From the NCBI GenBank assembly GCA_023389255.1, contig JAEWER010000028.1, forward strand, positions 20,282 through 84,281: 64,000 bases of DNA, in the 5' to 3' direction. Each line of letters opens with the position of its first letter. Positions within the stretch are counted from its first letter, which is position 1. Positions 1 to 64,000 of this stretch are shown piece after piece. Made by a program: the position numbers and the translations under genes. The notes under the pieces are model-generated. The model searched no databases. It saw nothing but the letters and a program-made list of their open reading frames with translations, and had not been told where the DNA came from. The stretch is from Bacillota bacterium (GTDB lineage Bacteria > Bacillota > Clostridia > Saccharofermentanales > DTU023).

Positions 1-2
1 TT

Positions 3-107
3 GATTTCGTCGCTGCTGATGAATGGCTGGAGGTCACACCGAAAAATATTCGTTTGCGCAAAAAGGTGTTAGATCATAACCAACGCAAACGACAACGAGG
101 CAACTAG
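3..107 (+). CDS. typA: 3' end of translational GTPase TypA/BipA (partial, starts upstream of the window)
   Basis: Frame 3 reads [34 protein letters not shown]. This resembles the conserved BipA C-terminus (..LEVTP.SIRLRK..L...R). The stop overlaps the mltG GTG start by 1 nt. Confidence 0.6.
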
Positions 108-1267
108 TGTCAAAGAAACTTTCCCGTACATACGTATTAGTTATTGTCTTAATCTTAGTGGTTCTAGTCACTTTGGTCGCTTTTTTTAGTGGCTATGACT
201 ATGTGCGACTGCAAGATAGTCGACTAAAGAATCTACAAAGCGATATCGAATTAGTAGCAGAGTCCAAGCAGGGTCAGCTGATCAATGCGGATACACCAGG
301 GGCGATTGAAGTTGTGATACCGCGTGGAGCAGACTCAGGTGACATTGCAAAAGAGCTTAAAGATAAAGGTCTAATCAGCAATGTGCTGATGTTCAAGATT
401 CTGTCGAAAGTCAACGGTTTTGATGACAAATACAAAGCGGGAAAACATTATCTGACCAACGACTTGAGCTATGACGAGATGATGATGTTGCTGAGTGCTA
501 GACCTAAGCCGATTAAGATCACCATCGTTGAGGGAATGACCTATAAACAGATTCAAAAGAAACTGATTGAGGCAGGGCTGAATATCAGTGTGGACCGAAT
601 GGATGCGATGGTTCAGCGCCCCAATCAATTTTTAGAATATGATTTTGTCAAAGATCTTGTATCGAGTAAAAACCGTAACTGGTTATTGCAAGGTTATCTC
701 TGGCCGGATACATACGAATTCGATGACAATATGGATGAAGAAGATATTTTGCGTGTCTTCTTGAACCGTACAGAAGAGATTTTGAGTGCCAACGACCAAT
801 ATCAAGCGAGAGCGGAAGCGTTGGGTATGAGCATGGACAAAGTGCTAACTATGGCTTCCTTGGTGCAAGCAGAATCTGATTTCAGTCAGATGAGCCAAAT
901 TGCTAGAGTATTCTTTAATCGCTTAGATTTAGATTGGCCATTACAATCCTGTGCTAGTATCAACTTTTTGCGTGAAGAAGATGGTAAAGAGCCAATTCCT
1001 TGGGCGCAAGAAGGTGATTTAGAGCGTTATAAAAATAATCCCTACAATACTTACAGCAATCCTGGTTTACCACCTGGACCTATCAATAATCCAGGAACAT
1101 CAGCTATTGAAGCAGTTTTATGGCCAGCGACTGAACGTTCATGGAGCGGTGCTAGTAGCTATCTATATTTCTGTGCTGACGGTAAGGGAAAGAATGTTTT
1201 TGCCAGTACCTTAGAAGAACAAGAAGAAAATATTCGTAAATATGAAGGTTCGTGGCAACAACATTAG
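107..1267 (+). CDS. mltG: Endolytic murein transglycosylase MltG (YceG family)
   Basis: N-terminal TM helix. YceG-like core with LQSCASINF and NPYNTYSNPGLPPGPINNPG signatures. GAGG RBS 6 nt upstream of the GTG start. Confidence 0.9.
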   Translation: MSKKLSRTYVLVIVLILVVLVTLVAFFSGYDYVRLQDSRLKNLQSDIELVAESKQGQLINADTPGAIEVVIPRGADSGDIAKELKDKGLISNVLMFKILSKVNGFDDKYKAGKHYLTNDLSYDEMMMLLSARPKPIKITIVEGMTYKQIQKKLIEAGLNISVDRMDAMVQRPNQFLEYDFVKDLVSSKNRNWLLQGYLWPDTYEFDDNMDEEDILRVFLNRTEEILSANDQYQARAEALGMSMDKVLTMASLVQAESDFSQMSQIARVFFNRLDLDWPLQSCASINFLREEDGKEPIPWAQEGDLERYKNNPYNTYSNPGLPPGPINNPGTSAIEAVLWPATERSWSGASSYLYFCADGKGKNVFASTLEEQEENIRKYEGSWQQH

Positions 1268-1313
1268 TATTTCGCACACAATAATCAAGCATATTTAGAG
1301 ACTAGAGGAACGT

Positions 1314-2963
1314 ATGCAACTACCTGATTTGAAGGGCAAGAAGAAAGCTGATTTAGCTATCTTGCTAGAACTTGCTGGCATTATGAGCCAAGCAGAAGCC
1401 TTAAAACTAAAAAAGCAACAGATGGTCGATATTCTACTAGCAGCAGAGAAAGAGGCTAGTGAACAGCAAAAAGAACAGGTGGCGATTAGAGAAAATCCCG
1501 AAGTTCAACCAGAGCAGACAATCGATCAGCCAGAAGTGAAAAAAACTGCTAAGCGTGGTCGTAAGCGCAAAATTCTTCCAGAAAATATTAAAGTTGCTAT
1601 TCACGAGATTGCTCCTCCCAAAACAGATACTGATGATCCAGCCCCAACAAATGAAATAGTAGATAGTTCAACTGCAAAGGAAACAGAGCAGGAGAAAGGC
1701 TGTGCTTGTGCTTCAGTAGAAACTGATGTTTTAGAAAACGAGACAACAGTTGATTGTGATGGCAAAGAAGATGAAAACAAAGAGGATAAGCGAGAGCGTA
1801 AGCGCACGGATAACCAAGAAGAAGTTGAAGGTGTGTTGGAAATCATGCCTGATGGTTATGGTTTCCTACGTCGTGACAACTATTTACAAAGTGCTGGCGA
1901 CACCTATGTCTCACCTCAATTTATTCGTCGTTTTCATCTACGTTGTGGTGACTACATTAAAGGTGTTTGTCGTACGCAAAGGGATAACGACCGCTACAGA
2001 GGCTTGTGTTACATTCATACCATCAATGATTTACCTTTCGAAAAGAACTACCATCGTCCCCGTTTTGAACGTTTAACACCTATTTATCCGAACGAGCGCT
2101 ACACGCTAGAAACTACTAGAACTGAAACAGCTACACGTATTATTGATTTGGTTGCCCCTATTGGTAAGGGCCAAAGAGCAATGATAGTTTCACCACCCAA
2201 AGCTGGTAAAACTATTCTGATGCAAAAAATAGCTAATGCTATTTCGCATAATAATCCAGACACTAAACTGATTGTTTTATTGATCGATGAAAGACCAGAA
2301 GAAGTTACAGACATGCAACGCTCGATCGAAGGTGAAGTGGTGTATTCAACCTTTGATAAGACGGCGGAAAACCATGTCAAGGTAACTGAATTAGTGTTGG
2401 AGCGTGCCATGCGCTTGGTTGAATTAGGGCAAGATGTGGTTATTTTGCTTGATAGTATTACCCGTATGGCTAGAGCCTACAACTTAACTATCAACCCAAC
2501 AGGCAGGACTCTATCAGGTGGTTTAGATCCTGGTGCTCTTTATGGACCTAAGCGTTTCTTTGGTGCTGCTAGAAATATCGAAAATGGCGGAAGTTTGACG
2601 ATTATTGCTACTGCGCTAGTGGACACGGGTTCACGTATGGATGAAGTTATTTTCGAAGAATTTAAGGGAACAGGTAACCAAGAAATTTACCTTGATCGTA
2701 AACTGGCGGAAAAACGTGTTTTCCCGGCTCTAGACTTGATGCGTTCAGGCACGAGAAGAGAAGAATTGTTGCTATCTGGTCCTGAACTTAATGCCAACTG
2801 GGCGATGCGCAAAGCTTTTGCCTCTTCAGAAACAGCAGTGGTTACAGACACTATTGTCACACTACTAAAGCGTACAGAAGATAATGAACAATTTATCGCT
2901 ACAGTTACAAGCAAGTTAAACAAACAGGGAATAGTTGCTCCCACACCTAACAGCGATAACTAA
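1314..2963 (+). CDS. rho: Transcription termination factor Rho with a long N-terminal insertion domain
   Basis: GYGFLR RNA-binding region, Walker A PPKAGKT, and an RecA-type ATPase core conserved through to the C-terminus. About 125 extra charged residues lie between the N-terminal helix bundle and the OB fold. Confidence 0.95.
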
Positions 2964-2974
2964 TCAGAGGTACT

Positions 2975-5923
2975 ATGCCGGAACAAGTTTGTAATTTTAA
3001 GTTGCTACAAAAATCTTATATAGATGAGTTAGAGACAACGGGTTACATCTATGAACATGAAATCACGGGTGCACATTTAGTGCACCTTCCTTGTAGCGAT
3101 AACAATAAAGTCTTTTTAGCTCGTTTTGCTACACAGCCACAAGACGACAGTGGTGTAGCGCATATCGTTGAGCACTGTGTGCTTAATGGTTCAGAAAAAT
3201 ATCGCTTGCGTGAGCCTTTCGTTAATTTACTTAAAAGCTCACTCAACACTTTTCTCAACGCTATGACTTTTCCCCACATGACAATGTATCCTGTGGCGAG
3301 CTTAAATGAACAAGATTTACACAACTTAGTAGATGTTTATTTAGATGCTGTATTCCATCCGCTATTGCATGAGAATGAACTAGTTTTCCTGCAGGAAGGT
3401 TGGCATTTGGCGCTGGATGAAACAGGTGAGCCGGTCTTCAACGGTGTTGTCTTCAATGAGATGAAAGCGCAGAATTATCAACCGCGTTATCGCCTAGATA
3501 AGATGATGAACCGTGCTCTTTTCGATAATTTTTTAGCCAATAACTCGGGTGGCGATCCCAAAGCTATGGTTGACTTAACTTATGAACAGTTCAAGGCTTT
3601 CCACCAAGAGTTTTATCATCCAAGTAATTGTGTTTTTTACTTGTATGGTGATGCTGATTTAGAACCATTTGTTGAGCAGATCGAAGAGAGTATTAAAGGG
3701 TTTGAGCGTGTAGCCAGACATAGCGAAGTACCTCGAAGTAAGGTTAAAGTAGAACCGCAATACCTAGCGGATACTTTTGATTCTACCGAAGAAGTGGGAC
3801 AGGGTTTGATCGCTTGGCGTGTAGATATACCCGCAAAGGACCAAATTGCGCACGAAATGGCATTGCAAGTTGCGCTCAAAGCGCTGGCAGGCAAAGATTC
3901 CTCACCGCTTTTGCGTAAATTATTGGCGATGGGCTTGGTCAGCGATTGCTATACAGGAACAGATGACTATCGTTTACAGGATGTGTTATGGATTTCTTTT
4001 AAGGGCTTAAACGAATTTGAACCTGAAGTTTTAGAGCGTAAGGTTCTCAAGGCAATAGATGAAGTATTTGCGGAGTTTTCACCCGAACAATGGCAAGAGT
4101 TTTTTACTGCCACAATCAATTCTTTACACTTTACTTTAAGTGAAGCAGATAGCGGTAATTCACCGGTTGGTTTGCTTTATGCGATCGACATGCTCAGTTA
4201 TCTAAGCCAGGATGATCCATTCAAAAGTTTACGTTTTGAAACCGCAATAGCAGAGGTCAAACGCTTAAACGAAAGTGGAGCACTTTTAACTCTACTAAAA
4301 GATGCCTTGGCGCATAAGAGCAGAGTGACTATTTGTTTAAAGCCTGATCCAGAGCATAATCAAAGACTGGCTGATGCAGAAAAACTAAAGGCTAGCCAGA
4401 GATGGCATGGTTTAAGCAAAGCAGAGCAAGAGCACTTGCGAGATATGAAGGAGCGTTTGATTGAATATCAATCAACTCCAGACAGCAAAGAACAAATAGC
4501 TACCCTACCAATGCTCTCTTTGCAAGATGTATCTAAGAAAAATAATCTACAAGCCGTCAAAACAGATAGCTTGCAACTTGCAGATAGAAACGTGACAGTT
4601 TGGCATTATCCAGTATTCACGAAACATATCACTTATCTGACACTAGCATTTGATTTAGCACATATAACGCAAGAAGACTTATTTTATGTTGATATGTTGC
4701 AGAATTTGCTCAGCAGTGTAGATACAGCTGAACATGATTTCACAGCACTTAACAATTTGCTGGATACATATATTGGATCACTTAAATTAAGTGTTGATAT
4801 CGACAGTAATACTCAAAGAGCTAGCGTAGTCATTCATACTCTGAATGAAAACTTGCAGATTTCATTGGACTTAGTTTGGGAGATCTTGCAAAAGTCTCTC
4901 TTAAATGACAAGCAAAGAGTATTAGAAAACTTGCAAAGTGAGTATGTGGTGTTGCCACAAACTGTTACTAGTGTAGGACATGTAATGGCAATGCAGGCCG
5001 CTCAAGCCAGTTTCAGTTTGAATAGCACACTAACGGAACAATTGTCTGGAATCAGTTATGTCAGAAAACTGGGAGAGCTGATTAAGCGCCTGAGTTCAGC
5101 AGAAACTGGTGAGCAAGCGTGGCAAGAACTGCAACAAAAGTTAGTAGATCTGTATCAGCAAATTTTTGCTAGAGACAATCTACATGTCGAATTAATTGGT
5201 GAAGAAGCAGAGTTAGAACAAATAAAGCAAGTGTTGCCCCAATATATTGCTAAATTACCAATGCTGGGCGAAAGAGCTAAAGCAGAGCGTTATTGTTTAG
5301 CTAGTGAAAATATTGCTTATGTGGTACCAAGTCAAGTTCAATATTGTGCCCTTGCAGGTTACTGGCAAAACTTAAACAGTGTAGCGCAAACTAGAGAATT
5401 AGGTGAAAAGTCAGGCATTAATAATCCACAACTCAAAGGACAGGCTACTGTTTTACAAAACATCTTGAGCACGGAATATCTGTGGAATACTGTGCGCATG
5501 AAAGGTGGAGCCTATGGTGCTGTAGTTGGCTTTTTGAATGCAGGAATTTGTCGTATGGTTAGCTATCGCGATCCTAATATCGGTAAAACCTATGAGAACT
5601 ACTTTGGAGTTAAAAGCTATATCGAATCTTTGAACTTGGATCAAGCAGAGTTAGAAAGTTTGATCTTGGGCAGTGTCAGCGTGTTAGATCAACCGAGATC
5701 AGCACGTAGTATGGGAGAACTGATGCTCGAATATTATGATGCTGGTATTGATTTAGAAGATTTACAAGCAGTGCGTGATGGTTTATTAGGCACTACTGTT
5801 GCTGATCTAAAAAAATTAGCTGCTGGTATCAATTTGCAAGATGGTGTAAAAGTCGTAATTGGTAATCGTGAGCAAATAGCTAAAGAAAGCGAGCATTTTA
5901 CGCAAATAATTGAGGTATTTTAG
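2975..5923 (+). CDS. Insulinase-family (M16C, PreP-like) zinc metallopeptidase
   Basis: 982 aa. Inverted zinc motif HxxEH (HIVEHCVLNGS) near the N-terminus. Length and architecture are typical of M16C peptidases. Confidence 0.85.
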   Translation: MPEQVCNFKLLQKSYIDELETTGYIYEHEITGAHLVHLPCSDNNKVFLARFATQPQDDSGVAHIVEHCVLNGSEKYRLREPFVNLLKSSLNTFLNAMTFPHMTMYPVASLNEQDLHNLVDVYLDAVFHPLLHENELVFLQEGWHLALDETGEPVFNGVVFNEMKAQNYQPRYRLDKMMNRALFDNFLANNSGGDPKAMVDLTYEQFKAFHQEFYHPSNCVFYLYGDADLEPFVEQIEESIKGFERVARHSEVPRSKVKVEPQYLADTFDSTEEVGQGLIAWRVDIPAKDQIAHEMALQVALKALAGKDSSPLLRKLLAMGLVSDCYTGTDDYRLQDVLWISFKGLNEFEPEVLERKVLKAIDEVFAEFSPEQWQEFFTATINSLHFTLSEADSGNSPVGLLYAIDMLSYLSQDDPFKSLRFETAIAEVKRLNESGALLTLLKDALAHKSRVTICLKPDPEHNQRLADAEKLKASQRWHGLSKAEQEHLRDMKERLIEYQSTPDSKEQIATLPMLSLQDVSKKNNLQAVKTDSLQLADRNVTVWHYPVFTKHITYLTLAFDLAHITQEDLFYVDMLQNLLSSVDTAEHDFTALNNLLDTYIGSLKLSVDIDSNTQRASVVIHTLNENLQISLDLVWEILQKSLLNDKQRVLENLQSEYVVLPQTVTSVGHVMAMQAAQASFSLNSTLTEQLSGISYVRKLGELIKRLSSAETGEQAWQELQQKLVDLYQQIFARDNLHVELIGEEAELEQIKQVLPQYIAKLPMLGERAKAERYCLASENIAYVVPSQVQYCALAGYWQNLNSVAQTRELGEKSGINNPQLKGQATVLQNILSTEYLWNTVRMKGGAYGAVVGFLNAGICRMVSYRDPNIGKTYENYFGVKSYIESLNLDQAELESLILGSVSVLDQPRSARSMGELMLEYYDAGIDLEDLQAVRDGLLGTTVADLKKLAAGINLQDGVKVVIGNREQIAKESEHFTQIIEVF

Positions 5924-5927
5924 CAAC

Positions 5928-5956
5928 TTGCAAGACAAGCCAACAAGTGCTAATAT
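5928..5956 (+). promoter_or_regulatory. Putative sigma-A promoter of rpsT (TTGCAA-N17-TAATAT)
   Basis: -35 TTGCAA at 5928-5933, 17-nt spacer, -10 TAATAT at 5951-5956. Lies about 40 nt upstream of the rpsT start. Confidence 0.5.
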
Positions 5957-5997
5957 TTAGAGCGCTAATGTAAAAAATCCGCAGGAGGTGAAGAAGG

Positions 5998-6249
5998 ATG
6001 CCGAATATCAAGTCAGCTATTAAGCGTGTCAGCGTCAATCAACGCAAAGCCCAATTCAATAAGGCTAAAAAGAGTGAACTGAAAACTGCTTTAAAGAAAA
6101 CTGAAATCGCTTTGCAAGAAGCTGCGGATAACTCAGCTGAGCTGTTAAAAGATACTCAAGCTAAGCTGGATCGTGCAGTGCGCAAAGGTCTGATTCATAA
6201 GAATAAGGCTGCACGTAAAAAGAGCCAATTAGCTCGTTTAGCTAAATAA
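5998..6249 (+). CDS. rpsT: 30S ribosomal protein S20
   Basis: MPNIKSAIKRV... is a typical S20 N-terminus. 83 aa, basic. Strong GGAGG RBS. Confidence 0.95.
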   Translation: MPNIKSAIKRVSVNQRKAQFNKAKKSELKTALKKTEIALQEAADNSAELLKDTQAKLDRAVRKGLIHKNKAARKKSQLARLAK

Positions 6250-6276
6250 GTAGATTTTGTATTGCAATAGCAATTT

Positions 6277-6304
6277 AAAGAACCCGCTATTCGCGGGTTC
6301 TTTT
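6277..6304. terminator. Bidirectional rho-independent terminator between convergent rpsT and araD
   Basis: AAAGAACCCGC-tattc-GCGGGTTCTTT perfect stem, flanked by an A-run and a T-run. Confidence 0.8.
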
Positions 6305-6330
6305 AATTTAATTAATTTGCGTTTAATTCT

Positions 6331-7044
6331 TTAGTGCTGACCTTTTTGTCCATAGTAGGCATTGGGACCATGCTTGCGCATGAAGTGTTTATCTTGTAAG
6401 TGTTGGGGAGCGGGCTTAGCCATTGGATCAACTTGCAAAGTCAAAATACCCATGCGTGCAACTTCTTCTAAGACAACAGCATGATAGACAGCCTCACTAG
6501 CTGATTTACCCCAAGTAAATGGACCATGACCGTGACAAATGACAGCAGGTACATGTTTAGGATTTAATTCTCTTTGAGCAAAAGTCTCAATAATAATTTT
6601 ACCAGTGTTCTTTTCGTAATCTTCTTCAATTTCCTCAGGGGTTAAAACTCTTGCGCAAGGAATATTGCCGTAAAAGTAGTCAGCATGAGTTGTACCAAAA
6701 CAAGGAATATCTTTGCCTGCCTGTGCCCAAGCTACTGCATGGCGACTGTGAGTGTGTACAATACCACCAATTTCAGGGAATGCTTTGTATAACTCGAGGT
6801 GTGTTTTTGTGTCAGATGAAGGGTTTAAATCACCTTCTACAACATTACCCTCTAAGTCTAAAACCACTAATTGTTCAGGTGTTAGTTCATCGTAGCTGAC
6901 ACCTGAGGGCTTGATGACGAAAAGACCTTTTTCTCTATCGATACCAGAAACATTACCCCAAGTGTAGGTTACTAAACCGCGTGCAGGTAACTCCATATTG
7001 GCACGATATACTTCTTGTTTTAATTGCTCTAACATAGCATTCAC
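6331..7044 (-). CDS. araD: L-ribulose-5-phosphate 4-epimerase (class II aldolase/adducin family)
   Basis: 237 aa. [17 protein letters not shown]...[14 protein letters not shown]...HTHS...[11 protein letters not shown] is a close AraD/UlaF-type pattern. Confidence 0.75.
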
Positions 7045-7116
7045 TTCCTCTAGCTAAAAGTAACTGTTGTATAATTCAGTCAAATTAAGTATAACGGCTT
7101 ACTTGCAAGGAGTTGT

Positions 7117-7797
7117 ATGAATTACGGTTCTAAGTTTCATTTAGCCCAAAAGGCTCTCACGAAGAAGATAGAAAAAGAAGGTTCCATCATGGATCGTCGG
7201 ATCGTTATGGTGGATCGTTTTTTGAATCAAGGATTGGATATTAAGCTGATCGGTAAAATCGGCAAAGCATTTGCAGAAGTTTTTGCTGAATACCATGTAA
7301 ACAAGGTTTTAACCGTGGAAGCATCTGGTATACCCGTCGCTTTTGCTACAGCGCAGGCGATGAAAAACATGGCAATTTATGCCAAAAAGAATGTGGATAG
7401 CAATATGACCAGCCAATGTTTGCAAAGCCAAGTATATTCCTACACACGACAACGTTACTATCCCATCACAATAGCCTCTTATCTCTTAGAGCCAGGTGAT
7501 AGAGTTCTACTGGTTGATGATTTCCTAGCTCGTGGAGAAGCGATGTTGGGTCTGTTGCGGATGGTTAAACAAGCTGGTGCAGAAGTCGTTGGGGTGGCAG
7601 TTGCTATCGAAAAATCTTTTGAAGGTGGCAGTCAACGTATCAGAAGTGAGGGGTATAAGGTTTGTAGCTTAGTAGATTTTAATTCTTTGCACGGCAAAAT
7701 TTGTCCGCGCATGGCTGCTAAAATGGAGGAGAAAAGAAAACAACAAGACGAAATTAGACGTCTGCAAGATGAAGAATTAGCTAAACAAAAAGCTTAA
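7117..7797 (+). CDS. xpt: Xanthine phosphoribosyltransferase with a short N-terminal and a Lys/Glu-rich C-terminal extension
   Basis: Collinear with Bacillus Xpt (KKIEKEG...VDRFLNQ...TVEASGIP...LLVDDFLARGEA...IEKSFEGG). AAGGAG RBS. Confidence 0.85.
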   Translation: MNYGSKFHLAQKALTKKIEKEGSIMDRRIVMVDRFLNQGLDIKLIGKIGKAFAEVFAEYHVNKVLTVEASGIPVAFATAQAMKNMAIYAKKNVDSNMTSQCLQSQVYSYTRQRYYPITIASYLLEPGDRVLLVDDFLARGEAMLGLLRMVKQAGAEVVGVAVAIEKSFEGGSQRIRSEGYKVCSLVDFNSLHGKICPRMAAKMEEKRKQQDEIRRLQDEELAKQKA

Positions 7798-7825
7798 TCG
7801 ACGAACTATTTGGTATTTTAGGAAG

Positions 7826-7855
7826 AAAAAAGCTTGTCTTAGTGACAAGCTTTTT
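7826..7855. terminator. Rho-independent terminator between convergent xpt and ribU
   Basis: AAAAAGCTTGTC-ttagt-GACAAGCTTTTT perfect stem with flanking A-run and T-run. Confidence 0.7.
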
Positions 7856-7889
7856 GTGTGGAGTTAATGATTATGACAAACCTACATTT

Positions 7890-8510
7890 TTATTTATGCA
7901 ATAAAGGGCTCACTCTTTTATAAATTAGAGCTACGATCAAGGAGACAATAATAGCCTTGATTAGGTTAAAGGGTGCTATTACATACAAGATAAAAGTGGG
8001 CAGGTCGTGAGCCAGTGTATTACCAGTTGCATGTGTAATTTTGAGAATAGCCTCCATATTGAAGCCCATGGCGTTGATATAGAACGGAATATTGATGTAG
8101 TAGTTTGTCAACATGCCGAACAGAGTCATTGTGATCGTTGCTGTAATCAAACTGATTATTGCACCTTTACGATTAGGTTTGTAGTGATAAACTAGACCAC
8201 CTGCTAAAACAAAGCTACCACAGACGATAAAGTTAGCTATTTCACCGACAAAACCAGTGGAAGTAAAAGGAGTGTGTGCCAGGTTTTTGATAAATTCAAT
8301 CAAAACACCGGTGATGGGTCCCATACTGAATGCTCCTAGGAGTGCAGGTATGTCAGAAAAATCAAACTTGAGAAAGCCAGGCATCAGCGGAATGGGAAAA
8401 TCCAAGTACATCAGGATGATGGCACAAGCAGATAAAATACCTGTTTTAGCAATCCAATGGGAAAGGTTCTTGTTACGTGCAGATGCACGCTCTTTGATAA
8501 GTGTGTTCAT
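7890..8510 (-). CDS. ribU: Riboflavin ECF-transporter S component (RibU)
   Basis: Polytopic membrane protein of ECF-S size, directly downstream of an FMN riboswitch. I moved the start to the ATG at 8510 (MNTLIKE...) because a GGAGG RBS sits inside the longer track ORF. Confidence 0.8.
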   Translation of the reverse strand: MNTLIKERASARNKNLSHWIAKTGILSACAIILMYLDFPIPLMPGFLKFDFSDIPALLGAFSMGPITGVLIEFIKNLAHTPFTSTGFVGEIANFIVCGSFVLAGGLVYHYKPNRKGAIISLITATITMTLFGMLTNYYINIPFYINAMGFNMEAILKITHATGNTLAHDLPTFILYVIAPFNLIKAIIVSLIVALIYKRVSPLLHK

Positions 8511-8531
8511 GTTGCCTCCAATTTTGGGCAT

Positions 8532-8694
8532 AAAAAAGCCCAGAACTAATCCGGGGAGACATAAAGATAAAAATTTCCTTTATCCAGACTTTAACTGTCG
8601 GTCAAGGATTTGCACCTTGTCGGCCTCTCTCGAGGTTCGCGGACTTAACTATGCTCACCGCCGGTAGGGAATTACACCCTGCCCCAGAAACAAC
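8532..8694 (-). promoter_or_regulatory. FMN riboswitch (RFN element) with terminator-type expression platform
   Basis: The minus strand reads GGGGCAGGGTGTAATTCCCTACCGGCGGT...AGTCCGCGAACC...GGCCGACAAGGTGCAAATCCTTGACCGACAGTTAAAGTCTGGAT, matching the conserved RFN core. It is followed by hairpin CCCGGA-uuagu-UCUGGG plus U6 just before the ribU RBS. Confidence 0.9.
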
Positions 8695-8897
8695 TACAAG
8701 TTAGCATAAAGTAACTGGAAGAGCAAGTGCAGATACAAAAGAAGTAATTAGCGACTGCAAAGAGAATCCTTACTAAACTGACGTGAGAAAGCGAGTAGCG
8801 TATACTACTAATAATCTATGCTTCGGTCTAAATTAGGCAACGCTTGGTGCGGTGCTATAGAATATATAAAGCAAAACTAGGGAAAAGGGTGAGCCAC

Positions 8898-10310
8898 TTG
8901 TTGATTGTAGCCAGTATATTTGAAAGAGCTAAAAATCTGATACTTCACTTTTTTCAATTAGTTCGTGAAGGTATTTTATTCATTGGTGAACCGCGAGATA
9001 TGCTATTTGCGGTCATCGATATTATTGTCACCACAGTTTTCTTTTATTTCATTCTCAAACTGTTGCGTGATTCCAGAGCGTGGCAGTTACTTAAAGGTAT
9101 AATTTTGATTTTGCTACTGGCGATGGTATCGCGCTTATTTGGTCTGAATACCATCAGCTTTTTGCTCAACAACACGATTCAAGTATTTGCGATTGCCTTT
9201 GTGGTAATTTTTCAGCCAGAGCTCAGGCGTGCGCTGGAAACAATGGGGCGTTCAAGCTTGATGTCATTGCCACAAAATATTACCGCTGACAAAGTAGCAA
9301 ACAATAATGGTGATCCTATCATCGAAGCGATCTGTCAAGCCTGTGAAGCTATGGCAGCTACCAGAACAGGCGCACTGATCATCATGGAGCGAATGACACA
9401 GTTGGGTGACTTATTGGAGCAAGCCAATGCGTTCAAATTGGACGCTCCTGTCAGCGCGACCATGCTCAAACAAATTTTTTACGTGGGTACGCCTTTACAC
9501 GATGGTGCAATTCTTATCCGTGATAATTTGATTAAGGCTGCTCGTATCCACATCCCACTCTCGGATTCTACTAAAGTTCGTACAGATTTTGGTACGAGAC
9601 ATAGAGCGGCAATTGGTGCTTCAGAATTAGGAGATGCTGTAGTAATTGTTATTTCCGAAGAGAAAGGTACGATTTCCTTAGCGCAAGAAGGCAAATTACA
9701 AGTTCTCTCGGGCGCACCCGAGTTAAAATCACGTCTCTATAACCTATTTACTAGTAACGACGACAAAGCCAAGCACTGGTGGCAGAGATTGCTTCCGCAA
9801 ATCAATCAATTGCGCCCCGGTTATTTAAGCGCTAATCTGCGCCGACAAAGAAAAGGTGGCATCGCTGTCTTATCACTTGTTTTAGCAGTTGCCTTGTGGG
9901 CGTTTGTACAGGTCCAAGTAAATCCTTTAGAGACTAGAACCTACCAACTCACATTGCATTATTACAATGAGGAAGCCCTCAGCGAAAAGAAACTAGAAGC
10001 AGTTTATCCAGTGCAAGATATATCCGTTCGTTTAACAGGACGTAAGAACGTAATCGATGATTTGAGTAGCGATGATGTCATTGCCTATGTGGACTTGGCA
10101 GAAATTGAGAGTGCTGGCGCCCATAATGTGGCAGTTAAAATTGATAAAAAGATTCCGCAATATGCTAGAACTGAATATCTATCACCACAAGATGTGATGA
10201 TTTTGGTCAGACCTTATGATATAGCGGTTAAAGATAATAAATCTAATACAAGTTCTGCTGAGGAGTTGGTAGAGCCGACAACTACAGCTACCGAAGCAAA
10301 TGGAAGGTAA
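8898..10310 (+). CDS. cdaA: Diadenylate cyclase CdaA fused to a CdaR-like TM + YbbR domain
   Basis: Three N-terminal TM helices and a DAC domain (HDGAILIRDN...RHRAAIGASE). Then an extra TM helix and one YbbR-like domain in the same frame. Start is uncertain: TTG at 8898 has AAGGG 8 nt upstream, and the track ORF starts at 8844. Confidence 0.85.
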   Translation: MLIVASIFERAKNLILHFFQLVREGILFIGEPRDMLFAVIDIIVTTVFFYFILKLLRDSRAWQLLKGIILILLLAMVSRLFGLNTISFLLNNTIQVFAIAFVVIFQPELRRALETMGRSSLMSLPQNITADKVANNNGDPIIEAICQACEAMAATRTGALIIMERMTQLGDLLEQANAFKLDAPVSATMLKQIFYVGTPLHDGAILIRDNLIKAARIHIPLSDSTKVRTDFGTRHRAAIGASELGDAVVIVISEEKGTISLAQEGKLQVLSGAPELKSRLYNLFTSNDDKAKHWWQRLLPQINQLRPGYLSANLRRQRKGGIAVLSLVLAVALWAFVQVQVNPLETRTYQLTLHYYNEEALSEKKLEAVYPVQDISVRLTGRKNVIDDLSSDDVIAYVDLAEIESAGAHNVAVKIDKKIPQYARTEYLSPQDVMILVRPYDIAVKDNKSNTSSAEELVEPTTTATEANGR

Positions 10311-10312
10311 AC

Positions 10313-11668
10313 ATGGCAAGATTATTTGGAACTGACGGTGTACGTGGCGTAGCTAATAAGGAATTAACCCCTGCTTTAGCTTTCAAGCTGGGTTATGCTG
10401 GCGCAAAAGTTTTGACTGGGGAAAAGAATCATAAACCAATTATCTTAGTTGGTACTGATACACGTATTTCATGTGCGATGTTGGAATGTGCCCTAGTAGC
10501 AGGCATTACTTCAGCTGGAGCAGATGCTTGCATCGCTGGTGTAATTCCCACTCCAGGCATTGCCTATCTGACGAAGAAATACCATTGTGATGCGGGTGTA
10601 GTTATTTCAGCCTCTCATAATTCTTTTGAGTTTAATGGCATCAAATTTTTCTCAGGCAATGGCTACAAACTTCCTGATGAAGTAGAAGATCGCATTGAAG
10701 AATTAATTAACCAAATGGACTTAGCTCAAGGTTCTGATTTAATTGGTGCGAATATCGGCCACCGCATAGAGCGAAAAAATGCAGCCAGAGATTATGCAGA
10801 GCATCTCAAACGTCGTATGAGTGTAGATCTCTCAGGCATGAAAATTGCTTTGGATTGTGCCAACGGTGCCTCATTCAATATAGCTCCAAATTTATTCCGT
10901 GATTTAGGGGCAGAAGTTGTGGCGATAGGTATTGAACCAGATGGCTTAAACATTAACCATGAGTGTGGATCAACACACTTAGAGCGCTTAAAACAAACGG
11001 TGCGACGTGAGGGCTGTGATTTAGGCATTGCATTTGATGGTGATGCAGATCGCATGTTGGCGATCGATGAGTCAGGACAAGAGATTGATGGAGACCAGAT
11101 CATTGCTATTATCGCTTTGGGAATGAAAGATAGAGGCGAACTGAATGATGATGGTGTCGCCGTTACGGTGATGAGTAATCTAGGGTTAGATATCATGGCT
11201 GAGCAACAAGGCTTAAAATTGTACAAAACAAAAGTGGGAGACCGTTATGTTTTAGAAGAGATGCTCAAAAGTGGTTTGTCCCTAGGTGGTGAGCAATCAG
11301 GTCACATTATTTTGTTGAAGCACTCGACCACAGGCGATGGTATGCTCAGCGCTTTAGCACTCTTAAAAACACTTTATAACAGCGGTAAGCGCTTGAGTGA
11401 AGCACAAAAAGTTATGAAACCGCTACCCCAAGTATTGCTCAATGCTCGAGTTACGAATGAGAAAAAGCATACGATTGTCGATGATCCAGATATTGCTGAA
11501 GCCATTCGCAAAGAAGAAGAGAAGTTGGGTAAAAAAGGTAGAGTGCTTGTTAGAGCATCAGGTACAGAACCCAATATTCGTGTCATGATCGAAGGTGAAG
11601 ACTTAGAAGAAATTAACTCCATGGCTAAACACTTAGTTGAGTTAATTACGAGTAAGTATGGTGTATAG
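10313..11668 (+). CDS. glmM: Phosphoglucosamine mutase
   Basis: MARLFGTDGVRG... and the active-site loop SASHNSFEFNGIKFF. Classic position downstream of cdaA. Confidence 0.95.
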   Translation: MARLFGTDGVRGVANKELTPALAFKLGYAGAKVLTGEKNHKPIILVGTDTRISCAMLECALVAGITSAGADACIAGVIPTPGIAYLTKKYHCDAGVVISASHNSFEFNGIKFFSGNGYKLPDEVEDRIEELINQMDLAQGSDLIGANIGHRIERKNAARDYAEHLKRRMSVDLSGMKIALDCANGASFNIAPNLFRDLGAEVVAIGIEPDGLNINHECGSTHLERLKQTVRREGCDLGIAFDGDADRMLAIDESGQEIDGDQIIAIIALGMKDRGELNDDGVAVTVMSNLGLDIMAEQQGLKLYKTKVGDRYVLEEMLKSGLSLGGEQSGHIILLKHSTTGDGMLSALALLKTLYNSGKRLSEAQKVMKPLPQVLLNARVTNEKKHTIVDDPDIAEAIRKEEEKLGKKGRVLVRASGTEPNIRVMIEGEDLEEINSMAKHLVELITSKYGV

Positions 11669-11677
11669 GAGAACGTT

Positions 11678-13063
11678 TTGCGCGCGAGAACAGCAAGAAA
11701 AATAGTTGCCATCCTAGTTTCGCTCAGTTGTTTGATCTTATTAGTTTCTGGGGCTAAGAGCCTGCTGTTTAATAAAAATACTACTGCTCTTAATGTTGTA
11801 GATGATCGCAAGGCTAATAGCAATCAAGCTGGAGAAAAGCAAACAAATTCTAGTGCCGCTAAAGGTGATGTGCTCAATAAACAGGTAGCTCAGGGAGCTG
11901 AAATAGATGCAACTCAGGCCACTGACAAGGTGGGTCAATTTTTAGCTTGGCCGACAAGTTCAGTAATCGATGAGATTCGCAAGATAGACATGAAAGCTTA
12001 TCGAGGACGAGGCAAAAAAAATCAGCCACTCAAAGGTATTTCTGTTTTCTTAATGTTGCCACCCGATGGTGTAGTTAGTATGCAAACAGCACCGCAACAT
12101 GTGCCGAAGCAAACCGAAAATCAATCATCAACGACTGAGCCACAGACAACTTCTACTACAACAACAGCAACTCCAACTGATGTGTTAAACGATTTTGAGT
12201 TGAGTACCAATACACAAGATAATTATCGCAACAGTCAAGATGTGGCCAACAAAACAGTTGAGGGACAAGTTGCTCCCACGGGCGTTAACGGCTCTAAAGA
12301 TTTGACAATGACCCAAGTGGAAGATGTAGTGACAACAGAAATTTCTGTCTGTGCTTCTGTCGCTAATAAAACTAAAGCCTTGCTCGAAGAAATGGGAGCC
12401 ACAGTCAAAGTGATTGGTGACTTTGAACAAGCTTTCACAGACAAGAACAAAGCAGCGCAACTGGGTTCCCACATAATTACCGATTTCGCTAACATCGCTA
12501 GACAAAGCGGTTTAGATATATCTCGTATCAATCAGCTTAAACCTGCTCTAAATGAGTGGGAGTCAGGCATCAGTGTAAGTGAAGCTGGTAAAAAGTTTTA
12601 TGCGGATATGGGCGTTACCAAGGATCAGCGTTTGCTTTTAGATATTGAGAAACAATACCCCGATTATGTGGTTATCGATTTTAGTACCTATGACAATAAC
12701 AGCGAAGCCAGAGGTATCTCGGTATCCTGGTTAGGTCAGGCTGGATCAGCTGGTATCGCGCAATATGATGCTAAAAAACCGCAATTACAACCTCTGTACA
12801 ATGGTTATGTTGCAGACCGCAGAGAAAAATTAGCTCAAGCAGTGGGTAAAAGTATCAGTAGCTTATTGCCAGATTTAGCAAGCGATAATACAGTGGCTGA
12901 GCGTCAATCGGAATTATCTACTTTTAACAATTTACCGATGATTAATGTGGTATTAGGTAGATTAAGCAATCCCATCGACGGCAAGATACTAGTAAATTTT
13001 ACTAACCGTGACGTGATAGCAGAAGCTATTAGCACAGCTATTTATCAGTATTACTGTGAATAG
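11678..13063 (+). CDS. Membrane-anchored protein with a probably degenerate MurNAc-L-alanine amidase (Amidase_3)-like C-terminal domain
   Basis: N-terminal TM anchor, Thr/Ser/Gln-rich linker, and a C-terminus ...NNLPMINVVLGRLSNPIDGKILV...VIAEAISTAIYQYY resembling the Amidase_3 tail (..E.GFLSNP.D...L...IA.AI..GI..Y). Expected Zn-ligand His positions appear substituted (LPPDG for DPGHGG, IDFS for SIHxN). Confidence 0.5.
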   Translation: MRARTARKIVAILVSLSCLILLVSGAKSLLFNKNTTALNVVDDRKANSNQAGEKQTNSSAAKGDVLNKQVAQGAEIDATQATDKVGQFLAWPTSSVIDEIRKIDMKAYRGRGKKNQPLKGISVFLMLPPDGVVSMQTAPQHVPKQTENQSSTTEPQTTSTTTTATPTDVLNDFELSTNTQDNYRNSQDVANKTVEGQVAPTGVNGSKDLTMTQVEDVVTTEISVCASVANKTKALLEEMGATVKVIGDFEQAFTDKNKAAQLGSHIITDFANIARQSGLDISRINQLKPALNEWESGISVSEAGKKFYADMGVTKDQRLLLDIEKQYPDYVVIDFSTYDNNSEARGISVSWLGQAGSAGIAQYDAKKPQLQPLYNGYVADRREKLAQAVGKSISSLLPDLASDNTVAERQSELSTFNNLPMINVVLGRLSNPIDGKILVNFTNRDVIAEAISTAIYQYYCE

Positions 13064-13071
13064 GAGTTAGG

Positions 13072-13875
13072 GTGAAGCTGTACAACAGACAAAATTTGGC
13101 GTTCTATGAGTTTGCGGAGTGGCAGGAGTTCCCGATACAGCATGGCTATACGTCACGTCTAGGTGGTGTGAGCAGTGGTGATTTTGCTGGGTTGCAGTTG
13201 AGTGACTCTAGGGGAGATGATCCAAAAGCGGTACAACAAAACCGTCAATTGTTCAGTCAAGTTGTCTCAGTTCCACTGCATAAAATGGTATCTAGTCAGC
13301 AGGTTCATCAAACAAGGATTGAGCGTGTTACGGAAACAACAGCTAGTATTGTTGAACCTAAATCATGTCAACCTAAGGAAGTAGATGGATTATCCACTAA
13401 CGTACCAGGTATTTTGTTGATGACGTGGTACGCTGATTGTGTTCCACTCTACGCTTATGATCCAGTACAACGAGCTGTGGCTGTAGTGCACGCAGGTTGG
13501 CGCGGAACCTATGCGCAAATGGCAAAGAGGCTGGTTGAGCATATGCAACAAGAGTACGGTAGCCTACCACAAAATTTGCAGATAGGTATAGGTCCCGCCA
13601 TTTGTCAGCAAAATTACGAAGTGGATAGCGATTTACAGGCAAAACTGGTTGCGATACTGGGTGATAAAGCAGATACATTTTTTGCACAAGAGACGAAACC
13701 ACATCTAGATCTGAAGCAATTGAATAAGTTTTTCTTTATACAGGCGGGTGTGCCTAAAACACAGATTGTGGTTTCTGACGTATGCACCAAAGAGCATTCT
13801 GACTTGTTTTCCCACCGTCGGACTGGAGAAAAACGCGGCAACAACTTAGGGTTTATTTGCTTGACAAAAGCGTGA
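13072..13875 (+). CDS. pgeF: Peptidoglycan editing factor PgeF (YfiH/DUF152, laccase-domain protein)
   Basis: VHQTRI...VDGL...ADCVPL...VVHAGWRGT...C...HS are conserved DUF152 motifs. Confidence 0.85.
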
Positions 13876-13972
13876 TTTAGGCATAGACTTTTACAGCTAT
13901 ATACTAAAAATAACCGTGGTGCATACGTATCAAGACTACTGTGCATTTACGCGCAACCAAGGTGAGGTAATT

Positions 13973-14185
13973 ATGAAAGAAGGAATCCATCCTAAATACG
14001 GCAAGTGCATTGTGCGCTGTGCTTGTGGTGCTACTTTCGAGACTGGTTCGGTGCTCGAGAGCATGACCGTAGATATTTGCTCCAAATGTCACCCGTTCTA
14101 CACTGGTCGTCAGAAGTTAGTTGATACAGGCGGACGTGTTGATAAGTTCAAACAAAGATTAGAAGCTTCACAAAAGAAGAACTAG
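13973..14185 (+). CDS. rpmE: 50S ribosomal protein L31 (type A, Zn-ribbon)
   Basis: MKEGIHPKY...C.C...[22 protein letters not shown]. The track ORF start at 13916 is an upstream extension. Confidence 0.95.
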
Positions 14186-14228
14186 CGAAAATAAGTGAAG
14201 CGGCAGTTATGCTGTAGCTTCGCATGCA

Positions 14229-14256
14229 AAGGAGTTGGATTTCAGCTCCTTTTTTA
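14229..14256 (+). terminator. Putative rho-independent terminator after rpmE
   Basis: AGGAG...CTCCT stem followed by TTTTTATT. A second imperfect hairpin (GAAGC...GCTTC) lies just upstream. Confidence 0.55.
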
Positions 14257-14277
14257 TTACAAAGAAGAGAGTCTAAT

Positions 14278-15153
14278 ATGGGAGAACAACATAGTTGTTG
14301 CTCACAAAATCATAGAATTGGCGGTCAGGCCCTGATTGAAGGGGTGCTGATGCTATCACCCACTAAAAGAGCTTTGGCTGTACGAAATCCAGAGGGTGAG
14401 ATTGTGGTTGAGCAGTTGCCGGCATCTAAGCCTACGTGGGGCGAAAATATTCCTCTCGTTCGCGGTTCGATTCGACTTGTCAAACAAATGGCTGTGGGCA
14501 TGCGTGCAATGACTAGATCAGCCACTATAGCAGGTGGTGAAGATACAAGCGCAGATAACGGTGGTTGGTTAGTGCTTTTTAGTGCTCTGGTAGCGATTGT
14601 TATCTTTGTACTACTACCCAATACCTTACTAGGTTATTTCGGCACTAAGCTGGGATTAACCCAAAGTGTGGGGGGGAAAATAGCCCTAAATTTTGTTGAA
14701 GGAATTTTGCGCATAGCAATCTTCTTACTATATATATACTTAGCTACGCGCTTATCCGATATAAAACGGGTATGGATGTACCATGGTGCAGAGCATATGA
14801 CAATTGCTTGCAATGAACATAACTTGCCTTTAGAAGTTGAGAATGTGAAAAAATTCAGTCGTTTGCACCCGCGCTGTGGCACAGCATTTCTCTGTTTGGT
14901 TATGGTTATCAGTATCTTAGTTATTTCACTGACTGGCTGGGGTACATGGTATTACAACTTAATTTGGCGTCTGCTTTTACTACCAGTTATTGCAGGCATA
15001 TCTTATGAACTGATCACTTGGGCTGGGCGTAAACAAAATTGGTTTACACGCTTAATCAGTGCACCGGGCTTATGGTTGCAGTTGCTTACAACCGCAGAAC
15101 CGACAAGTGATATGATCGAAGTAGCGATAGCAGCACTTAAAGCTGTTCGTTGA
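14278..15153 (+). CDS. DUF1385 (YqhQ-like) membrane protein
   Basis: The IGGQALIEGVLM motif is typical of DUF1385. TM helices in the C-terminal half. Usual neighbourhood with prmC and prfA. I moved the start to the ATG at 14278, downstream of the rpmE terminator. Confidence 0.8.
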   Translation: MGEQHSCCSQNHRIGGQALIEGVLMLSPTKRALAVRNPEGEIVVEQLPASKPTWGENIPLVRGSIRLVKQMAVGMRAMTRSATIAGGEDTSADNGGWLVLFSALVAIVIFVLLPNTLLGYFGTKLGLTQSVGGKIALNFVEGILRIAIFLLYIYLATRLSDIKRVWMYHGAEHMTIACNEHNLPLEVENVKKFSRLHPRCGTAFLCLVMVISILVISLTGWGTWYYNLIWRLLLLPVIAGISYELITWAGRKQNWFTRLISAPGLWLQLLTTAEPTSDMIEVAIAALKAVR

Positions 15154-15164
15154 AATGGTGATTT

Positions 15165-16046
15165 ATGTTATTACAAGACCTACTCGCAGAAGCGACTGGC
15201 ATATTGACAGGCGCTAATATCGAAGAAGCTAAAGAAGAAGCTAGATGGTTGCTAGAAGATATTGTTGGCATCCCTGTTGCTAGACAACTAGCAGATCCAA
15301 ACATTGATATCGCCCAAGAGGAAGTTGATGCTTATCTTGAGGGTATTAATCGCCGGGCTAAACATGAGCCGTATGCCTACATTGTAGGAAAGCAAGAGTT
15401 TTATGGGCTGAATTTTGTTGTCGAAAATTGTTTGGTGCCACGTCCCGAAAGTGAACAATTGGTGAGTATCGCACAAAGCTTTGCCAAACGTAATTTTTTG
15501 AGTGGTACCCATTTGCCAATTGCTGATCTCTGTGCAGGAACCGGCTGTTTGGGTATTAGCTTAGGCTTGAAATTACAAGGAAGTGGCTATCCTGTTGAAG
15601 TTGTGGCGACAGAATTAGATGCTGGTGCTTTGGAAACATGCAAATTGAACTATCGCAATTATGGTTTTGATGATGCCAGAGTGTTGCATACAGATTTGTT
15701 ACCGCCGGATGGTCTAACATTCCAAATCATTCTCTGTAATCCGCCTTATGTCACGGAGAAAGAATATCAAGCATTGCAACCAGAAGTGAGGGTCTTTGAA
15801 CCTAAACAAGCGTTAGTAGGGGGTATTGATGGACTTGACTACTATCGCAGAATCGCTGAAAAGGCTATGGATTTTTTAGCGCCTAAAGCAATTTTGTTGA
15901 TGGAGCATGGCCAAGGACAACGAGAGGCAGTCAGAGAATTATTTGCTGACTGGTTAGAACAAGGATTTAACGAAATAGTAGCTGATGACGATCGAGGTAT
16001 CGATCGCATTTATGGTTTAGTACGTGGCGTTTTGCCAGAGGAATAA
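15165..16046 (+). CDS. prmC: Release factor glutamine N5-methyltransferase
   Basis: SAM-binding [10 protein letters not shown] and catalytic NPPY (ILCNPPYV). Confidence 0.9.
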
Positions 16047-16047
16047 T

Positions 16048-17124
16048 ATGCAGGGAACAAGTGAGAAATTAAGCACCACCCTCAAGCGTTATGAGGAATT
16101 ATCAATGCTTCTAACCGATCCATCAGTTTTGGCAGATCAGGAGCGCTACTTAACGCTGTGTAAAGAATATAGCGATATTGAACCGTTAGCTTTGAATATT
16201 CGTGAGTTGGAGAAGCTACGTTCAGAGGTGGTAGAAAATAAAGAGTTATTAACTTCAAGCGATGATGCTGAATTACGTGAGTTGATCCGTGAAGAAATCA
16301 AAGAGAGCACACAACGTATCGAGGAGCTTGAAGCAGAAATCGAATTAGCGTTGATCCCCAAAGATCCTAATGATGACAAAAACGTCATTATGGAAATAAG
16401 AGGTGGCGCTGGTGGCGATGAGGCTGCTCTCTTTGCAGCTGATCTATATCGCATGTACAGTGCTTTTGCTGAAAATAAGGGATATCACGTAGAAATTATT
16501 GATTTGAACGAAACCGGTATCGGTGGCTATAAAGAAGTAGTCTTTGAAATCAATGGTAAAGGAGCCTATTCTCAATTACGTTATGAGAGTGGGGTGCATC
16601 GTGTACAACGTGTACCTGAAACGGAGAGTGGCGGTCGAATTCACACCTCAACTGTGACGGTGGCAGTTTTGCCTGAAGCTGAGGATGTGGAAGTAGATAT
16701 AGATCCAAGTGATTTAGAAGTAGACACCTATCGAGCCTCTGGAGCAGGTGGTCAGCACGTCAATAAGACGAGCTCAGCAATTCGTATTACGCATAAACCT
16801 ACGGGCATTGTGGTTACTTGCCAAGACCAACGTTCACAGCATAAAAACCGTGAGCGAGCGATGACGGTTTTGCGTGCCAAACTGTATGAATTAGAAGAAA
16901 CAAAGCGTCAAGCTGAGATTGCAGGAGATCGTAAGGAACAAGTTGGTACGGGCGATAGAAGTGAGCGCATTCGTACCTATAACTTCCCGCAAGGACGTGT
17001 TACTGATCATCGTATCGGCTTAACTTTGTACCAATTACAACAAGTTCTAGCTGGTGATCTGGAACCCTTTGTTAAGGGTTTGCAAGCATATGCACATGAG
17101 CAAAAGGTGGCGGAGCAAGCTTAA
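16048..17124 (+). CDS. prfA: Peptide chain release factor 1
   Basis: GGQ motif ([11 protein letters not shown]) and an RF1-type PxT region. I took the start at the ATG at 16048, directly after the prmC stop. Confidence 0.95.
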
Positions 17125-18167
17125 TGCCTCAAATCGTTCAAGGTTCTGATGATTTAACTAAAGTCGCAGAGGCTTTGGGAGCGGGTGAAGTAGTAATTTT
17201 CCCGACAGAAACTGTTTATGGTATAGGGGCTAATGCCCTAGATGCCAAAGCGGTGGAAAGTGTTTATCAAATTAAGGGCAGACCCAGTGATAACCCTATG
17301 ATTGTTCACTTAGCTAGTGTTGAGCAACTAGAGCAGGTTGTTGATGAGATTACACCGCTCGCTAGCAAATTATTTGGTGCTTTAACTCCAGGACCTTTAA
17401 CGTTAATCATGAAGCGTTCGGAGCAGATACCCGATAAAGTGACAGCCGGATTAGAAACTGTAGGGATAAGAATTCCTGCTAATCCGATTGCTCATAAGTT
17501 ACTCGAATTAGCACAGATTCCTGTAGCTGCTCCTTCAGCTAATCTTTCAGGCAAGCCTAGTGCTACCAATTTGCACGATGCAATCGAAGATTTTGCTAGT
17601 GATGATAGGGTTAGCTACATAATTGGTGGTGAGCCTAGTACTGTAGGTATTGAATCAACTGTTTTAGATATCACAGTTGATCCACCGGTTATTCTTAGAC
17701 CGGGGGCAGTTACTGCTAAACAAATCAGTGAAGTTATTGGGCAAGAAGTGGCTGAATACCATTCAGCTAAGTCTGGTGTGGTACAACCTAAAGCCCCAGG
17801 CATGAAGTATCGGCATTATGCGCCTAAGGCAAAAGTGATAGTGATGCCACGCAACCAACTATTAAATGAGTTTGCGATTGAGAGTTTTTTAGCAAATCTT
17901 CCTACAGAACTTAATAAAAAAATAGTGGGTTTAATAGTTGATTCGGAAGTTGCCACAAAGTTGAGTAAGAAATTTTTAACTGCAAGCAAGACTGAAATAG
18001 TGATAAATTCATATGCAAGTATTGAAAGTGCAATGCATCAGCTCTTTGCAAGTTTTAGAAACTTAGATCGTGCTGGTTGTGGTGTAATCATTGCACAAGC
18101 AGAGAGTGGTAGTGAATTAGCCGCCGCCTATATGAATAGATTACTGAAAGCCGAGAGTAAGAAATAG
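17124..18167 (+). CDS. tsaC: L-threonylcarbamoyladenylate synthase (Sua5/YwlC/TsaC, long form)
   Basis: VIFPTETVYGIGANA...KGRPSDNPMIVH...SANLSGKPS core, plus the Sua5 C-terminal domain. Confidence 0.9.
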   Translation: MPQIVQGSDDLTKVAEALGAGEVVIFPTETVYGIGANALDAKAVESVYQIKGRPSDNPMIVHLASVEQLEQVVDEITPLASKLFGALTPGPLTLIMKRSEQIPDKVTAGLETVGIRIPANPIAHKLLELAQIPVAAPSANLSGKPSATNLHDAIEDFASDDRVSYIIGGEPSTVGIESTVLDITVDPPVILRPGAVTAKQISEVIGQEVAEYHSAKSGVVQPKAPGMKYRHYAPKAKVIVMPRNQLLNEFAIESFLANLPTELNKKIVGLIVDSEVATKLSKKFLTASKTEIVINSYASIESAMHQLFASFRNLDRAGCGVIIAQAESGSELAAAYMNRLLKAESKK

Positions 18168-18175
18168 ATTAAAAC

Positions 18176-18712
18176 ATGAGTAGATTAGGAGCTATTGAGA
18201 GTCTCAAAGGCAAAGAGAAAATAGATTTAGGTGAATTCCCTAAACAAGATTTCACCGTGTTGTTTGTCTGCACAGGTAATACTTGTAGGAGCCCGATGGC
18301 TCAAGTTCAATTTAATGCTTGCGTGGAACAAGCAAAGGATCAGCGTTGGTATGCCAATTCTGCCGGTATGGCAGCTGCTAGTGGTGCGCCTGCCAGTGCG
18401 GAAGCACGCATTGTAGCTATTGAACACGGTCTTTCCCTCAACGATCACCAAGCGCGACAGTTGAGCAAAGATATGCTGGAAGAAGCTACAGTGGTCTTGA
18501 CCATGCAACCATCTCACTGTGAACTCTGCAAACTGTACTACCCAGAATTTGCCGATAAAATTTATACGATCAAAGGTTTTGTAGGTGAAGAAGGTGGTAT
18601 CGGAGACCCATACGGCGCAGGTTTAACCGCCTATAGAGCCACCTATCAAATCTTTGAAGAATTGTTTCCAAAGTTGATAGCAAAGCTGAGTGAAATGTAT
18701 CCAGCAGAGTAG
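18176..18712 (+). CDS. Low-molecular-weight protein tyrosine/arginine phosphatase (YwlE-like)
   Basis: P-loop CTGNTCRSPMA and the general-acid DPYG motif. Confidence 0.85.
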   Translation: MSRLGAIESLKGKEKIDLGEFPKQDFTVLFVCTGNTCRSPMAQVQFNACVEQAKDQRWYANSAGMAAASGAPASAEARIVAIEHGLSLNDHQARQLSKDMLEEATVVLTMQPSHCELCKLYYPEFADKIYTIKGFVGEEGGIGDPYGAGLTAYRATYQIFEELFPKLIAKLSEMYPAE

Positions 18713-18857
18713 TTTTGTTGTTGACTTCATAGTCCCCTTATGCTAACTTTTTAAGGCTATTTAATAGAGGCGAGCAATCTTCTAGCCTCGTTACCTGCAC
18801 CTTAGCGGGTGCTACCTCGCCCGAGTAAGGGCCATTAGTCCGAGAGGAGGTGAATAC

Positions 18858-19145
18858 ATGTCGAAAGCTTATGAATTAATGTATGTCCTGAGCGTGGCTC
18901 AAGGTGATGAAGTAGTTGAAGCAACTCATCAACGTGTTCAGGATTTAGTTAGCCAAGGAGCTGAAATCGTCGATGTAGATGTTTGGGGTAAACGTCGCCT
19001 AGCATATGAAATCAACGATGAAAAAGAAGGCTACTACGTCGTAGTTAAATTTAATTCAGATCCCAATTACCCAGCTGAGATTGATCGAGTCTTGAAGATC
19101 ACAGAGAATGTTTTAAGACATTTGATCGTAAAAATTGAAGAATAA
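18858..19145 (+). CDS. rpsF: 30S ribosomal protein S6
   Basis: YELMYVL...WGKRRLAYEI. GAGGAGG RBS. Sits in rpsF-ssb-rpsR order. Confidence 0.95.
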   Translation: MSKAYELMYVLSVAQGDEVVEATHQRVQDLVSQGAEIVDVDVWGKRRLAYEINDEKEGYYVVVKFNSDPNYPAEIDRVLKITENVLRHLIVKIEE

Positions 19146-19173
19146 GATTCGTTAACTGAAAGTAGGTAAGATC

Positions 19174-19647
19174 ATGAATAAAGCGATTTTAATGGGTCGA
19201 CTGACCAAGGATCCTGAAAAGAAGACAACACAAAATAATATTAGTGTTTGTTCTTTCACTGTTGCTTGTGACCGTAGATATAAAAATGCTAATGGGCAGA
19301 AGGAAACAGATTTTATTCCTTGTGTTGCCTGGCGTGGTACAGCTGATTTTATTAGCCAGTACTTCAAAAAAGGACAGCGCATTTTAGTTTCAGGAACAAT
19401 TCAACCCAGAAGTTGGGATGACCCCAACGGTGGTGGTCGCAGATACATTACAGAGGTTGTCTGTGATGAAGCCCATTTTGTTGAGTCTAGAGGCGCAGAT
19501 AGCAATGGCGGTGGTAACTACAATAATGCAGGTGGCTATGGTGGTTCGAATAATTTCAATACCAACCAAAGCTCAAATGCCAGCAATATAACACCACCAA
19601 CCTACCAGCCAGATGATTCAGATGCATCGCTTCCTTTTGAGCTATAA
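19174..19647 (+). CDS. ssb: Single-stranded DNA-binding protein
   Basis: MNKAILMGRLTKDPE... OB fold, Gly/Asn-rich linker and an acidic tail ...DDSDASLPFEL. Confidence 0.95.
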   Translation: MNKAILMGRLTKDPEKKTTQNNISVCSFTVACDRRYKNANGQKETDFIPCVAWRGTADFISQYFKKGQRILVSGTIQPRSWDDPNGGGRRYITEVVCDEAHFVESRGADSNGGGNYNNAGGYGGSNNFNTNQSSNASNITPPTYQPDDSDASLPFEL

Positions 19648-19691
19648 CCTAAAATTTTATGCATTGATCTACTGGAGTGAAAGGAAATAAT

Positions 19692-19949
19692 ATGGCTGAA
19701 TTCAAAAAAGGTAGAGACGGTAAAGGTTTCCGTCCCCGCAGAAGCAAGAAGAAAGTAGATTACTTCCACGCCGAGAAAATCGAAAAAATTGATTATAAAG
19801 ATGTAGATACACTACGTCGTTTTATCTCAGAGAGTGGCAAGATTCTACCCCGTCGTATGACCGGAACTTGCGCTAAAAATCAGAGAGCACTGACCAAAGC
19901 GATTAAGCGTGCCAGACAAGTGGCGTTGCTATCCTACACTGGTGAGTAA
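19692..19949 (+). CDS. rpsR: 30S ribosomal protein S18
   Basis: ...[43 protein letters not shown] took the start at the ATG at 19692, which has an upstream RBS. Confidence 0.95.
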
Positions 19950-19954
19950 CAACT

Positions 19955-19985
19955 AAGCCGCGACCGTAAGGAAGCGGCTTTTTTA
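19955..19985 (+). terminator. Rho-independent terminator after rpsR
   Basis: AAGCCGC-N12-GCGGCTT stem followed by a T-run. Confidence 0.8.
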
Positions 19986-19999
19986 CAAAGGAGGCCAAG

Positions 20000-20443
20000 G
20001 TGAAAGTTATTCTATTAGAAGATGTAAAGAACATCGGTAAAAAAGGTGAGATTGTTGACGTAAAGCAAGGTTATGCTAACAACTGTCTGTTCAAGCAAAA
20101 TTTAGCTTTAGAAGCAACGGCAAACAATATCAATATAGTAAAAACCAAGGCCAAAGCAGCTGAGGCAAAAGCAGAACAAAAACTAGAAGAAGCCACAGCC
20201 TTAGCTTCTACATTGAGTAAGAAGATTATTAAAATTCCTGTGAAATGTGGTGGAGCTGGTAAACTCTACGGTAAAGTCACTACCATCGATTTGGCAAAAG
20301 CTTTGGAAGGCGAAGGTTATAAAGTTGACAAGAGAGATATTAGCTTTACTAGCGAAATCAAGCAGCTAGGTGTTTACAAAGCGACTATCAAATTACATCC
20401 TGAAGTTACTACCACCATCAATGTTGAGGTAATCGAAGCATAA
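20000..20443 (+). CDS. rplI: 50S ribosomal protein L9
   Basis: (M)[30 protein letters not shown] start with AAAGGAGG RBS. Confidence 0.95.
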
Positions 20444-20445
20444 TA

Positions 20446-21861
20446 ATGGCTCGTAATACGCGGATCTCAAATGAATTGATTAAGCGTGTCAGTGAACGCA
20501 TTCCGCCGAGTAACGCTGAGGCGGAAAAGGCAGTGTTAGGTATCGCCCTAGTCGATAATAGCGTGATACCAGAACTGGTTAATTTGTTGCGTCCTGAGCA
20601 ATTTTATTATCAGGATAATCGGTTGATTTATCGTACGATTTTAGAATTGTTTAGTGACAAACAACCTGTTGACTTAATGACTTTGAGTCATGCTTTAGAG
20701 CGTCGTAGTCGCTTAGAGGAAGCAGGCGGTGCAGAGTACATAGCAACTTTGCCCGATGCTGCACCTGTACTCGGCAACTTTGAGCACTATGCGCAAATTA
20801 TCTGTGAAAAGTATAAATTGCGTGAGATTATCCGCTCACTCAACGAGGTGTTGGTGCACGCATACGGGGATAGTGCTTCAATTGATCAGATTATTAATCT
20901 AGCTACGCAACGTTTATATGATGTACGTGAAGATCAAAACACAACGGGTTTTGAAAAAATTGGTCCAGTTGTAGCAGGTTTGCTCAATTCTTTTGCGCAA
21001 GATGAAGCGGAGCAAGGTCACCGCTCTGTGAGCTCAGGCTTTGCTGAGATAGATAATATTTTAGGTGGTTTGAAAAAAGGTGCATTGATTGTTATCGCGG
21101 CTAGACCAGGTATGGGTAAGACGGCCTTAGCTTTGAATATAGCTCGCCAAGCTGCTTTCCAGGGCCAAGCTGGAACGGCTATATTCAGCTTAGAAATGTC
21201 CAAAGAAGAACTCGCAACCCGTATTCTATCTTCCTATCTGGCAATCGATTCGCAGAAATTCAACGAGCACAATATACGTGAAGCAGAGTGGGATAAATTG
21301 CGCCAAGCATTTAGTGATATCTACCCTGCGCCTATTTATATCGATGATAGATCGGGCACAAGTACACTCGATATGTTGGCTAAGTGTAGACAGCTGAAGC
21401 TGGAGGGTAAATTAGATTTGGTTGTTGTTGACTACTTGCAACTAATGGCTGGTAATGGTGGAGCTAGAGAAAGTAGACAACAAGAAATTTCTGATATCTC
21501 TAGGCAGCTTAAAGTGATGGCACGTGAGTTAGATGTGCCAGTAATTGCTTTATCACAGCTATCTCGTTCTTGTGAAGCTAGATCAGATAAAAGACCTGTA
21601 TTGTCTGATTTGCGTGATTCGGGCGCCATCGAACAGGATGCAGACGTTGTAATGTTTATCTATCGAGATTCTGTTTATAACAATGACAGTGCGCCAGCAG
21701 AAACTGAATCGGCAGAATTGATCATTGCTAAAAATCGTCACGGACAAACACGTAAAGTTAATATTGGTTGGTTGCCTGCTTATACGACATTCTATGAGTA
21801 TGACTATTCTGATCATCTCGATAAGTTAGATGCTCCCGATCCTACCCCTCCTCCGTTCTAA
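20446..21861 (+). CDS. dnaB: Replicative DNA helicase DnaB
   Basis: PPSNAEAEKAVLG N-terminal motif, Walker A ARPGMGKT, and a RecA-like C-terminal domain. Confidence 0.95.
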   Translation: MARNTRISNELIKRVSERIPPSNAEAEKAVLGIALVDNSVIPELVNLLRPEQFYYQDNRLIYRTILELFSDKQPVDLMTLSHALERRSRLEEAGGAEYIATLPDAAPVLGNFEHYAQIICEKYKLREIIRSLNEVLVHAYGDSASIDQIINLATQRLYDVREDQNTTGFEKIGPVVAGLLNSFAQDEAEQGHRSVSSGFAEIDNILGGLKKGALIVIAARPGMGKTALALNIARQAAFQGQAGTAIFSLEMSKEELATRILSSYLAIDSQKFNEHNIREAEWDKLRQAFSDIYPAPIYIDDRSGTSTLDMLAKCRQLKLEGKLDLVVVDYLQLMAGNGGARESRQQEISDISRQLKVMARELDVPVIALSQLSRSCEARSDKRPVLSDLRDSGAIEQDADVVMFIYRDSVYNNDSAPAETESAELIIAKNRHGQTRKVNIGWLPAYTTFYEYDYSDHLDKLDAPDPTPPPF

Positions 21862-21866
21862 GCTGT

Positions 21867-22979
21867 ATGCTATATGATTTTGAAGCAGAATTTCATAATC
21901 TAGAGCGTAGAGCCTTGGAGTTGGGCGTTTTGCTAAGAGTATCAACTACTTTTGTTGTGGCAGTTTCTGGAGGGATAGATTCCGTTACTGCTTTACATTT
22001 CTTAGCTTGGCTTCAACAAAAATATCCTATAAATGTTGTGGTAGCACACGTCAATCATGGTTTGCGAGTTGAAGCAAAAAACGATAGTGATTTTGTATCT
22101 AAGCTGGCTAAAAGTTATGGTTTTCCCTATTACGAGAAAACCATAGCAGTGTCTGAAGTGGCACAAGCACGTGGCATGGGTATTGAAGAAGCAGGGCGTT
22201 ATGTTCGTAAATGCTTTTGGCAAGAGCTTTGTCAGGAATTATTCGCTACGAATGAAAGCATAAGCGAAGCAGCTGAAAGTTTACTTGCGCCAGCAACTCT
22301 ACCTGTTGTTGTAGAAGGTCATCAGCAAAATGATGTAGCTGAAACGGTATTACTAAATATTTTGCGTGGTACAGGGCTAGATGGTCTTTGTTCTTTAAGT
22401 GAGTGGCAGTTGATTGTAGACGCACAAAAGCAACAATCACATTACTTATGGCGACCGTTGCTGAGCTTATCACGCCAACGCATTTGTGACTTAGCAGAAC
22501 ACTGTGGACTGGTTTGGTGCGAAGATCAAAGCAATTATGAGACAATTTACACTCGCAATATATTGCGTAATGAACTGTTGCCTAAATTGGAAGAAAAATT
22601 TCCTCAAACTCGTTCCCAGTTAGCCAAATTAAGCCAATCACTACAAGCAGAGCGTGAAATCTTAGAGCAAATGGCGCAGAATTTGTTAGATCAAATTAGA
22701 ATTAAGGAAATAAATTGTGACCGCATAAATCTTAAAAAGAGTGTGATCAGTCGTCAGCAACTAAAAAAGCAAGCGACAGGCTTGCGCAAGCGCATCATCA
22801 AACTATGGTTGTTACAATTTGGTGTAACAGATATCAATGCGGAACAATTGAATAAATTGGACATGTTGTGCACAGGAACCACGCATCATGCTAGCGTTCA
22901 TTTAGCACATGGTTATATAGTTAAATTGGACTTAAAAAACTTGTATGTAAGCCAAGAGCAAGCAGAGGGGGATTCATAA
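21867..22979 (+). CDS. tilS: tRNA(Ile)-lysidine synthase
   Basis: PP-loop VAVSGGIDS. tilS-hpt-ftsH synteny. Confidence 0.85.
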   Translation: MLYDFEAEFHNLERRALELGVLLRVSTTFVVAVSGGIDSVTALHFLAWLQQKYPINVVVAHVNHGLRVEAKNDSDFVSKLAKSYGFPYYEKTIAVSEVAQARGMGIEEAGRYVRKCFWQELCQELFATNESISEAAESLLAPATLPVVVEGHQQNDVAETVLLNILRGTGLDGLCSLSEWQLIVDAQKQQSHYLWRPLLSLSRQRICDLAEHCGLVWCEDQSNYETIYTRNILRNELLPKLEEKFPQTRSQLAKLSQSLQAEREILEQMAQNLLDQIRIKEINCDRINLKKSVISRQQLKKQATGLRKRIIKLWLLQFGVTDINAEQLNKLDMLCTGTTHHASVHLAHGYIVKLDLKNLYVSQEQAEGDS

Positions 22980-23512
22980 TGGCGAAAGAAGTTAAAAGCG
23001 TTTTGGTCGCACGAGATCAAATTAAAGAAATGTGCCAAAGGCTGGGTGCAGAGATTACCGCAGACTACAAAGATGAAGATATCGTATTAATTTGTGTTTT
23101 GCGTGGAGCAGTGGTTTTCTTAGCCGATTTAATGCGCTACATTGAGCGCCCTTGTGAAATCGATTTTTTATCAGTTTCTAGCTACTGTGGTACAGAGAGC
23201 ACAGGGATTGTCAAGATAATAAAAGATTTAGATGATTCAATCGAGGGACGCAATGTAATAATTGTGGAAGACATCATTGACTCAGGATTAACTCTGTCAC
23301 ACCTCATCGAGATGCTCCGTGTACGTAAACCTAGAAGTATTCGCATCTGCACAGCTTTTAATAAACCTAATCGCCGTAAGGCTAATGTTAAAGTAGATTA
23401 CATTGGCATGGATATCCCCGATGAATTCGTAGTAGGTTACGGGTTAGATTACGATGGACAATATCGCAATCTACCTGATATTTGTATCTTGGGTGATAGA
23501 GAAGAAAAATAA
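22979..23512 (+). CDS. hpt: Hypoxanthine-guanine phosphoribosyltransferase
   Basis: PRPP-binding loop VIIVEDIIDSGLTL. 177 aa. Confidence 0.9.
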   Translation: MAKEVKSVLVARDQIKEMCQRLGAEITADYKDEDIVLICVLRGAVVFLADLMRYIERPCEIDFLSVSSYCGTESTGIVKIIKDLDDSIEGRNVIIVEDIIDSGLTLSHLIEMLRVRKPRSIRICTAFNKPNRRKANVKVDYIGMDIPDEFVVGYGLDYDGQYRNLPDICILGDREEK

Positions 23513-23564
23513 TAGTTAGTATTATTGCAACGCAAACAATAAGTAAACACTTCAGGAGTGCTTA

Positions 23565-25544
23565 ATGAATAAACGTAATGGTAAGTTCGGTTCAACTGGA
23601 CTTATTTTCTACTTAGTGCTCGCGCTGGTTATTATTGCTAGTGCTTTTTTCATGCGCCGAGTGGGTGATTTAGGTGATATCACACTTTCTGATGTCAACC
23701 AAATGATCCAAAAAGGTCAAGTTGAATCAATTGTGATCAATGGCTCGCGTATGGATATAGAGCTAACGAAGGAAGCGAGCAAAGATAAATCTGCTAATCG
23801 TATCAGCAAACAGATTCACCAATTGATGGTGCCTGAATATGCTGAGATGGCGCAGAAAGCAGTTGAAAAAGGTCTAGTCAAAAAATTTGATTACACTAAA
23901 CCGTTTGATACAGCTACATTTGTCAATGGTTTAACCATGTTGATATTTGTGGGTGGCATGGCTTTCTTCTTATGGTTGACCTTCAAGCAAAGAGGTGATG
24001 GTGCTGGGGCTCTAGGTTTTGGTAGAAGTAAAGCAAGGTTACAAGATCCCAAAGAGAATAAAGTTCGCTTCACCGATGTGGCAGGTGCTGAAGAAGAAAA
24101 AGAAGAGTTAGCAGAAGTCGTAGACTTCTTGCGCGACCCACAAAAATACACCAAGTTGGGAGCTAAAATTCCTCGTGGTCTTTTGATGGTGGGACCTCCA
24201 GGTACGGGTAAAACATTGCTAGCTAAAGCTGTTGCTGGTGAAGCTAATGTACCTTTCTTCTCCATCTCCGGTTCAGATTTTGTGGAGATGTTCGTAGGTG
24301 TTGGTGCTTCGCGCGTGCGTGATATGTTTGATCAAGCCAAAAAGAAAGCACCTAGCATTCTGTTTATCGATGAGATTGATGCCGTTGGTAGACAGCGTGG
24401 CGCTGGCTTAGGTGGCGGTCACGATGAACGTGAACAAACCTTGAATCAGTTACTGGTTGAAATGGATGGCTTTGGTCCCAATCAGGGAGTCATCGTAATG
24501 GCAGCAACTAACCGCCCAGATATTTTAGATCCTGCCTTATTACGTCCAGGTAGATTTGATCGTCGAATAACTGTAAATAGACCTGACCAAAAAGGACGTG
24601 AAGCAATTTTGAAAGTACATGCTAGAAATAAGCCAATTGAACAGCATATCAGTTTGGCAGAAATTGCTAAAATCACTCCTGGTTTTACAGGTGCAGACTT
24701 AGCGAACTTGTTGAATGAGGCTGCCTTGCTAGCGGCTAGAAAAAACGCCACCACTATTACCTACTCTGATATTGCTGAAGCGGTATACAAAATAACGGTT
24801 GGACCGGAAAAGAAGAGCCGTGTAATAAGTCAAAAAGAACGTGTCTTAACAGCCTATCATGAGGGTGGTCATGCCATTATCTTGCGTGCGGTATCTAAGA
24901 CACAGCGAGTGGAGAGAGTTACTATAATTCCCGCAGGTGATGCTGGTGGATATACTGCCTACAAGCCAAATGAAGATCTGATTTTTAGCACCAAAGGTGA
25001 TCTCTTAAATTCTATTATGGTTGCCCTTGGTGGTAGGGCTGCTGAACAATTGACGCAAGATGATATAACAACTGGGGCATCAGCTGATTTACAACACTGT
25101 AATTCAATTGCTAGAGACATGATCGTGCGCTATGGTATGAGCGAAAAGCTGGGAAACTTTGTTTTCAGTGATTCCGATGAGGTATTCCTTGGACGTGATT
25201 ATGGTCATAACAGCAAATATAGTGAGGCAATCACAGCTCAAGTAGATCGTGAAGTCGAGAAAATTTTGGCTGATTGCTATGCGAAAGTCCTAGGTATTTT
25301 AGAGAAAAATCGTTTATTGATGGACAAACTAACTGAAGTTCTCTTAGCTAAAGAAAAAATTGAGGGACCAGAATTTGAAGAACTGTATCGTCAATACGCT
25401 GTGGACTTCGAACCATTACCAGAACAGGCTGAATCTGTTTATATTTCTCAGCTAGCTGGCAAGGATTCAGAGCCAAAAAGCAAAGAGCTACCGCAAGACT
25501 TGAGTGGTGGTAATGAAGCAGAAGAGCCAGAAGAACAACTCTAG
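23565..25544 (+). CDS. ftsH: ATP-dependent zinc metalloprotease FtsH
   Basis: Two TM helices, AAA+ Walker [12 protein letters not shown] region and HEGGH zinc site. Confidence 0.97.
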
Positions 25545-25577
25545 TATTACTGGTCAGTGGTATACTTTTACATCATA

Positions 25578-25604
25578 GGAGCACTTTAAGTGCTCCTTGT
25601 TATT
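25578..25604 (+). terminator. Rho-independent terminator after ftsH
   Basis: GGAGCAC-tttaa-GTGCTCC followed by a T-rich tract. Confidence 0.7.
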
Positions 25605-25613
25605 GGAGTTAAA

Positions 25614-26642
25614 ATGAAGCGCCTGAAATCAGCAAGACCATATGTAATTTTATCTAGTTGGATTTGTTTAATAGTTGCCGCAGTTCTTTCGCTGGGTGGT
25701 TTTGTTATTGGCACCAATAGAGGTGTGACACAGGATTATTTCAGACAACAAGCATCAGCTAATACATTAGCAGCTGATATTGAAGATGTTGTAGGCAAGA
25801 ACAAAAATAATAGCTACTGGCAAGAAATTGATGCTAAGAGGGCGCAAGTTTCCTCACAGATAGCAGAATCTAAGCGCTTGCAACAAGAGCAACAAAAGAT
25901 AGCTGCTCAAGTACATTATTTTCCACCTGAAAATTCACCTTTTGTTCCTAAAGAAACTGAGGCAAAAGATTTAAGCTATTTTGATGATGCACTGTTTATT
26001 GGGGATTCGATTGGTGTTGGTACATACTACTACAGTGGTCTGGCAGAGCACGCAACTTTCTTAACCGCTATTGGCTTAAGAGCCGTTCATTATAACGAGG
26101 AATTTCCCAACCCTTTTACCCCAGAAAGACCAGAAATTAACACGATCAAACAATTTTTAGAAAGTAATGTAGATAAATTCACCAAGGTTATTCTGGAAAT
26201 AGGTACTAATGAAGGATATGACTATGATACTGATTATTATCAATCTCTTTATGAAAAACTAATAGATGGTATTAAACGGACCCAGCCACGAGCGGTGATT
26301 TATATTGAATCTGTTCCACCCGTCGAAAGGGCTTTTGATGGCGTAGATATTAGCAACAAGACAGTCAAAAAGATAAACGAGTTACATTACCATTTTTGTG
26401 AACTGTTTGGCTGTTACTACTTAGATAGCTCCTCAGCAATTATGGATGATGATGGCTATTTACCAGCTGGATCAGCCGGGGATGGAATCCATTTTGGTAG
26501 CGAACTACATTTACCGAAAAATTTGTATGTGCGTAAACATATGGCAGAAAAGCCACCAGTAGTGCCAAAAGAACAAACTCAAACAATGAGTCGATCTACA
26601 ACTATTACTGTAATGACAAATAGCACCAAGAAAGGGAATTAG
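25614..26642 (+). CDS. Membrane-anchored SGNH/GDSL-family hydrolase or acyltransferase
   Basis: N-terminal TM helix. SGNH blocks FIGDSIG (I), EIGTNE (III) and GDGIHF (V). I moved the start to the ATG at 25614, downstream of the ftsH terminator. Confidence 0.65.
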   Translation: MKRLKSARPYVILSSWICLIVAAVLSLGGFVIGTNRGVTQDYFRQQASANTLAADIEDVVGKNKNNSYWQEIDAKRAQVSSQIAESKRLQQEQQKIAAQVHYFPPENSPFVPKETEAKDLSYFDDALFIGDSIGVGTYYYSGLAEHATFLTAIGLRAVHYNEEFPNPFTPERPEINTIKQFLESNVDKFTKVILEIGTNEGYDYDTDYYQSLYEKLIDGIKRTQPRAVIYIESVPPVERAFDGVDISNKTVKKINELHYHFCELFGCYYLDSSSAIMDDDGYLPAGSAGDGIHFGSELHLPKNLYVRKHMAEKPPVVPKEQTQTMSRSTTITVMTNSTKKGN

Positions 26643-27116
26643 ATGAAGCGTTTACGACAATTATCGCTGTGGGTATTAGTTACTGTTCTAGTTTTAGGGT
26701 TGGTTGGTTGTGGTAATAACCAAAAACAACGTGATATGGAATCACTGTATGCTGATCTAAATAAGCAAATTAATTTTTCTAATCAGATGTCAGAGTTAAC
26801 TAGTGAAGAGTTACCAGAAACGATGAATTACGATCCAGCGGATTTGGTTGACTCGATTGCTTATATTGCAGGAGATGGTGCAACAGCTGATACATGTATC
26901 ATATTAGAAGCTAAAGATCGTAGAGCGTGCAAGCGTTTGGTGAAAGCGCTGAGTGGTCGCAAAGACAACTTGTTAAAATCGTTCCGTGACTATGTTCCAG
27001 CTGAGATTTCCAAAATTGAAGGTGCCGTTTTAGATAGCAACGGTAAGTATGCCGTATTAGTTATTTCTCCCGATAATCATGTAGCTCAACAAATTGTTGA
27101 AAAATGGTTTAAGTAG
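26643..27116 (+). CDS. Small lipoprotein (DUF4358-like)
   Basis: Signal peptide with lipobox LVGC. Its size and its position next to MBOAT and DHHW genes are typical of DUF4358 proteins of Clostridia. The family assignment is from memory only. Confidence 0.55.
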   Translation: MKRLRQLSLWVLVTVLVLGLVGCGNNQKQRDMESLYADLNKQINFSNQMSELTSEELPETMNYDPADLVDSIAYIAGDGATADTCIILEAKDRRACKRLVKALSGRKDNLLKSFRDYVPAEISKIEGAVLDSNGKYAVLVISPDNHVAQQIVEKWFK

Positions 27117-27123
27117 GTAAGCA

Positions 27124-28653
27124 ATGGTATTTAGTAGTATTCCTTTTCTTTTCTATTTCCTTCCCATTACCTTGCTAGTTTACTACCTAGTTAAGCGTAA
27201 GTTGCGCAACTTTGTACTCTTTGTTTTCAGCTTGCTATTTTATGCTTGGGGTGAGCCCGTTTATGCATTGCTGATGCTGTTTTCGATCGTAGTTAACTAT
27301 TGCTTTGGTTTAGTGCTAAATAAGTCATTACAAAGGGATAAGAAAAAACAGCTAAAATCGATAGAAAATGCGCAATTTAGCTCGGAAGCGAAAGCAAATG
27401 AAATGCTTTTCCCCTTAGAGAATAAACGATACCGTAGTGCTACGAGTAAGATCATTTTAGCTTTGTGTTGCTTATTCAATTTGGGCATTTTGTTTTATTT
27501 CAAATATTTCAGTTTCATAGTTGATAGTATCGTTGACTTAACAGGCGCTAACTTGCCAATTTATGATATTGCTCTGCCCATAGGTATATCTTTTTATACT
27601 TTTCAGATCATGAGTTATGTAATAGATCTTTATCGTGAGGATGCGACAGTAGAGAAGAACATACTTAACTTAGGTACCTACATAACTATGTTCCCACAGC
27701 TGATAGCTGGACCGATAGTACGGTTTAAGACTATCGCTGAACAATTGCGTAGCCGTAAAGAGTCGGTGAGTTTGTTCCGTATAGGTGTGCGAAAATTTGT
27801 GATTGGACTAGCTAAAAAAGTCTTGTTAGCTAATCAAGCTGGTGAAATCTGGGCACTAGCCCAAAATTATAGCAATGGAGATATGCCTACTCTTATGGCA
27901 TGGCTTGCGGTAATTGGTTACACGCTACAAATCTATTTCGACTTTTCAGGCTATTCAGATATGGCGTTAGGTCTGGGCATGATGTTTGGTATGAAGTTTG
28001 AAATTAACTTCAATTACCCTTATATAGCCAGTAGTATCACAGACTTTTGGCGCAGATGGCATATTTCGCTTTCTACATGGTTCAAAGAATATCTATATAT
28101 TCCGCTTGGTGGTAACCGTAAAGGTAAAATATGCCAAATCAGAAATATATTGTTAGTCTGGTTAGCAACTGGTATTTGGCACGGAGCTGGCTGGAACTTC
28201 CTGCTTTGGGGTCTCTATTTTGCCATCCTATTATTGATCGAAAAGTTTTTTTTGGCACAGATTTACAGCAAGCTACCTAAGGTGATTCCTCATTTCATTA
28301 CAATGCTACTGGTAGTACTTGGTTTCGCCTTATTTGCCGAGACAGATTTTTATCGTTTAGCAGAGATGTTTAAGTCGCTCTTTGCTATCAATGGTGCTGG
28401 AATTGTGGATCAGGCTACAGTTTACTACTGGCTGGAATACATTTTCTTGCTAGCAGTGATGATCATTGGTGCTACTCCTTTGCCCAGAAATCTGTGGTAT
28501 ATAGCAGAAGAAAATGTCAAATTAAGTGGCTCTGTTGGCTTGCGCTTATTCTGGGAATTGGTACAAGTAGCTATAGGACTGCTTATAGTAGTACTGGTCA
28601 TTGCCTGCTTGGTCCGTAATAGCTTTAATCCTTTCTTATATTTCCGCTTTTAG
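27124..28653 (+). CDS. MBOAT-family membrane O-acyltransferase (AlgI/DltB/PatA-like)
   Basis: Polytopic protein with ISFYTFQ, FWRRWHISLS..W and the catalytic-His region GIWHGAGWNF. Confidence 0.9.
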   Translation: MVFSSIPFLFYFLPITLLVYYLVKRKLRNFVLFVFSLLFYAWGEPVYALLMLFSIVVNYCFGLVLNKSLQRDKKKQLKSIENAQFSSEAKANEMLFPLENKRYRSATSKIILALCCLFNLGILFYFKYFSFIVDSIVDLTGANLPIYDIALPIGISFYTFQIMSYVIDLYREDATVEKNILNLGTYITMFPQLIAGPIVRFKTIAEQLRSRKESVSLFRIGVRKFVIGLAKKVLLANQAGEIWALAQNYSNGDMPTLMAWLAVIGYTLQIYFDFSGYSDMALGLGMMFGMKFEINFNYPYIASSITDFWRRWHISLSTWFKEYLYIPLGGNRKGKICQIRNILLVWLATGIWHGAGWNFLLWGLYFAILLLIEKFFLAQIYSKLPKVIPHFITMLLVVLGFALFAETDFYRLAEMFKSLFAINGAGIVDQATVYYWLEYIFLLAVMIIGATPLPRNLWYIAEENVKLSGSVGLRLFWELVQVAIGLLIVVLVIACLVRNSFNPFLYFRF

Positions 28654-28660
28654 GTGAGAT

Positions 28661-30454
28661 ATGAACGATTCAGATAACAAAAAAATATTCGATACAACTA
28701 GTAATGATTTTGATTTGAAAGTAAGCGATTTAAAACCTAACACGCAACCTTCAAGCATAGATACTAGTGCTTATATTGCTGAGAGAATTGCCCATATCAA
28801 AGCGCAGGAAAAAGAAGCAAAACCTGTAACGGCTAGAGATGCAGTGGAACATAAAAAAAGCGCAGAAATAAAAGCTGAACACAAACCACAAATTAGTGTA
28901 GTACGTGTCAGCTTGCAAAATACTACCAGCGAAGAGCAACTAACTACGCTAGGGGTACAGAGCGAAGCTGGGGAAACAGGTGCTGTATTGACTGTTAAAG
29001 AGATAGGCAGTGAAGATAGCTCTAAGCAGCAAAATGAAATTCAAAGCAAGGTAGAAAATAGAAATACAGATGCTAACGCTGTTCAAAACCAAAAAGATAA
29101 AGAACAAGAGCAAGAACAAGTAAAAGAAAAAAATAAGACTAAGAAAGCTCGTCTAGAGGCTAAAGCTCAAGCCAAAGCGTTGCAGGCAGAAAAAGAAAAA
29201 CTTAAATTGCAGAGAGCTTTACAGAAAAGAGAAGAGGCCATCGAACGTTATAATCAGCGGATGGACGATTTAGAGAAGAACGGCAAAGGTTTTGGTGCTT
29301 TTGTGTTGCTCAATCATTCCAGTATTCCAGTTTTAGTGTTTTGTTTAGTATTGTTCTTCGGTTTTTTTGCAAATATTTTTCACGCGAGTAATGAATATTC
29401 GATTTTGGAGAAAAGACCGCTACAACAATTTCCCTCCATATCTTTGCATAGCCTAAAATCAGGTCAGTTTATGCGTGAGTTTAATGATTTCGCTAATGAT
29501 CAATTTGTCAATCGACAATGGTTCTTAGGCATCAATACAGCCATGCTTAAAGCTGAGCAAAGACATGATAACCAGCATGTTTATTTTGCTAAGGATAATT
29601 ATTTTATTAAGAAGAATAATCCATTTGATATGACACAAGCCAGAAAAAATATTCGTCGCTTGAGCAATATCAAGACAGCTAGCTTAAGTTCAGAAAGTAC
29701 ACCGAGAAATTTTTATTTTATGCTTGCTCCTACAGCAAGTGAAATTCTTAGTGCCTATCTACCGGCAAAGTACCCGGCGGTTAATCAGGCTAGCTTTATT
29801 AATGAAGTCACAGAAGCCATGGGCAATTTTGCAGTGATCAACTGTTATGGCTTATTAAAAGAAGTAGGTGCGCCCGCTTATTTCCGTAATGATCATCACT
29901 GGACTACTCTTGGAGCTTTTCAAGCAGCCAAGGCTTTCCTTCAGGCTAAGGGACACACTGTGCCTAACGAAAATGAATTTGATAAAACTAAAGTTGCAAC
30001 AAATTTTCTAGGTACAACCTATGCACAGACAGGTAGTTTCAGCTACCAACCAGATATTGTAGAAATTTGGGAATATCATGGCGATCATATCAACAATAAT
30101 GTTCGTGTCTATGATGGGAGCAATAAATTAGTACAAGTTGGTTTATATAATCGAGAATGGCTCTTTAGCAATGATTCTTACTCAGTATATTTAGGTGGCC
30201 GTCAGAACGATCTCATTATTGATACAGGTATAGAAAATGGAAAGCAGTTAGCTATTTTCAAGGATTCATATGCCAACTCGATGTTGCCATTTTTAACCTC
30301 ATATTATGAAAAAATTTATCTGATCGATCCGCGTGGCAGTAAATATAGCATGCGTTCGTTAATTGCTGAATACCCATCTATCAACGATGTGCTGATACTG
30401 TACAACGTTGATTCATTCTTAACAGATACCAGCATTTATAAAATTGCCAAGTAG
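28661..30454 (+). CDS. DHHW-family protein (AlgJ/AlgX-like) with a long charged N-terminal cytoplasmic region
   Basis: Literal DHHW motif (FRNDHHWTTLGAF). Single TM helix near aa 215-240, preceded by about 210 Lys/Glu/Gln-rich residues. Confidence 0.8.
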   Translation: MNDSDNKKIFDTTSNDFDLKVSDLKPNTQPSSIDTSAYIAERIAHIKAQEKEAKPVTARDAVEHKKSAEIKAEHKPQISVVRVSLQNTTSEEQLTTLGVQSEAGETGAVLTVKEIGSEDSSKQQNEIQSKVENRNTDANAVQNQKDKEQEQEQVKEKNKTKKARLEAKAQAKALQAEKEKLKLQRALQKREEAIERYNQRMDDLEKNGKGFGAFVLLNHSSIPVLVFCLVLFFGFFANIFHASNEYSILEKRPLQQFPSISLHSLKSGQFMREFNDFANDQFVNRQWFLGINTAMLKAEQRHDNQHVYFAKDNYFIKKNNPFDMTQARKNIRRLSNIKTASLSSESTPRNFYFMLAPTASEILSAYLPAKYPAVNQASFINEVTEAMGNFAVINCYGLLKEVGAPAYFRNDHHWTTLGAFQAAKAFLQAKGHTVPNENEFDKTKVATNFLGTTYAQTGSFSYQPDIVEIWEYHGDHINNNVRVYDGSNKLVQVGLYNREWLFSNDSYSVYLGGRQNDLIIDTGIENGKQLAIFKDSYANSMLPFLTSYYEKIYLIDPRGSKYSMRSLIAEYPSINDVLILYNVDSFLTDTSIYKIAK

Positions 30455-30465
30455 AGGAGCGACAA

Positions 30466-31899
30466 TTGGAACAGAATTTAAGTAAATTTGTTTTCCCGAG
30501 GCGAGAGCTATGGACATATAGTTTGAGCATAGCGCTACAAAATTTACTAATTCTAATTGTTAGCCTACTGGATAATATAATGCTCGGTAGCTATGCGGAA
30601 GAAGCTTTGGCTGGAGCGACTTTAGCTAATCAAGTACAGTTTATTGTACAGATGACAGTGGCCGGTTTGTGCGAGGGTTTGGTCATCATGCTAGCACAAG
30701 CCATGGGTGGCAAACGTCAGCGTGAGTATAGCTGGTTATATCGTATAGCAATGCTGTCTTCGATCATTTTAAGCGCTTTATTTTTCTTCATTATGATGTT
30801 CTATCCGCAGATGATTTTTCAGCTACTATCCACGGATAAGCAAGTTCTAAATCAAGCATTACTCTATACACAATACATACGCTTTACCTATCCAGCGTTC
30901 ATTTTCACTCAGGTATTGCTAGCACTGATGCGTTGCTTTGGCATTGTCAATATTGCTTATCTTTCTGCGTTCATTTCACTGTTGCTCAACGGTGCATTAA
31001 ACTATATGTTTATTTTTGGCAGATGGGGTGCGCCTAGATTAGGTATAGTTGGTGCAGCCAGCGCCACTTTAGTAGCCCGCTATGCAGCCTTGCTACTGGT
31101 TCTGGTAACTTTTATCTGGGGTAGAAGAAAACAGGTAATCAGTTTAAGTTGGCATCTTGATGCTAGTAGAAGCGATGAACTAGAGTTGGTACAAGCGACA
31201 AGGAACACCTTGGCTGGCAGAAAGTATTTTTATAAATTTTTACTGGTAACAACTCCCAATTTTATAGCTCAATTTTTGTGGGGATTATCCACTTTTTTGC
31301 AGCTAGCGGTGCTCGGTGGCTACGGCAAAACTGTGATTGTGGGCAATTCAGTTGCCGTAAATTACAGTCAAATCATTACTGTGGTTATCTATGGCTTAGC
31401 TAGTGGTGCGCAGGTAATTGTAGGTAAAGTAATAGGTGAAGGAAATGTAGTAAAACTTGTAGATTATGCAGGGAAATTACAACGACGTTATCTAGTAGTG
31501 GCTGTGATCAGTGCGTTGTTATTGTTACTATCTCATCTTACCGTTCCCTGGTTTTATCATTCGTTATCGCTTGAGGCTTTGCGGAGATGTAAAGAGTTTC
31601 TCTTCGTTCAAGCACTGTGTTGTTTAGGACAGGGATACCAAGTACCTACAGATTTCAGTTTAGTGAGAGCGACGGGTAACACAATGTTCCCACTCAAATT
31701 AAACTTTGTTACAGGTTGGATTATAGGTTTGCCTATAGCTTTTTACCTCAGTTCTCTTGGAGTTTCTCCAGTATGGGTGTTTTTGGTGATCAGATCAGAT
31801 CAACTGATCAAAGCACCTATCATCTACGCCAAAGTTAAACATTATTTATCTCAAGTTCAAAGAGATCCTAGTAAATTATCGGCCATCAGGCAGACATAG
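30466..31899 (+). CDS. MATE-family efflux transporter
   Basis: About 12 TM helices, 477 aa, MATE-like N-terminus (..LSIALQNLL..L.D..MLG). TTG start with GAGGAG RBS. Confidence 0.8.
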   Translation: MEQNLSKFVFPRRELWTYSLSIALQNLLILIVSLLDNIMLGSYAEEALAGATLANQVQFIVQMTVAGLCEGLVIMLAQAMGGKRQREYSWLYRIAMLSSIILSALFFFIMMFYPQMIFQLLSTDKQVLNQALLYTQYIRFTYPAFIFTQVLLALMRCFGIVNIAYLSAFISLLLNGALNYMFIFGRWGAPRLGIVGAASATLVARYAALLLVLVTFIWGRRKQVISLSWHLDASRSDELELVQATRNTLAGRKYFYKFLLVTTPNFIAQFLWGLSTFLQLAVLGGYGKTVIVGNSVAVNYSQIITVVIYGLASGAQVIVGKVIGEGNVVKLVDYAGKLQRRYLVVAVISALLLLLSHLTVPWFYHSLSLEALRRCKEFLFVQALCCLGQGYQVPTDFSLVRATGNTMFPLKLNFVTGWIIGLPIAFYLSSLGVSPVWVFLVIRSDQLIKAPIIYAKVKHYLSQVQRDPSKLSAIRQT

Positions 31900-31907
31900 G
31901 AGGAAGT

Positions 31908-32321
31908 ATGCACGTACTGTTGATTGGTTGCGGTAGATCTGGTAGGCAACTAGCCAAGCAATTGGTTGAGCAAGGAATTGATGTTGTCGCCCTTGATCGA
32001 AATAAACAAAATTTAGATAAGATGATCGATGTTTCAGTTGAATTAGTAGAGGGTTATCCCATAGATCTAGATGTGTTAGATGATGCAGGTATCCGCCAGG
32101 CTAGCGCAGTTATAGCTTTAGACGATAATGAGAATACCAATATTATGGTATGTGAAATAGCTAAGACTGTTTTTGGCGTTAAGCGTTGTTTAGCACGTAT
32201 ATATTCACCAGATAATATTGAATTTGTGCAAAAGCTAGGAATTGATACCATATGCTCTACTCAACTTACAGTGGATCATACCCTTAACTTTTTAGCATCG
32301 AATTCAATTTTAGGGAGCTAA
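31908..32321 (+). CDS. trkA: TrkA-N (RCK N-terminal, NAD-binding) domain protein
   Basis: Rossmann motif LLIGCGRSGRQLA. 137 aa with no TrkA-C domain. Confidence 0.8.
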   Translation: MHVLLIGCGRSGRQLAKQLVEQGIDVVALDRNKQNLDKMIDVSVELVEGYPIDLDVLDDAGIRQASAVIALDDNENTNIMVCEIAKTVFGVKRCLARIYSPDNIEFVQKLGIDTICSTQLTVDHTLNFLASNSILGS

Positions 32322-32324
32322 CAG

Positions 32325-33044
32325 ATGAAGGTAATGATTGTAGGTGGCGGTAAATCAGCATCTAATCTGATTAAATTGATGCAATTACATGAAGTTGATG
32401 AATTGCAGATCAGCTTAATTGATACTGATATGGAGAGCTGTCAAGAAATTGCGGACACTTTCGAGATTGAAGTTTACTTAGGTGATGGTTGCAATAGAGC
32501 AGTACTCGAACATGCAGGTATTAGACAAGCAGAAATTTTCCTAGCCTTAACAGGTCAAGATGAAAAGAATTTAGTCGCTTGTCAATTAGCTAAAAATGAA
32601 TTTGGTATCAGCAATCCGATTTGCCGTGTAAACGAGCCCAAAAATATTCCGGTAATAAAAAAGTTAGGTATCTCCAATACATTTTCTAGCACGATGCTAC
32701 TCGCTAAAGTGTTGAATCAGGAAGTTGAACACAGTGGTATCAACATAGTGCACTCTGTGGCTGGCACCAATAAAGCTATCATTGAATTGGTGTTAAGAGC
32801 CGATGCAGATGTTGTAGGTAAAACATTGAAAGAGATTGATTTGCCAGGAGAATCACGTGTGGTTTTGGTTACCCACCGTCCACAAAATCAGATTGAAATC
32901 CCTACGGGTGATACAGTTCTACAGGCATATGATCGTTTGATGTTGATCGCTGATAGAAAGCGCTTTGATATCCTGCGTACACAATTAGCAGTTCAAGGTG
33001 TAGCCTTAGTAGAGAATGAGGAAGAAGAGGAGTTGCAGATCTAA
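32325..33044 (+). CDS. trkA: TrkA-family potassium uptake protein (TrkA-N + TrkA-C)
   Basis: MIVGGGKSASNL Rossmann motif plus a C-terminal RCK-C domain (..GKTLKEIDLPGESRVVLV..). Confidence 0.8.
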   Translation: MKVMIVGGGKSASNLIKLMQLHEVDELQISLIDTDMESCQEIADTFEIEVYLGDGCNRAVLEHAGIRQAEIFLALTGQDEKNLVACQLAKNEFGISNPICRVNEPKNIPVIKKLGISNTFSSTMLLAKVLNQEVEHSGINIVHSVAGTNKAIIELVLRADADVVGKTLKEIDLPGESRVVLVTHRPQNQIEIPTGDTVLQAYDRLMLIADRKRFDILRTQLAVQGVALVENEEEEELQI

Positions 33045-34652
33045 ATGGCTGAACTCAAGCGGATATACCCCAAGCAAGAGAAAGAAAGTAAAAGCAAACA
33101 AGGAACAACAACTTCAGCTCCAACGAATGTAGCAGTTGTGAAGACTGCTTTAAATCCACAAGTTAAAAAGCATGCTGTTCAGGCAGAAATAGCGTCAATG
33201 GAAAAGCCTATCAGTGCTAAAAAAAGTAGGTTTAAGCGCTTTAAACATAAAAAAGCGCAATTTGTTTCGCAAAGCAGACGCTATTGGTCTTTGAACAATC
33301 CCTCACGGCTGATTACAACGAGCTTTTTACTTACTATTCTGCTTGGTTCCATCTTGCTAAAGTTACCAATTGCTAGTGCAAATGGTATATCTCTGCCATA
33401 TTTAACTTGCTTGTTTACAGCCACATCAGCTACCTGTGTAACTGGCTTAGTATTGGTAGATACTATGCTGAGTTGGAGTCTGTTCGGCAAAGTTGTAATT
33501 CTTGCCATGATTCAAATTGGTGGTTTATCGCTTTTAACAATTTTAGCAGCTCTTGGTATCGGTATCAGCCGACAAGTTAATCTAACGCTATCGCGAGCAT
33601 TGCGCAATACAACTGCAGGTTTAGACTATTCAGAATCATTTAAGCTCGTTAAACAAATTATTTTATTAACCTTGAGTTGCGAGGGTATAGGTGCCTTATT
33701 TTTCACCTGGCGTTTTGCTTACTACATGCCTCTACCGGTGGCTTTTGGTAAAGCAATCTTTCATTCAGTATCGGCATTTTGTAATGCAGGGTTTGATTTG
33801 ATGGGAGATTTGACTGGACCACTTAGCTCTTTAACTCATTTTAATAATGATTTATGGATAATTATCGGCACAGCTGTACTGATTATTAGTGGTGGTCTAG
33901 GCTTTGTTGTTTGGGTTGATTTATTGCATTTTCCCAAGCACCGCATCTTAAGGTTTCACAGTCGCTTAGTCCTAAAAATGACACTGATTCTAATAGTCTT
34001 TGGTAGTATCGCTTTTTGGCTGCTGGAGAGTCAGAATAATGTTGCCGGAGGTTTGTTAGGCTTATCTGCAGGAGAGAGACCAGTTGCAGCCTTTTTTCAG
34101 TCTGTCACCTTGCGTACCGCTGGATTTAATAGCATTGATCAAGCAAGTCTAACCGATGGAAGCAAAGCCTTAGGTATCTTCTTGATGCTTGTAGGAGCTG
34201 GACCAGCATCGACTGCTGGAGGTATTAAAGTAACTACTCTTGCTATCATATTGGCTGCTGTGAGAGCGGATTTTTTTTGTAAAGGTGGCGAGGTGAGATT
34301 GATTAAGTATCGTATTAGTTCTGAGCTAATCAGACGAGCTTTGAGTATTACCATGCTCGGTATGTCACTCACCTGGGCTCTAGCGATGTTGATGGCAATT
34401 ACTTTGCCCCATAATGCTCAGACAGCTAACATTCATTTTATTGATATGCTCTATGAGGCAGCTTCAGCTTTTGGCACAGTTGGTGTCTCTAGCGCAACTA
34501 CCAGTAGTTTCAGTCATATAGCTCATATAGGCATAATCATTACCATTTTCATTGGTAGAGTTGGACCAGCCTCAATGTTGCTTAGCTTTGTTAGTAGAAA
34601 GCACGAACCAGCAACGCATGTCTACCCAGAGGGTAAAACCTACGTTGGCTAG
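33045..34652 (+). CDS. trkH: TrkH/KtrB-family potassium transporter with a basic N-terminal extension
   Basis: Repeated MPM pore modules (TATCVTG, CNAGF, RTAGF, TVGVS selectivity-filter-like glycines). About 85 aa Lys-rich leader. Confidence 0.9.
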   Translation: MAELKRIYPKQEKESKSKQGTTTSAPTNVAVVKTALNPQVKKHAVQAEIASMEKPISAKKSRFKRFKHKKAQFVSQSRRYWSLNNPSRLITTSFLLTILLGSILLKLPIASANGISLPYLTCLFTATSATCVTGLVLVDTMLSWSLFGKVVILAMIQIGGLSLLTILAALGIGISRQVNLTLSRALRNTTAGLDYSESFKLVKQIILLTLSCEGIGALFFTWRFAYYMPLPVAFGKAIFHSVSAFCNAGFDLMGDLTGPLSSLTHFNNDLWIIIGTAVLIISGGLGFVVWVDLLHFPKHRILRFHSRLVLKMTLILIVFGSIAFWLLESQNNVAGGLLGLSAGERPVAAFFQSVTLRTAGFNSIDQASLTDGSKALGIFLMLVGAGPASTAGGIKVTTLAIILAAVRADFFCKGGEVRLIKYRISSELIRRALSITMLGMSLTWALAMLMAITLPHNAQTANIHFIDMLYEAASAFGTVGVSSATTSSFSHIAHIGIIITIFIGRVGPASMLLSFVSRKHEPATHVYPEGKTYVG

Positions 34653-34718
34653 AGCTTGGTTCTTGTGATTCTGCTTTGTAGCTACGGTGAAAACTGACTC
34701 AGAGAAAGCGGAACTCCC

Positions 34719-34732
34719 TGCAAGCGTTTGCA
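34719..34732. promoter_or_regulatory. LacI-family/cre-like operator TGCAAGCGTTTGCA
   Basis: Near-perfect 14-bp palindrome matching TGNAANCGNWNNCA, in the 380-nt non-coding leader of the inositol locus. Confidence 0.5.
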
Positions 34733-34896
34733 ACATATTTGCCTTTTTATCCTCTGAAAAGTATGTTCTTTTATTTCCTATAACTGGTATATTAGGAATG
34801 CTTATAGTGTCCTAGTAGCGGTAATTTATAAGTTTGACACACAATCCCTTGTGCAATTTACACAAAAATAGATGGGCTATTCTAGTCATATGTTCA

Positions 34897-34925
34897 TTGT
34901 TTGCTACACATTATCTATCTATAAT
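34897..34925 (+). promoter_or_regulatory. Putative sigma-A promoter of the inositol transporter/iolDG unit (TTGTTT-N17-TATAAT)
   Basis: Consensus -10 TATAAT at 34920-34925 and -35 TTGTTT at 34897-34902. Operator-like sites lie immediately downstream. Confidence 0.45.
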
Positions 34926-34963
34926 TGCAACAGGTTGCAAGCGTATTAGCTCATACAAGCAAT

Positions 34964-34977
34964 TGCAAACGCTTGAA
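34964..34977. promoter_or_regulatory. Second operator-like half-palindrome TGCAAACGCTTGAA
   Basis: Shares the TGCAAxCGxTTGxA pattern with 34719-34732 and 40520-40533. Located between the predicted -10 and the RBS of the ABC ATPase gene. Confidence 0.45.
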
Positions 34978-35033
34978 ACGCGTAGAGTAAAGACTGATTA
35001 TCCATTAAGGATATCGGGGAAGAGGAGTTAGCG

Positions 35034-36530
35034 ATGAGTGAATATGTTGTCGAATTGCGAAACATCACTAAGCGTTTCCCCGGTGTGTTAGCGCTCAAGG
35101 ATATGCACATTGCCATTAAGCCAGGTACTATACATGGTTTAATCGGTGAAAATGGTGCGGGTAAATCTACCTTGATTAAAACACTGACCGGCGTGCACAA
35201 GCCAGATACAGGCGAAATAATCGTCAATGGTGAAGTACACAAATTTAAGGACCCCAATGACTCAGCCAAAGCAGGTATTGCCTGTGTGTATCAGGAGCTG
35301 AACATTGAAAAACTACTCAGTATTACCGATAACATTTTTATTAACAAGTGGTTGCGAAAAGGTCCATTGCTTGATTACAAGACCATGCATGAAAAAGCAG
35401 CTGAGGTGATGAAAGATCTAGGTCAGACTGTTGATACGCATAAGGCTGCTGGTACTTTCGGCATGGGTGTCCAACAGATGATCGAAATTGCCAAGGCAAC
35501 CATGATCGATGCCAAGTTGATTATTATGGACGAGCCTACCTCATCTTTAGGAGAAAAAGAGGTAGAACAGTTGATGGCAACTTGTCGTTATCTCAAGAGT
35601 AAGGGTATTGCTATTCTCTTTGTTTCTCACAAACTGGAAGAGTTGTTTGAATTGTGCGATTTGGTCACAGTTATGCGTGATGGTGAACATATCATCACAG
35701 AAGACATCGAAAATATGGATCACGACAAGCTGATCACAGCCATGGTTGGTCGTTCTTTAGAAAATCAATTCCCTAAAGAGTTTGGCACCAGAGGCGAAGT
35801 TGCCTTAGAAGCCAAAGATTTAACTATTGGTGGTGTATTAGACAAGGTCAGCTTTAAAGCCTATAAGGGCGAAATCCTAGGTTTTGCTGGTTTGGTTGGC
35901 GCAGGTCGTACAGAAACGATGCGTGCTATCTTCGGTGCCGATCATCTAGATAGTGGTGAAGTTTATATTCACGGCGAAAAGGTTAGCATTAAAAACCCGG
36001 GTCATGCGGTCAAAAAAGGTATCGCTTTCTTAACGGAAGACCGCAAAGGACAGGGATTGGTTTTACAACAAAGTATTAGGACCAATCTGATCTTAGCTAA
36101 TCTCAAAGGTTTTTCTAACGGACCATTCTTAAACGAGAAGCGGATTGAACAATCTGGTGAGGATAATGTTGCCTCCCTACGTATTAAAACCCCATCGCTT
36201 GACGAGATTGTAGGACAACTTTCTGGTGGCAACCAACAAAAAGTTGTTATCGGTAAGTGGGTTAATACGGATGCACGTATCTTCATTTTTGATGAACCTA
36301 CACGTGGTATTGATGTAGGCGCCAAAATCGAAGTGTACAACGTTATGAACAGCCTGGTTAAAGCTGGACATTGCGTAATTATGATCTCCTCTGAGATGCC
36401 TGAAATCTTAGGTATGAGCGATCGTGTTGTGGTTATGCGTAAAGGTCGCGTCATGGCTACGATCAATCGTGGAGATAAAGAATTTAACCAAGAAGATATT
36501 ATGAGCGCTGCCTGGGGAGGTAAAAAATAA
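35034..36530 (+). CDS. Sugar/inositol ABC transporter ATP-binding protein (CUT2, duplicated ATPase)
   Basis: Two ABC cassettes: Walker A GENGAGKST, and LSGGNQQKV in the second half. RbsA/MglA-like, 498 aa. Confidence 0.9.
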   Translation: MSEYVVELRNITKRFPGVLALKDMHIAIKPGTIHGLIGENGAGKSTLIKTLTGVHKPDTGEIIVNGEVHKFKDPNDSAKAGIACVYQELNIEKLLSITDNIFINKWLRKGPLLDYKTMHEKAAEVMKDLGQTVDTHKAAGTFGMGVQQMIEIAKATMIDAKLIIMDEPTSSLGEKEVEQLMATCRYLKSKGIAILFVSHKLEELFELCDLVTVMRDGEHIITEDIENMDHDKLITAMVGRSLENQFPKEFGTRGEVALEAKDLTIGGVLDKVSFKAYKGEILGFAGLVGAGRTETMRAIFGADHLDSGEVYIHGEKVSIKNPGHAVKKGIAFLTEDRKGQGLVLQQSIRTNLILANLKGFSNGPFLNEKRIEQSGEDNVASLRIKTPSLDEIVGQLSGGNQQKVVIGKWVNTDARIFIFDEPTRGIDVGAKIEVYNVMNSLVKAGHCVIMISSEMPEILGMSDRVVVMRKGRVMATINRGDKEFNQEDIMSAAWGGKK

Positions 36531-37549
36531 TGTTAAAGCAAAATAAATTCTCCAAAATTTTATCGGAGTTGGGAACTCTGCTCGCCCTGATAATTCTCTG
36601 TGTGATTTTAACTATCGCTACTCCTAACTTTCTCAAAGTTGATAACTTGATGAACATCTTAAAGCAGACATCAGTTAATGCTTTGATTTCAGCTGGTATG
36701 TTAGTTTGCTTGATTACTGGTGGTATCGACTTATCAGTAGGTGCTAACGCCATTACTTGTACATGTTTAATGGGTTTGATGTTAACTAAAGGTATTGATA
36801 ATGCAGTAATCATGATTATCGCTGTTCTGGTTTTAGGTACTTTAATTGGTTTCATCAACGGTACCTTGTTAACTCGCTTACATTTACCCCACCCCTTCGT
36901 CTCGACACTGGGTATGAAAAATGTTCTCTCTGGTGTAGCTCTGTTACTGGTCAACTCTAAGATGGTATCAGGCTTCGGTAAAGATATTATGTGGTTGGGT
37001 TCACATTCAGCAGGTAGCTTCACCTATGGTGCTGGCAAACAATTCCCTGGTGTGCCTGTATCGTTCATCTTAGTAATCATTCTCTTCGCCATTATGGGTG
37101 TGTTCTTGAGCAAAACTGCTCTGGGTAGATCAATTTACTGTGTAGGTGGTAACGCTGAAGCAGCTAGACTTTCTGGTATTAATTCCGCTAACGTCTTAAC
37201 TTTCTGCTATGCCTTATCTGGTTTCTTCTGTGCTGTTGCTGGTATCGTTATCGTTGGTCGTACGGGTATCTGTAATGGTGCAAACGCAACTCAGCCCTAC
37301 GAAACTGATGCTATCGCAGCTTGTATCATCGGTGGTGCATCATTCCTAGGTGGTAAAGGAACTATGAGAGGTACCATGATTGGTGCTCTGATTATCTCCG
37401 TTATCAGAAATGGTTTGACCTTGCTTTCCGCCTCATCTGCCATTCAGTTTGTAGTTTTAGGTTTGGTTATCATCTTAGCGGTTCTAATCGATATTACACG
37501 TCAACAATTCGCTGTTAAAGCTCGTCGTCTAGCGATGGCTAGTAAGTAA
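36530..37549 (+). CDS. Sugar/inositol ABC transporter permease (RbsC/BPD_transp_2 family)
   Basis: 10-TM RbsC-like protein (..TGGIDLSVGA.., ..GGNAEAARLSGI..). ATGA-type overlap with the ATPase gene. Confidence 0.9.
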   Translation: MLKQNKFSKILSELGTLLALIILCVILTIATPNFLKVDNLMNILKQTSVNALISAGMLVCLITGGIDLSVGANAITCTCLMGLMLTKGIDNAVIMIIAVLVLGTLIGFINGTLLTRLHLPHPFVSTLGMKNVLSGVALLLVNSKMVSGFGKDIMWLGSHSAGSFTYGAGKQFPGVPVSFILVIILFAIMGVFLSKTALGRSIYCVGGNAEAARLSGINSANVLTFCYALSGFFCAVAGIVIVGRTGICNGANATQPYETDAIAACIIGGASFLGGKGTMRGTMIGALIISVIRNGLTLLSASSAIQFVVLGLVIILAVLIDITRQQFAVKARRLAMASK

Positions 37550-37576
37550 AACAGCTAGTAAGTAGAGGAAATAAAT

Positions 37577-39442
37577 ATGGATTTTCCGAGAATTCGTTTA
37601 ACAATGGCACAAGCCTTAGTCAAATTCATGGATAACCAATATGTTGAATTTGATGGCAAGGAACAAAAGTTTGTGCACGGTGTCTTCGGCATCTTTGGCC
37701 ATGGTTGCGTAACTGGTGTCGGCGAGGCGCTGGAATACATGGATCACGATCTGAAGTTTTATCAAGGTAAAAATGAGCAATCTATGGGTTTAGCTGCCAT
37801 GGCGTACGCTAAACAATTAGATCGTAGAGCCATCATTCCCTGCGTTTCTTCGATTGGTCCTGGTGCCACCAACATGGTAACTGCAGCGGCGTGTGCTACT
37901 GCTAATCGCATCCCGTTGTTGGTATTACCGGGAGACACCTTTGCAACACGTCAACCTGATCCAGTATTACAACAAGCTGAAATTTTCAGCAGTATCGGCA
38001 CCACAGTTAATGATTCATTTCGTGCAGTGTGTCGATATTTTGATCGCATCAATCGTCCTGAGCAATTGATGAGTGCACTGTTGCAAGCTTTCCGTGTATT
38101 GACCGATCCAGCGGAAACAGGAGCTGTCTGCATTGCGATGCCACAAGATGTTGAGGCAGAAGCTTATGATTATCCAGCTTATTTCTTTGAAAAGCGTGTT
38201 TGGCATATGGATCGTCGTCCTTTGGCGGTACCACAAGGTCAACGCTTAGAAGAGCTGATCAAGCAGAGCAAACGTCCACTGATGATTGTTGGTGGTGGTG
38301 TTCGCTACTCAGATGCTGGTGCAGAAGTTGTGAAACTAGCTGAACATTGCCAGATTCCTTTTGCCGAAACACAAGCTGGCAAAGGATTGATTCGTTGGGA
38401 TCATCCGCTAAATATGGGCGGTATCGGTGTAACTGGTACTGAATGCGCAAATTTAGTAGCCCAAAAAGCAGATTTGGTTATTGGCATTGGTACACGTTTC
38501 TCCGATTTCACAACTGCTTCAAAATGGTTATTTAAGAATCCAGAATGCAAATTCATTTCTATCAATGTATGTGGATTTGATTTAGTCAAACTAAATGCTC
38601 ATGGTATTCAAGCTGATGCCAAAGAAGCCTTGCAAGGAATGTATGAATTCTTAAATGACTATCAATCAGCTTATGAAGAAGATGAACTGAAGAACTTAAA
38701 AGAAAATTGGATCAAAGAAGCTAATCGTTTATTTGCTCAGCCTGGTCAAAAATTTAATCAGGTCGCAGCTGTGGGCATTATCAATCAGTTCATGGCAGAT
38801 GAAGATATCGTTTGCTGTGCAGCTGGTAGCTTGCCGGGTGATTTACAGCGTCTGTGGCGTCCAGGCAACAGTCATTCCTACCATGTTGAATATGGCTATT
38901 CCAACATGGGATATGATTTGAATGCTGGTCTGGGTATTAAGCTGGCAGCACCAAATTCTGAAGTGTTTACCATGGTGGGAGATGGTGGCTATTTAATGTT
39001 GAATGCAGAAGTCCATACCATGGTGCAGGAGCGAGCAAAGGTCAATATCATGTTGTTTGACAACATGGGGTGGGGCTGTATTGAAAGCCTGCAAAACAGT
39101 CATGGCGGTAATAGCTACGGTACTTGCTTCCAAGTTAGAAGAGAGGGAGAAGCAGTGCCTAAGGGAGATTTGATTCCTGTTGATTTCGCTATGAATGCTA
39201 GATCGTTAGGGTGTGCAGCCTATACCTGCCATAACGCTGAAGAACTCAAGCAAGCGTTGGTGGACAGCAAGAAAATAACAGATAAACCTGTGCTATTTGA
39301 TATTAAGGTTGACCATGCTTCTATGAGTAAAGGCTATGAATCATGGTGGCGTGTAGGTGTAGCAGAAGTTTCAGAGTCAGAAGAGGTGCGTAAGGCATAC
39401 GCTGACAATGTTGCTCATATTAAACAAACTCGGGATTATTAA
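37577..39442 (+). CDS. iolD: 3D-(3,5/4)-trihydroxycyclohexane-1,2-dione acylhydrolase (ThDP enzyme)
   Basis: IRLTMAQALVKFMDNQYVEFDGKE.KFV.GVFGIFGHG N-terminus and overall length are typical of IolD. GDGGYLM ThDP motif. Confidence 0.9.
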   Translation: MDFPRIRLTMAQALVKFMDNQYVEFDGKEQKFVHGVFGIFGHGCVTGVGEALEYMDHDLKFYQGKNEQSMGLAAMAYAKQLDRRAIIPCVSSIGPGATNMVTAAACATANRIPLLVLPGDTFATRQPDPVLQQAEIFSSIGTTVNDSFRAVCRYFDRINRPEQLMSALLQAFRVLTDPAETGAVCIAMPQDVEAEAYDYPAYFFEKRVWHMDRRPLAVPQGQRLEELIKQSKRPLMIVGGGVRYSDAGAEVVKLAEHCQIPFAETQAGKGLIRWDHPLNMGGIGVTGTECANLVAQKADLVIGIGTRFSDFTTASKWLFKNPECKFISINVCGFDLVKLNAHGIQADAKEALQGMYEFLNDYQSAYEEDELKNLKENWIKEANRLFAQPGQKFNQVAAVGIINQFMADEDIVCCAAGSLPGDLQRLWRPGNSHSYHVEYGYSNMGYDLNAGLGIKLAAPNSEVFTMVGDGGYLMLNAEVHTMVQERAKVNIMLFDNMGWGCIESLQNSHGGNSYGTCFQVRREGEAVPKGDLIPVDFAMNARSLGCAAYTCHNAEELKQALVDSKKITDKPVLFDIKVDHASMSKGYESWWRVGVAEVSESEEVRKAYADNVAHIKQTRDY

Positions 39443-39458
39443 TCCAAAGGAGGATAAA

Positions 39459-40466
39459 GTGATTAAATTAGGTGTTATCGGTACAGGCCGCATCGGTAAA
39501 TTACATGTTGAAAACATCAATAAATTTGTGCCGGATGCAAAGGTCATTGCTGTAGCTGATGTGATGATCGATTACAGCCGTGAATGGGCAAAAGAGCAAG
39601 GCATTGAACATGTCTACCAGGATTACAATGAACTCTTGCAAAATCCTGAAGTAGACGCCGTGGTCGTAGCTACATCCACAGATACCCATGCAACTGTGGC
39701 TATTGCTGCCTGCAAAGCTGGTAAAGACATTTTCTGTGAGAAACCAGTTGATACTTCAGTAGCTAAAATTAAAGAGGTTTTGGCTGCAGTTAAAGAAGCT
39801 GGTGTCAAATTCCAAGTTGGCTTTAACCGTAGATTTGACCACAATTTCCGTCGAGTACGTGAATTTGTAGAAAATGGCACAGTGGGTGAACCGCATCTAT
39901 TGCGTGTTACCAGTCGTGATCCAGCCCCCCCTTCAGTTGAATATATCGCTTCTTCAGGTGGTTTATTCCTAGATATGATGATTCACGACTTTGATATGGT
40001 GCGTTATCTGAGTGGAAGTGAAGTCAAAAAAGTTACTGCGTTTGGTGCAAATCTGATTGATCCAGCAATTGGCAAAGCAGGCGATATCGATACAGCTACT
40101 GTGACTTTGGAACTAGAAAATGGTGCACTAGCTGTTATTGATAACAGTCGTCAAGCGGTTTATGGCTATGACCAAAGAGTGGAAGTATTTGGCTCCAAAG
40201 GTGTAGCGCAAGCGTTTAATGACAAGCCTTCTAATGTGGAGGTTTCAACGGCTGATGCAGTAACCACCGATAAAATCCGCTATTTCTTCTTAGATCGCTA
40301 TACGGGTGCCTTTGTTGATCAATTTGTCAGCTTTATCAAGGCGCTGAAAGGCGAAGCTGAAGTTCCGGTTGATGCTCTAGATGGTTTGCGTGCAGTAGAG
40401 GTTGCTTTAGCAGCAACTGAGTCACTGCGTTCAGGTAAAACCATCACCATGGAATACGATCAATAA
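39459..40466 (+). CDS. iolG: myo-Inositol 2-dehydrogenase (Gfo/Idh/MocA)
   Basis: IKLGVIGTGRIGKLH Rossmann fold, EKP motif (FCEKPV) and GFNRRFD. GTG start at 39459 with AAAGGAGG RBS; the track ORF start overlaps the end of iolD. Confidence 0.85.
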   Translation: MIKLGVIGTGRIGKLHVENINKFVPDAKVIAVADVMIDYSREWAKEQGIEHVYQDYNELLQNPEVDAVVVATSTDTHATVAIAACKAGKDIFCEKPVDTSVAKIKEVLAAVKEAGVKFQVGFNRRFDHNFRRVREFVENGTVGEPHLLRVTSRDPAPPSVEYIASSGGLFLDMMIHDFDMVRYLSGSEVKKVTAFGANLIDPAIGKAGDIDTATVTLELENGALAVIDNSRQAVYGYDQRVEVFGSKGVAQAFNDKPSNVEVSTADAVTTDKIRYFFLDRYTGAFVDQFVSFIKALKGEAEVPVDALDGLRAVEVALAATESLRSGKTITMEYDQ

Positions 40467-40471
40467 AAATA

Positions 40472-40507
40472 AGCGAATTGTAACAGTTATAGCTGTTGCA
40501 ATTCGCT
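40472..40507 (+). terminator. 15-bp stem-loop after iolG (terminator-like or RNA-stability hairpin, no 3' U-tract)
   Basis: AGCGAATTGTAACAG-ttatag-CTGTTGCAATTCGCT with a single G-U wobble. Followed by AAAATAATC rather than a T-run. Confidence 0.6.
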
Positions 40508-40519
40508 AAAATAATCTAT

Positions 40520-40533
40520 AGCAAACGTTTGAA
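40520..40533. promoter_or_regulatory. Operator-like palindrome AGCAAACGTTTGAA upstream of iolE
   Basis: Contains the perfect 10-bp palindrome CAAACGTTTG. Same motif family as the two sites in the locus leader. Lies 19 nt upstream of the iolE ATG. Confidence 0.5.
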
Positions 40534-40551
40534 ACGTTAAGTGAGGTAGCT

Positions 40552-41448
40552 ATGTTAGCAAAAGACAAAGTACATTTAGGAATTGCTCCGATCGGTTGGA
40601 CAAATGATGATATGCCCGATCTCGGCAAAGAAAACACATTTGAACAATGTGTAAGTGAAATGGCGTTGGCAGGATTTACAGGTTCAGAGGTTGGCAATAA
40701 ATATCCCAAAGATCCAGCTGTCTTAAAGCCTATGCTTGATATTCGTGGTATGAGAATAGCCAACCAATGGTTTTCATCGTTGCTGACATCAGAGCCTTAT
40801 GAAGTGACTATTGAGAACTTCAAAAAACAACTTGAATTTCTTAAAGCTATGGGCGCTAAGGTAATCGGTGCTTCAGAGCAAGGAAATTCTATTCAAGGTA
40901 AACAAATTCCTATTTTAGGTGAGCAAAAACCTGTCTTTACTGATGAGCAATGGCAACTCATTGCTAAAGGTATGAACGAAATGGGCAAAATTGCTCGTGA
41001 TATGGGCATGACTCTAACGTACCATCACCATATGGGCACAGGCATTCAAACCATGGCAGAGGTAGACAAATTTTTGGAGCTGACTGATCCGGAATTAGTT
41101 TTCCTGCTGTATGATACAGGGCATTTTGCTTTCTCAGGTGAAGATCATGTGGTTGCCGTTGAACGCTACATGCCGCGAATTAAGCACGTGCACTTGAAAG
41201 ACATTCGTAGTTCAGTCATCGAGCAAGTGAGAAAAGAAAATAAGAGCTTCTTAGAGGCTGTGCGTATGGGTGCATTTACAGTACCTGGTGATGGCGATTT
41301 GGACTTCAAGCCTGTGTTTGAGGTGCTAGAAAAGAATAATTACAGTGGTTGGATGATTGTAGAAGCAGAGCAAGATCCAGCCAAAGCGAATCCTTTTGAA
41401 TACGCAGTAAAAGCGCGCAAGTTCATCCGCGAAAATACTGGTTTATAA
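40552..41448 (+). CDS. iolE: Inosose (2-keto-myo-inositol) dehydratase
   Basis: LGIAPIGWTNDDMPDLG...YHHHMGTGIQT...FTVPGDGDLDFKPVF...VEAEQDPAKANP is nearly collinear with Bacillus IolE. Confidence 0.9.
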   Translation: MLAKDKVHLGIAPIGWTNDDMPDLGKENTFEQCVSEMALAGFTGSEVGNKYPKDPAVLKPMLDIRGMRIANQWFSSLLTSEPYEVTIENFKKQLEFLKAMGAKVIGASEQGNSIQGKQIPILGEQKPVFTDEQWQLIAKGMNEMGKIARDMGMTLTYHHHMGTGIQTMAEVDKFLELTDPELVFLLYDTGHFAFSGEDHVVAVERYMPRIKHVHLKDIRSSVIEQVRKENKSFLEAVRMGAFTVPGDGDLDFKPVFEVLEKNNYSGWMIVEAEQDPAKANPFEYAVKARKFIRENTGL

Positions 41449-41459
41449 CACAGGTCATT

Positions 41460-42527
41460 ATGGTCACGATTAAAGACATTGCCGAAAAAGCTGGTGTTTC
41501 TTACTCAACAGTTTCTCGTTCGTTGAACGATTATGCAGGAACTAATGATGAAACTAAGAAACGCATTAAAGAGTTAGCTAAGCAAATGGGCTACGAGCCT
41601 AACGATATCGCACGTTCTTTGGTGACCAGAAGATCAAATACTGTTGGTTTTGTTTTACCCGATATTGCGAATCCTTTCTTTGCTGATATTTTGTCTGCCA
41701 TCAATGAGATAGCAGAAATGCATGGATTTAACACTCTGGTTTGTAGTACGGGATGGAATGCTGATAAAGAATTACAAGCCCTAAAAATGCTCTCGTCTAA
41801 GCGGGTGGATGGCATAGTTTTATACCCCGCCCGCTTGATCGAGGACGATCGCTTAGAAGTGATCAAACCTCCGGTCATAGTGATGGGCAGACCGTATGAT
41901 CCAGAAAAGAATAGGATCAAATGTGTGGAAGTAGATAATGATAAAGGCGCACGTTTAGCTATAGATCATTTGGTGGCCAGTGGCTACAGCAGAATAGCTT
42001 ATTTAGGTGGACCGAATCATTCTCTTTCCAACATTATTCGCAAACAAGCTTTTGCAGATGAGCTAATCAAAAAGCAGTTCGCTTGTAACGAAGAGTGGAT
42101 TAGCGACGGAGAATACACCATTGATAGTGGTTGTGAGCGTGCTAGAACGTTGCTTAAGCAGACTTCTAAAAACGCAAAACAACTACCAGATGCGCTACTC
42201 TGTGCCAACGATATGATCGCTTTGGGAGCGATGCAAGCAGTTGAAGAACTAGGGTTTAAGTTAGGCAAAGATATCGCAGTGATGGGTTTTGATGATGTTC
42301 AATATGCTTCTTTACCTCAGATACAGCTCTCTACTATCAGCATCCCACGTTTTGAATTAGGACGTATCTCTATGCAGATGCTGATAGAGGCGATAGAACA
42401 GCAACCAATAGATAAAGCAGGACGTACCAACAATTCTAAGTACAATCTTGCGTTACAACAGGAAGTCAAAGGTTATAGAGTTTTGCTCTATCCAGAATTA
42501 ATCGTACGTAAAACAACAGTAAAGTAG
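41460..42527 (+). CDS. LacI-family transcriptional regulator
   Basis: N-terminal HTH (VTIKDIAEKAGVSYSTVSRSLN) and a periplasmic-binding-protein-like sugar-binding core. Confidence 0.9.
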   Translation: MVTIKDIAEKAGVSYSTVSRSLNDYAGTNDETKKRIKELAKQMGYEPNDIARSLVTRRSNTVGFVLPDIANPFFADILSAINEIAEMHGFNTLVCSTGWNADKELQALKMLSSKRVDGIVLYPARLIEDDRLEVIKPPVIVMGRPYDPEKNRIKCVEVDNDKGARLAIDHLVASGYSRIAYLGGPNHSLSNIIRKQAFADELIKKQFACNEEWISDGEYTIDSGCERARTLLKQTSKNAKQLPDALLCANDMIALGAMQAVEELGFKLGKDIAVMGFDDVQYASLPQIQLSTISIPRFELGRISMQMLIEAIEQQPIDKAGRTNNSKYNLALQQEVKGYRVLLYPELIVRKTTVK

Positions 42528-42536
42528 GTATTTAGA

Positions 42537-43799
42537 GTGCAATACACAGTAGCCATAGGAGAAAGAAAGCAGTCTGTCGAAATTCCTGAAGAATTAGTTT
42601 TGGCAGTTCTGGAGCAAAATGAGGTTCAGGTTGAACTCACTGGAGCTGATGCTGTAAGCCAAGCTATCAACAACCCTATAGGTAGTCCTAAACTGGAAGA
42701 AATCATCAAACCGGGTGAGAAGATTGCCATCATTACTTCAGATTTGACTAGACCGATACCTTCATACATCGTGTTGCCACCATTACTTGAGCGATTACGC
42801 AAAATTGGTTGTGCTAATGAAGACATAGTTATTGTGTTTGCTTTAGGATCACACCGTAAGCAGACTGAAGCAGAGATGCGTAAATTGGTAGGGGACCAAG
42901 TTTACGATAATTATCGCTGTGAGGATGGAGATATCGATGATGTGGTGCACATGGGCACTACAAGTAGTGGCACACCAGTTGATGTTTGTCGCACGGTTGC
43001 CGAAGCTGATCGCAGAATTTGTTTGGGCAATATTGAATACCACTACTTTGCTGGTTACAGTGGAGGTGCAAAGGCGATTATGCCTGGTGTTTCCACCAGA
43101 GCTGCGATTCAAGCTAATCACAGCATGATGGTTAGAGATACTGCAACTACTGGTAATGTTGATCACAACCCTGTACGTGATGATTTAGAAGAAGCGATCA
43201 ACTATTGTCCTATAGATTTTATTGTCAATGTGGTTCTCGATGAACACAAAAAAATTATTCATGCCGTGGCTGGTCACTTTATCACTGCTCATCGTAGCGG
43301 TTGTAAGTTCCTGGATAGCCTTTATCTCAAACCTATTGCTAAACGTGCAGATATTGTTATCTGTTCACAAGGTGGCAAACCGAAAGATTTGAATTTGTAT
43401 CAAACACAAAAGGCACTGGACAATGCTAAAAATGCGGTGCGTGACGGAGGCATCATAATTTTGGTGGGTTCTTGTCAGGAAGGATTAGGCGAAGGAGTTT
43501 TTGAACGTTGGATGTTGGAACATGATGAATCGTCCAGCATGATCAGTGATATTCAAAAACACTTTGAGCTAGGAGGGCATAAAGCCGCCGCGATTGCGAT
43601 GGTATTACAACGTGCTCGTATTTTCTTAGTTTCAGATATGGAGCATGAATTTGTCAGACGAATTTTTATGACTCCGTTCAACACAGTCCAAGAAGCCTAT
43701 GATCAGGCGAAAAAAGAGCTAGGAGAGCAAAGTGAAGTCATTATCATGCCGTATGGAGGTTCGACATTACCGCGCTGCCTAGCTGACAAAGATAAATAA
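42537..43799 (+). CDS. LarA-family nickel-pincer-nucleotide-dependent 2-hydroxyacid racemase/epimerase homolog
   Basis: DUF2088/LarA fold, 420 aa. Retains ALGSHR (His108-equivalent), EYHYFAGYSGGAK (His174 and cofactor-tethering Lys184 equivalents) and QANH (His200-equivalent). Confidence 0.85.
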   Translation: MQYTVAIGERKQSVEIPEELVLAVLEQNEVQVELTGADAVSQAINNPIGSPKLEEIIKPGEKIAIITSDLTRPIPSYIVLPPLLERLRKIGCANEDIVIVFALGSHRKQTEAEMRKLVGDQVYDNYRCEDGDIDDVVHMGTTSSGTPVDVCRTVAEADRRICLGNIEYHYFAGYSGGAKAIMPGVSTRAAIQANHSMMVRDTATTGNVDHNPVRDDLEEAINYCPIDFIVNVVLDEHKKIIHAVAGHFITAHRSGCKFLDSLYLKPIAKRADIVICSQGGKPKDLNLYQTQKALDNAKNAVRDGGIIILVGSCQEGLGEGVFERWMLEHDESSSMISDIQKHFELGGHKAAAIAMVLQRARIFLVSDMEHEFVRRIFMTPFNTVQEAYDQAKKELGEQSEVIIMPYGGSTLPRCLADKDK

Positions 43800-43833
43800 T
43801 GAGCTCAGCTCAAGTGATATGTAGGAGGTTCAC

Positions 43834-44868
43834 ATGTCAAAGGTAAAAGTAGGTGTAGCAGGTTATGGTGTCATTGGCCAAAGATTGGCTGATGGCGTTG
43901 CTCGTCAACAAGATATGGAATTAGTTGGTATTGCAGATATTGCTCCCACTTTATCCATTCGCGCTTTACATGAAAAAGGCATGCCTTATGATCTATATTT
44001 GGTCGATGGCGCTAAAAAAGAGGATTTTGAGAAATACGGCATCCCCACTAAAGGAAGTTTCGAAGATTTGGTCAACCAAGTTGATATCATGCTAGATTCT
44101 TCACCTGGTGGTGTTGGTATCAAAAATAAAGAGTTGTATGAACGCCTAGGCAAGAAAGCCATCTTCCAAGGTGGCGAATGCAATGAGGTAGCAGATGTCT
44201 TCTTCCACGGCTATGCTAACTTTGAGAAAGGTTTAGATCAAAAATATCTGAAGCTGACTTCTTGTAATACCACTGGTCTGATTCGTTCAGTGGATTGCTT
44301 AGATCGTGCTTATGGTATTAGCAATGTAGCTATCACCATTGTTCGACGTGTAGCCGATCCTGGCGATTACCACCGTGGATTAACCAATGCTTTGCGCATT
44401 GACAAGGCTCCCAGCCATCAAGCAGTAGACTTGATGACTATCATGCCTCATGTAGAAGCAACAGGTATCTTAATCCATACACCTGTCACCCATGGTCATA
44501 TCATTACAGTCGTAGCTAAAGGTAAAGAAAAAATTACCAAAGAGATGGCTTTAGAGGCTTTTGCTAAACACGATCGTATTCGTTTGGTTTCAATCGATGA
44601 AGGCTTCTTAGGTAACGCATCTCTATTCCGCTATGCTCGTGATTTAGGTAATCCTCGTGGCGATATGTATGAAATCGCTATCTGGAAAGATTCAATTGTT
44701 GAAACAGGCGATGGTATCATGTACGCCATCAATATTCCTCAAGAAGCAGTTACTATTCCTGAAACTATGGACGCAATTCGCGCAGCCACTGGTATGCAAA
44801 ATTCCCGTGAAGAAGGAACTGCTAAAACCAATGAATATTTAGGTTTAGGAAAATGGAAAAACAAATAA
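43834..44868 (+). CDS. Type II (archaeal-type) glyceraldehyde-3-phosphate dehydrogenase family protein
   Basis: Collinear with archaeal GAPDH: VGVAGYGVIGQRLAD, active-site SCNTTGL, IVRRVADP. 344 aa. Strong AGGAGG RBS. Confidence 0.85.
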   Translation: MSKVKVGVAGYGVIGQRLADGVARQQDMELVGIADIAPTLSIRALHEKGMPYDLYLVDGAKKEDFEKYGIPTKGSFEDLVNQVDIMLDSSPGGVGIKNKELYERLGKKAIFQGGECNEVADVFFHGYANFEKGLDQKYLKLTSCNTTGLIRSVDCLDRAYGISNVAITIVRRVADPGDYHRGLTNALRIDKAPSHQAVDLMTIMPHVEATGILIHTPVTHGHIITVVAKGKEKITKEMALEAFAKHDRIRLVSIDEGFLGNASLFRYARDLGNPRGDMYEIAIWKDSIVETGDGIMYAINIPQEAVTIPETMDAIRAATGMQNSREEGTAKTNEYLGLGKWKNK

Positions 44869-46088
44869 AGTCTTATAAAGAATTTTCTTATGCTGGGCGC
44901 AGAGTTCTTCTGCGTCTAGATATTAATTCTCCTTTAGATCCTAAGACCAAGCAAATTACCGATACTACTCGTATCGATAAAAGTTTGTCCACAGTTAATT
45001 ACCTGCTGGAACAAGGAGCTAAAGTAGCTATCATTGCGCACCAAGGCGATACTTTGGACTATCAGAATTTATATCCATTAGCCGAGCACGCCAAGATTCT
45101 AAGCGAAAAGACTGGTCGCAAAGTAGACTATATCGATGATGTATGTGGACCAGCTGCCATTGCTAAGATCAAGGAACTCTCAGATGGTGAGGCGATTATT
45201 TTAGGCAATTTGCGCTACTTAGCCGAAGAAATTTCTACTTTTGAAACAGTGGTTAAGTTGACTCCGCAAGAGATGACTAAAACTTGGCTAATTCGTAGCT
45301 TAAGCGAGCACTTTGATTACTATGTCAATGATGCCTTTTCCGCTGCGCATCGTGCTTGTCCCTCGATGGTTGCTTTCCAAGAAGTGTTACCATCGGCTGC
45401 TGGTGAATTATTCTTTGCTGAATATTCAGCGCTCAACAACGTGCTCAAACAGCCACAACATCCATCGGTATTTGTGCTCGGGGGCGCCAAAATTTCTGAT
45501 GCCTTTGGCATGATGGAACAGGTTCTAGTTAACGGTACTGCCGATAAAATTTTAACAACTGGCGTTACTGGCGTAGTGTTTCTGTTAGCTCAAGGTAAGA
45601 GCATTGGTAGTAAGTATGAGCAGTGGTTGCGAGATCGTAAGTTGTTGGACTTTGTTGAACCGGCAAAACGTTATTTGGAAGAATATGCCGGTAAAATCGA
45701 GGCTCCAGTCGACTTAGCGTACGCACAAAATGATGAAAGAAAAGAGTTAGATATTGCCCAACTACCCATGGACGATGCAATGTTCCTGGATATAGGCAGT
45801 GCTACAATAGAAAAGTATCAAGAGATTATTCAATCGGCGGCAACATTGTTTGTCAATGGCCCTGCTGGTGTCTACGAAGATCCGTTATTTGTTAAAGGTA
45901 CAGAAGCTCTCTGGCAAGCTATCGCAAAAGCGCCAGGACACTCTGTTATCGGTGGCGGAGATACCGTACAAGCTGCAGGCAAGTTTATTGATCTGACTGA
46001 CATAGGTTATGTCTGTACAGCGGGCGGTGCCATGGTCAGATTTATGACAGGCAAAAAACTTCCTCTGATTGAAGCGATGGAGAAATAA
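44853..46088 (+). CDS. Archaeal-type phosphoglycerate kinase family protein with an altered substrate motif
   Basis: RLDINSPLDPKTKQITDTTRI...GAKVAIIAHQGD...GNLRY..EE and the C-terminal GGGDT pattern. 411 aa. Overlaps the GAPDH-like gene by 16 nt. Confidence 0.8.
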   Translation: MEKQIKSYKEFSYAGRRVLLRLDINSPLDPKTKQITDTTRIDKSLSTVNYLLEQGAKVAIIAHQGDTLDYQNLYPLAEHAKILSEKTGRKVDYIDDVCGPAAIAKIKELSDGEAIILGNLRYLAEEISTFETVVKLTPQEMTKTWLIRSLSEHFDYYVNDAFSAAHRACPSMVAFQEVLPSAAGELFFAEYSALNNVLKQPQHPSVFVLGGAKISDAFGMMEQVLVNGTADKILTTGVTGVVFLLAQGKSIGSKYEQWLRDRKLLDFVEPAKRYLEEYAGKIEAPVDLAYAQNDERKELDIAQLPMDDAMFLDIGSATIEKYQEIIQSAATLFVNGPAGVYEDPLFVKGTEALWQAIAKAPGHSVIGGGDTVQAAGKFIDLTDIGYVCTAGGAMVRFMTGKKLPLIEAMEK

Positions 46089-46939
46089 TGATGGATAAAT
46101 CACAGAAATTTTCATTAGAAAAATTTGCTGCTGAGATTCGTCTGCACACCACTAAAGAAGTTGTAAAACGTGGCTTTGGCCACTTAGGCGGATCTCTTTC
46201 AGTAGTTGATGCTTTGGCTGTTTTATACGGCAAGCAACTAAAATGCGATCCCAAGAATCCTAAAGATCCTGATCGTGATTATTTAGTGATGAGCAAAGGT
46301 CATGCGGGTCCCGCAGTTTATGCAACACTGGCTCTCAAAGGCTTTTTCCCCATTGAAGAGCTGGAAACTTTGAACCAACCAGGCACAAATTTGCCCAGCC
46401 ATTGTGACCGCAATAAGACAATCGGTGTAGATGCTACCACTGGTTCCTTAGGACAAGGTTCATCTCAAGCCTGTGGTATCGCTTTAGGCAACAAATTAGC
46501 TGGCAGACAAAATTATACCTATCTGTTCACCGGTGATGGTGAGAGTAACGAAGGACAAATTTGGGAAGCCGCCTTGTTTGCCAGTCAACAAAAACTGGAT
46601 CATCTGATTTGGTTTGTTGATTACAACCGTAAGCAACTTGATGGTGCTACCGATGAAGTCATGAGTATGGGTTCCATTGTTGATAAGTTTAAAGCTTTTG
46701 GATTTCATGCTGTGGAAGTAGATGGACACGATGTTTGCGCAATTGATGATGCCATCGAGCAAGCTAAACAAGTTAAGGATCAACCTTCTTGCATCGTCTT
46801 GAACACCATTAAGGGTAAGGGTTTAGACGAACTAGAGAAGATGGCATTGAATCACCATATCGCCATCGATGAAGCTTTCGGCAAATCATCAGTGGCATTC
46901 TTTGAGGAAGCTTTAGCCACAATGAAGGAGGAAGCCTAA
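46088..46939 (+). CDS. Transketolase, N-terminal (PP-domain) subunit
   Basis: SKGHAGPAVYA and ThDP motif GDGESNEGQIWEA...DYNRKQLDG. 283 aa, split-type. Confidence 0.9.
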   Translation: MMDKSQKFSLEKFAAEIRLHTTKEVVKRGFGHLGGSLSVVDALAVLYGKQLKCDPKNPKDPDRDYLVMSKGHAGPAVYATLALKGFFPIEELETLNQPGTNLPSHCDRNKTIGVDATTGSLGQGSSQACGIALGNKLAGRQNYTYLFTGDGESNEGQIWEAALFASQQKLDHLIWFVDYNRKQLDGATDEVMSMGSIVDKFKAFGFHAVEVDGHDVCAIDDAIEQAKQVKDQPSCIVLNTIKGKGLDELEKMALNHHIAIDEAFGKSSVAFFEEALATMKEEA

Positions 46940-47913
46940 TGTTTAAAGTTATCTACGATGGTACTGCCGAGCAGAAGGCACACAAGAATGTATACGCTGA
47001 TACAATTGAGCAATTAGCCAGTGAAGATAAAGATGTAATTTATCTGGATGCTGATTTGATGAATTCAGCTGGTACTTATAAATTCTGGAAAGAGCATCCC
47101 GACCAAGCCATTAACTGTGGTATTGCGGAAGCAAATATGATGGGCGTAGCTGCTGGCTTATCTTTAGTTGGCAGAAAACCATATGTACATACTTTTGGAC
47201 CTTTTGCGTCACGCAGATGTTATGATCAAACTTTTTTAAGTGTTGGTTATTCCAAAAACAGTGTGCGTATTTTTGGTTCTGATCCTGGTGTGGCTGCAGC
47301 TTTCAATGGTGGTACGCATATGCCTTTTGAAGATATGGCGCTGATGCGTGCAATTCCAGAGTCACATGTTTTTGATTTGGCAGATGGCGTGCAATTTGCT
47401 TGGACTTTACGTGCAGTCAAAGACTTATCTGGCGTAGTCTACATGCGTAGTACCCGCAAGAATTACAAAAAGATCTATGCAGAGGATTCAACTTTCGAGA
47501 TTGGTAAAGGCAATGTCCTCCGTGAAGGTACCGATTTAACAATCATTGCTTGTGGCTTGATGGTTGGTGAAGCGATGGAAGCAGCTGAGATGCTAGAAAA
47601 GGAAGGTATTTCAGCACGTGTTGTTGATATGTTTACAGTAAAACCCTTAGATGCAGAATTAGTTTGCGAATCTGCCAAGAAAACGGGTTGTATTGTTACA
47701 GCTGAAAATCACAATATTATCGGCGGTCTAGGCGAAGCTGTTGCTTCTGCTTTGGCTGGTGGTTGCAAAGCATGTCGTGGTGTAGCCTTTAAGAAGCATG
47801 GTGTTACCGATCGTTTTGGTGAAGTTGGACCTGTTGACTACCTGCAAGAAGTTTATGGCTTAACGGCAAAAGCGTTAGTAGAAACATGTAAACAAGCATT
47901 AGCTGAAAAGTAG
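46939..47913 (+). CDS. Transketolase, C-terminal (Pyr + C-terminal domain) subunit
   Basis: DADLMNS...GIAEANMMGVAAGL...GGTHMPFEDMALMRAIP. 324 aa. ATG overlaps the upstream stop (TAATG). Confidence 0.9.
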   Translation: MFKVIYDGTAEQKAHKNVYADTIEQLASEDKDVIYLDADLMNSAGTYKFWKEHPDQAINCGIAEANMMGVAAGLSLVGRKPYVHTFGPFASRRCYDQTFLSVGYSKNSVRIFGSDPGVAAAFNGGTHMPFEDMALMRAIPESHVFDLADGVQFAWTLRAVKDLSGVVYMRSTRKNYKKIYAEDSTFEIGKGNVLREGTDLTIIACGLMVGEAMEAAEMLEKEGISARVVDMFTVKPLDAELVCESAKKTGCIVTAENHNIIGGLGEAVASALAGGCKACRGVAFKKHGVTDRFGEVGPVDYLQEVYGLTAKALVETCKQALAEK

Positions 47914-47914
47914 T

Positions 47915-47943
47915 GCCGAGCGAGCTTCGCTCGGCTTTTTTTG
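47915..47943 (+). terminator. Strong rho-independent terminator after the transketolase genes
   Basis: GCCGAGCG-agctt-CGCTCGGC followed by T8. Confidence 0.85.
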
Positions 47944-47951
47944 AGGGAATT

Positions 47952-48752
47952 ATGTATATCGAAAAAGAGCTACATCCTGGCTATAACGAATATTTAAGTT
48001 TGGATGTTGAAAACGGATATGGTAGCTGGATGGATGTCGGTTTGCTCATCTTGCAAGCTGGTGACAGCTACACTTTTGCTGAAACAGAAAAAGAAGTTTC
48101 TTGGATTTTAATGCAAGGCAAGGCTGTTGCTGAATTCGATGGACAAAATGTAGAGATGGATCGTCCCAATCCCTTTGCATACAATCCATGGTGTTTATTG
48201 ATGTCTAAGAATCATAGCTGCACTGTAACTGCAATATCAGACTGTGAATTCTACGTACAAAAATCCTATAACGACAAGGAATATGCAACGCATCTTTATA
48301 CTGATCAGGAAACTGATACTTGGCATCGTGGAGATAAAGGTGAATTAGGAGACTGCATTCGTCGTGATGTCAGAACTTGTTATGACTATGAGACTAGACC
48401 CGACTCCAACATGGTCTTGGGTGAAGTGGTAAATTTACCAGGCAAATGGTCAAGTTATCCGCCCCACAATCATCCACAACCAGAAGTATATTTCTATTTC
48501 TTTGAAAAGGAGCAAGGTTTTGGTGCAGGGTGGGCAGATAATCGTCCATATGAATTGCATCATCATGGGTGTTTAGTGATTACTGATGAAGTTACACACT
48601 CACAAGTTATGGCGCCAGGTTATGCTTGTTGTTATACCTGGGGTATTCGTCATCTACCAGGTAATCCTTGGGAAAAAACAAGAATAGATGATCCTAAACA
48701 CGAATGGCTTTTAGCAGAAAATCCTCAATACTGGGATCAACCTAAACAATAG
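47952..48752 (+). CDS. iolB: 5-Deoxy-glucuronate isomerase
   Basis: Cupin with the GKWSSYPPHNH signature and a ..DDPKHEWLL C-terminus, as in Bacillus IolB. I moved the start to the ATG at 47952 (GAGGGA RBS) because the track ORF start lies inside the terminator. Confidence 0.85.
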   Translation: MYIEKELHPGYNEYLSLDVENGYGSWMDVGLLILQAGDSYTFAETEKEVSWILMQGKAVAEFDGQNVEMDRPNPFAYNPWCLLMSKNHSCTVTAISDCEFYVQKSYNDKEYATHLYTDQETDTWHRGDKGELGDCIRRDVRTCYDYETRPDSNMVLGEVVNLPGKWSSYPPHNHPQPEVYFYFFEKEQGFGAGWADNRPYELHHHGCLVITDEVTHSQVMAPGYACCYTWGIRHLPGNPWEKTRIDDPKHEWLLAENPQYWDQPKQ

Positions 48753-48784
48753 AATCATGTGCAATTGCACTGAAAGGTAAATTT

Positions 48785-49972
48785 ATGGCAGAAAAAATAA
48801 ATTACGCTGAGATGTCATTAGCAAAACATCAAGAGTGGAAGGGAAAGATTGAAGTTATCGCTACTTGTCCTGTTTCCAGCAAACACGAATTAGCTTTAGC
48901 ATACACGCCAGGCGTTGCTGAACCTTGTTTGCAGATTCAGAAGGATGTTGATAAATCCTACGAGTTAACACGCAGACACAACTTAGCCTTGGTAGTTACA
49001 GATGGTAGTGCTGTTTTAGGTCTTGGAGATATTGGGCCTGAGGCAGGCATGCCTGTTATGGAAGGTAAATGTGCTCTGTTTAAAGCATTTGGTGATGTAG
49101 ATGCTTTCCCCTTATGCGTTAAATCACAAGACGTAGATACAATAGTAGAAACCATCTATCAAATTTCGGGCAGTTTTGCTGGCGTGAATTTAGAAGATAT
49201 TGCAGCTCCGCGTTGTTTTGAAATTGAAGAGCGCCTAAAAGCTAAATGCGATATCCCCATTTTCCACGATGATCAACATGGTACGGCTGTTGTAACTTTG
49301 GCTGGCTTAATCAATGCCTTGAAGATCGTAGGCAAAAAGATGGATGAGATCAAAGTCGTTATGAATGGCGCAGGTGCAGCTTCGATTGCTATTAGCAAAT
49401 TGTTGTTATCAGCCGGTGTAAAAGATCTTATTTTGTGCGATCGCAAAGGGGTAATTTATAAAGGTCGTACCGAGGGCATGAATAAGTATAAAGAGCAGAT
49501 GGCAGAGATTAGTAATCCACGTCAAATCAAAGGCTCTTTAGCTGATGCTCTAGTGGGTGCTGATGTGTTTGTTGGCGTATCAGCTGCTGGCGCAGTTTCT
49601 CAAGATATGGTTCGTTCAATGAATAAAGATGCTATCGTTTTCGCTTGTGCCAACCCCATTCCAGAAATCTATCCAGACGAAGCTAAAGAAGCTGGTGCCG
49701 CTGTTACAGCAACAGGCAGATCAGACTTCGCTAACCAAATCAATAATGTTTTAGCATTCCCAGGTATTTTCCGCGGAGCATTTGATGTGCGTGCTAAGGA
49801 CATTAACCAAGAAATGAATGTGGCAGCAGCTCATGCTATCGCCTCACTAGTTGGGGATGATGAATTAAATCCTGAGCACATCATGCCAGATGCTTTTGAT
49901 CCAAGAGTTAAAGAAGTAGTGGCTAAAGCGGTAGCAGAGGCAGCTATTAAGACAGGCGTGAATCGTATCTAA
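48785..49972 (+). CDS. NAD(P)-dependent malic enzyme (short type)
   Basis: LAYTPGVAEPC, VVTDGSAVLGLGDIG, FAGVNLEDI..P.CF, FHDDQHGTA and GAGAA dinucleotide motifs. Confidence 0.9.
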   Translation: MAEKINYAEMSLAKHQEWKGKIEVIATCPVSSKHELALAYTPGVAEPCLQIQKDVDKSYELTRRHNLALVVTDGSAVLGLGDIGPEAGMPVMEGKCALFKAFGDVDAFPLCVKSQDVDTIVETIYQISGSFAGVNLEDIAAPRCFEIEERLKAKCDIPIFHDDQHGTAVVTLAGLINALKIVGKKMDEIKVVMNGAGAASIAISKLLLSAGVKDLILCDRKGVIYKGRTEGMNKYKEQMAEISNPRQIKGSLADALVGADVFVGVSAAGAVSQDMVRSMNKDAIVFACANPIPEIYPDEAKEAGAAVTATGRSDFANQINNVLAFPGIFRGAFDVRAKDINQEMNVAAAHAIASLVGDDELNPEHIMPDAFDPRVKEVVAKAVAEAAIKTGVNRI

Positions 49973-50005
49973 GCTGCTTAGTTAATTACAAAATTTATCA
50001 TAGAA

Positions 50006-50037
50006 ATAGCAAAGATTTAGGTCTTTGCTATTTTTGT
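50006..50037 (+). terminator. Rho-independent terminator after the malic enzyme gene
   Basis: ATAGCAAAGA-tttagg-TCTTTGCTAT perfect 10-bp stem plus a T-run. Confidence 0.8.
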
Positions 50038-50053
50038 GTTGATAGAGTACAAT
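50025..50053 (+). promoter_or_regulatory. Putative sigma-A promoter of rplU-prp-rpmA (TTGCTA-N17-TACAAT)
   Basis: -35 at 50025-50030 and -10 at 50048-50053. Leaves an 80-90 nt structured leader before rplU. Confidence 0.55.
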
Positions 50054-50137
50054 AGCCAGAGCGACCGCATGCGAATGGTCAGAAGATGCATTCCGGCACA
50101 CCATTCGTGGCGAGACTGTTTATACAGGGAGGAAAAT

Positions 50138-50449
50138 ATGTACGCGATTATTAAAACTGGTGGCAAACAGTATAAAGTAGCTGAAGGTGACACTCTGTTC
50201 GTAGAGAAGTTAGAAGCTCAAGCTGGTGACACCGTCGTTTTCGAACAAGTATTAGCAATTGGTAAGGAAGATGGTTTGACTTTAGGTAAACCTTTTGTTG
50301 AAGGTGCTAAGGTTACAGCTGAAGTTACCAAGCACGGTAAAGCCAAGAAGATTCTGGTCATGAAATATCGTCCCAAGAAAGGCTATCGTAGAACCCAAGG
50401 TCATCGTCAGCCTTACACCAAAGTGGAGATTAAAGGCATTCAAGCTTAA
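50138..50449 (+). CDS. rplU: 50S ribosomal protein L21
   Basis: [14 protein letters not shown]... with GGGAGG RBS. The track ORF start at 50036 lies in the leader. Confidence 0.95.
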
Positions 50450-50778
50450 TGATCAGAGTTCGGTATAGCAGAGACCAACAAGGTCATATTACAACCTTAA
50501 AAATTTCGGGTCATGCTGCTTATGCTGAACATGGACAAGACATTGTTTGTAGTGCAGTCAGTGTTTTAGTCCAGACGGTAATCTATGAATTAGAACGCTA
50601 TCAAATCAAATTTGATTATCGTATAGCCAGCGGTGATGTAGAAATAAATCTTGATTTTCAAGAGTTGAATGAAAGAGAAACACTGCAGGCAGACACCTTG
50701 TTAGAAGCCTGTGTTAATGGTATCAGGCAAGTAAGACTAGCAAGCGGTGCATCATATATCGATGACGAGGAGGAATAA
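50449..50778 (+). CDS. prp: Ribosomal-processing cysteine protease Prp (YsxB)
   Basis: SGHA...DIVCSAVS motif. Located between rplU and rpmA. Confidence 0.9.
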
Positions 50779-50780
50779 CC

Positions 50781-51062
50781 ATGAAGCTATTTGATTTACA
50801 GTTATTTGCAAGTAAAAAAGGTGTAGGTAGCACCAAGAACGGTCGTGATTCTCACTCTAAGCGTTTAGGCGCTAAGAAAGGTGACGGTCAACACTGTCTA
50901 GCTGGCAATATTATTTATCGTCAACGTGGTACTAAGATCCACCCAGGTGCCAATGTAGGCATGGGTAAAGATAACACTTTATTTGCTCTGATCGACGGTC
51001 AAGTTCGTTATACCAGAAAAAATCGCCGTCAAACACAAGTAAGTGTTGTTGCTTATAACTAA
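50781..51062 (+). CDS. rpmA: 50S ribosomal protein L27 (with cleavable N-terminal extension)
   Basis: [14 protein letters not shown]... The Prp cleavage motif (F|A) precedes the [13 protein letters not shown] core. Confidence 0.95.
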
Positions 51063-51121
51063 GCAATACTTGTTGAGATGAATAATTAAAACCACAGATT
51101 TTTCTGTAGTTATGTTTTTGG

Positions 51122-51144
51122 AGCCAGCATTAGCTGGCTTTTTA
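51122..51144 (+). terminator. Rho-independent terminator after rpmA
   Basis: AGCCAGC-atta-GCTGGCT followed by TTTT. Confidence 0.75.
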
Positions 51145-51162
51145 TGTATTAGCAGAGGTTTT

Positions 51163-52434
51163 ATGTTTTTTGATCATGTAAAAATTGAGGTATTTGCTGG
51201 CAATGGTGGTGATGGTCACACATCTTTCCGTCGTGAAAAATATATCCCGGATGGTGGTCCAGATGGTGGCGACGGTGGTAATGGTGGCAGTGTAGTACTT
51301 GAAGCTACTAGTAGCAAAAACACTTTGGCTGATTTTCGTTTTCGTAAACATTTTAAAGCGGGGCATGGCAAACCAGGTGGTAGACAAAAGATGCATGGTG
51401 CATCTGCTCCTGATCTAGTTATTCCGGTACCTTGTGGCACTTTGGTGCTAGATGCCACAACTGATGAACTCTTAGCAGATTTAGTAAAAGAGGGAGATCG
51501 TGTTGTGGTTGCTAAAGGTGGCAAAGGGGGCATTGGTAATGTTCACTTTAAGACATCTACCAGACAAGCACCTAAATTTGCGCGAGCTGGTGTGTTAGGT
51601 GAAATTAAACAGATTAAATTGGAGTTAAAGTTAGTTGCTGATGTTGGTTTAATAGGTTTACCTAATGCAGGAAAATCCACTCTTTTGTCAGTTTTGACCA
51701 AAGCGAAGCCCAAAATTGCTGATTATCCTTTCACGACCATTGAGCCACAACTAGGAGTTGTAAGCTACGATTACAAAACTTTTGTTTTAGCTGATATACC
51801 TGGCTTGATCGAGGGAGCAGCTGATGGTGTTGGTTTAGGACATGATTTTTTGCGACATATCGAACGCAATAAGATGTTTATTCACGTAGTTGATCTAAGT
51901 GCGGGCGATGTGGAGCATGTGCTCAATGATATCAAGTTGATTGAAGCAGAATTACGTGCTTATGATGACAATTTGTTAGAGAGACCACGCTACTTAGCAC
52001 TCAATAAATATGAATTAGTTGAGCCACAGTTCATTGAAAAGCTTGAATGCGAGCTAAAATCACAGGGCTACGAACAAGTTTTTGTGATCAGCGCAGCTAT
52101 GCGCAAAGGAACGACAGAGTTGGTGAGTAAGGTAATTGAGATTATCGCTAGCTTGCCTGAACCAGTGTTTAAGATTGAACAATCAGAATTTAAGGAGTTT
52201 AAGTTTGAACCTAAACAACTGTTTCAAGTTAAAAGAGAGAATCATTATTTCTTGGTATACGGTGAATGGATCGAAAGAGTGGTACGTTCTATCAACTTAG
52301 AAGATCCTGAATCTTTCCATTATTTTCAGCGCTTGTTAGTCAAACAACAAGTAATAAAGCAACTAAAAGACATTGGTCTTAAGGAGGGGGATTTAGTCAA
52401 GATCGGTAATCTTGAGTTTGAGTGGAAAGATTAA
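51163..52434 (+). CDS. obg: GTPase Obg/CgtA
   Basis: MFFDHVKIEVFAGNGGDG... Gly-rich Obg fold, G1 GLPNAGKST, G3 DIPG, and a C-terminal TGS-like/OCT domain. I took the start at the ATG at 51163, after the rpmA terminator. Confidence 0.95.
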   Translation: MFFDHVKIEVFAGNGGDGHTSFRREKYIPDGGPDGGDGGNGGSVVLEATSSKNTLADFRFRKHFKAGHGKPGGRQKMHGASAPDLVIPVPCGTLVLDATTDELLADLVKEGDRVVVAKGGKGGIGNVHFKTSTRQAPKFARAGVLGEIKQIKLELKLVADVGLIGLPNAGKSTLLSVLTKAKPKIADYPFTTIEPQLGVVSYDYKTFVLADIPGLIEGAADGVGLGHDFLRHIERNKMFIHVVDLSAGDVEHVLNDIKLIEAELRAYDDNLLERPRYLALNKYELVEPQFIEKLECELKSQGYEQVFVISAAMRKGTTELVSKVIEIIASLPEPVFKIEQSEFKEFKFEPKQLFQVKRENHYFLVYGEWIERVVRSINLEDPESFHYFQRLLVKQQVIKQLKDIGLKEGDLVKIGNLEFEWKD

Positions 52435-52464
52435 GAAGTGGAGTCGTGAGATAAGGAAGAGAGT

Positions 52465-54249
52465 ATGCGACAATTCTTTAATTATTTTAAGCGTTTGTAT
52501 GGTCAGCCAGAGCGCTTGGCACAAATAGGAGTTTGGTTTGCTCTGACCATCGCTTTAGAAGTAACCATTCCCTTAGTGGTGGGATGGATTATTGATTTAT
52601 TGCAAGCAGGTTCAGGCACTAATATTCCTGCAATTATCAAAAGACTGTTTTCGCCAGCAAGTGGCAAGGAAGCGCTGTTTCATAACCTGATTGTTTTGAT
52701 TGGTATTTATTTACTGATCATTACGTTGAGAATGTTTATTTCCTACTGGCGGATGGTTACTTGTTATCTGTATCGCAATACAGCTCTATTGCGCTTGCGT
52801 GATAAATTCTTTAGCAAAATCCAAGATGCCACGATGAGCTGGTTACAAAGCAACAATACTGGCGATTTGGTGCAACGAGCCACTACCGATATGAAAGAAG
52901 TAGGTAATTTTGTTACTAATGGTATTCTGGCCATTGTCAGGCAGATAGCATTTCTCATTATTACCATTTGTATCATGTTGATTTTAGATTGGCATATTGC
53001 ACTTATCTGTGTGTTGCTACTACCGCTTGAGCTATATCTAGTCTATATCTTTTCGGTTAAATTAAATGCTTTGTGGCAGGGGTATGAAGAAGCTGATTCA
53101 GCCATCGTTAATTACTTACAGCAATATTTTTCGGGTATACGAGTGGTTAAAGCTTTTGGCAATCAACAATTTGAAGAACAAAATTATGAACATCTCAATA
53201 GCAATTTACGTCAGGCAGAATATAAGACAATTTTACCCAGTGTCATGATGGGTTTTTGTACTGCGCTCATTCAGTCGACTTTAGATGTCAGCGTTTTAGC
53301 CTATGGCTTATATCGAGCAGCCAATGGCGAGATTACTCTAGGTGAACTGGTGGTATTTATGCGTTACACCTACGAAGTATCAGAGAACACACGTTTCCTA
53401 TTCTTTAATCTGATGAATTCGGTGCGCATTATTGTATCCATGAGACGTCTGGATGAAGTGCTTATTGCAGAGGAAGAACCAGATGAGAGCGCACTAAAAC
53501 AAGTTCATTTACAGGGAAATATCACCTTTGAACATGTCGATTTCTGCTATCCCCAAAGTGAAAGACAAGTTTTAACGGATATCAATTTAGAAATTAAAGC
53601 AGGTGAAACGGTGGGCTTTTTTGGAGCTACAGGTTCAGGTAAGAGCACCATGTTATTACTTCTACAAAAGCTTTACCAACCATCAGCTGGTCAAATTAAA
53701 TTTGATGGTATACCGCTAGATGAGATTGATAGAACTTGCCTGCGCAAGCAAATAACTATCAATTTCCAAGATGCCTTTATTTTTTCTCGTCCTTTAGCCG
53801 ACAACATACGCTTATCTTATCCCGAAATGAGTGATGAAGAAGTAAGGCACTATGCACATTTAGCGCAACTAGATAAAGAAGTGGAGCGCTTTACTGATGG
53901 TTATCAAACCATGATAGGTGAGCGCGGTGTAACACTTTCGGGTGGTCAGAAGCAACGCTTAGCGATAGCAAGAACGCTTACGCGCAAAAGTAAAATTGTT
54001 GCTTTTGATGATTCTTTATCGGCAGTAGACATGCAAACAGAGCAGAAATTGCGACAGTTGATCAATGAGGAAAGTGAGAAAAGCACCACAATCATCGTGT
54101 CACATCGTGTGGCAAGCTTATTGAATGCAGATAAGGTAGTGGTCTTTGATCATGGGCGAATAGTAGAGGTGGGTACACCTCAAGAATTGATTGCAGGTAC
54201 AGGTTTATTTGCCAGAATTTACGACATGCAACAAAAGTATGCGAGGTAA
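52465..54249 (+). CDS. ABC exporter half-transporter (TMD-NBD), degenerate-site partner
   Basis: 6-TM domain plus an NBD with Walker A GATGSGKST and LSGGQKQR. Walker B reads VAFDDS, with Asp in place of the catalytic Glu. Confidence 0.9.
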   Translation: MRQFFNYFKRLYGQPERLAQIGVWFALTIALEVTIPLVVGWIIDLLQAGSGTNIPAIIKRLFSPASGKEALFHNLIVLIGIYLLIITLRMFISYWRMVTCYLYRNTALLRLRDKFFSKIQDATMSWLQSNNTGDLVQRATTDMKEVGNFVTNGILAIVRQIAFLIITICIMLILDWHIALICVLLLPLELYLVYIFSVKLNALWQGYEEADSAIVNYLQQYFSGIRVVKAFGNQQFEEQNYEHLNSNLRQAEYKTILPSVMMGFCTALIQSTLDVSVLAYGLYRAANGEITLGELVVFMRYTYEVSENTRFLFFNLMNSVRIIVSMRRLDEVLIAEEEPDESALKQVHLQGNITFEHVDFCYPQSERQVLTDINLEIKAGETVGFFGATGSGKSTMLLLLQKLYQPSAGQIKFDGIPLDEIDRTCLRKQITINFQDAFIFSRPLADNIRLSYPEMSDEEVRHYAHLAQLDKEVERFTDGYQTMIGERGVTLSGGQKQRLAIARTLTRKSKIVAFDDSLSAVDMQTEQKLRQLINEESEKSTTIIVSHRVASLLNADKVVVFDHGRIVEVGTPQELIAGTGLFARIYDMQQKYAR

Positions 54250-54251
54250 GA

Positions 54252-56087
54252 ATGTCAGAAACTAAAACGTTAAGTGTTAAAAGAAATCAAGACACTATCC
54301 GCGCAGAGCATAAACTTGTCATGTGGTGGAAGATATGGCAAATTATCGGTGCTCCCACTGGCATGATGGCTTCAGTGATTATGGTGCACTTGTTGAGTGG
54401 TGTTTTGAATTATTACTATATAACGACACAAGCAGATCTATTCAATAAAGTTAGTACGGGTGAAATAGTTAATATCAATGTGTCCTTCTATATATTTTTA
54501 GGTGTAGGATACGTGCTTTTAACTCTGTTATTCAATGTGAGTGAAAATTACATCACGCGCAGAATTTGCCAGCAAAGTGGTTATAATTTGCGCAAAGCAA
54601 TGTTCACGCATGTGCAACAGTTAGATTTTGAATATTTTGATCACAATTCAGTGGGTAATTTGATTGCTCGTACCAACTCCGATATTGACCCGATTATCAT
54701 GTTTATCGCGTATGGACCTAATGAGTTAACCGTGGTGTTATCTATTGTTGTGAGCTCAATTGCAGTCGGTTACCGTTATGACTGGAAGATAGGTTTATTT
54801 ATGAGCCTAGCGGTGGCTATAGGCTTTATCATTACCTACTATTTAAGTTACTTCACCGTACGTGACCAGCGTGAACTTATGCCGATTGGTTCAGAACTAA
54901 ATGCCACATTAGGTGAAGGTATCAACGCTGTCGTTACCAGTAAATCTCTTAACAGACAGGCCTTGAACAAAGCTGAATTTGCGGAGATCTCACAGAGACA
55001 TTTTGCTGTATCCATGCACTTTCATCGCACTTTTTCCAAGATGCTAGCTGCTTTGACTTTTACAGCTGCTCTAATTGCCGGTGGTGTATTGCTTTTGCAG
55101 ATGGGTGGTCTTCGATCTGGAACCATAGCGGTAGGTACGCTGTATGCTACCTTTACGGCATCATTACGCTTGGGAGCACCTTTTGATATTGCGAGTTACT
55201 GGTTGGGCGAATACAGTAGGGCTAGAGCGGGTGTCGAGCGAGTGATTGGTCTGTTGGAACAACCTGTCAAAATTGGTGATTCAGAAGAAGTCTTAGCACG
55301 CTATGGAGCTAGACAAGGTGAGGGTAAAGAGCCGTGGCCGAAAATGCGAGGAGAGATTGAATTTAAACAAGTTAATTTCTCGTATGTTCCAGAAGAGCCT
55401 ATATTGGAGAACTTTAATCTGACAGTTCCTGCAGGATCTACAATTGCCATTGTTGGTAGGACTGGTGCAGGTAAATCGACGTTGGTCAATTTAATATGTC
55501 GTTTTTATCAGTTGAACAGTGGTGAAATAACTATTGATGGCCACAATATCGAACAGATGCCGTTGAACTGGATTTATCACAACTTGGGTTATGTGTTGCA
55601 ATCTCCTTATTTATTTGAGGGTACGATTGCCGAGAATATTCGTTACGGTAGAAATGAGGCAAGTGATGCTGAAGTGGAAGTAGCTGCGCGTTTAGTAGAT
55701 GCACATCAATTCATTACTGAATTGCCGGATGGTTATAATTCACAAGTTGGTGAAGGTGGTAAATTATTGTCCAGCGGTCAAAGACAATTGATCTCTTTTG
55801 CGCGTGCAGTCTTAACCGATCCACGCCTATTTATTTTGGATGAGGCTACTTCTTCAATTGATGCTGAATCTGAAAGAGTTATTCATCATGCTATCCAAAA
55901 CATGATGAAAGATAGAACATCGTTCATCATCGCACACCGACTATCAACGGTAGAAGAAGCAGATAAAATCTTGGTGATGCATAATGGTAAAATCATTGAG
56001 TCGGGTACCCACCAAGAATTGCTAGAACTAGGTGGATACTACTTCAATCTTTATCAAGATCAATTTGTGGCAGGAAGCAGTGAATAG
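54252..56087 (+). CDS. ABC exporter half-transporter (TMD-NBD), consensus-site partner
   Basis: Walker A GRTGAGKST, Walker B FILDEATS with the catalytic Glu, and a deviant signature LSSGQRQ. Confidence 0.9.
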   Translation: MSETKTLSVKRNQDTIRAEHKLVMWWKIWQIIGAPTGMMASVIMVHLLSGVLNYYYITTQADLFNKVSTGEIVNINVSFYIFLGVGYVLLTLLFNVSENYITRRICQQSGYNLRKAMFTHVQQLDFEYFDHNSVGNLIARTNSDIDPIIMFIAYGPNELTVVLSIVVSSIAVGYRYDWKIGLFMSLAVAIGFIITYYLSYFTVRDQRELMPIGSELNATLGEGINAVVTSKSLNRQALNKAEFAEISQRHFAVSMHFHRTFSKMLAALTFTAALIAGGVLLLQMGGLRSGTIAVGTLYATFTASLRLGAPFDIASYWLGEYSRARAGVERVIGLLEQPVKIGDSEEVLARYGARQGEGKEPWPKMRGEIEFKQVNFSYVPEEPILENFNLTVPAGSTIAIVGRTGAGKSTLVNLICRFYQLNSGEITIDGHNIEQMPLNWIYHNLGYVLQSPYLFEGTIAENIRYGRNEASDAEVEVAARLVDAHQFITELPDGYNSQVGEGGKLLSSGQRQLISFARAVLTDPRLFILDEATSSIDAESERVIHHAIQNMMKDRTSFIIAHRLSTVEEADKILVMHNGKIIESGTHQELLELGGYYFNLYQDQFVAGSSE

Positions 56088-56748
56088 TGCACCAATCACA
56101 ACTGAATTATTGCTTTTAGCTTTATTGCAATTAAAGCCTGGTATTACTGCGGAGCAGCTGAAAGAACTAGCTGTTAGCTCTTTGTATACGAACTATTTTG
56201 AAGCATCTGAAGCATTACATCTGTTAAGGCAACAGAAGTTAGTAAATCGTTATTTACCGGAGGAGAATACTTGTAAGGAGTTTGATGCTACAGGTAAGCC
56301 CATTGCTTGTTTGGAATTAACAGAGCAAGGTGAAGCTGTGTTGAATACTCTGAGTGAACAGATACCTTCACCCATACAAAGCTTTTTAAAACGTCTAGTG
56401 CAGAGACAAAATTACCAAGAAGATATTAAAGCCACGTTTGAGCCTGATCTCAAACGTGGTTACCAACTTTATCTACAACAAGCTGGTAATTTTGGCGATA
56501 TTATTCGTTTGCAAATCAATGTGCCCAATGTTGAACTGGCGCAAAAATATGCAAAGGTATGGCCCAAAAGTGTAGAAGAGATTTATGCATCAATTTTGCA
56601 GATTTTGCATAACAATGCTGCCGAACTAGCGTTAAATCAACAACAAATACTTACTGAAGCAGGTGAGTTGAGTGTGAAAGAAAGCATTCCCACATTTGAT
56701 ACCAGCAGACAAGTTGATTTGAATTGGAAGGAAACAGATCATGAATGA
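56080..56748 (+). CDS. Hypothetical winged-helix-like protein (DUF4364-like)
   Basis: The pattern ..ELLLLALL...GIT..QL..L.....Y..YFE....L..L......LT.QGE..L resembles DUF4364/PadR-like proteins (from memory). The GTG at 56080 is the preferred start and overlaps the ABC gene stop; the track ORF starts at 56032. Confidence 0.45.
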   Translation: MNSAPITTELLLLALLQLKPGITAEQLKELAVSSLYTNYFEASEALHLLRQQKLVNRYLPEENTCKEFDATGKPIACLELTEQGEAVLNTLSEQIPSPIQSFLKRLVQRQNYQEDIKATFEPDLKRGYQLYLQQAGNFGDIIRLQINVPNVELAQKYAKVWPKSVEEIYASILQILHNNAAELALNQQQILTEAGELSVKESIPTFDTSRQVDLNWKETDHE

Positions 56749-57802
56749 GTTTGGTAATCAATTAGCGCATACTAAGTTTCTTGGACACACGCTCTATTCC
56801 CTCGCTTTAGCTATAGCGGTTGTCTTGATCAGTATTCTCTTAGCAAAAGTTGTGGCTAATTGTTTGCGTTATTTGTTGCGTAAATTTCGTTTCCATGGTC
56901 AGCCCTATGGAGCAGTTATTGCTAGTCAATGCAAACATCTCTTCCCTTTGATCAGCCCATTAATAGGTGTATATATTGCACTCTTTGGTGTTTTACATAT
57001 CTCCGAGAATAATAAGCGTATATATCTTGTTATTTTGAGTAGTTTTAGCGTGATCCTAGCCACCACTTTTTTATGTCAAGTGGTGCGAGCCGTTCTCAGG
57101 CAATTACATCGTAGGCAGATGCTAGCGGGCTTAAATGAAACAGTTGAGCGCTTTTATGTAGAAGTTATCCAAATATTTCTGTGGATCTTGGCTGTTGCTT
57201 CCATTCTATCTTTTTTAGGTATCAATGTTGCTGGTATTATTACCGGTTTAGGAATTGGTGGTTTGGCTATTTCTCTAGCAGCGAAAGATACGCTATCTAA
57301 TTTGCTTGCTGGTATTGCGATTATGTCTTCACATGCCTTTGAAATAGGAGATACCATTTCTTGCTCAGGTGTAGAGGGCACGGTTGAATACATAGGATTT
57401 CGTATTACCAAAATAAGAGAATATGATCAGATGCTCACTTTAGTGCCCAACGGGATGTTAGCTAATAATCCTGTCAAGAACTTAAGTCAATTGAATAAGC
57501 GAAGAATTCGTTTAGAATTTGCCATAGAGTTCAATCAGAGATTACAGGCTAGCGATTTGAATGAGTTGTGCCAAGAAATTGCTGATCATATAGCGGAAAA
57601 CGATAAATTAGGAGAAGGTAAGGCCGTTGTTTGTCCCAGCGATATCATATCTGGTGGTATTAAACTGTTAGTTAATTATTATCGTACAGATGCCGATTAT
57701 AGTAGAGCAACCAAAGTGAAAGCAGAACTGATTACCAGCATCTGTGATTGCTTACATAAGCGAGAGATTACCTTGCTCAAACAGCAGGTCATCAGCTCAT
57801 AG
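56741..57802 (+). CDS. Mechanosensitive ion channel (MscS family)
   Basis: TM helices followed by LGIGGLAISLAAKDTLSNLLAGI and a beta-domain (IGD.I...G.EGTVE.I..R.T.IR). Confidence 0.85.
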   Translation: MNEFGNQLAHTKFLGHTLYSLALAIAVVLISILLAKVVANCLRYLLRKFRFHGQPYGAVIASQCKHLFPLISPLIGVYIALFGVLHISENNKRIYLVILSSFSVILATTFLCQVVRAVLRQLHRRQMLAGLNETVERFYVEVIQIFLWILAVASILSFLGINVAGIITGLGIGGLAISLAAKDTLSNLLAGIAIMSSHAFEIGDTISCSGVEGTVEYIGFRITKIREYDQMLTLVPNGMLANNPVKNLSQLNKRRIRLEFAIEFNQRLQASDLNELCQEIADHIAENDKLGEGKAVVCPSDIISGGIKLLVNYYRTDADYSRATKVKAELITSICDCLHKREITLLKQQVISS

Positions 57803-57810
57803 GAGGATAG

Positions 57811-58824
57811 ATGAAAGTATTAGTTTCAGGTGGTGCAGGTTATATTGGTAGCCATACCTGTGTCGAGTTAGCAAATGCAGATCATGATTTTTTAATCGTG
57901 GATAACTTTTGTAATAGCAAAGAGCAGGTTATCCAACGCATAAGTAAAATTATTGGTAAACAAGTACGCTATCTTTTCGCTGATGTCTGCGATCAAGAGT
58001 TGATGCATAAAACTTTTGCCGAGTATCAGCCGGACGCGGTAATTCATTTTGCTGGCTACAAGGCTGTCGGTGAATCAGTCCAAAAACCGTTAGCATATTA
58101 TCGCAACAATTTAGATAGTACTTTGACGTTAGCTGAGTTGTGTGTGGAATATGGTGTTAAATCATTGGTCTTTAGCTCCTCAGCTACTGTTTACAATGTG
58201 GGTGATGAAATTGAGCTAAGTGAAACTGCTCCGCTAAGTGCTAATAGCCCATATGGTTGGACTAAGTATATGAGCGAACAAATCTTACGAGATGTAGCAG
58301 TGGCTCATCCAGAATTAAGTATCTTGTTGTTGCGATACTTCAATCCAGTAGGTGCCCATGCAAGTGGTCTCATCGGCGAAGATCCTCAAGGTATTCCTAA
58401 TAATTTGATGCCCTACATTTCCCAAGTGGCAATTGGCAAACTAAAGCAAGTAAATGTTTTTGGCGATGATTACAATACCCCCGATGGTACAGGTGTACGC
58501 GATTACCTGCACGTGGTTGATTTGGCAAAGGGGCATGTAGCAGCCGTGAATTATTGCGCTGAACATAACGGAGCATTAGCTGTTAATCTAGGCACTGGTA
58601 AAGGAACTAGTGTGCTAGAACTTATCAATACATTTAGCCAGGTTAATGGCGTGGAAATCCCATATGAAATAGTAGAGCGCCGACCTGGAGATATAGCTGC
58701 TTGCTATGCTAATCCTAATTTAGCTAAGGAACTTTTAGGGTGGCAGACAGAGCTTGAGTTGGTTGATATGTGTAGAGATACTTGGCGTTGGCAACAAATG
58801 AATCCTCAAGGTTATGGAGAATAA
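57811..58824 (+). CDS. galE: UDP-glucose 4-epimerase
   Basis: GGAGYIGSH Rossmann fold, catalytic S...YGWTK (YxxxK). 337 aa. Confidence 0.93.
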   Translation: MKVLVSGGAGYIGSHTCVELANADHDFLIVDNFCNSKEQVIQRISKIIGKQVRYLFADVCDQELMHKTFAEYQPDAVIHFAGYKAVGESVQKPLAYYRNNLDSTLTLAELCVEYGVKSLVFSSSATVYNVGDEIELSETAPLSANSPYGWTKYMSEQILRDVAVAHPELSILLLRYFNPVGAHASGLIGEDPQGIPNNLMPYISQVAIGKLKQVNVFGDDYNTPDGTGVRDYLHVVDLAKGHVAAVNYCAEHNGALAVNLGTGKGTSVLELINTFSQVNGVEIPYEIVERRPGDIAACYANPNLAKELLGWQTELELVDMCRDTWRWQQMNPQGYGE

Positions 58825-58825
58825 G

Positions 58826-60577
58826 ATGTCTGAAAATAAAGAGAATAATCTTAAGCAGGAAAAGCAGAAACGTGCGGATTTAGCTAATGAAGCCCAAAAA
58901 GCTGCCGATCAAGCGTTAGCGATGATTGCTGAATTTAATGAGCGTAATCAAGTGCGAGCAGAAGACAAGAAAAGATCGGAGACTAAAATTCGCCCAGTTA
59001 AAATTGAAACACCGCGTTTAGTTGCTGAGGATAAGACAGAAGAAGAGGTTATGCCCGTAATTGTTTCGCGTAATGATAACAAGCACAGCAGAAAAAAGAA
59101 GCCCAAAGTTAGACAAGCTAAATTGCACAAAAGTGATAGGAAATCTCAGCTAGAAGACGTTGCAGTATATTCTAAACCGAGTTATCCAGAGAGAGAAGAA
59201 TACGATGAGTATTATTCTGAAGCCACTTTTGTAGAAGAGGCAGTAGCTAAAAAGCGTAATCCCGTAATTTTGTCAGCTATTTTGGTATTAGTGCTGCTGT
59301 GTATAGGTGGTGTGTCTGTCTTTGCTCTTTGGAATAATACATTAGGTAAATTGCAAGCTAACAAAGATCATTTGGATGATGCAAAACGTTTAAGAGAGCG
59401 TTTACCAATACAACAATTGCAACATGCCATTCCTTACGACAAAGAGATAACTAATATTTTGTTGTTAGGCATTGATTCACGAGACATGACCTCACTTCGA
59501 TCACGTTCTGACTCCATGATGATTATGTCAATCAATCAAAAGGAGAAAAAAGTAAAATTACTGTCATTGCAACGTGATATGTTGGTTTATATTCCAGGTA
59601 AAACCGCTCCCGATAAACTCACTCATGCCACAGCCTATGGCGGACCAACACTAACAATGGCGACAATCGAAAACATCTTGCGCATCAAAATAGATAACTA
59701 TGTGGCTATCAACATGCGCAAAATGGAAACTCTGGTGAATACTGTTGGTGGTGTTGAGCTAGATGTAACAGCAGAAATTTTGCCTTATGTGAATAGCATC
59801 ATTGAAAGAACCAACCGAGTTTTTAGTAGTACGCCTGCAGTCGCCCCAATTAGTAAACCAGGCAAACAAGTCCTAAATGGTAGACAAGCCGTGTCATTCG
59901 CGCGTAACCGTGATACTGGTCGGGGTGATTACGACCGCATGGATCGACAACAAGAAGTGATTATGGCGCTGTTCAAAAAAATCAAAAAAGCAGATATTGC
60001 TACTCAGCTTAAATTAGTGAGTGAAGTTTCCGGGATGATTGCCACTGATTTAACTAATAATCAGATATTGGGGTTAACACAAACTGTACTTCCATTACTC
60101 AGCGAAAAAATGGAGCGTATGACTATCCCTATCCCAGGCTATCACCGCGAATATATGGGAGAGATGTGGGTTAATCTCTGTGATTTCAATGGTATGATCC
60201 CCCACGTACAAAAGTATTTGTACAACAAAACTTTTCCCTTTGACCTAGTGCCACAAATTCCAGGAGCACCGAATAGCGAAGCTGATATTGATGACTTTTC
60301 TGATAAAGATGAATGGGTGCCGAATGATCAAGAAATTGATGAAGTGATCAACGATAGTAACTACACCTACGAGCCAGAAGAGGATTATAGCTACGACAAT
60401 TATTATGAGAATAGTGATTCTGTTAACGACGGAGACAATTATAGTCAACCAGCTGAATCCGTAGCTCAAACCGAGCCCGAAAATGAGAGTCAGCCAGCTG
60501 ATACTGAAACTCACCCTGAAGATAACAACCACGATCATTCTGATCCAGTAGTAGAACAACCCAATGGAGAAGAGTAG
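58826..60577 (+). CDS. LytR-CpsA-Psr (LCP) family cell-wall glycopolymer transferase with long charged termini
   Basis: Basic cytoplasmic N-terminus, one TM helix, LCP core (ILLLGIDSR...RSDSMMIMSIN...SLQRD), and an acidic Asp/Glu/Asn/Tyr-rich C-terminal tail. The ATG at 58826 follows a GGAGA RBS. Confidence 0.85.
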   Translation: MSENKENNLKQEKQKRADLANEAQKAADQALAMIAEFNERNQVRAEDKKRSETKIRPVKIETPRLVAEDKTEEEVMPVIVSRNDNKHSRKKKPKVRQAKLHKSDRKSQLEDVAVYSKPSYPEREEYDEYYSEATFVEEAVAKKRNPVILSAILVLVLLCIGGVSVFALWNNTLGKLQANKDHLDDAKRLRERLPIQQLQHAIPYDKEITNILLLGIDSRDMTSLRSRSDSMMIMSINQKEKKVKLLSLQRDMLVYIPGKTAPDKLTHATAYGGPTLTMATIENILRIKIDNYVAINMRKMETLVNTVGGVELDVTAEILPYVNSIIERTNRVFSSTPAVAPISKPGKQVLNGRQAVSFARNRDTGRGDYDRMDRQQEVIMALFKKIKKADIATQLKLVSEVSGMIATDLTNNQILGLTQTVLPLLSEKMERMTIPIPGYHREYMGEMWVNLCDFNGMIPHVQKYLYNKTFPFDLVPQIPGAPNSEADIDDFSDKDEWVPNDQEIDEVINDSNYTYEPEEDYSYDNYYENSDSVNDGDNYSQPAESVAQTEPENESQPADTETHPEDNNHDHSDPVVEQPNGEE

Positions 60578-60586
60578 GAAATAAAT

Positions 60587-61231
60587 ATGATTTTAGATTT
60601 AATACTCATAATCATTTTTGCGGCCATTGCGTACTGGGGCTGGTCACATGGCATTTTGCGGATGTTGTCGCGCATCTTCATTTTTCTAGTGTCGGCGGTA
60701 GCTTCTCTTTTGGTTACGCCCTATTTATCAGGTGCATTAGAAAGAGTTTTGATGCCAAGCGAAGCTAAAATTAATCTGAGCAACCAGCTGGCACAAGCCA
60801 CTACGACAACGAACAACAGTGATCAATTATGGTGGAATTTTGGTCTAAAACAGAATATGGCCAAAAGTTTATTGGATGGAGTAGTTGGCAATAGTTCTCA
60901 GGCTATAGCAGACCGCCTAGCCAGTAGTTTCGTAGGCTTAGTATTGTTTGTGATTTTGATCATCATTTTCCAATTTGCTTTGAGTATGGTGATAAAAGGT
61001 TTAACAGCCGGTATGGATAAATTGCCCATTGTGGGAACAGCGAATCATTTTTGTGGTTTGCTTGCGGGGATAGTTTTGGCATATTTTGTCTGTTTTTTAG
61101 TGGTTTCTGTTTTAGGAGCTATGGCACCCTTTAAGCCAGAAGTTGCTACATTAGTCAAATCATCCATGTTATACGGTTGGATAAGCGATGGTATTTTGCC
61201 ACAAATGATACTGAAGCAATTTAAGTGGTAA
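60587..61231 (+). CDS. cvpA: CvpA-family membrane protein
   Basis: MILDLILIIIFAAIAYWGWSHGILR is a typical CvpA N-terminus. 4-5 TM helices. Confidence 0.65.
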   Translation: MILDLILIIIFAAIAYWGWSHGILRMLSRIFIFLVSAVASLLVTPYLSGALERVLMPSEAKINLSNQLAQATTTTNNSDQLWWNFGLKQNMAKSLLDGVVGNSSQAIADRLASSFVGLVLFVILIIIFQFALSMVIKGLTAGMDKLPIVGTANHFCGLLAGIVLAYFVCFLVVSVLGAMAPFKPEVATLVKSSMLYGWISDGILPQMILKQFKW

Positions 61232-61237
61232 GTTCAG

Positions 61238-61266
61238 TTGACAGTAAGCAAAATCAAACTTATATT
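61238..61266 (+). promoter_or_regulatory. Sigma-A promoter of groES-groEL (TTGACA-N17-TATATT)
   Basis: Consensus -35 at 61238-61243 and -10 at 61261-61266, immediately upstream of CIRCE. Confidence 0.6.
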
Positions 61267-61270
61267 TTAA

Positions 61271-61607
<337 letters not shown>

Positions 61608-61631
61608 ACGATAACGATGTTTATAAATTAG

Positions 61632-63260
<1,629 letters not shown>

Positions 63261-63271
63261 AAGAACAGAGT

Positions 63272-63300
63272 AGCCCAGCATCAAGCTGGGCTTTTTCTTT
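63272..63300 (+). terminator. Rho-independent terminator after groEL
   Basis: AGCCCAGC-atcaa-GCTGGGCT followed by TTTTTCTTT. Confidence 0.85.
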
Positions 63301-63420
63301 CTATGAATAACTGATGCCTCATTTATATAGTAGTCTCGCACCTAGAACTTAAAAGTTGCATGTTATAATAAAAAAAGTTTACCTCGAAAAATTAGTAAAT
63401 ATGCAGTATATGAGGTGCAT

Positions 63421-63726
63421 ATGGAACAACCATTTATCACACAAATTCACCAAGCAGAAGCAGAAGCAAAGCAAATAGTGGTAGAAGCTGAAGCTGAAGC
63501 GCGTGAATTGCTAGATCAATCCCGCAAGCAACAATTGCAAACGTTAGAAGAAGCTAGAAACGAAGCAGATCAATTACGTCTAGAAATTGTGCAAGCTAAA
63601 GAAGCTGAATTGCGCAAAAATTGTGAAGCTACTAGCCAAACCAGTAGTGAAACTGAGCCTGATACTTATCTCAACGCCACCAAAGCAGTAGCAGAAAGGA
63701 TTGTGAGTTACCTTGGCAATCGTTAA
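63421..63726 (+). CDS. Small coiled-coil V/A-type ATPase stalk subunit (NtpF / subunit G/H-like)
   Basis: About 100 aa Glu/Ala/Gln-rich helix (AEAEAKQIVVEAEAEARELL...) directly upstream of a subunit-I gene, as in ntpF-ntpI. ATG at 63421 with GAGGTG RBS. Confidence 0.5.
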   Translation: MEQPFITQIHQAEAEAKQIVVEAEAEARELLDQSRKQQLQTLEEARNEADQLRLEIVQAKEAELRKNCEATSQTSSETEPDTYLNATKAVAERIVSYLGNR

Positions 63727-63727
63727 A

Positions 63728-64000
63728 ATGCAAAAATTAGTTCTGTTGGCGTTAGCGAAAGATAGACCTGATATTCTTGATCTTTTGCAACGGCGAGGAT
63801 GCGTGCAAATTATTGAAAATGCACAAACCGCAGATGGTGACGTTTCTGATGTGCCAACAGATGAACATGCAAATAAGCAACTACAACAAGTTCTCTTAGC
63901 ACAACAAGAACTTGAGAGAGTACTGGATAATCTAAAAAAGAGATTTCCAGAATATAAAGTTGCTAGTGAACAACGCTTAATGCCAGAGAGCCAATTTGTT
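63728..64000 (+). CDS. V/A-type ATPase subunit I (5' part, runs off the window)
   Basis: MQKLVLLALAKDRPDILDLLQRRGCVQI... matches the usual subunit I N-terminus (M.K..LL......D.LL..LQ..G.V.I). The ORF is open to the end of the window. Confidence 0.65.
   Translation, partial: MQKLVLLALAKDRPDILDLLQRRGCVQIIENAQTADGDVSDVPTDEHANKQLQQVLLAQQELERVLDNLKKRFPEYKVASEQRLMPESQFV

Follow-up and report, generated by a model that had tools for sequence, protein, structure and literature searches.

An inositol gene cluster with a divergent split transketolase and a predicted D-malate route for 5-dehydro-2-deoxy-D-gluconate

Two precedents come closest to a route in which a transketolase (TK) cleaves 5-dehydro-2-deoxy-D-gluconate (DKG): SqwGH, the transketolase of sulfoquinovose breakdown, and an engineered form of E. 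coli TktA with activity on 5-keto-gluconate. SqwGH, from the sulfo-TK pathway of Clostridium sp. MSTE9 and Faecalicatena, is a 6-deoxy-6-sulfofructose (SF) transketolase that uses glyceraldehyde-3-phosphate (G3P) as the acceptor and forms xylulose-5-phosphate (PMC9594981, PMC11659671). The SF-transketolase carries a change from His (E. coli H461) to Asp (PMC11659671). The TktA variant R358I/H461S/R520Q gains activity on 5-keto-D-gluconate, with tartaric semialdehyde as the product (PMC12016104). In the L-carnitine catabolism of Acinetobacter, malic semialdehyde is oxidized to D-malate and then converted to pyruvate (PMC11353897), and Mar2 of Thermoanaerobacterium thermosaccharolyticum, the LarAH6 prototype, is a characterized specific malate racemase (PMC7583248). 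We found no description of a D-malate route of inositol in the searchable literature.

We analyzed a split TK in a 64-kb window (i.e., the whole stretch of DNA under study), where it is flanked by genes for IolG, IolE, IolD, and IolB and by genes for a type-II glyceraldehyde-3-phosphate dehydrogenase (GAPDH-II) homolog, a phosphoglycerate kinase (PGK) homolog, LarAH6, and malic enzyme. The features are as follows.

35034..37549, + strand: sugar-type ABC transporter (ATPase, 35034-36530; permease, 36530-37549); best NCBIfam matches are xylose/ribose-type ABC models, all below cut-offs
37577..39442, + strand: IolD, 3D-(3,5/4)-trihydroxycyclohexane-1,2-dione acylhydrolase (TIGR04377, 884 bits; cut-off, 715)
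39408..40466, + strand: IolG, inositol 2-dehydrogenase (TIGR04380, 458 bits; cut-off, 355; match from residue 19)
40552..41448, + strand: IolE, myo-inosose-2 dehydratase (TIGR04379, 421.5 bits; cut-off, 290)
41460..42527, + strand: LacI-family regulator (NCBIfam LacI-family matches)
42537..43799, + strand: LarAH6-family malate racemase, nickel-pincer (NPN) dependent (NF052593, 577.3 bits; equivalog cut-off, 500; Pfam Lar_N and LarA_C)
43834..44868, + strand: archaeal-type (type II) phosphorylating GAPDH homolog (NF003251, 401 bits; SCNTTG catalytic motif retained)
44853..46088, + strand: PGK homolog, nearest to archaeal PGK (Pfam PGK, 359 bits; best PDB match, P. horikoshii 2CUN)
46088..46939, + strand: TK-N, ThDP-binding (PP-domain) subunit of the split TK (Pfam Transketolase_N, 170.6 bits; 6YAK, 218.6 bits)
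46939..47913, + strand: TK-C, Pyr and C-terminal domain subunit with divergent substrate-channel residues (Pfam; 6YAJ, 254.5 bits)
47915..47941, + strand: GC-rich hairpin with a T7 run in the interval from TK-C to the IolB-like gene; resembles an attenuator or intrinsic terminator (terminator scan; visible in the sequence)
47952..48752, + strand: divergent IolB-family 5-deoxy-glucuronate isomerase (Pfam KduI/IolB, 143 bits; TIGR04378, 85 bits; cut-off, 205)
48785..49972, + strand: NAD(P)-dependent malic enzyme, L-malate to pyruvate and CO2 (Pfam malic and Malic_M; NF009501, 369 bits, N-terminal half of a longer model)

TK-N (283 amino acids) and TK-C (324 amino acids) form an intact, translationally coupled gene pair, in which the stop of the former and the start of the latter overlap as TAATG, with an AGGAGG ribosome-binding site ahead. 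Pfam assigns TK-N to Transketolase_N (PF00456) and TK-C to Transket_pyr (PF02779, 107.6 bits) and Transketolase_C (PF02780, 122.2 bits), and the split TK of C. hydrogenoformans is the best structural homolog of both subunits (6YAJ for TK-C and 6YAK for TK-N). In the alignment to 6YAK, TK-N carries the ThDP/Me2+ motif (GDGESNEG, 149-156; DYN, 178-180). The catalytic His set (E. coli H26, H66, H100, H261, and H473) aligns with H32, H72, H105, and H256/257 of TK-N and with H127 of TK-C, which also has the cofactor-activating Glu (E. coli E411) in GIAE64AN and the Phe pair in TF86GPF89. An earlier note on this DNA had described a split TK with a divergent C-terminal motif; its coordinates match the two ORFs exactly, and the segments that it quoted (GDGESNEGQ, DYNRKQLDG, AHKNVYAD, and GSDPGVAAAFNGGTHM) are all present. 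It had also called the N-terminal subunit canonical, which is right for the ThDP/metal motif. Around the catalytic histidines, however, TK-N is remodeled by clade-specific changes (GHPGG to GHLGG, LQGHPD to LPSHCD, NGLQIDG to NRKQLDG, and WHG to NHH), and the subunit is therefore not fully canonical.

TK-C was aligned, residue by residue, with human TK (4KXU) and with the solved structure of the C. hydrogenoformans split enzyme (6YAJ), and E. coli numbering is used below. Where canonical split TKs read (A)TR..YG and THAG..GEDGxxHQ, TK-C reads AHKNVYAD and GSDPGVAAAFNGGTHM. The replaced residues are K16 (R358), D115 (H461), F122 (E468), N123 (D469), and M128 (Q), while S43 (S385), E64 (E411), H127 (H473), and R173 (R520) are retained. 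The phosphate-binding set R358/S385/H461/R520 is thus incomplete (K16/S43/D115/R173; two of the four replaced), and the position of the Asp for the aldose C2-hydroxyl (E. coli D469; yeast D477) is occupied by N123, with F122 before it in place of Glu, as in the whole variant clade. By alignment, K16 and D115 thus stand where two phosphate-binding residues would be, and N123 stands for the Asp that determines stereochemistry. The loss of phosphate-binding residues inferred in the earlier note applies to R358 and H461 but not to S385 and R520. Since these two are retained and K16 keeps a positive charge, TK-C may remain able to bind sugar phosphates. A carboxylate would be repelled, not bound, by the Asp that replaces H461; a new anion site is conceivable (e.g., clade-specific R92 or H84 of TK-C), for which there are no binding data. 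The R358-to-Lys change is limited to two subgroups and is not found in the iol-linked TKs of loci L013, L014, and L023.

The upper half of an inositol pathway is encoded around the TK. IolG, IolE, and IolD score above the NCBIfam equivalog cut-offs, while IolB is far below that of TIGR04378; the divergent IolB-family protein, assigned at the family level only, is the enzyme that would form DKG. Its ATG start at 47952 was set from the called gene of locus L001 and the ribosome-binding site, and the real start of IolG, to judge from its match, probably lies downstream of the listed ATG. The ABC transporter, beside which there is no adjacent binding-protein gene, is presumed to be the inositol uptake system; homologs of this transporter border the module in L003, L088, and L090, and a LacI gene is found at the equivalent place in L004, L006, L088, and L090. 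For the lower half, neither IolC (PfkB kinase), nor an IolJ-type class II aldolase, nor IolA or any aldehyde dehydrogenase (ALDH) was found among the ORF translations (at least 120 to 200 amino acids) read from both strands of the 64-kb window; the Pfam/NCBIfam scan covered only the cluster genes at 35034-49972. The genes iolC, iolJ, and iolA, and also a canonical tkt as a second transketolase gene, could exist elsewhere in the genome. Within the window, the place of IolC/IolJ/IolA is held by the TK, the GAPDH homolog, the PGK homolog, malate racemase, and malic enzyme.

These genes suggest the following route. IolG, IolE, IolD, and IolB would make DKG from myo-inositol. DKG has the D-threo ketol arrangement needed by transketolase; C6-C5 would be taken as a ThDP-bound glycolaldehyde unit and passed to an aldose phosphate, most likely G3P, yielding xylulose-5-phosphate as in SqwGH. 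The same step would free (R)-3-hydroxy-4-oxobutanoate (i.e., D-malic semialdehyde), an analog of D-G3P with CH2-COO- in place of CH2-OPO3. The GAPDH-II homolog would then oxidize D-malic semialdehyde with phosphate to D-malyl phosphate, the PGK homolog would transfer the phosphate to ADP, giving D-malate and ATP, and LarAH6 and malic enzyme would convert D-malate to L-malate and L-malate to pyruvate. An ATP-yielding branch would thereby stand in place of the ATP-consuming IolC/IolJ/IolA branch. By structure rules, DKG cleavage predicts the D enantiomer, which explains a racemase ahead of an L-malic enzyme. The stereochemical consistency of the scheme, like the sequence features, the gene identities, and the conserved linkage on which it is built, is established here, while the substrates of the TK, GAPDH, and PGK homologs and the identity of the acceptor are inferred.

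On sequence and gene neighborhood alone, we consider it probable that the split TK is specialized for non-phosphorylated DKG and feeds a route from malic semialdehyde via D-malate and ATP to pyruvate. The earlier note had proposed, by analogy with specialized split TKs, that the altered channel suits a donor like DKG, which carries a carboxylate and no phosphate. Comparative evidence (without an assay) supports that proposal: an iol cluster that makes DKG, the lack of a DKG kinase, aldolase, and IolA in the 64 kb, a linkage kept in three phyla, and the activity of TktA R358I/H461S/R520Q on 5-keto-D-gluconate (PMC12016104). The same His-to-Asp change in the SF-transketolase (PMC11659671) also speaks for it. 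The terminator-like hairpin that stands between TK-C and the IolB-like and malic enzyme genes counts against this reading.

Of the 120 closest homologs in the database (62 to 100% identity), 118 carry the pattern [ST]D[PA]G....[FY]NG[GA]THM, so the variant motif is not a chance feature. All 33 canonical split TKs from the same genome scan have [ST]H.G..[VL]GEDG..HQ, and none has the variant, whose D..NGGTHM core is common to dozens of 50%-identity clusters. As judged by this pattern, the variant motif marks a large split-TK clade, some members of which lack iol neighbors; the motif alone is therefore no proof of DKG specificity. Any iol gene was a neighbor at 15 of 47 variant TK loci versus 0 of 33 canonical-motif loci (p=0.0002), and PGK was linked at 11 of 47 versus 0 of 33 (p=0.002). 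The TK/GAPDH-II/PGK/LarA/iol linkage is absent from all 33 canonical-motif loci. Since none of these has iol neighbors, the window enzyme is not the form seen in canonical-motif transketolases.

The module is found in Clostridia, Spirochaetota, and Chloroflexota alike. Its linkage is conserved in L003 (Treponema), L004 (Saccharofermentanales), L006, L007 (Breznakiellaceae; malic enzyme and LarA also included), and 11 more genome loci, and it was recovered from the GAPDH homolog as the starting point in L088 (Anaerolineaceae), L089, and L090. Malic enzyme adjoins the TK in L007, L010, L014, L015, L017, L022, L028, L029, L032, L037, L039, and L051. Many of the variant TK loci belong to other sugar clusters or to none. 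Variant TKs lie among GlyRS, MnmE, MnmG, and MetRS genes (L020, L021, and L024) or adjoin ProRS (L030, L031, and L037), which suggests that some clade members may be general-purpose transketolases. In a quick neighbor-joining tree, the iol-linked TKs do not form a single clade.

The enzyme might instead be an ordinary pentose-phosphate TK, a lineage-specific housekeeping variant that merely lies in or near an iol cluster (e.g., processing pentose or triose phosphates from inositol). The retained catalytic residues, ThDP/metal motif, S385, and R520 are compatible with this, as are the variant-motif TKs amid housekeeping genes in several Oscillospiraceae genomes and the top NCBIfam match to the general transketolase model (subunits, 240 and 255 bits; full-length cut-off, 488). 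We nevertheless regard it as unlikely. The changes at R358, H461, and D469 and in the N-terminal subunit are conserved across phyla, and the altered positions coincide with those whose mutation moves E. coli TK off phosphorylated substrates. The synteny with GAPDH-II, PGK, LarA, and iol genes is tight in three phyla, and the presence of two variant loci on one contig (L018 and L039) and of two TK pairs in a single locus (L016) points to specialized, not housekeeping, roles. Moreover, the canonical iol products are dihydroxyacetone phosphate and acetyl-CoA, for which a transketolase is unneeded. The finding named in the earlier note as a refutation, a variant motif widespread in housekeeping split TKs, was not seen (33 of 33 canonical-motif loci are canonical), with the caveat of the variant TKs amid tRNA-synthetase genes.

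Beyond the TK, we propose by inference that the GAPDH-II homolog is a phosphorylating D-malic semialdehyde dehydrogenase and that the PGK homolog is a D-malyl-phosphate:ADP phosphotransferase. Compared with four archaeal structures, all 14 cluster-linked GAPDH-II orthologs carry substitutions at invariant positions (SHH to SHQ, VPTTLMH to HTPVTH, and AVHQES to NIPQE), and 22 archaeal-invariant positions are altered in at least 13 of the 14 (e.g., H196Q and H302P; residue roles unverified), with SCNTTG and RR retained. The contexts found by reverse search from this homolog are iol clusters in three of three cases. In PGK, the basic patch that binds the 3-phosphate (H62/R65/R122/R170) is not met, the R65 position being Asp (HQGDT) in the window and Asp or Ser (HQGDT or HQGSD) in 16 of 16 cluster-linked orthologs, versus Arg in Thermotoga and Lys in Pyrococcus. 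R38, H62, R122, and R170 are retained. With catalytic and most anion-binding residues intact, the two proteins could still use G3P and 1,3-bisphosphoglycerate.

The classical role of archaeal type-II GAPDH and PGK is in gluconeogenesis. The TK might cleave DKG while the two homologs keep classical roles, either in the gluconeogenic supply of the G3P acceptor or in glycolysis on G3P, with an unlinked dehydrogenase oxidizing malic semialdehyde. Besides the retained catalytic Cys/His and PGK residues, the iol-linked loci with neither gene (L034, L039, L051, and L052) and the one with an aldehyde dehydrogenase (L090) favor this possibility. It seems improbable to us, because bacteria are already equipped with GAPDH and PGK of their own, the R65/K phosphate ligand and the second His of SHH are lost in every ortholog compared (16/16 and 14/14), and cluster-linked copies are met only in iol or TK contexts. 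In addition, the window cluster holds no other aldehyde-oxidizing candidate and yet includes malate racemase and malic enzyme. It is very unlikely that the TK acts on another non-phosphorylated ketose or aldehyde (e.g., an inositol-isomer- or uronate-derived keto-acid formed by a divergent KduI/IolB isomerase) or frees glycolaldehyde untransferred: the weak IolB-like score (85 bits versus 205) and the varied sugar clusters of the wider variant clade (with Zn-ADH, RpiB-like, and ABC-transporter genes) leave room for it, but IolG, IolE, and IolD are bona fide equivalogs whose product, 5-deoxy-glucuronate, has isomerization to DKG as its sole known fate, and the D-malate logic of racemase plus malic enzyme matches DKG exactly.

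For the complete D-malate scheme, we lean only slightly toward the reading that anaerobic myo-inositol catabolism has here a lower branch that yields ATP and has not been described, combining a DKG-specific TK, a phosphorylating dehydrogenase recruited from archaeal-type GAPDH, a PGK-type kinase, a nickel-pincer racemase, and malic enzyme. If true, the recruitment of PGK as a D-malyl-phosphate:ADP kinase would add a new substrate-level phosphorylation.

Among the known systems, SqwGH shares with the window TK the split G/H subunits, the H461-to-Asp change, and the retained R520; its role, like the one proposed here, lies in the catabolism of an anionic ketohexose that is not phosphorylated. 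The SqwGH substrate bears a sulfonate, the proposed one a carboxylate. SqwH retains the Arg at R358 and has Ala at S385 ("RAFDR"), whereas TK-C has K16 and retains the Ser; against the SqwGH-type signature (R356, S383 to Ala, H466 to Asp, and R525), the window reads K, S, D, R, so that only the His-to-Asp change and the last Arg agree. The context of SqwGH consists of sulfoquinovose genes, that of the window TK of iol, GAPDH-II, PGK, and LarA genes, and YihQ, sulfoquinovose (SQ) isomerase, SqwI, and SqwF are all absent from the window. The C. hydrogenoformans split TK (6YAJ/6YAK) resembles the window TK in its two-subunit architecture, cofactor motifs, and catalytic His/Glu, but it reads TR, THAGLTVGEDGASHQ, GHPGG, LQGHPD, and NGLQIDG where the window reads HK, SDPGVAAAFNGGTHM, GHLGG, LPSHCD, and NRKQLDG. 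The TktA mutant parallels the proposed reaction in that a 5-keto-hexonate (i.e., DKG plus a 2-hydroxyl) is split into a C2 fragment and a semialdehyde acid of four carbons, and its gain in activity came from mutations in the same phosphate-binding set. It is an artificial, full-length single chain with R520 mutated and with Ile and Ser, whereas the window TK is natural, retains R520, and has Lys and Asp.

The iol pathway of the B. subtilis type shares the upper half (IolG, IolE, IolD, and, at the family level, IolB) and the predicted DKG, while its IolC (DKG kinase), IolJ (DKGP aldolase), and IolA (malonate-semialdehyde dehydrogenase) are absent from the window. The carnitine branch of Acinetobacter has 3-hydroxy-4-oxobutanoate, D-malate, and the end product pyruvate in common with the proposed route; it employs a non-phosphorylating ALDH and a decarboxylating D-malate dehydrogenase, whereas the proposed route has a phosphorylating GAPDH-type enzyme and a PGK-type kinase (ATP gain), then a racemase and an L-malic enzyme. 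The LarA of the window scores above the equivalog cut-off of LarAH6, the family of which Mar2 is the prototype. The published context analysis of LarA group 6 gave only malic enzyme and unrelated genes and no physiological source of D-malate. If true, the proposed route would offer the first physiological rationale for this largest group of LarA homologs and for bacterial type-II GAPDH genes.

The split transketolase encoded by TK-N and TK-C is most likely a catabolic enzyme acting on 5-dehydro-2-deoxy-D-gluconate (DKG), and the cluster around it seems to encode a hitherto undescribed lower branch of inositol degradation. The earlier note had inferred that the divergent substrate channel fits a DKG-like nonphosphorylated carboxylate donor; conserved gene context and precedent support that inference, with no assay data available. 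The two-gene span that it assigned to the enzyme matches the two open reading frames (ORFs) exactly, and all of the sequence strings that it quoted were found in the window. The cluster, which is followed by ribosomal-protein genes, is organized as follows.

Genes and features of the window cluster (all on the + strand)
35034-37549, +, sugar ABC transporter ATPase and permease (NCBIfam best matches, below cut-off)
37577-39442, +, IolD (884 bits; cut-off, 715)
39408-40466, +, IolG (458 bits; cut-off, 355)
40552-41448, +, IolE (about 421 bits; cut-off, 290)
41460-42527, +, LacI regulator (family matches)
42537-43799, +, LarAH6-family nickel-dependent malate racemase (577 bits; cut-off, 500)
43834-44868, +, type II (archaeal) GAPDH homologue (401 bits)
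44853-46088, +, PGK homologue, closest to Pyrococcus PGK 2CUN (Pfam PGK, 359 bits)
46088-46939, +, TK-N, 283 aa (Pfam Transketolase_N, 170.6 bits)
46939-47913, +, TK-C, 324 aa (Pfam Transketolase_C and Transket_pyr, 122.2 and 107.6 bits)
47915-47941, +, terminator-like hairpin (9-bp GC-rich GCCGAGCGA-GCT-TCGCTCGGC, then T7)
47952-48752, +, divergent IolB-family isomerase (Pfam, 143 bits; TIGR04378, 85 bits, cut-off 205)
48785-49972, +, malic enzyme (Pfam malic and Malic_M)

The PGK homologue, TK-N, and TK-C are translationally coupled: TAATG stop/start overlaps occur at both junctions (PGK to TK-N and TK-N to TK-C), and an AGGAGG ribosome-binding site lies 5' of TK-C. The hairpin, located directly 3' of the TK-C stop codon and 5' of the IolB-like gene's ribosome-binding site and ATG (47952), may serve as a terminator or attenuator within the cluster. 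Since it separates TK-C from IolB, the cluster may comprise more than one transcription unit. Its presence also exposes the GTG start of the IolB-like ORF at 47913 as an artifact, the real start being the ATG at 47952. The first 35 nt of the IolG ORF as listed (39408-39442) also belong to IolD, and the true start of IolG is probably further downstream, because the profile match begins at residue 19. No gene for a DKG kinase (IolC), DKGP aldolase (IolJ), or malonate-semialdehyde dehydrogenase (IolA) was found in the 64-kb window, the rest of the genome not being covered.

Several other features of the window were recorded. LarA requires a nickel-pincer cofactor made by the larB, larC, and larE products; none of these genes was seen when the ORF translations of the window were read (without a profile scan), so the genome must carry them outside the window. 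Next to the ABC transporter, no substrate-binding-protein gene is present, and the gene upstream of the transporter (33045-34652) resembles, by eye, a TrkH-type K+ transporter. A lone AraD-like gene (L-ribulose-5-phosphate 4-epimerase/class II aldolase type, by eye) is located at 6331-7044 (-). The GC skew is positive throughout, and nearly all genes lie on the + strand, with very few on the minus strand.

In the route that we infer, IolG, IolE, IolD, and IolB would convert myo-inositol to DKG. Viewed from the keto end, DKG corresponds to a CH2OH-CO- ketose with the D-threo (3S,4R-type) configuration needed in a transketolase donor. The transketolase would cleave it into a ThDP-bound glycolaldehyde unit and OHC-CHOH-CH2-COO- (i.e., D-malic semialdehyde), a compound with the configuration of D-glyceraldehyde-3-P and CH2-COO- in place of CH2-OPO3. 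Because of this resemblance, GAPDH-type and PGK-type enzymes would be natural catalysts for the next steps: the GAPDH homologue would form the acyl phosphate, from which the PGK homologue, with ADP, would yield D-(R)-malate and ATP. As the predicted product is the D-(R) enantiomer, the malate racemase would act ahead of an L-malate-specific malic enzyme. By analogy with SqwGH, the 6-deoxy-6-sulfofructose transketolase of the sulfoquinovose pathway, the C2 unit would most likely be passed to glyceraldehyde-3-P to form xylulose-5-P, although this is inferred without an assay. In the textbook inositol route, ATP is spent on DKG and the end products are acetyl-CoA and DHAP; compared with that IolC/IolJ/IolA branch, the proposed one would spare one ATP and gain another, a saving that, we infer, suits the fermentative anaerobes carrying it.

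Among solved structures, the two subunits most closely match the chains of the Carboxydothermus hydrogenoformans split transketolase (6YAK for TK-N, 218.6 bits; 6YAJ for TK-C, 254.5 bits). The roles of transketolase residues in phosphate binding, cofactor activation, and C2-OH binding are established, and we mapped those of TK-C through HMMER alignments to 6YAJ and human transketolase.

Active-site residues of TK-C (E. coli numbering for the counterpart)
K16 (E. coli R358), phosphate ligand, replaced
S43 (E. coli S385), phosphate ligand, kept
E64 (E. coli E411), cofactor activation, kept
D115 (E. coli H461), phosphate ligand, replaced
F122 (E. coli E468), no role listed, replaced
N123 (E. coli D469), aldose C2-OH binding, replaced
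H127 (E. coli H473), catalytic, kept
M128 (Q in E. coli), no role listed, replaced
R173 (E. coli R520), phosphate ligand, kept

Replacement thus affects two of the four phosphate ligands (K16 and D115) and also the Asp that determines stereochemistry (N123). Judged from the alignment, sugar phosphates may still fit, since S385, R520, and the cationic K16 remain; as acceptors, they presumably must bind. H84 and R92 replace a canonical Ser/Thr and Gly ("STFAMFAAGR" to "HTFGPFASRR"). Asp115 itself could not bind a carboxylate, and R92 or H84 as the replacement anion site is a conjecture. The description of the N-terminal subunit as canonical holds for the GDG...N cofactor motif only; elsewhere, TK-N differs from canonical split transketolases by four changes (GHPGG to GHLGG, LQGHPD to LPSHCD, NGLQIDG to NRKQLDG, and WHG to NHH).

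The accessory enzymes also deviate from their namesakes. In all 16 of the cluster-linked PGK homologues, the R65/K position of the phosphate-binding patch is Asp or Ser (HQGDT or HQGSD), while R38, H62, R122, and R170 are kept. At positions that do not otherwise vary, all 14 GAPDH homologues depart from the four archaeal GAPDH structures compared (SHH to SHQ, VPTTLMH to HTPVTH, and AVHQES to NIPQE). As far as residues alone can indicate, these changes would fit a substituent that is smaller and carries a single charge.

The module recurs in other genomes, as illustrated by the following homologous loci.

Homologous loci sharing genes with the window cluster
L003, Treponema metagenome-assembled genome (MAG): IolG-IolB-IolD-IolE-PGK-GAPDH-TKN-TKC, in this order
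L004, Saccharofermentanales MAG: IolB, IolE, LarA, PGK, TKN, TKC, GAPDH, IolG, IolD
L006, Clostridia: IolD, LacI, LarA, GAPDH, PGK, TKN, TKC
L007, Breznakiellaceae isolate: IolG, IolD, IolB, IolE, PGK, GAPDH, TKN, TKC, malic enzyme, LarA
L088, Anaerolineaceae: SBP-ABC-IolG-IolD-IolE-GAPDH-PGK-TKN-TKC-LacI-LarA, in this order
L089: IolB-GAPDH-PGK-LarA, in this order

A locus scan with one genome per species yielded an unbiased set of 80 transketolase loci, 47 of the variant D...NGGTHM type and 33 of the canonical [ST]H.G..[VL]GEDG..HQ type. A PGK homologue occurred in 11 of the 47 variant loci and in none of the 33 canonical ones (Fisher p = 0.002); the corresponding values for any iol gene were 15/47 and 0/33 (p = 0.0002). 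A reverse search with the GAPDH homologue revealed a family with at least 78% identity across Lachnospiraceae, Anaerolineaceae, and Treponemataceae, and iol clusters were present in all three of the contexts examined (L088, L089, and L090). Given loci across these groups, including those from the reverse search, the linkage spans Bacillota, Spirochaetota, and Chloroflexota. The TK-C of L088 has K at the R358 position, plus SDSGINAAYNGGTHM. In four iol-linked transketolase loci (L034, L039, L051, and L052), both the GAPDH and the PGK homologue are missing. Antisense ORFs that the neighbor ORF clustering produced spuriously in high-GC loci (clusters 16 and 30) were disregarded.

Two loci showed further peculiarities. 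A third kind of split transketolase (L090:6023-7848), whose TK-C contains GIEAGMRFGSLGNTHF and lacks an Arg at the R358 position, adjoins ALDH, CoA-transferase, and HMGL-like genes (2144-5991) within another iol/GAPDH-II/PGK/LarA cluster. In L015, an iol-type TK/GAPDH/PGK/malic-enzyme/LarA block is immediately preceded by two neighboring ORFs of 306 and 202 aa (5617-7142); the longer one resembles, by eye, the alpha subunit of a class I fumarate hydratase or tartrate dehydratase, and the shorter one is presumed to be the beta subunit. Such a dehydratase-like pair would add another link between the module and malate.

According to the earlier note, the proposed specialization would be refuted if the same motif variant were widespread in housekeeping split transketolases. 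The pattern [ST]D[PA]G....[FY]NG[GA]THM occurred in 118 of the 120 closest proteins (62 to 100% identity; 5.8-billion-protein search), and [HY]K and DADLMNS were also present in nearly all 120 closest TK-C homologues. In an exhaustive HMMER search with 50%-identity representatives, the variant type formed dozens of clusters, and a neighbor-joining (NJ) tree separated the variant and canonical clades cleanly. On the basis of these motif counts, the 80-locus scan, the HMMER search, and the tree, the refuting case is not met for the canonical-motif transketolases of Ruminococcus and other Clostridia. Some variant-clade genes have no sugar genes nearby: three (L020, L021, and L024; transketolase at ~10001-10960) lie amid GlyRS, MnmE, MnmG, and MetRS genes, and three others (L030, L031, and L037) adjoin ProRS. 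These six read SDPGVTAAYNGGTHM and keep Arg at the R358 position; they could be the general-purpose transketolases of those Oscillospiraceae. Because of such carriers among tRNA-synthetase and tRNA-modification genes, the variant motif alone is no proof of a special substrate. Synteny rejects the motif as a housekeeping marker for the window enzyme, but not for all members of the clade.

Comparison with other variant transketolases revealed no residue unique to the iol-linked enzymes. F/Y122 is common to iol-linked and orphan enzymes, and R358 to K is confined to two subgroups and absent from three iol-linked enzymes (L013, L014, and L023). Monophyly of the iol-linked enzymes was expected, but a quick NJ tree distributed them over several branches within the variant clade. 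Maledivibacter halophilus (L016) carries two transketolase pairs within 20 kb, and L018 and L039 share one contig; these paralogues adjoin class II aldolase-like and Fe-ADH genes. The occurrence of several variant-type paralogues per genome, even per locus, suggests that the clade diversified for different substrates.

Inositol (myo- and phytate-derived) is an abundant substrate in gut and soil. If DKG is indeed the donor, the transketolase branch would alter the ATP and carbon balance predicted for many anaerobes (Clostridia, Anaerolineae, and spirochaetes, those of termite guts included). It would also correct the blanket labels "transketolase," "type II GAPDH," and "PGK" now carried by thousands of database proteins, explain the D-malate source for widespread malate racemases, and supply a natural set of carboxylate-accepting transketolase and malic-semialdehyde dehydrogenase/kinase of potential interest for C4 hydroxy-acid biocatalysis.

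The searchable literature (subscription-only papers were outside our reach) yielded no account of a transketolase step in the breakdown of inositol, and the NCBIfam names for the cluster proteins were still generic in June 2026. The window LarA belongs to the same family (LarAH6) as the characterized malate racemase Mar2 (PMC7583248). The publication names no D-malate source, and its genomic-context table (Desguin et al. 2020, supplement) lists malic enzyme and no TK, PGK, or iol genes. In Acinetobacter carnitine catabolism, malic semialdehyde is converted to D-malate and then to pyruvate (PMC11353897); unlike the proposed inositol route, that pathway uses a nonphosphorylating ALDH and D-malate dehydrogenase. 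In chemical terms, the nearest precedent is the E. coli TktA variant R358I/H461S/R520Q, whose activity on 5-keto-D-gluconate (i.e., DKG plus a 2-OH) is improved; the product is tartaric semialdehyde (PMC12016104). SqwGH shares with the window enzyme the split architecture and the His-to-Asp change; as proposed for the window enzyme, its substrate is an anionic nonphosphorylated ketohexose and its acceptor glyceraldehyde-3-P (PMC9594981, PMC11659671). The transketolase head-group motif is "RSFHR" (PMC11659671); SqwGH keeps the R358 Arg, has Ala at S385 ("RAFDR"), and neighbors sulfoquinovose genes, whereas the window transketolase fails both the motif test and the context test for the SqwGH family. 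SqwGH is the closest natural precedent for the window transketolase.
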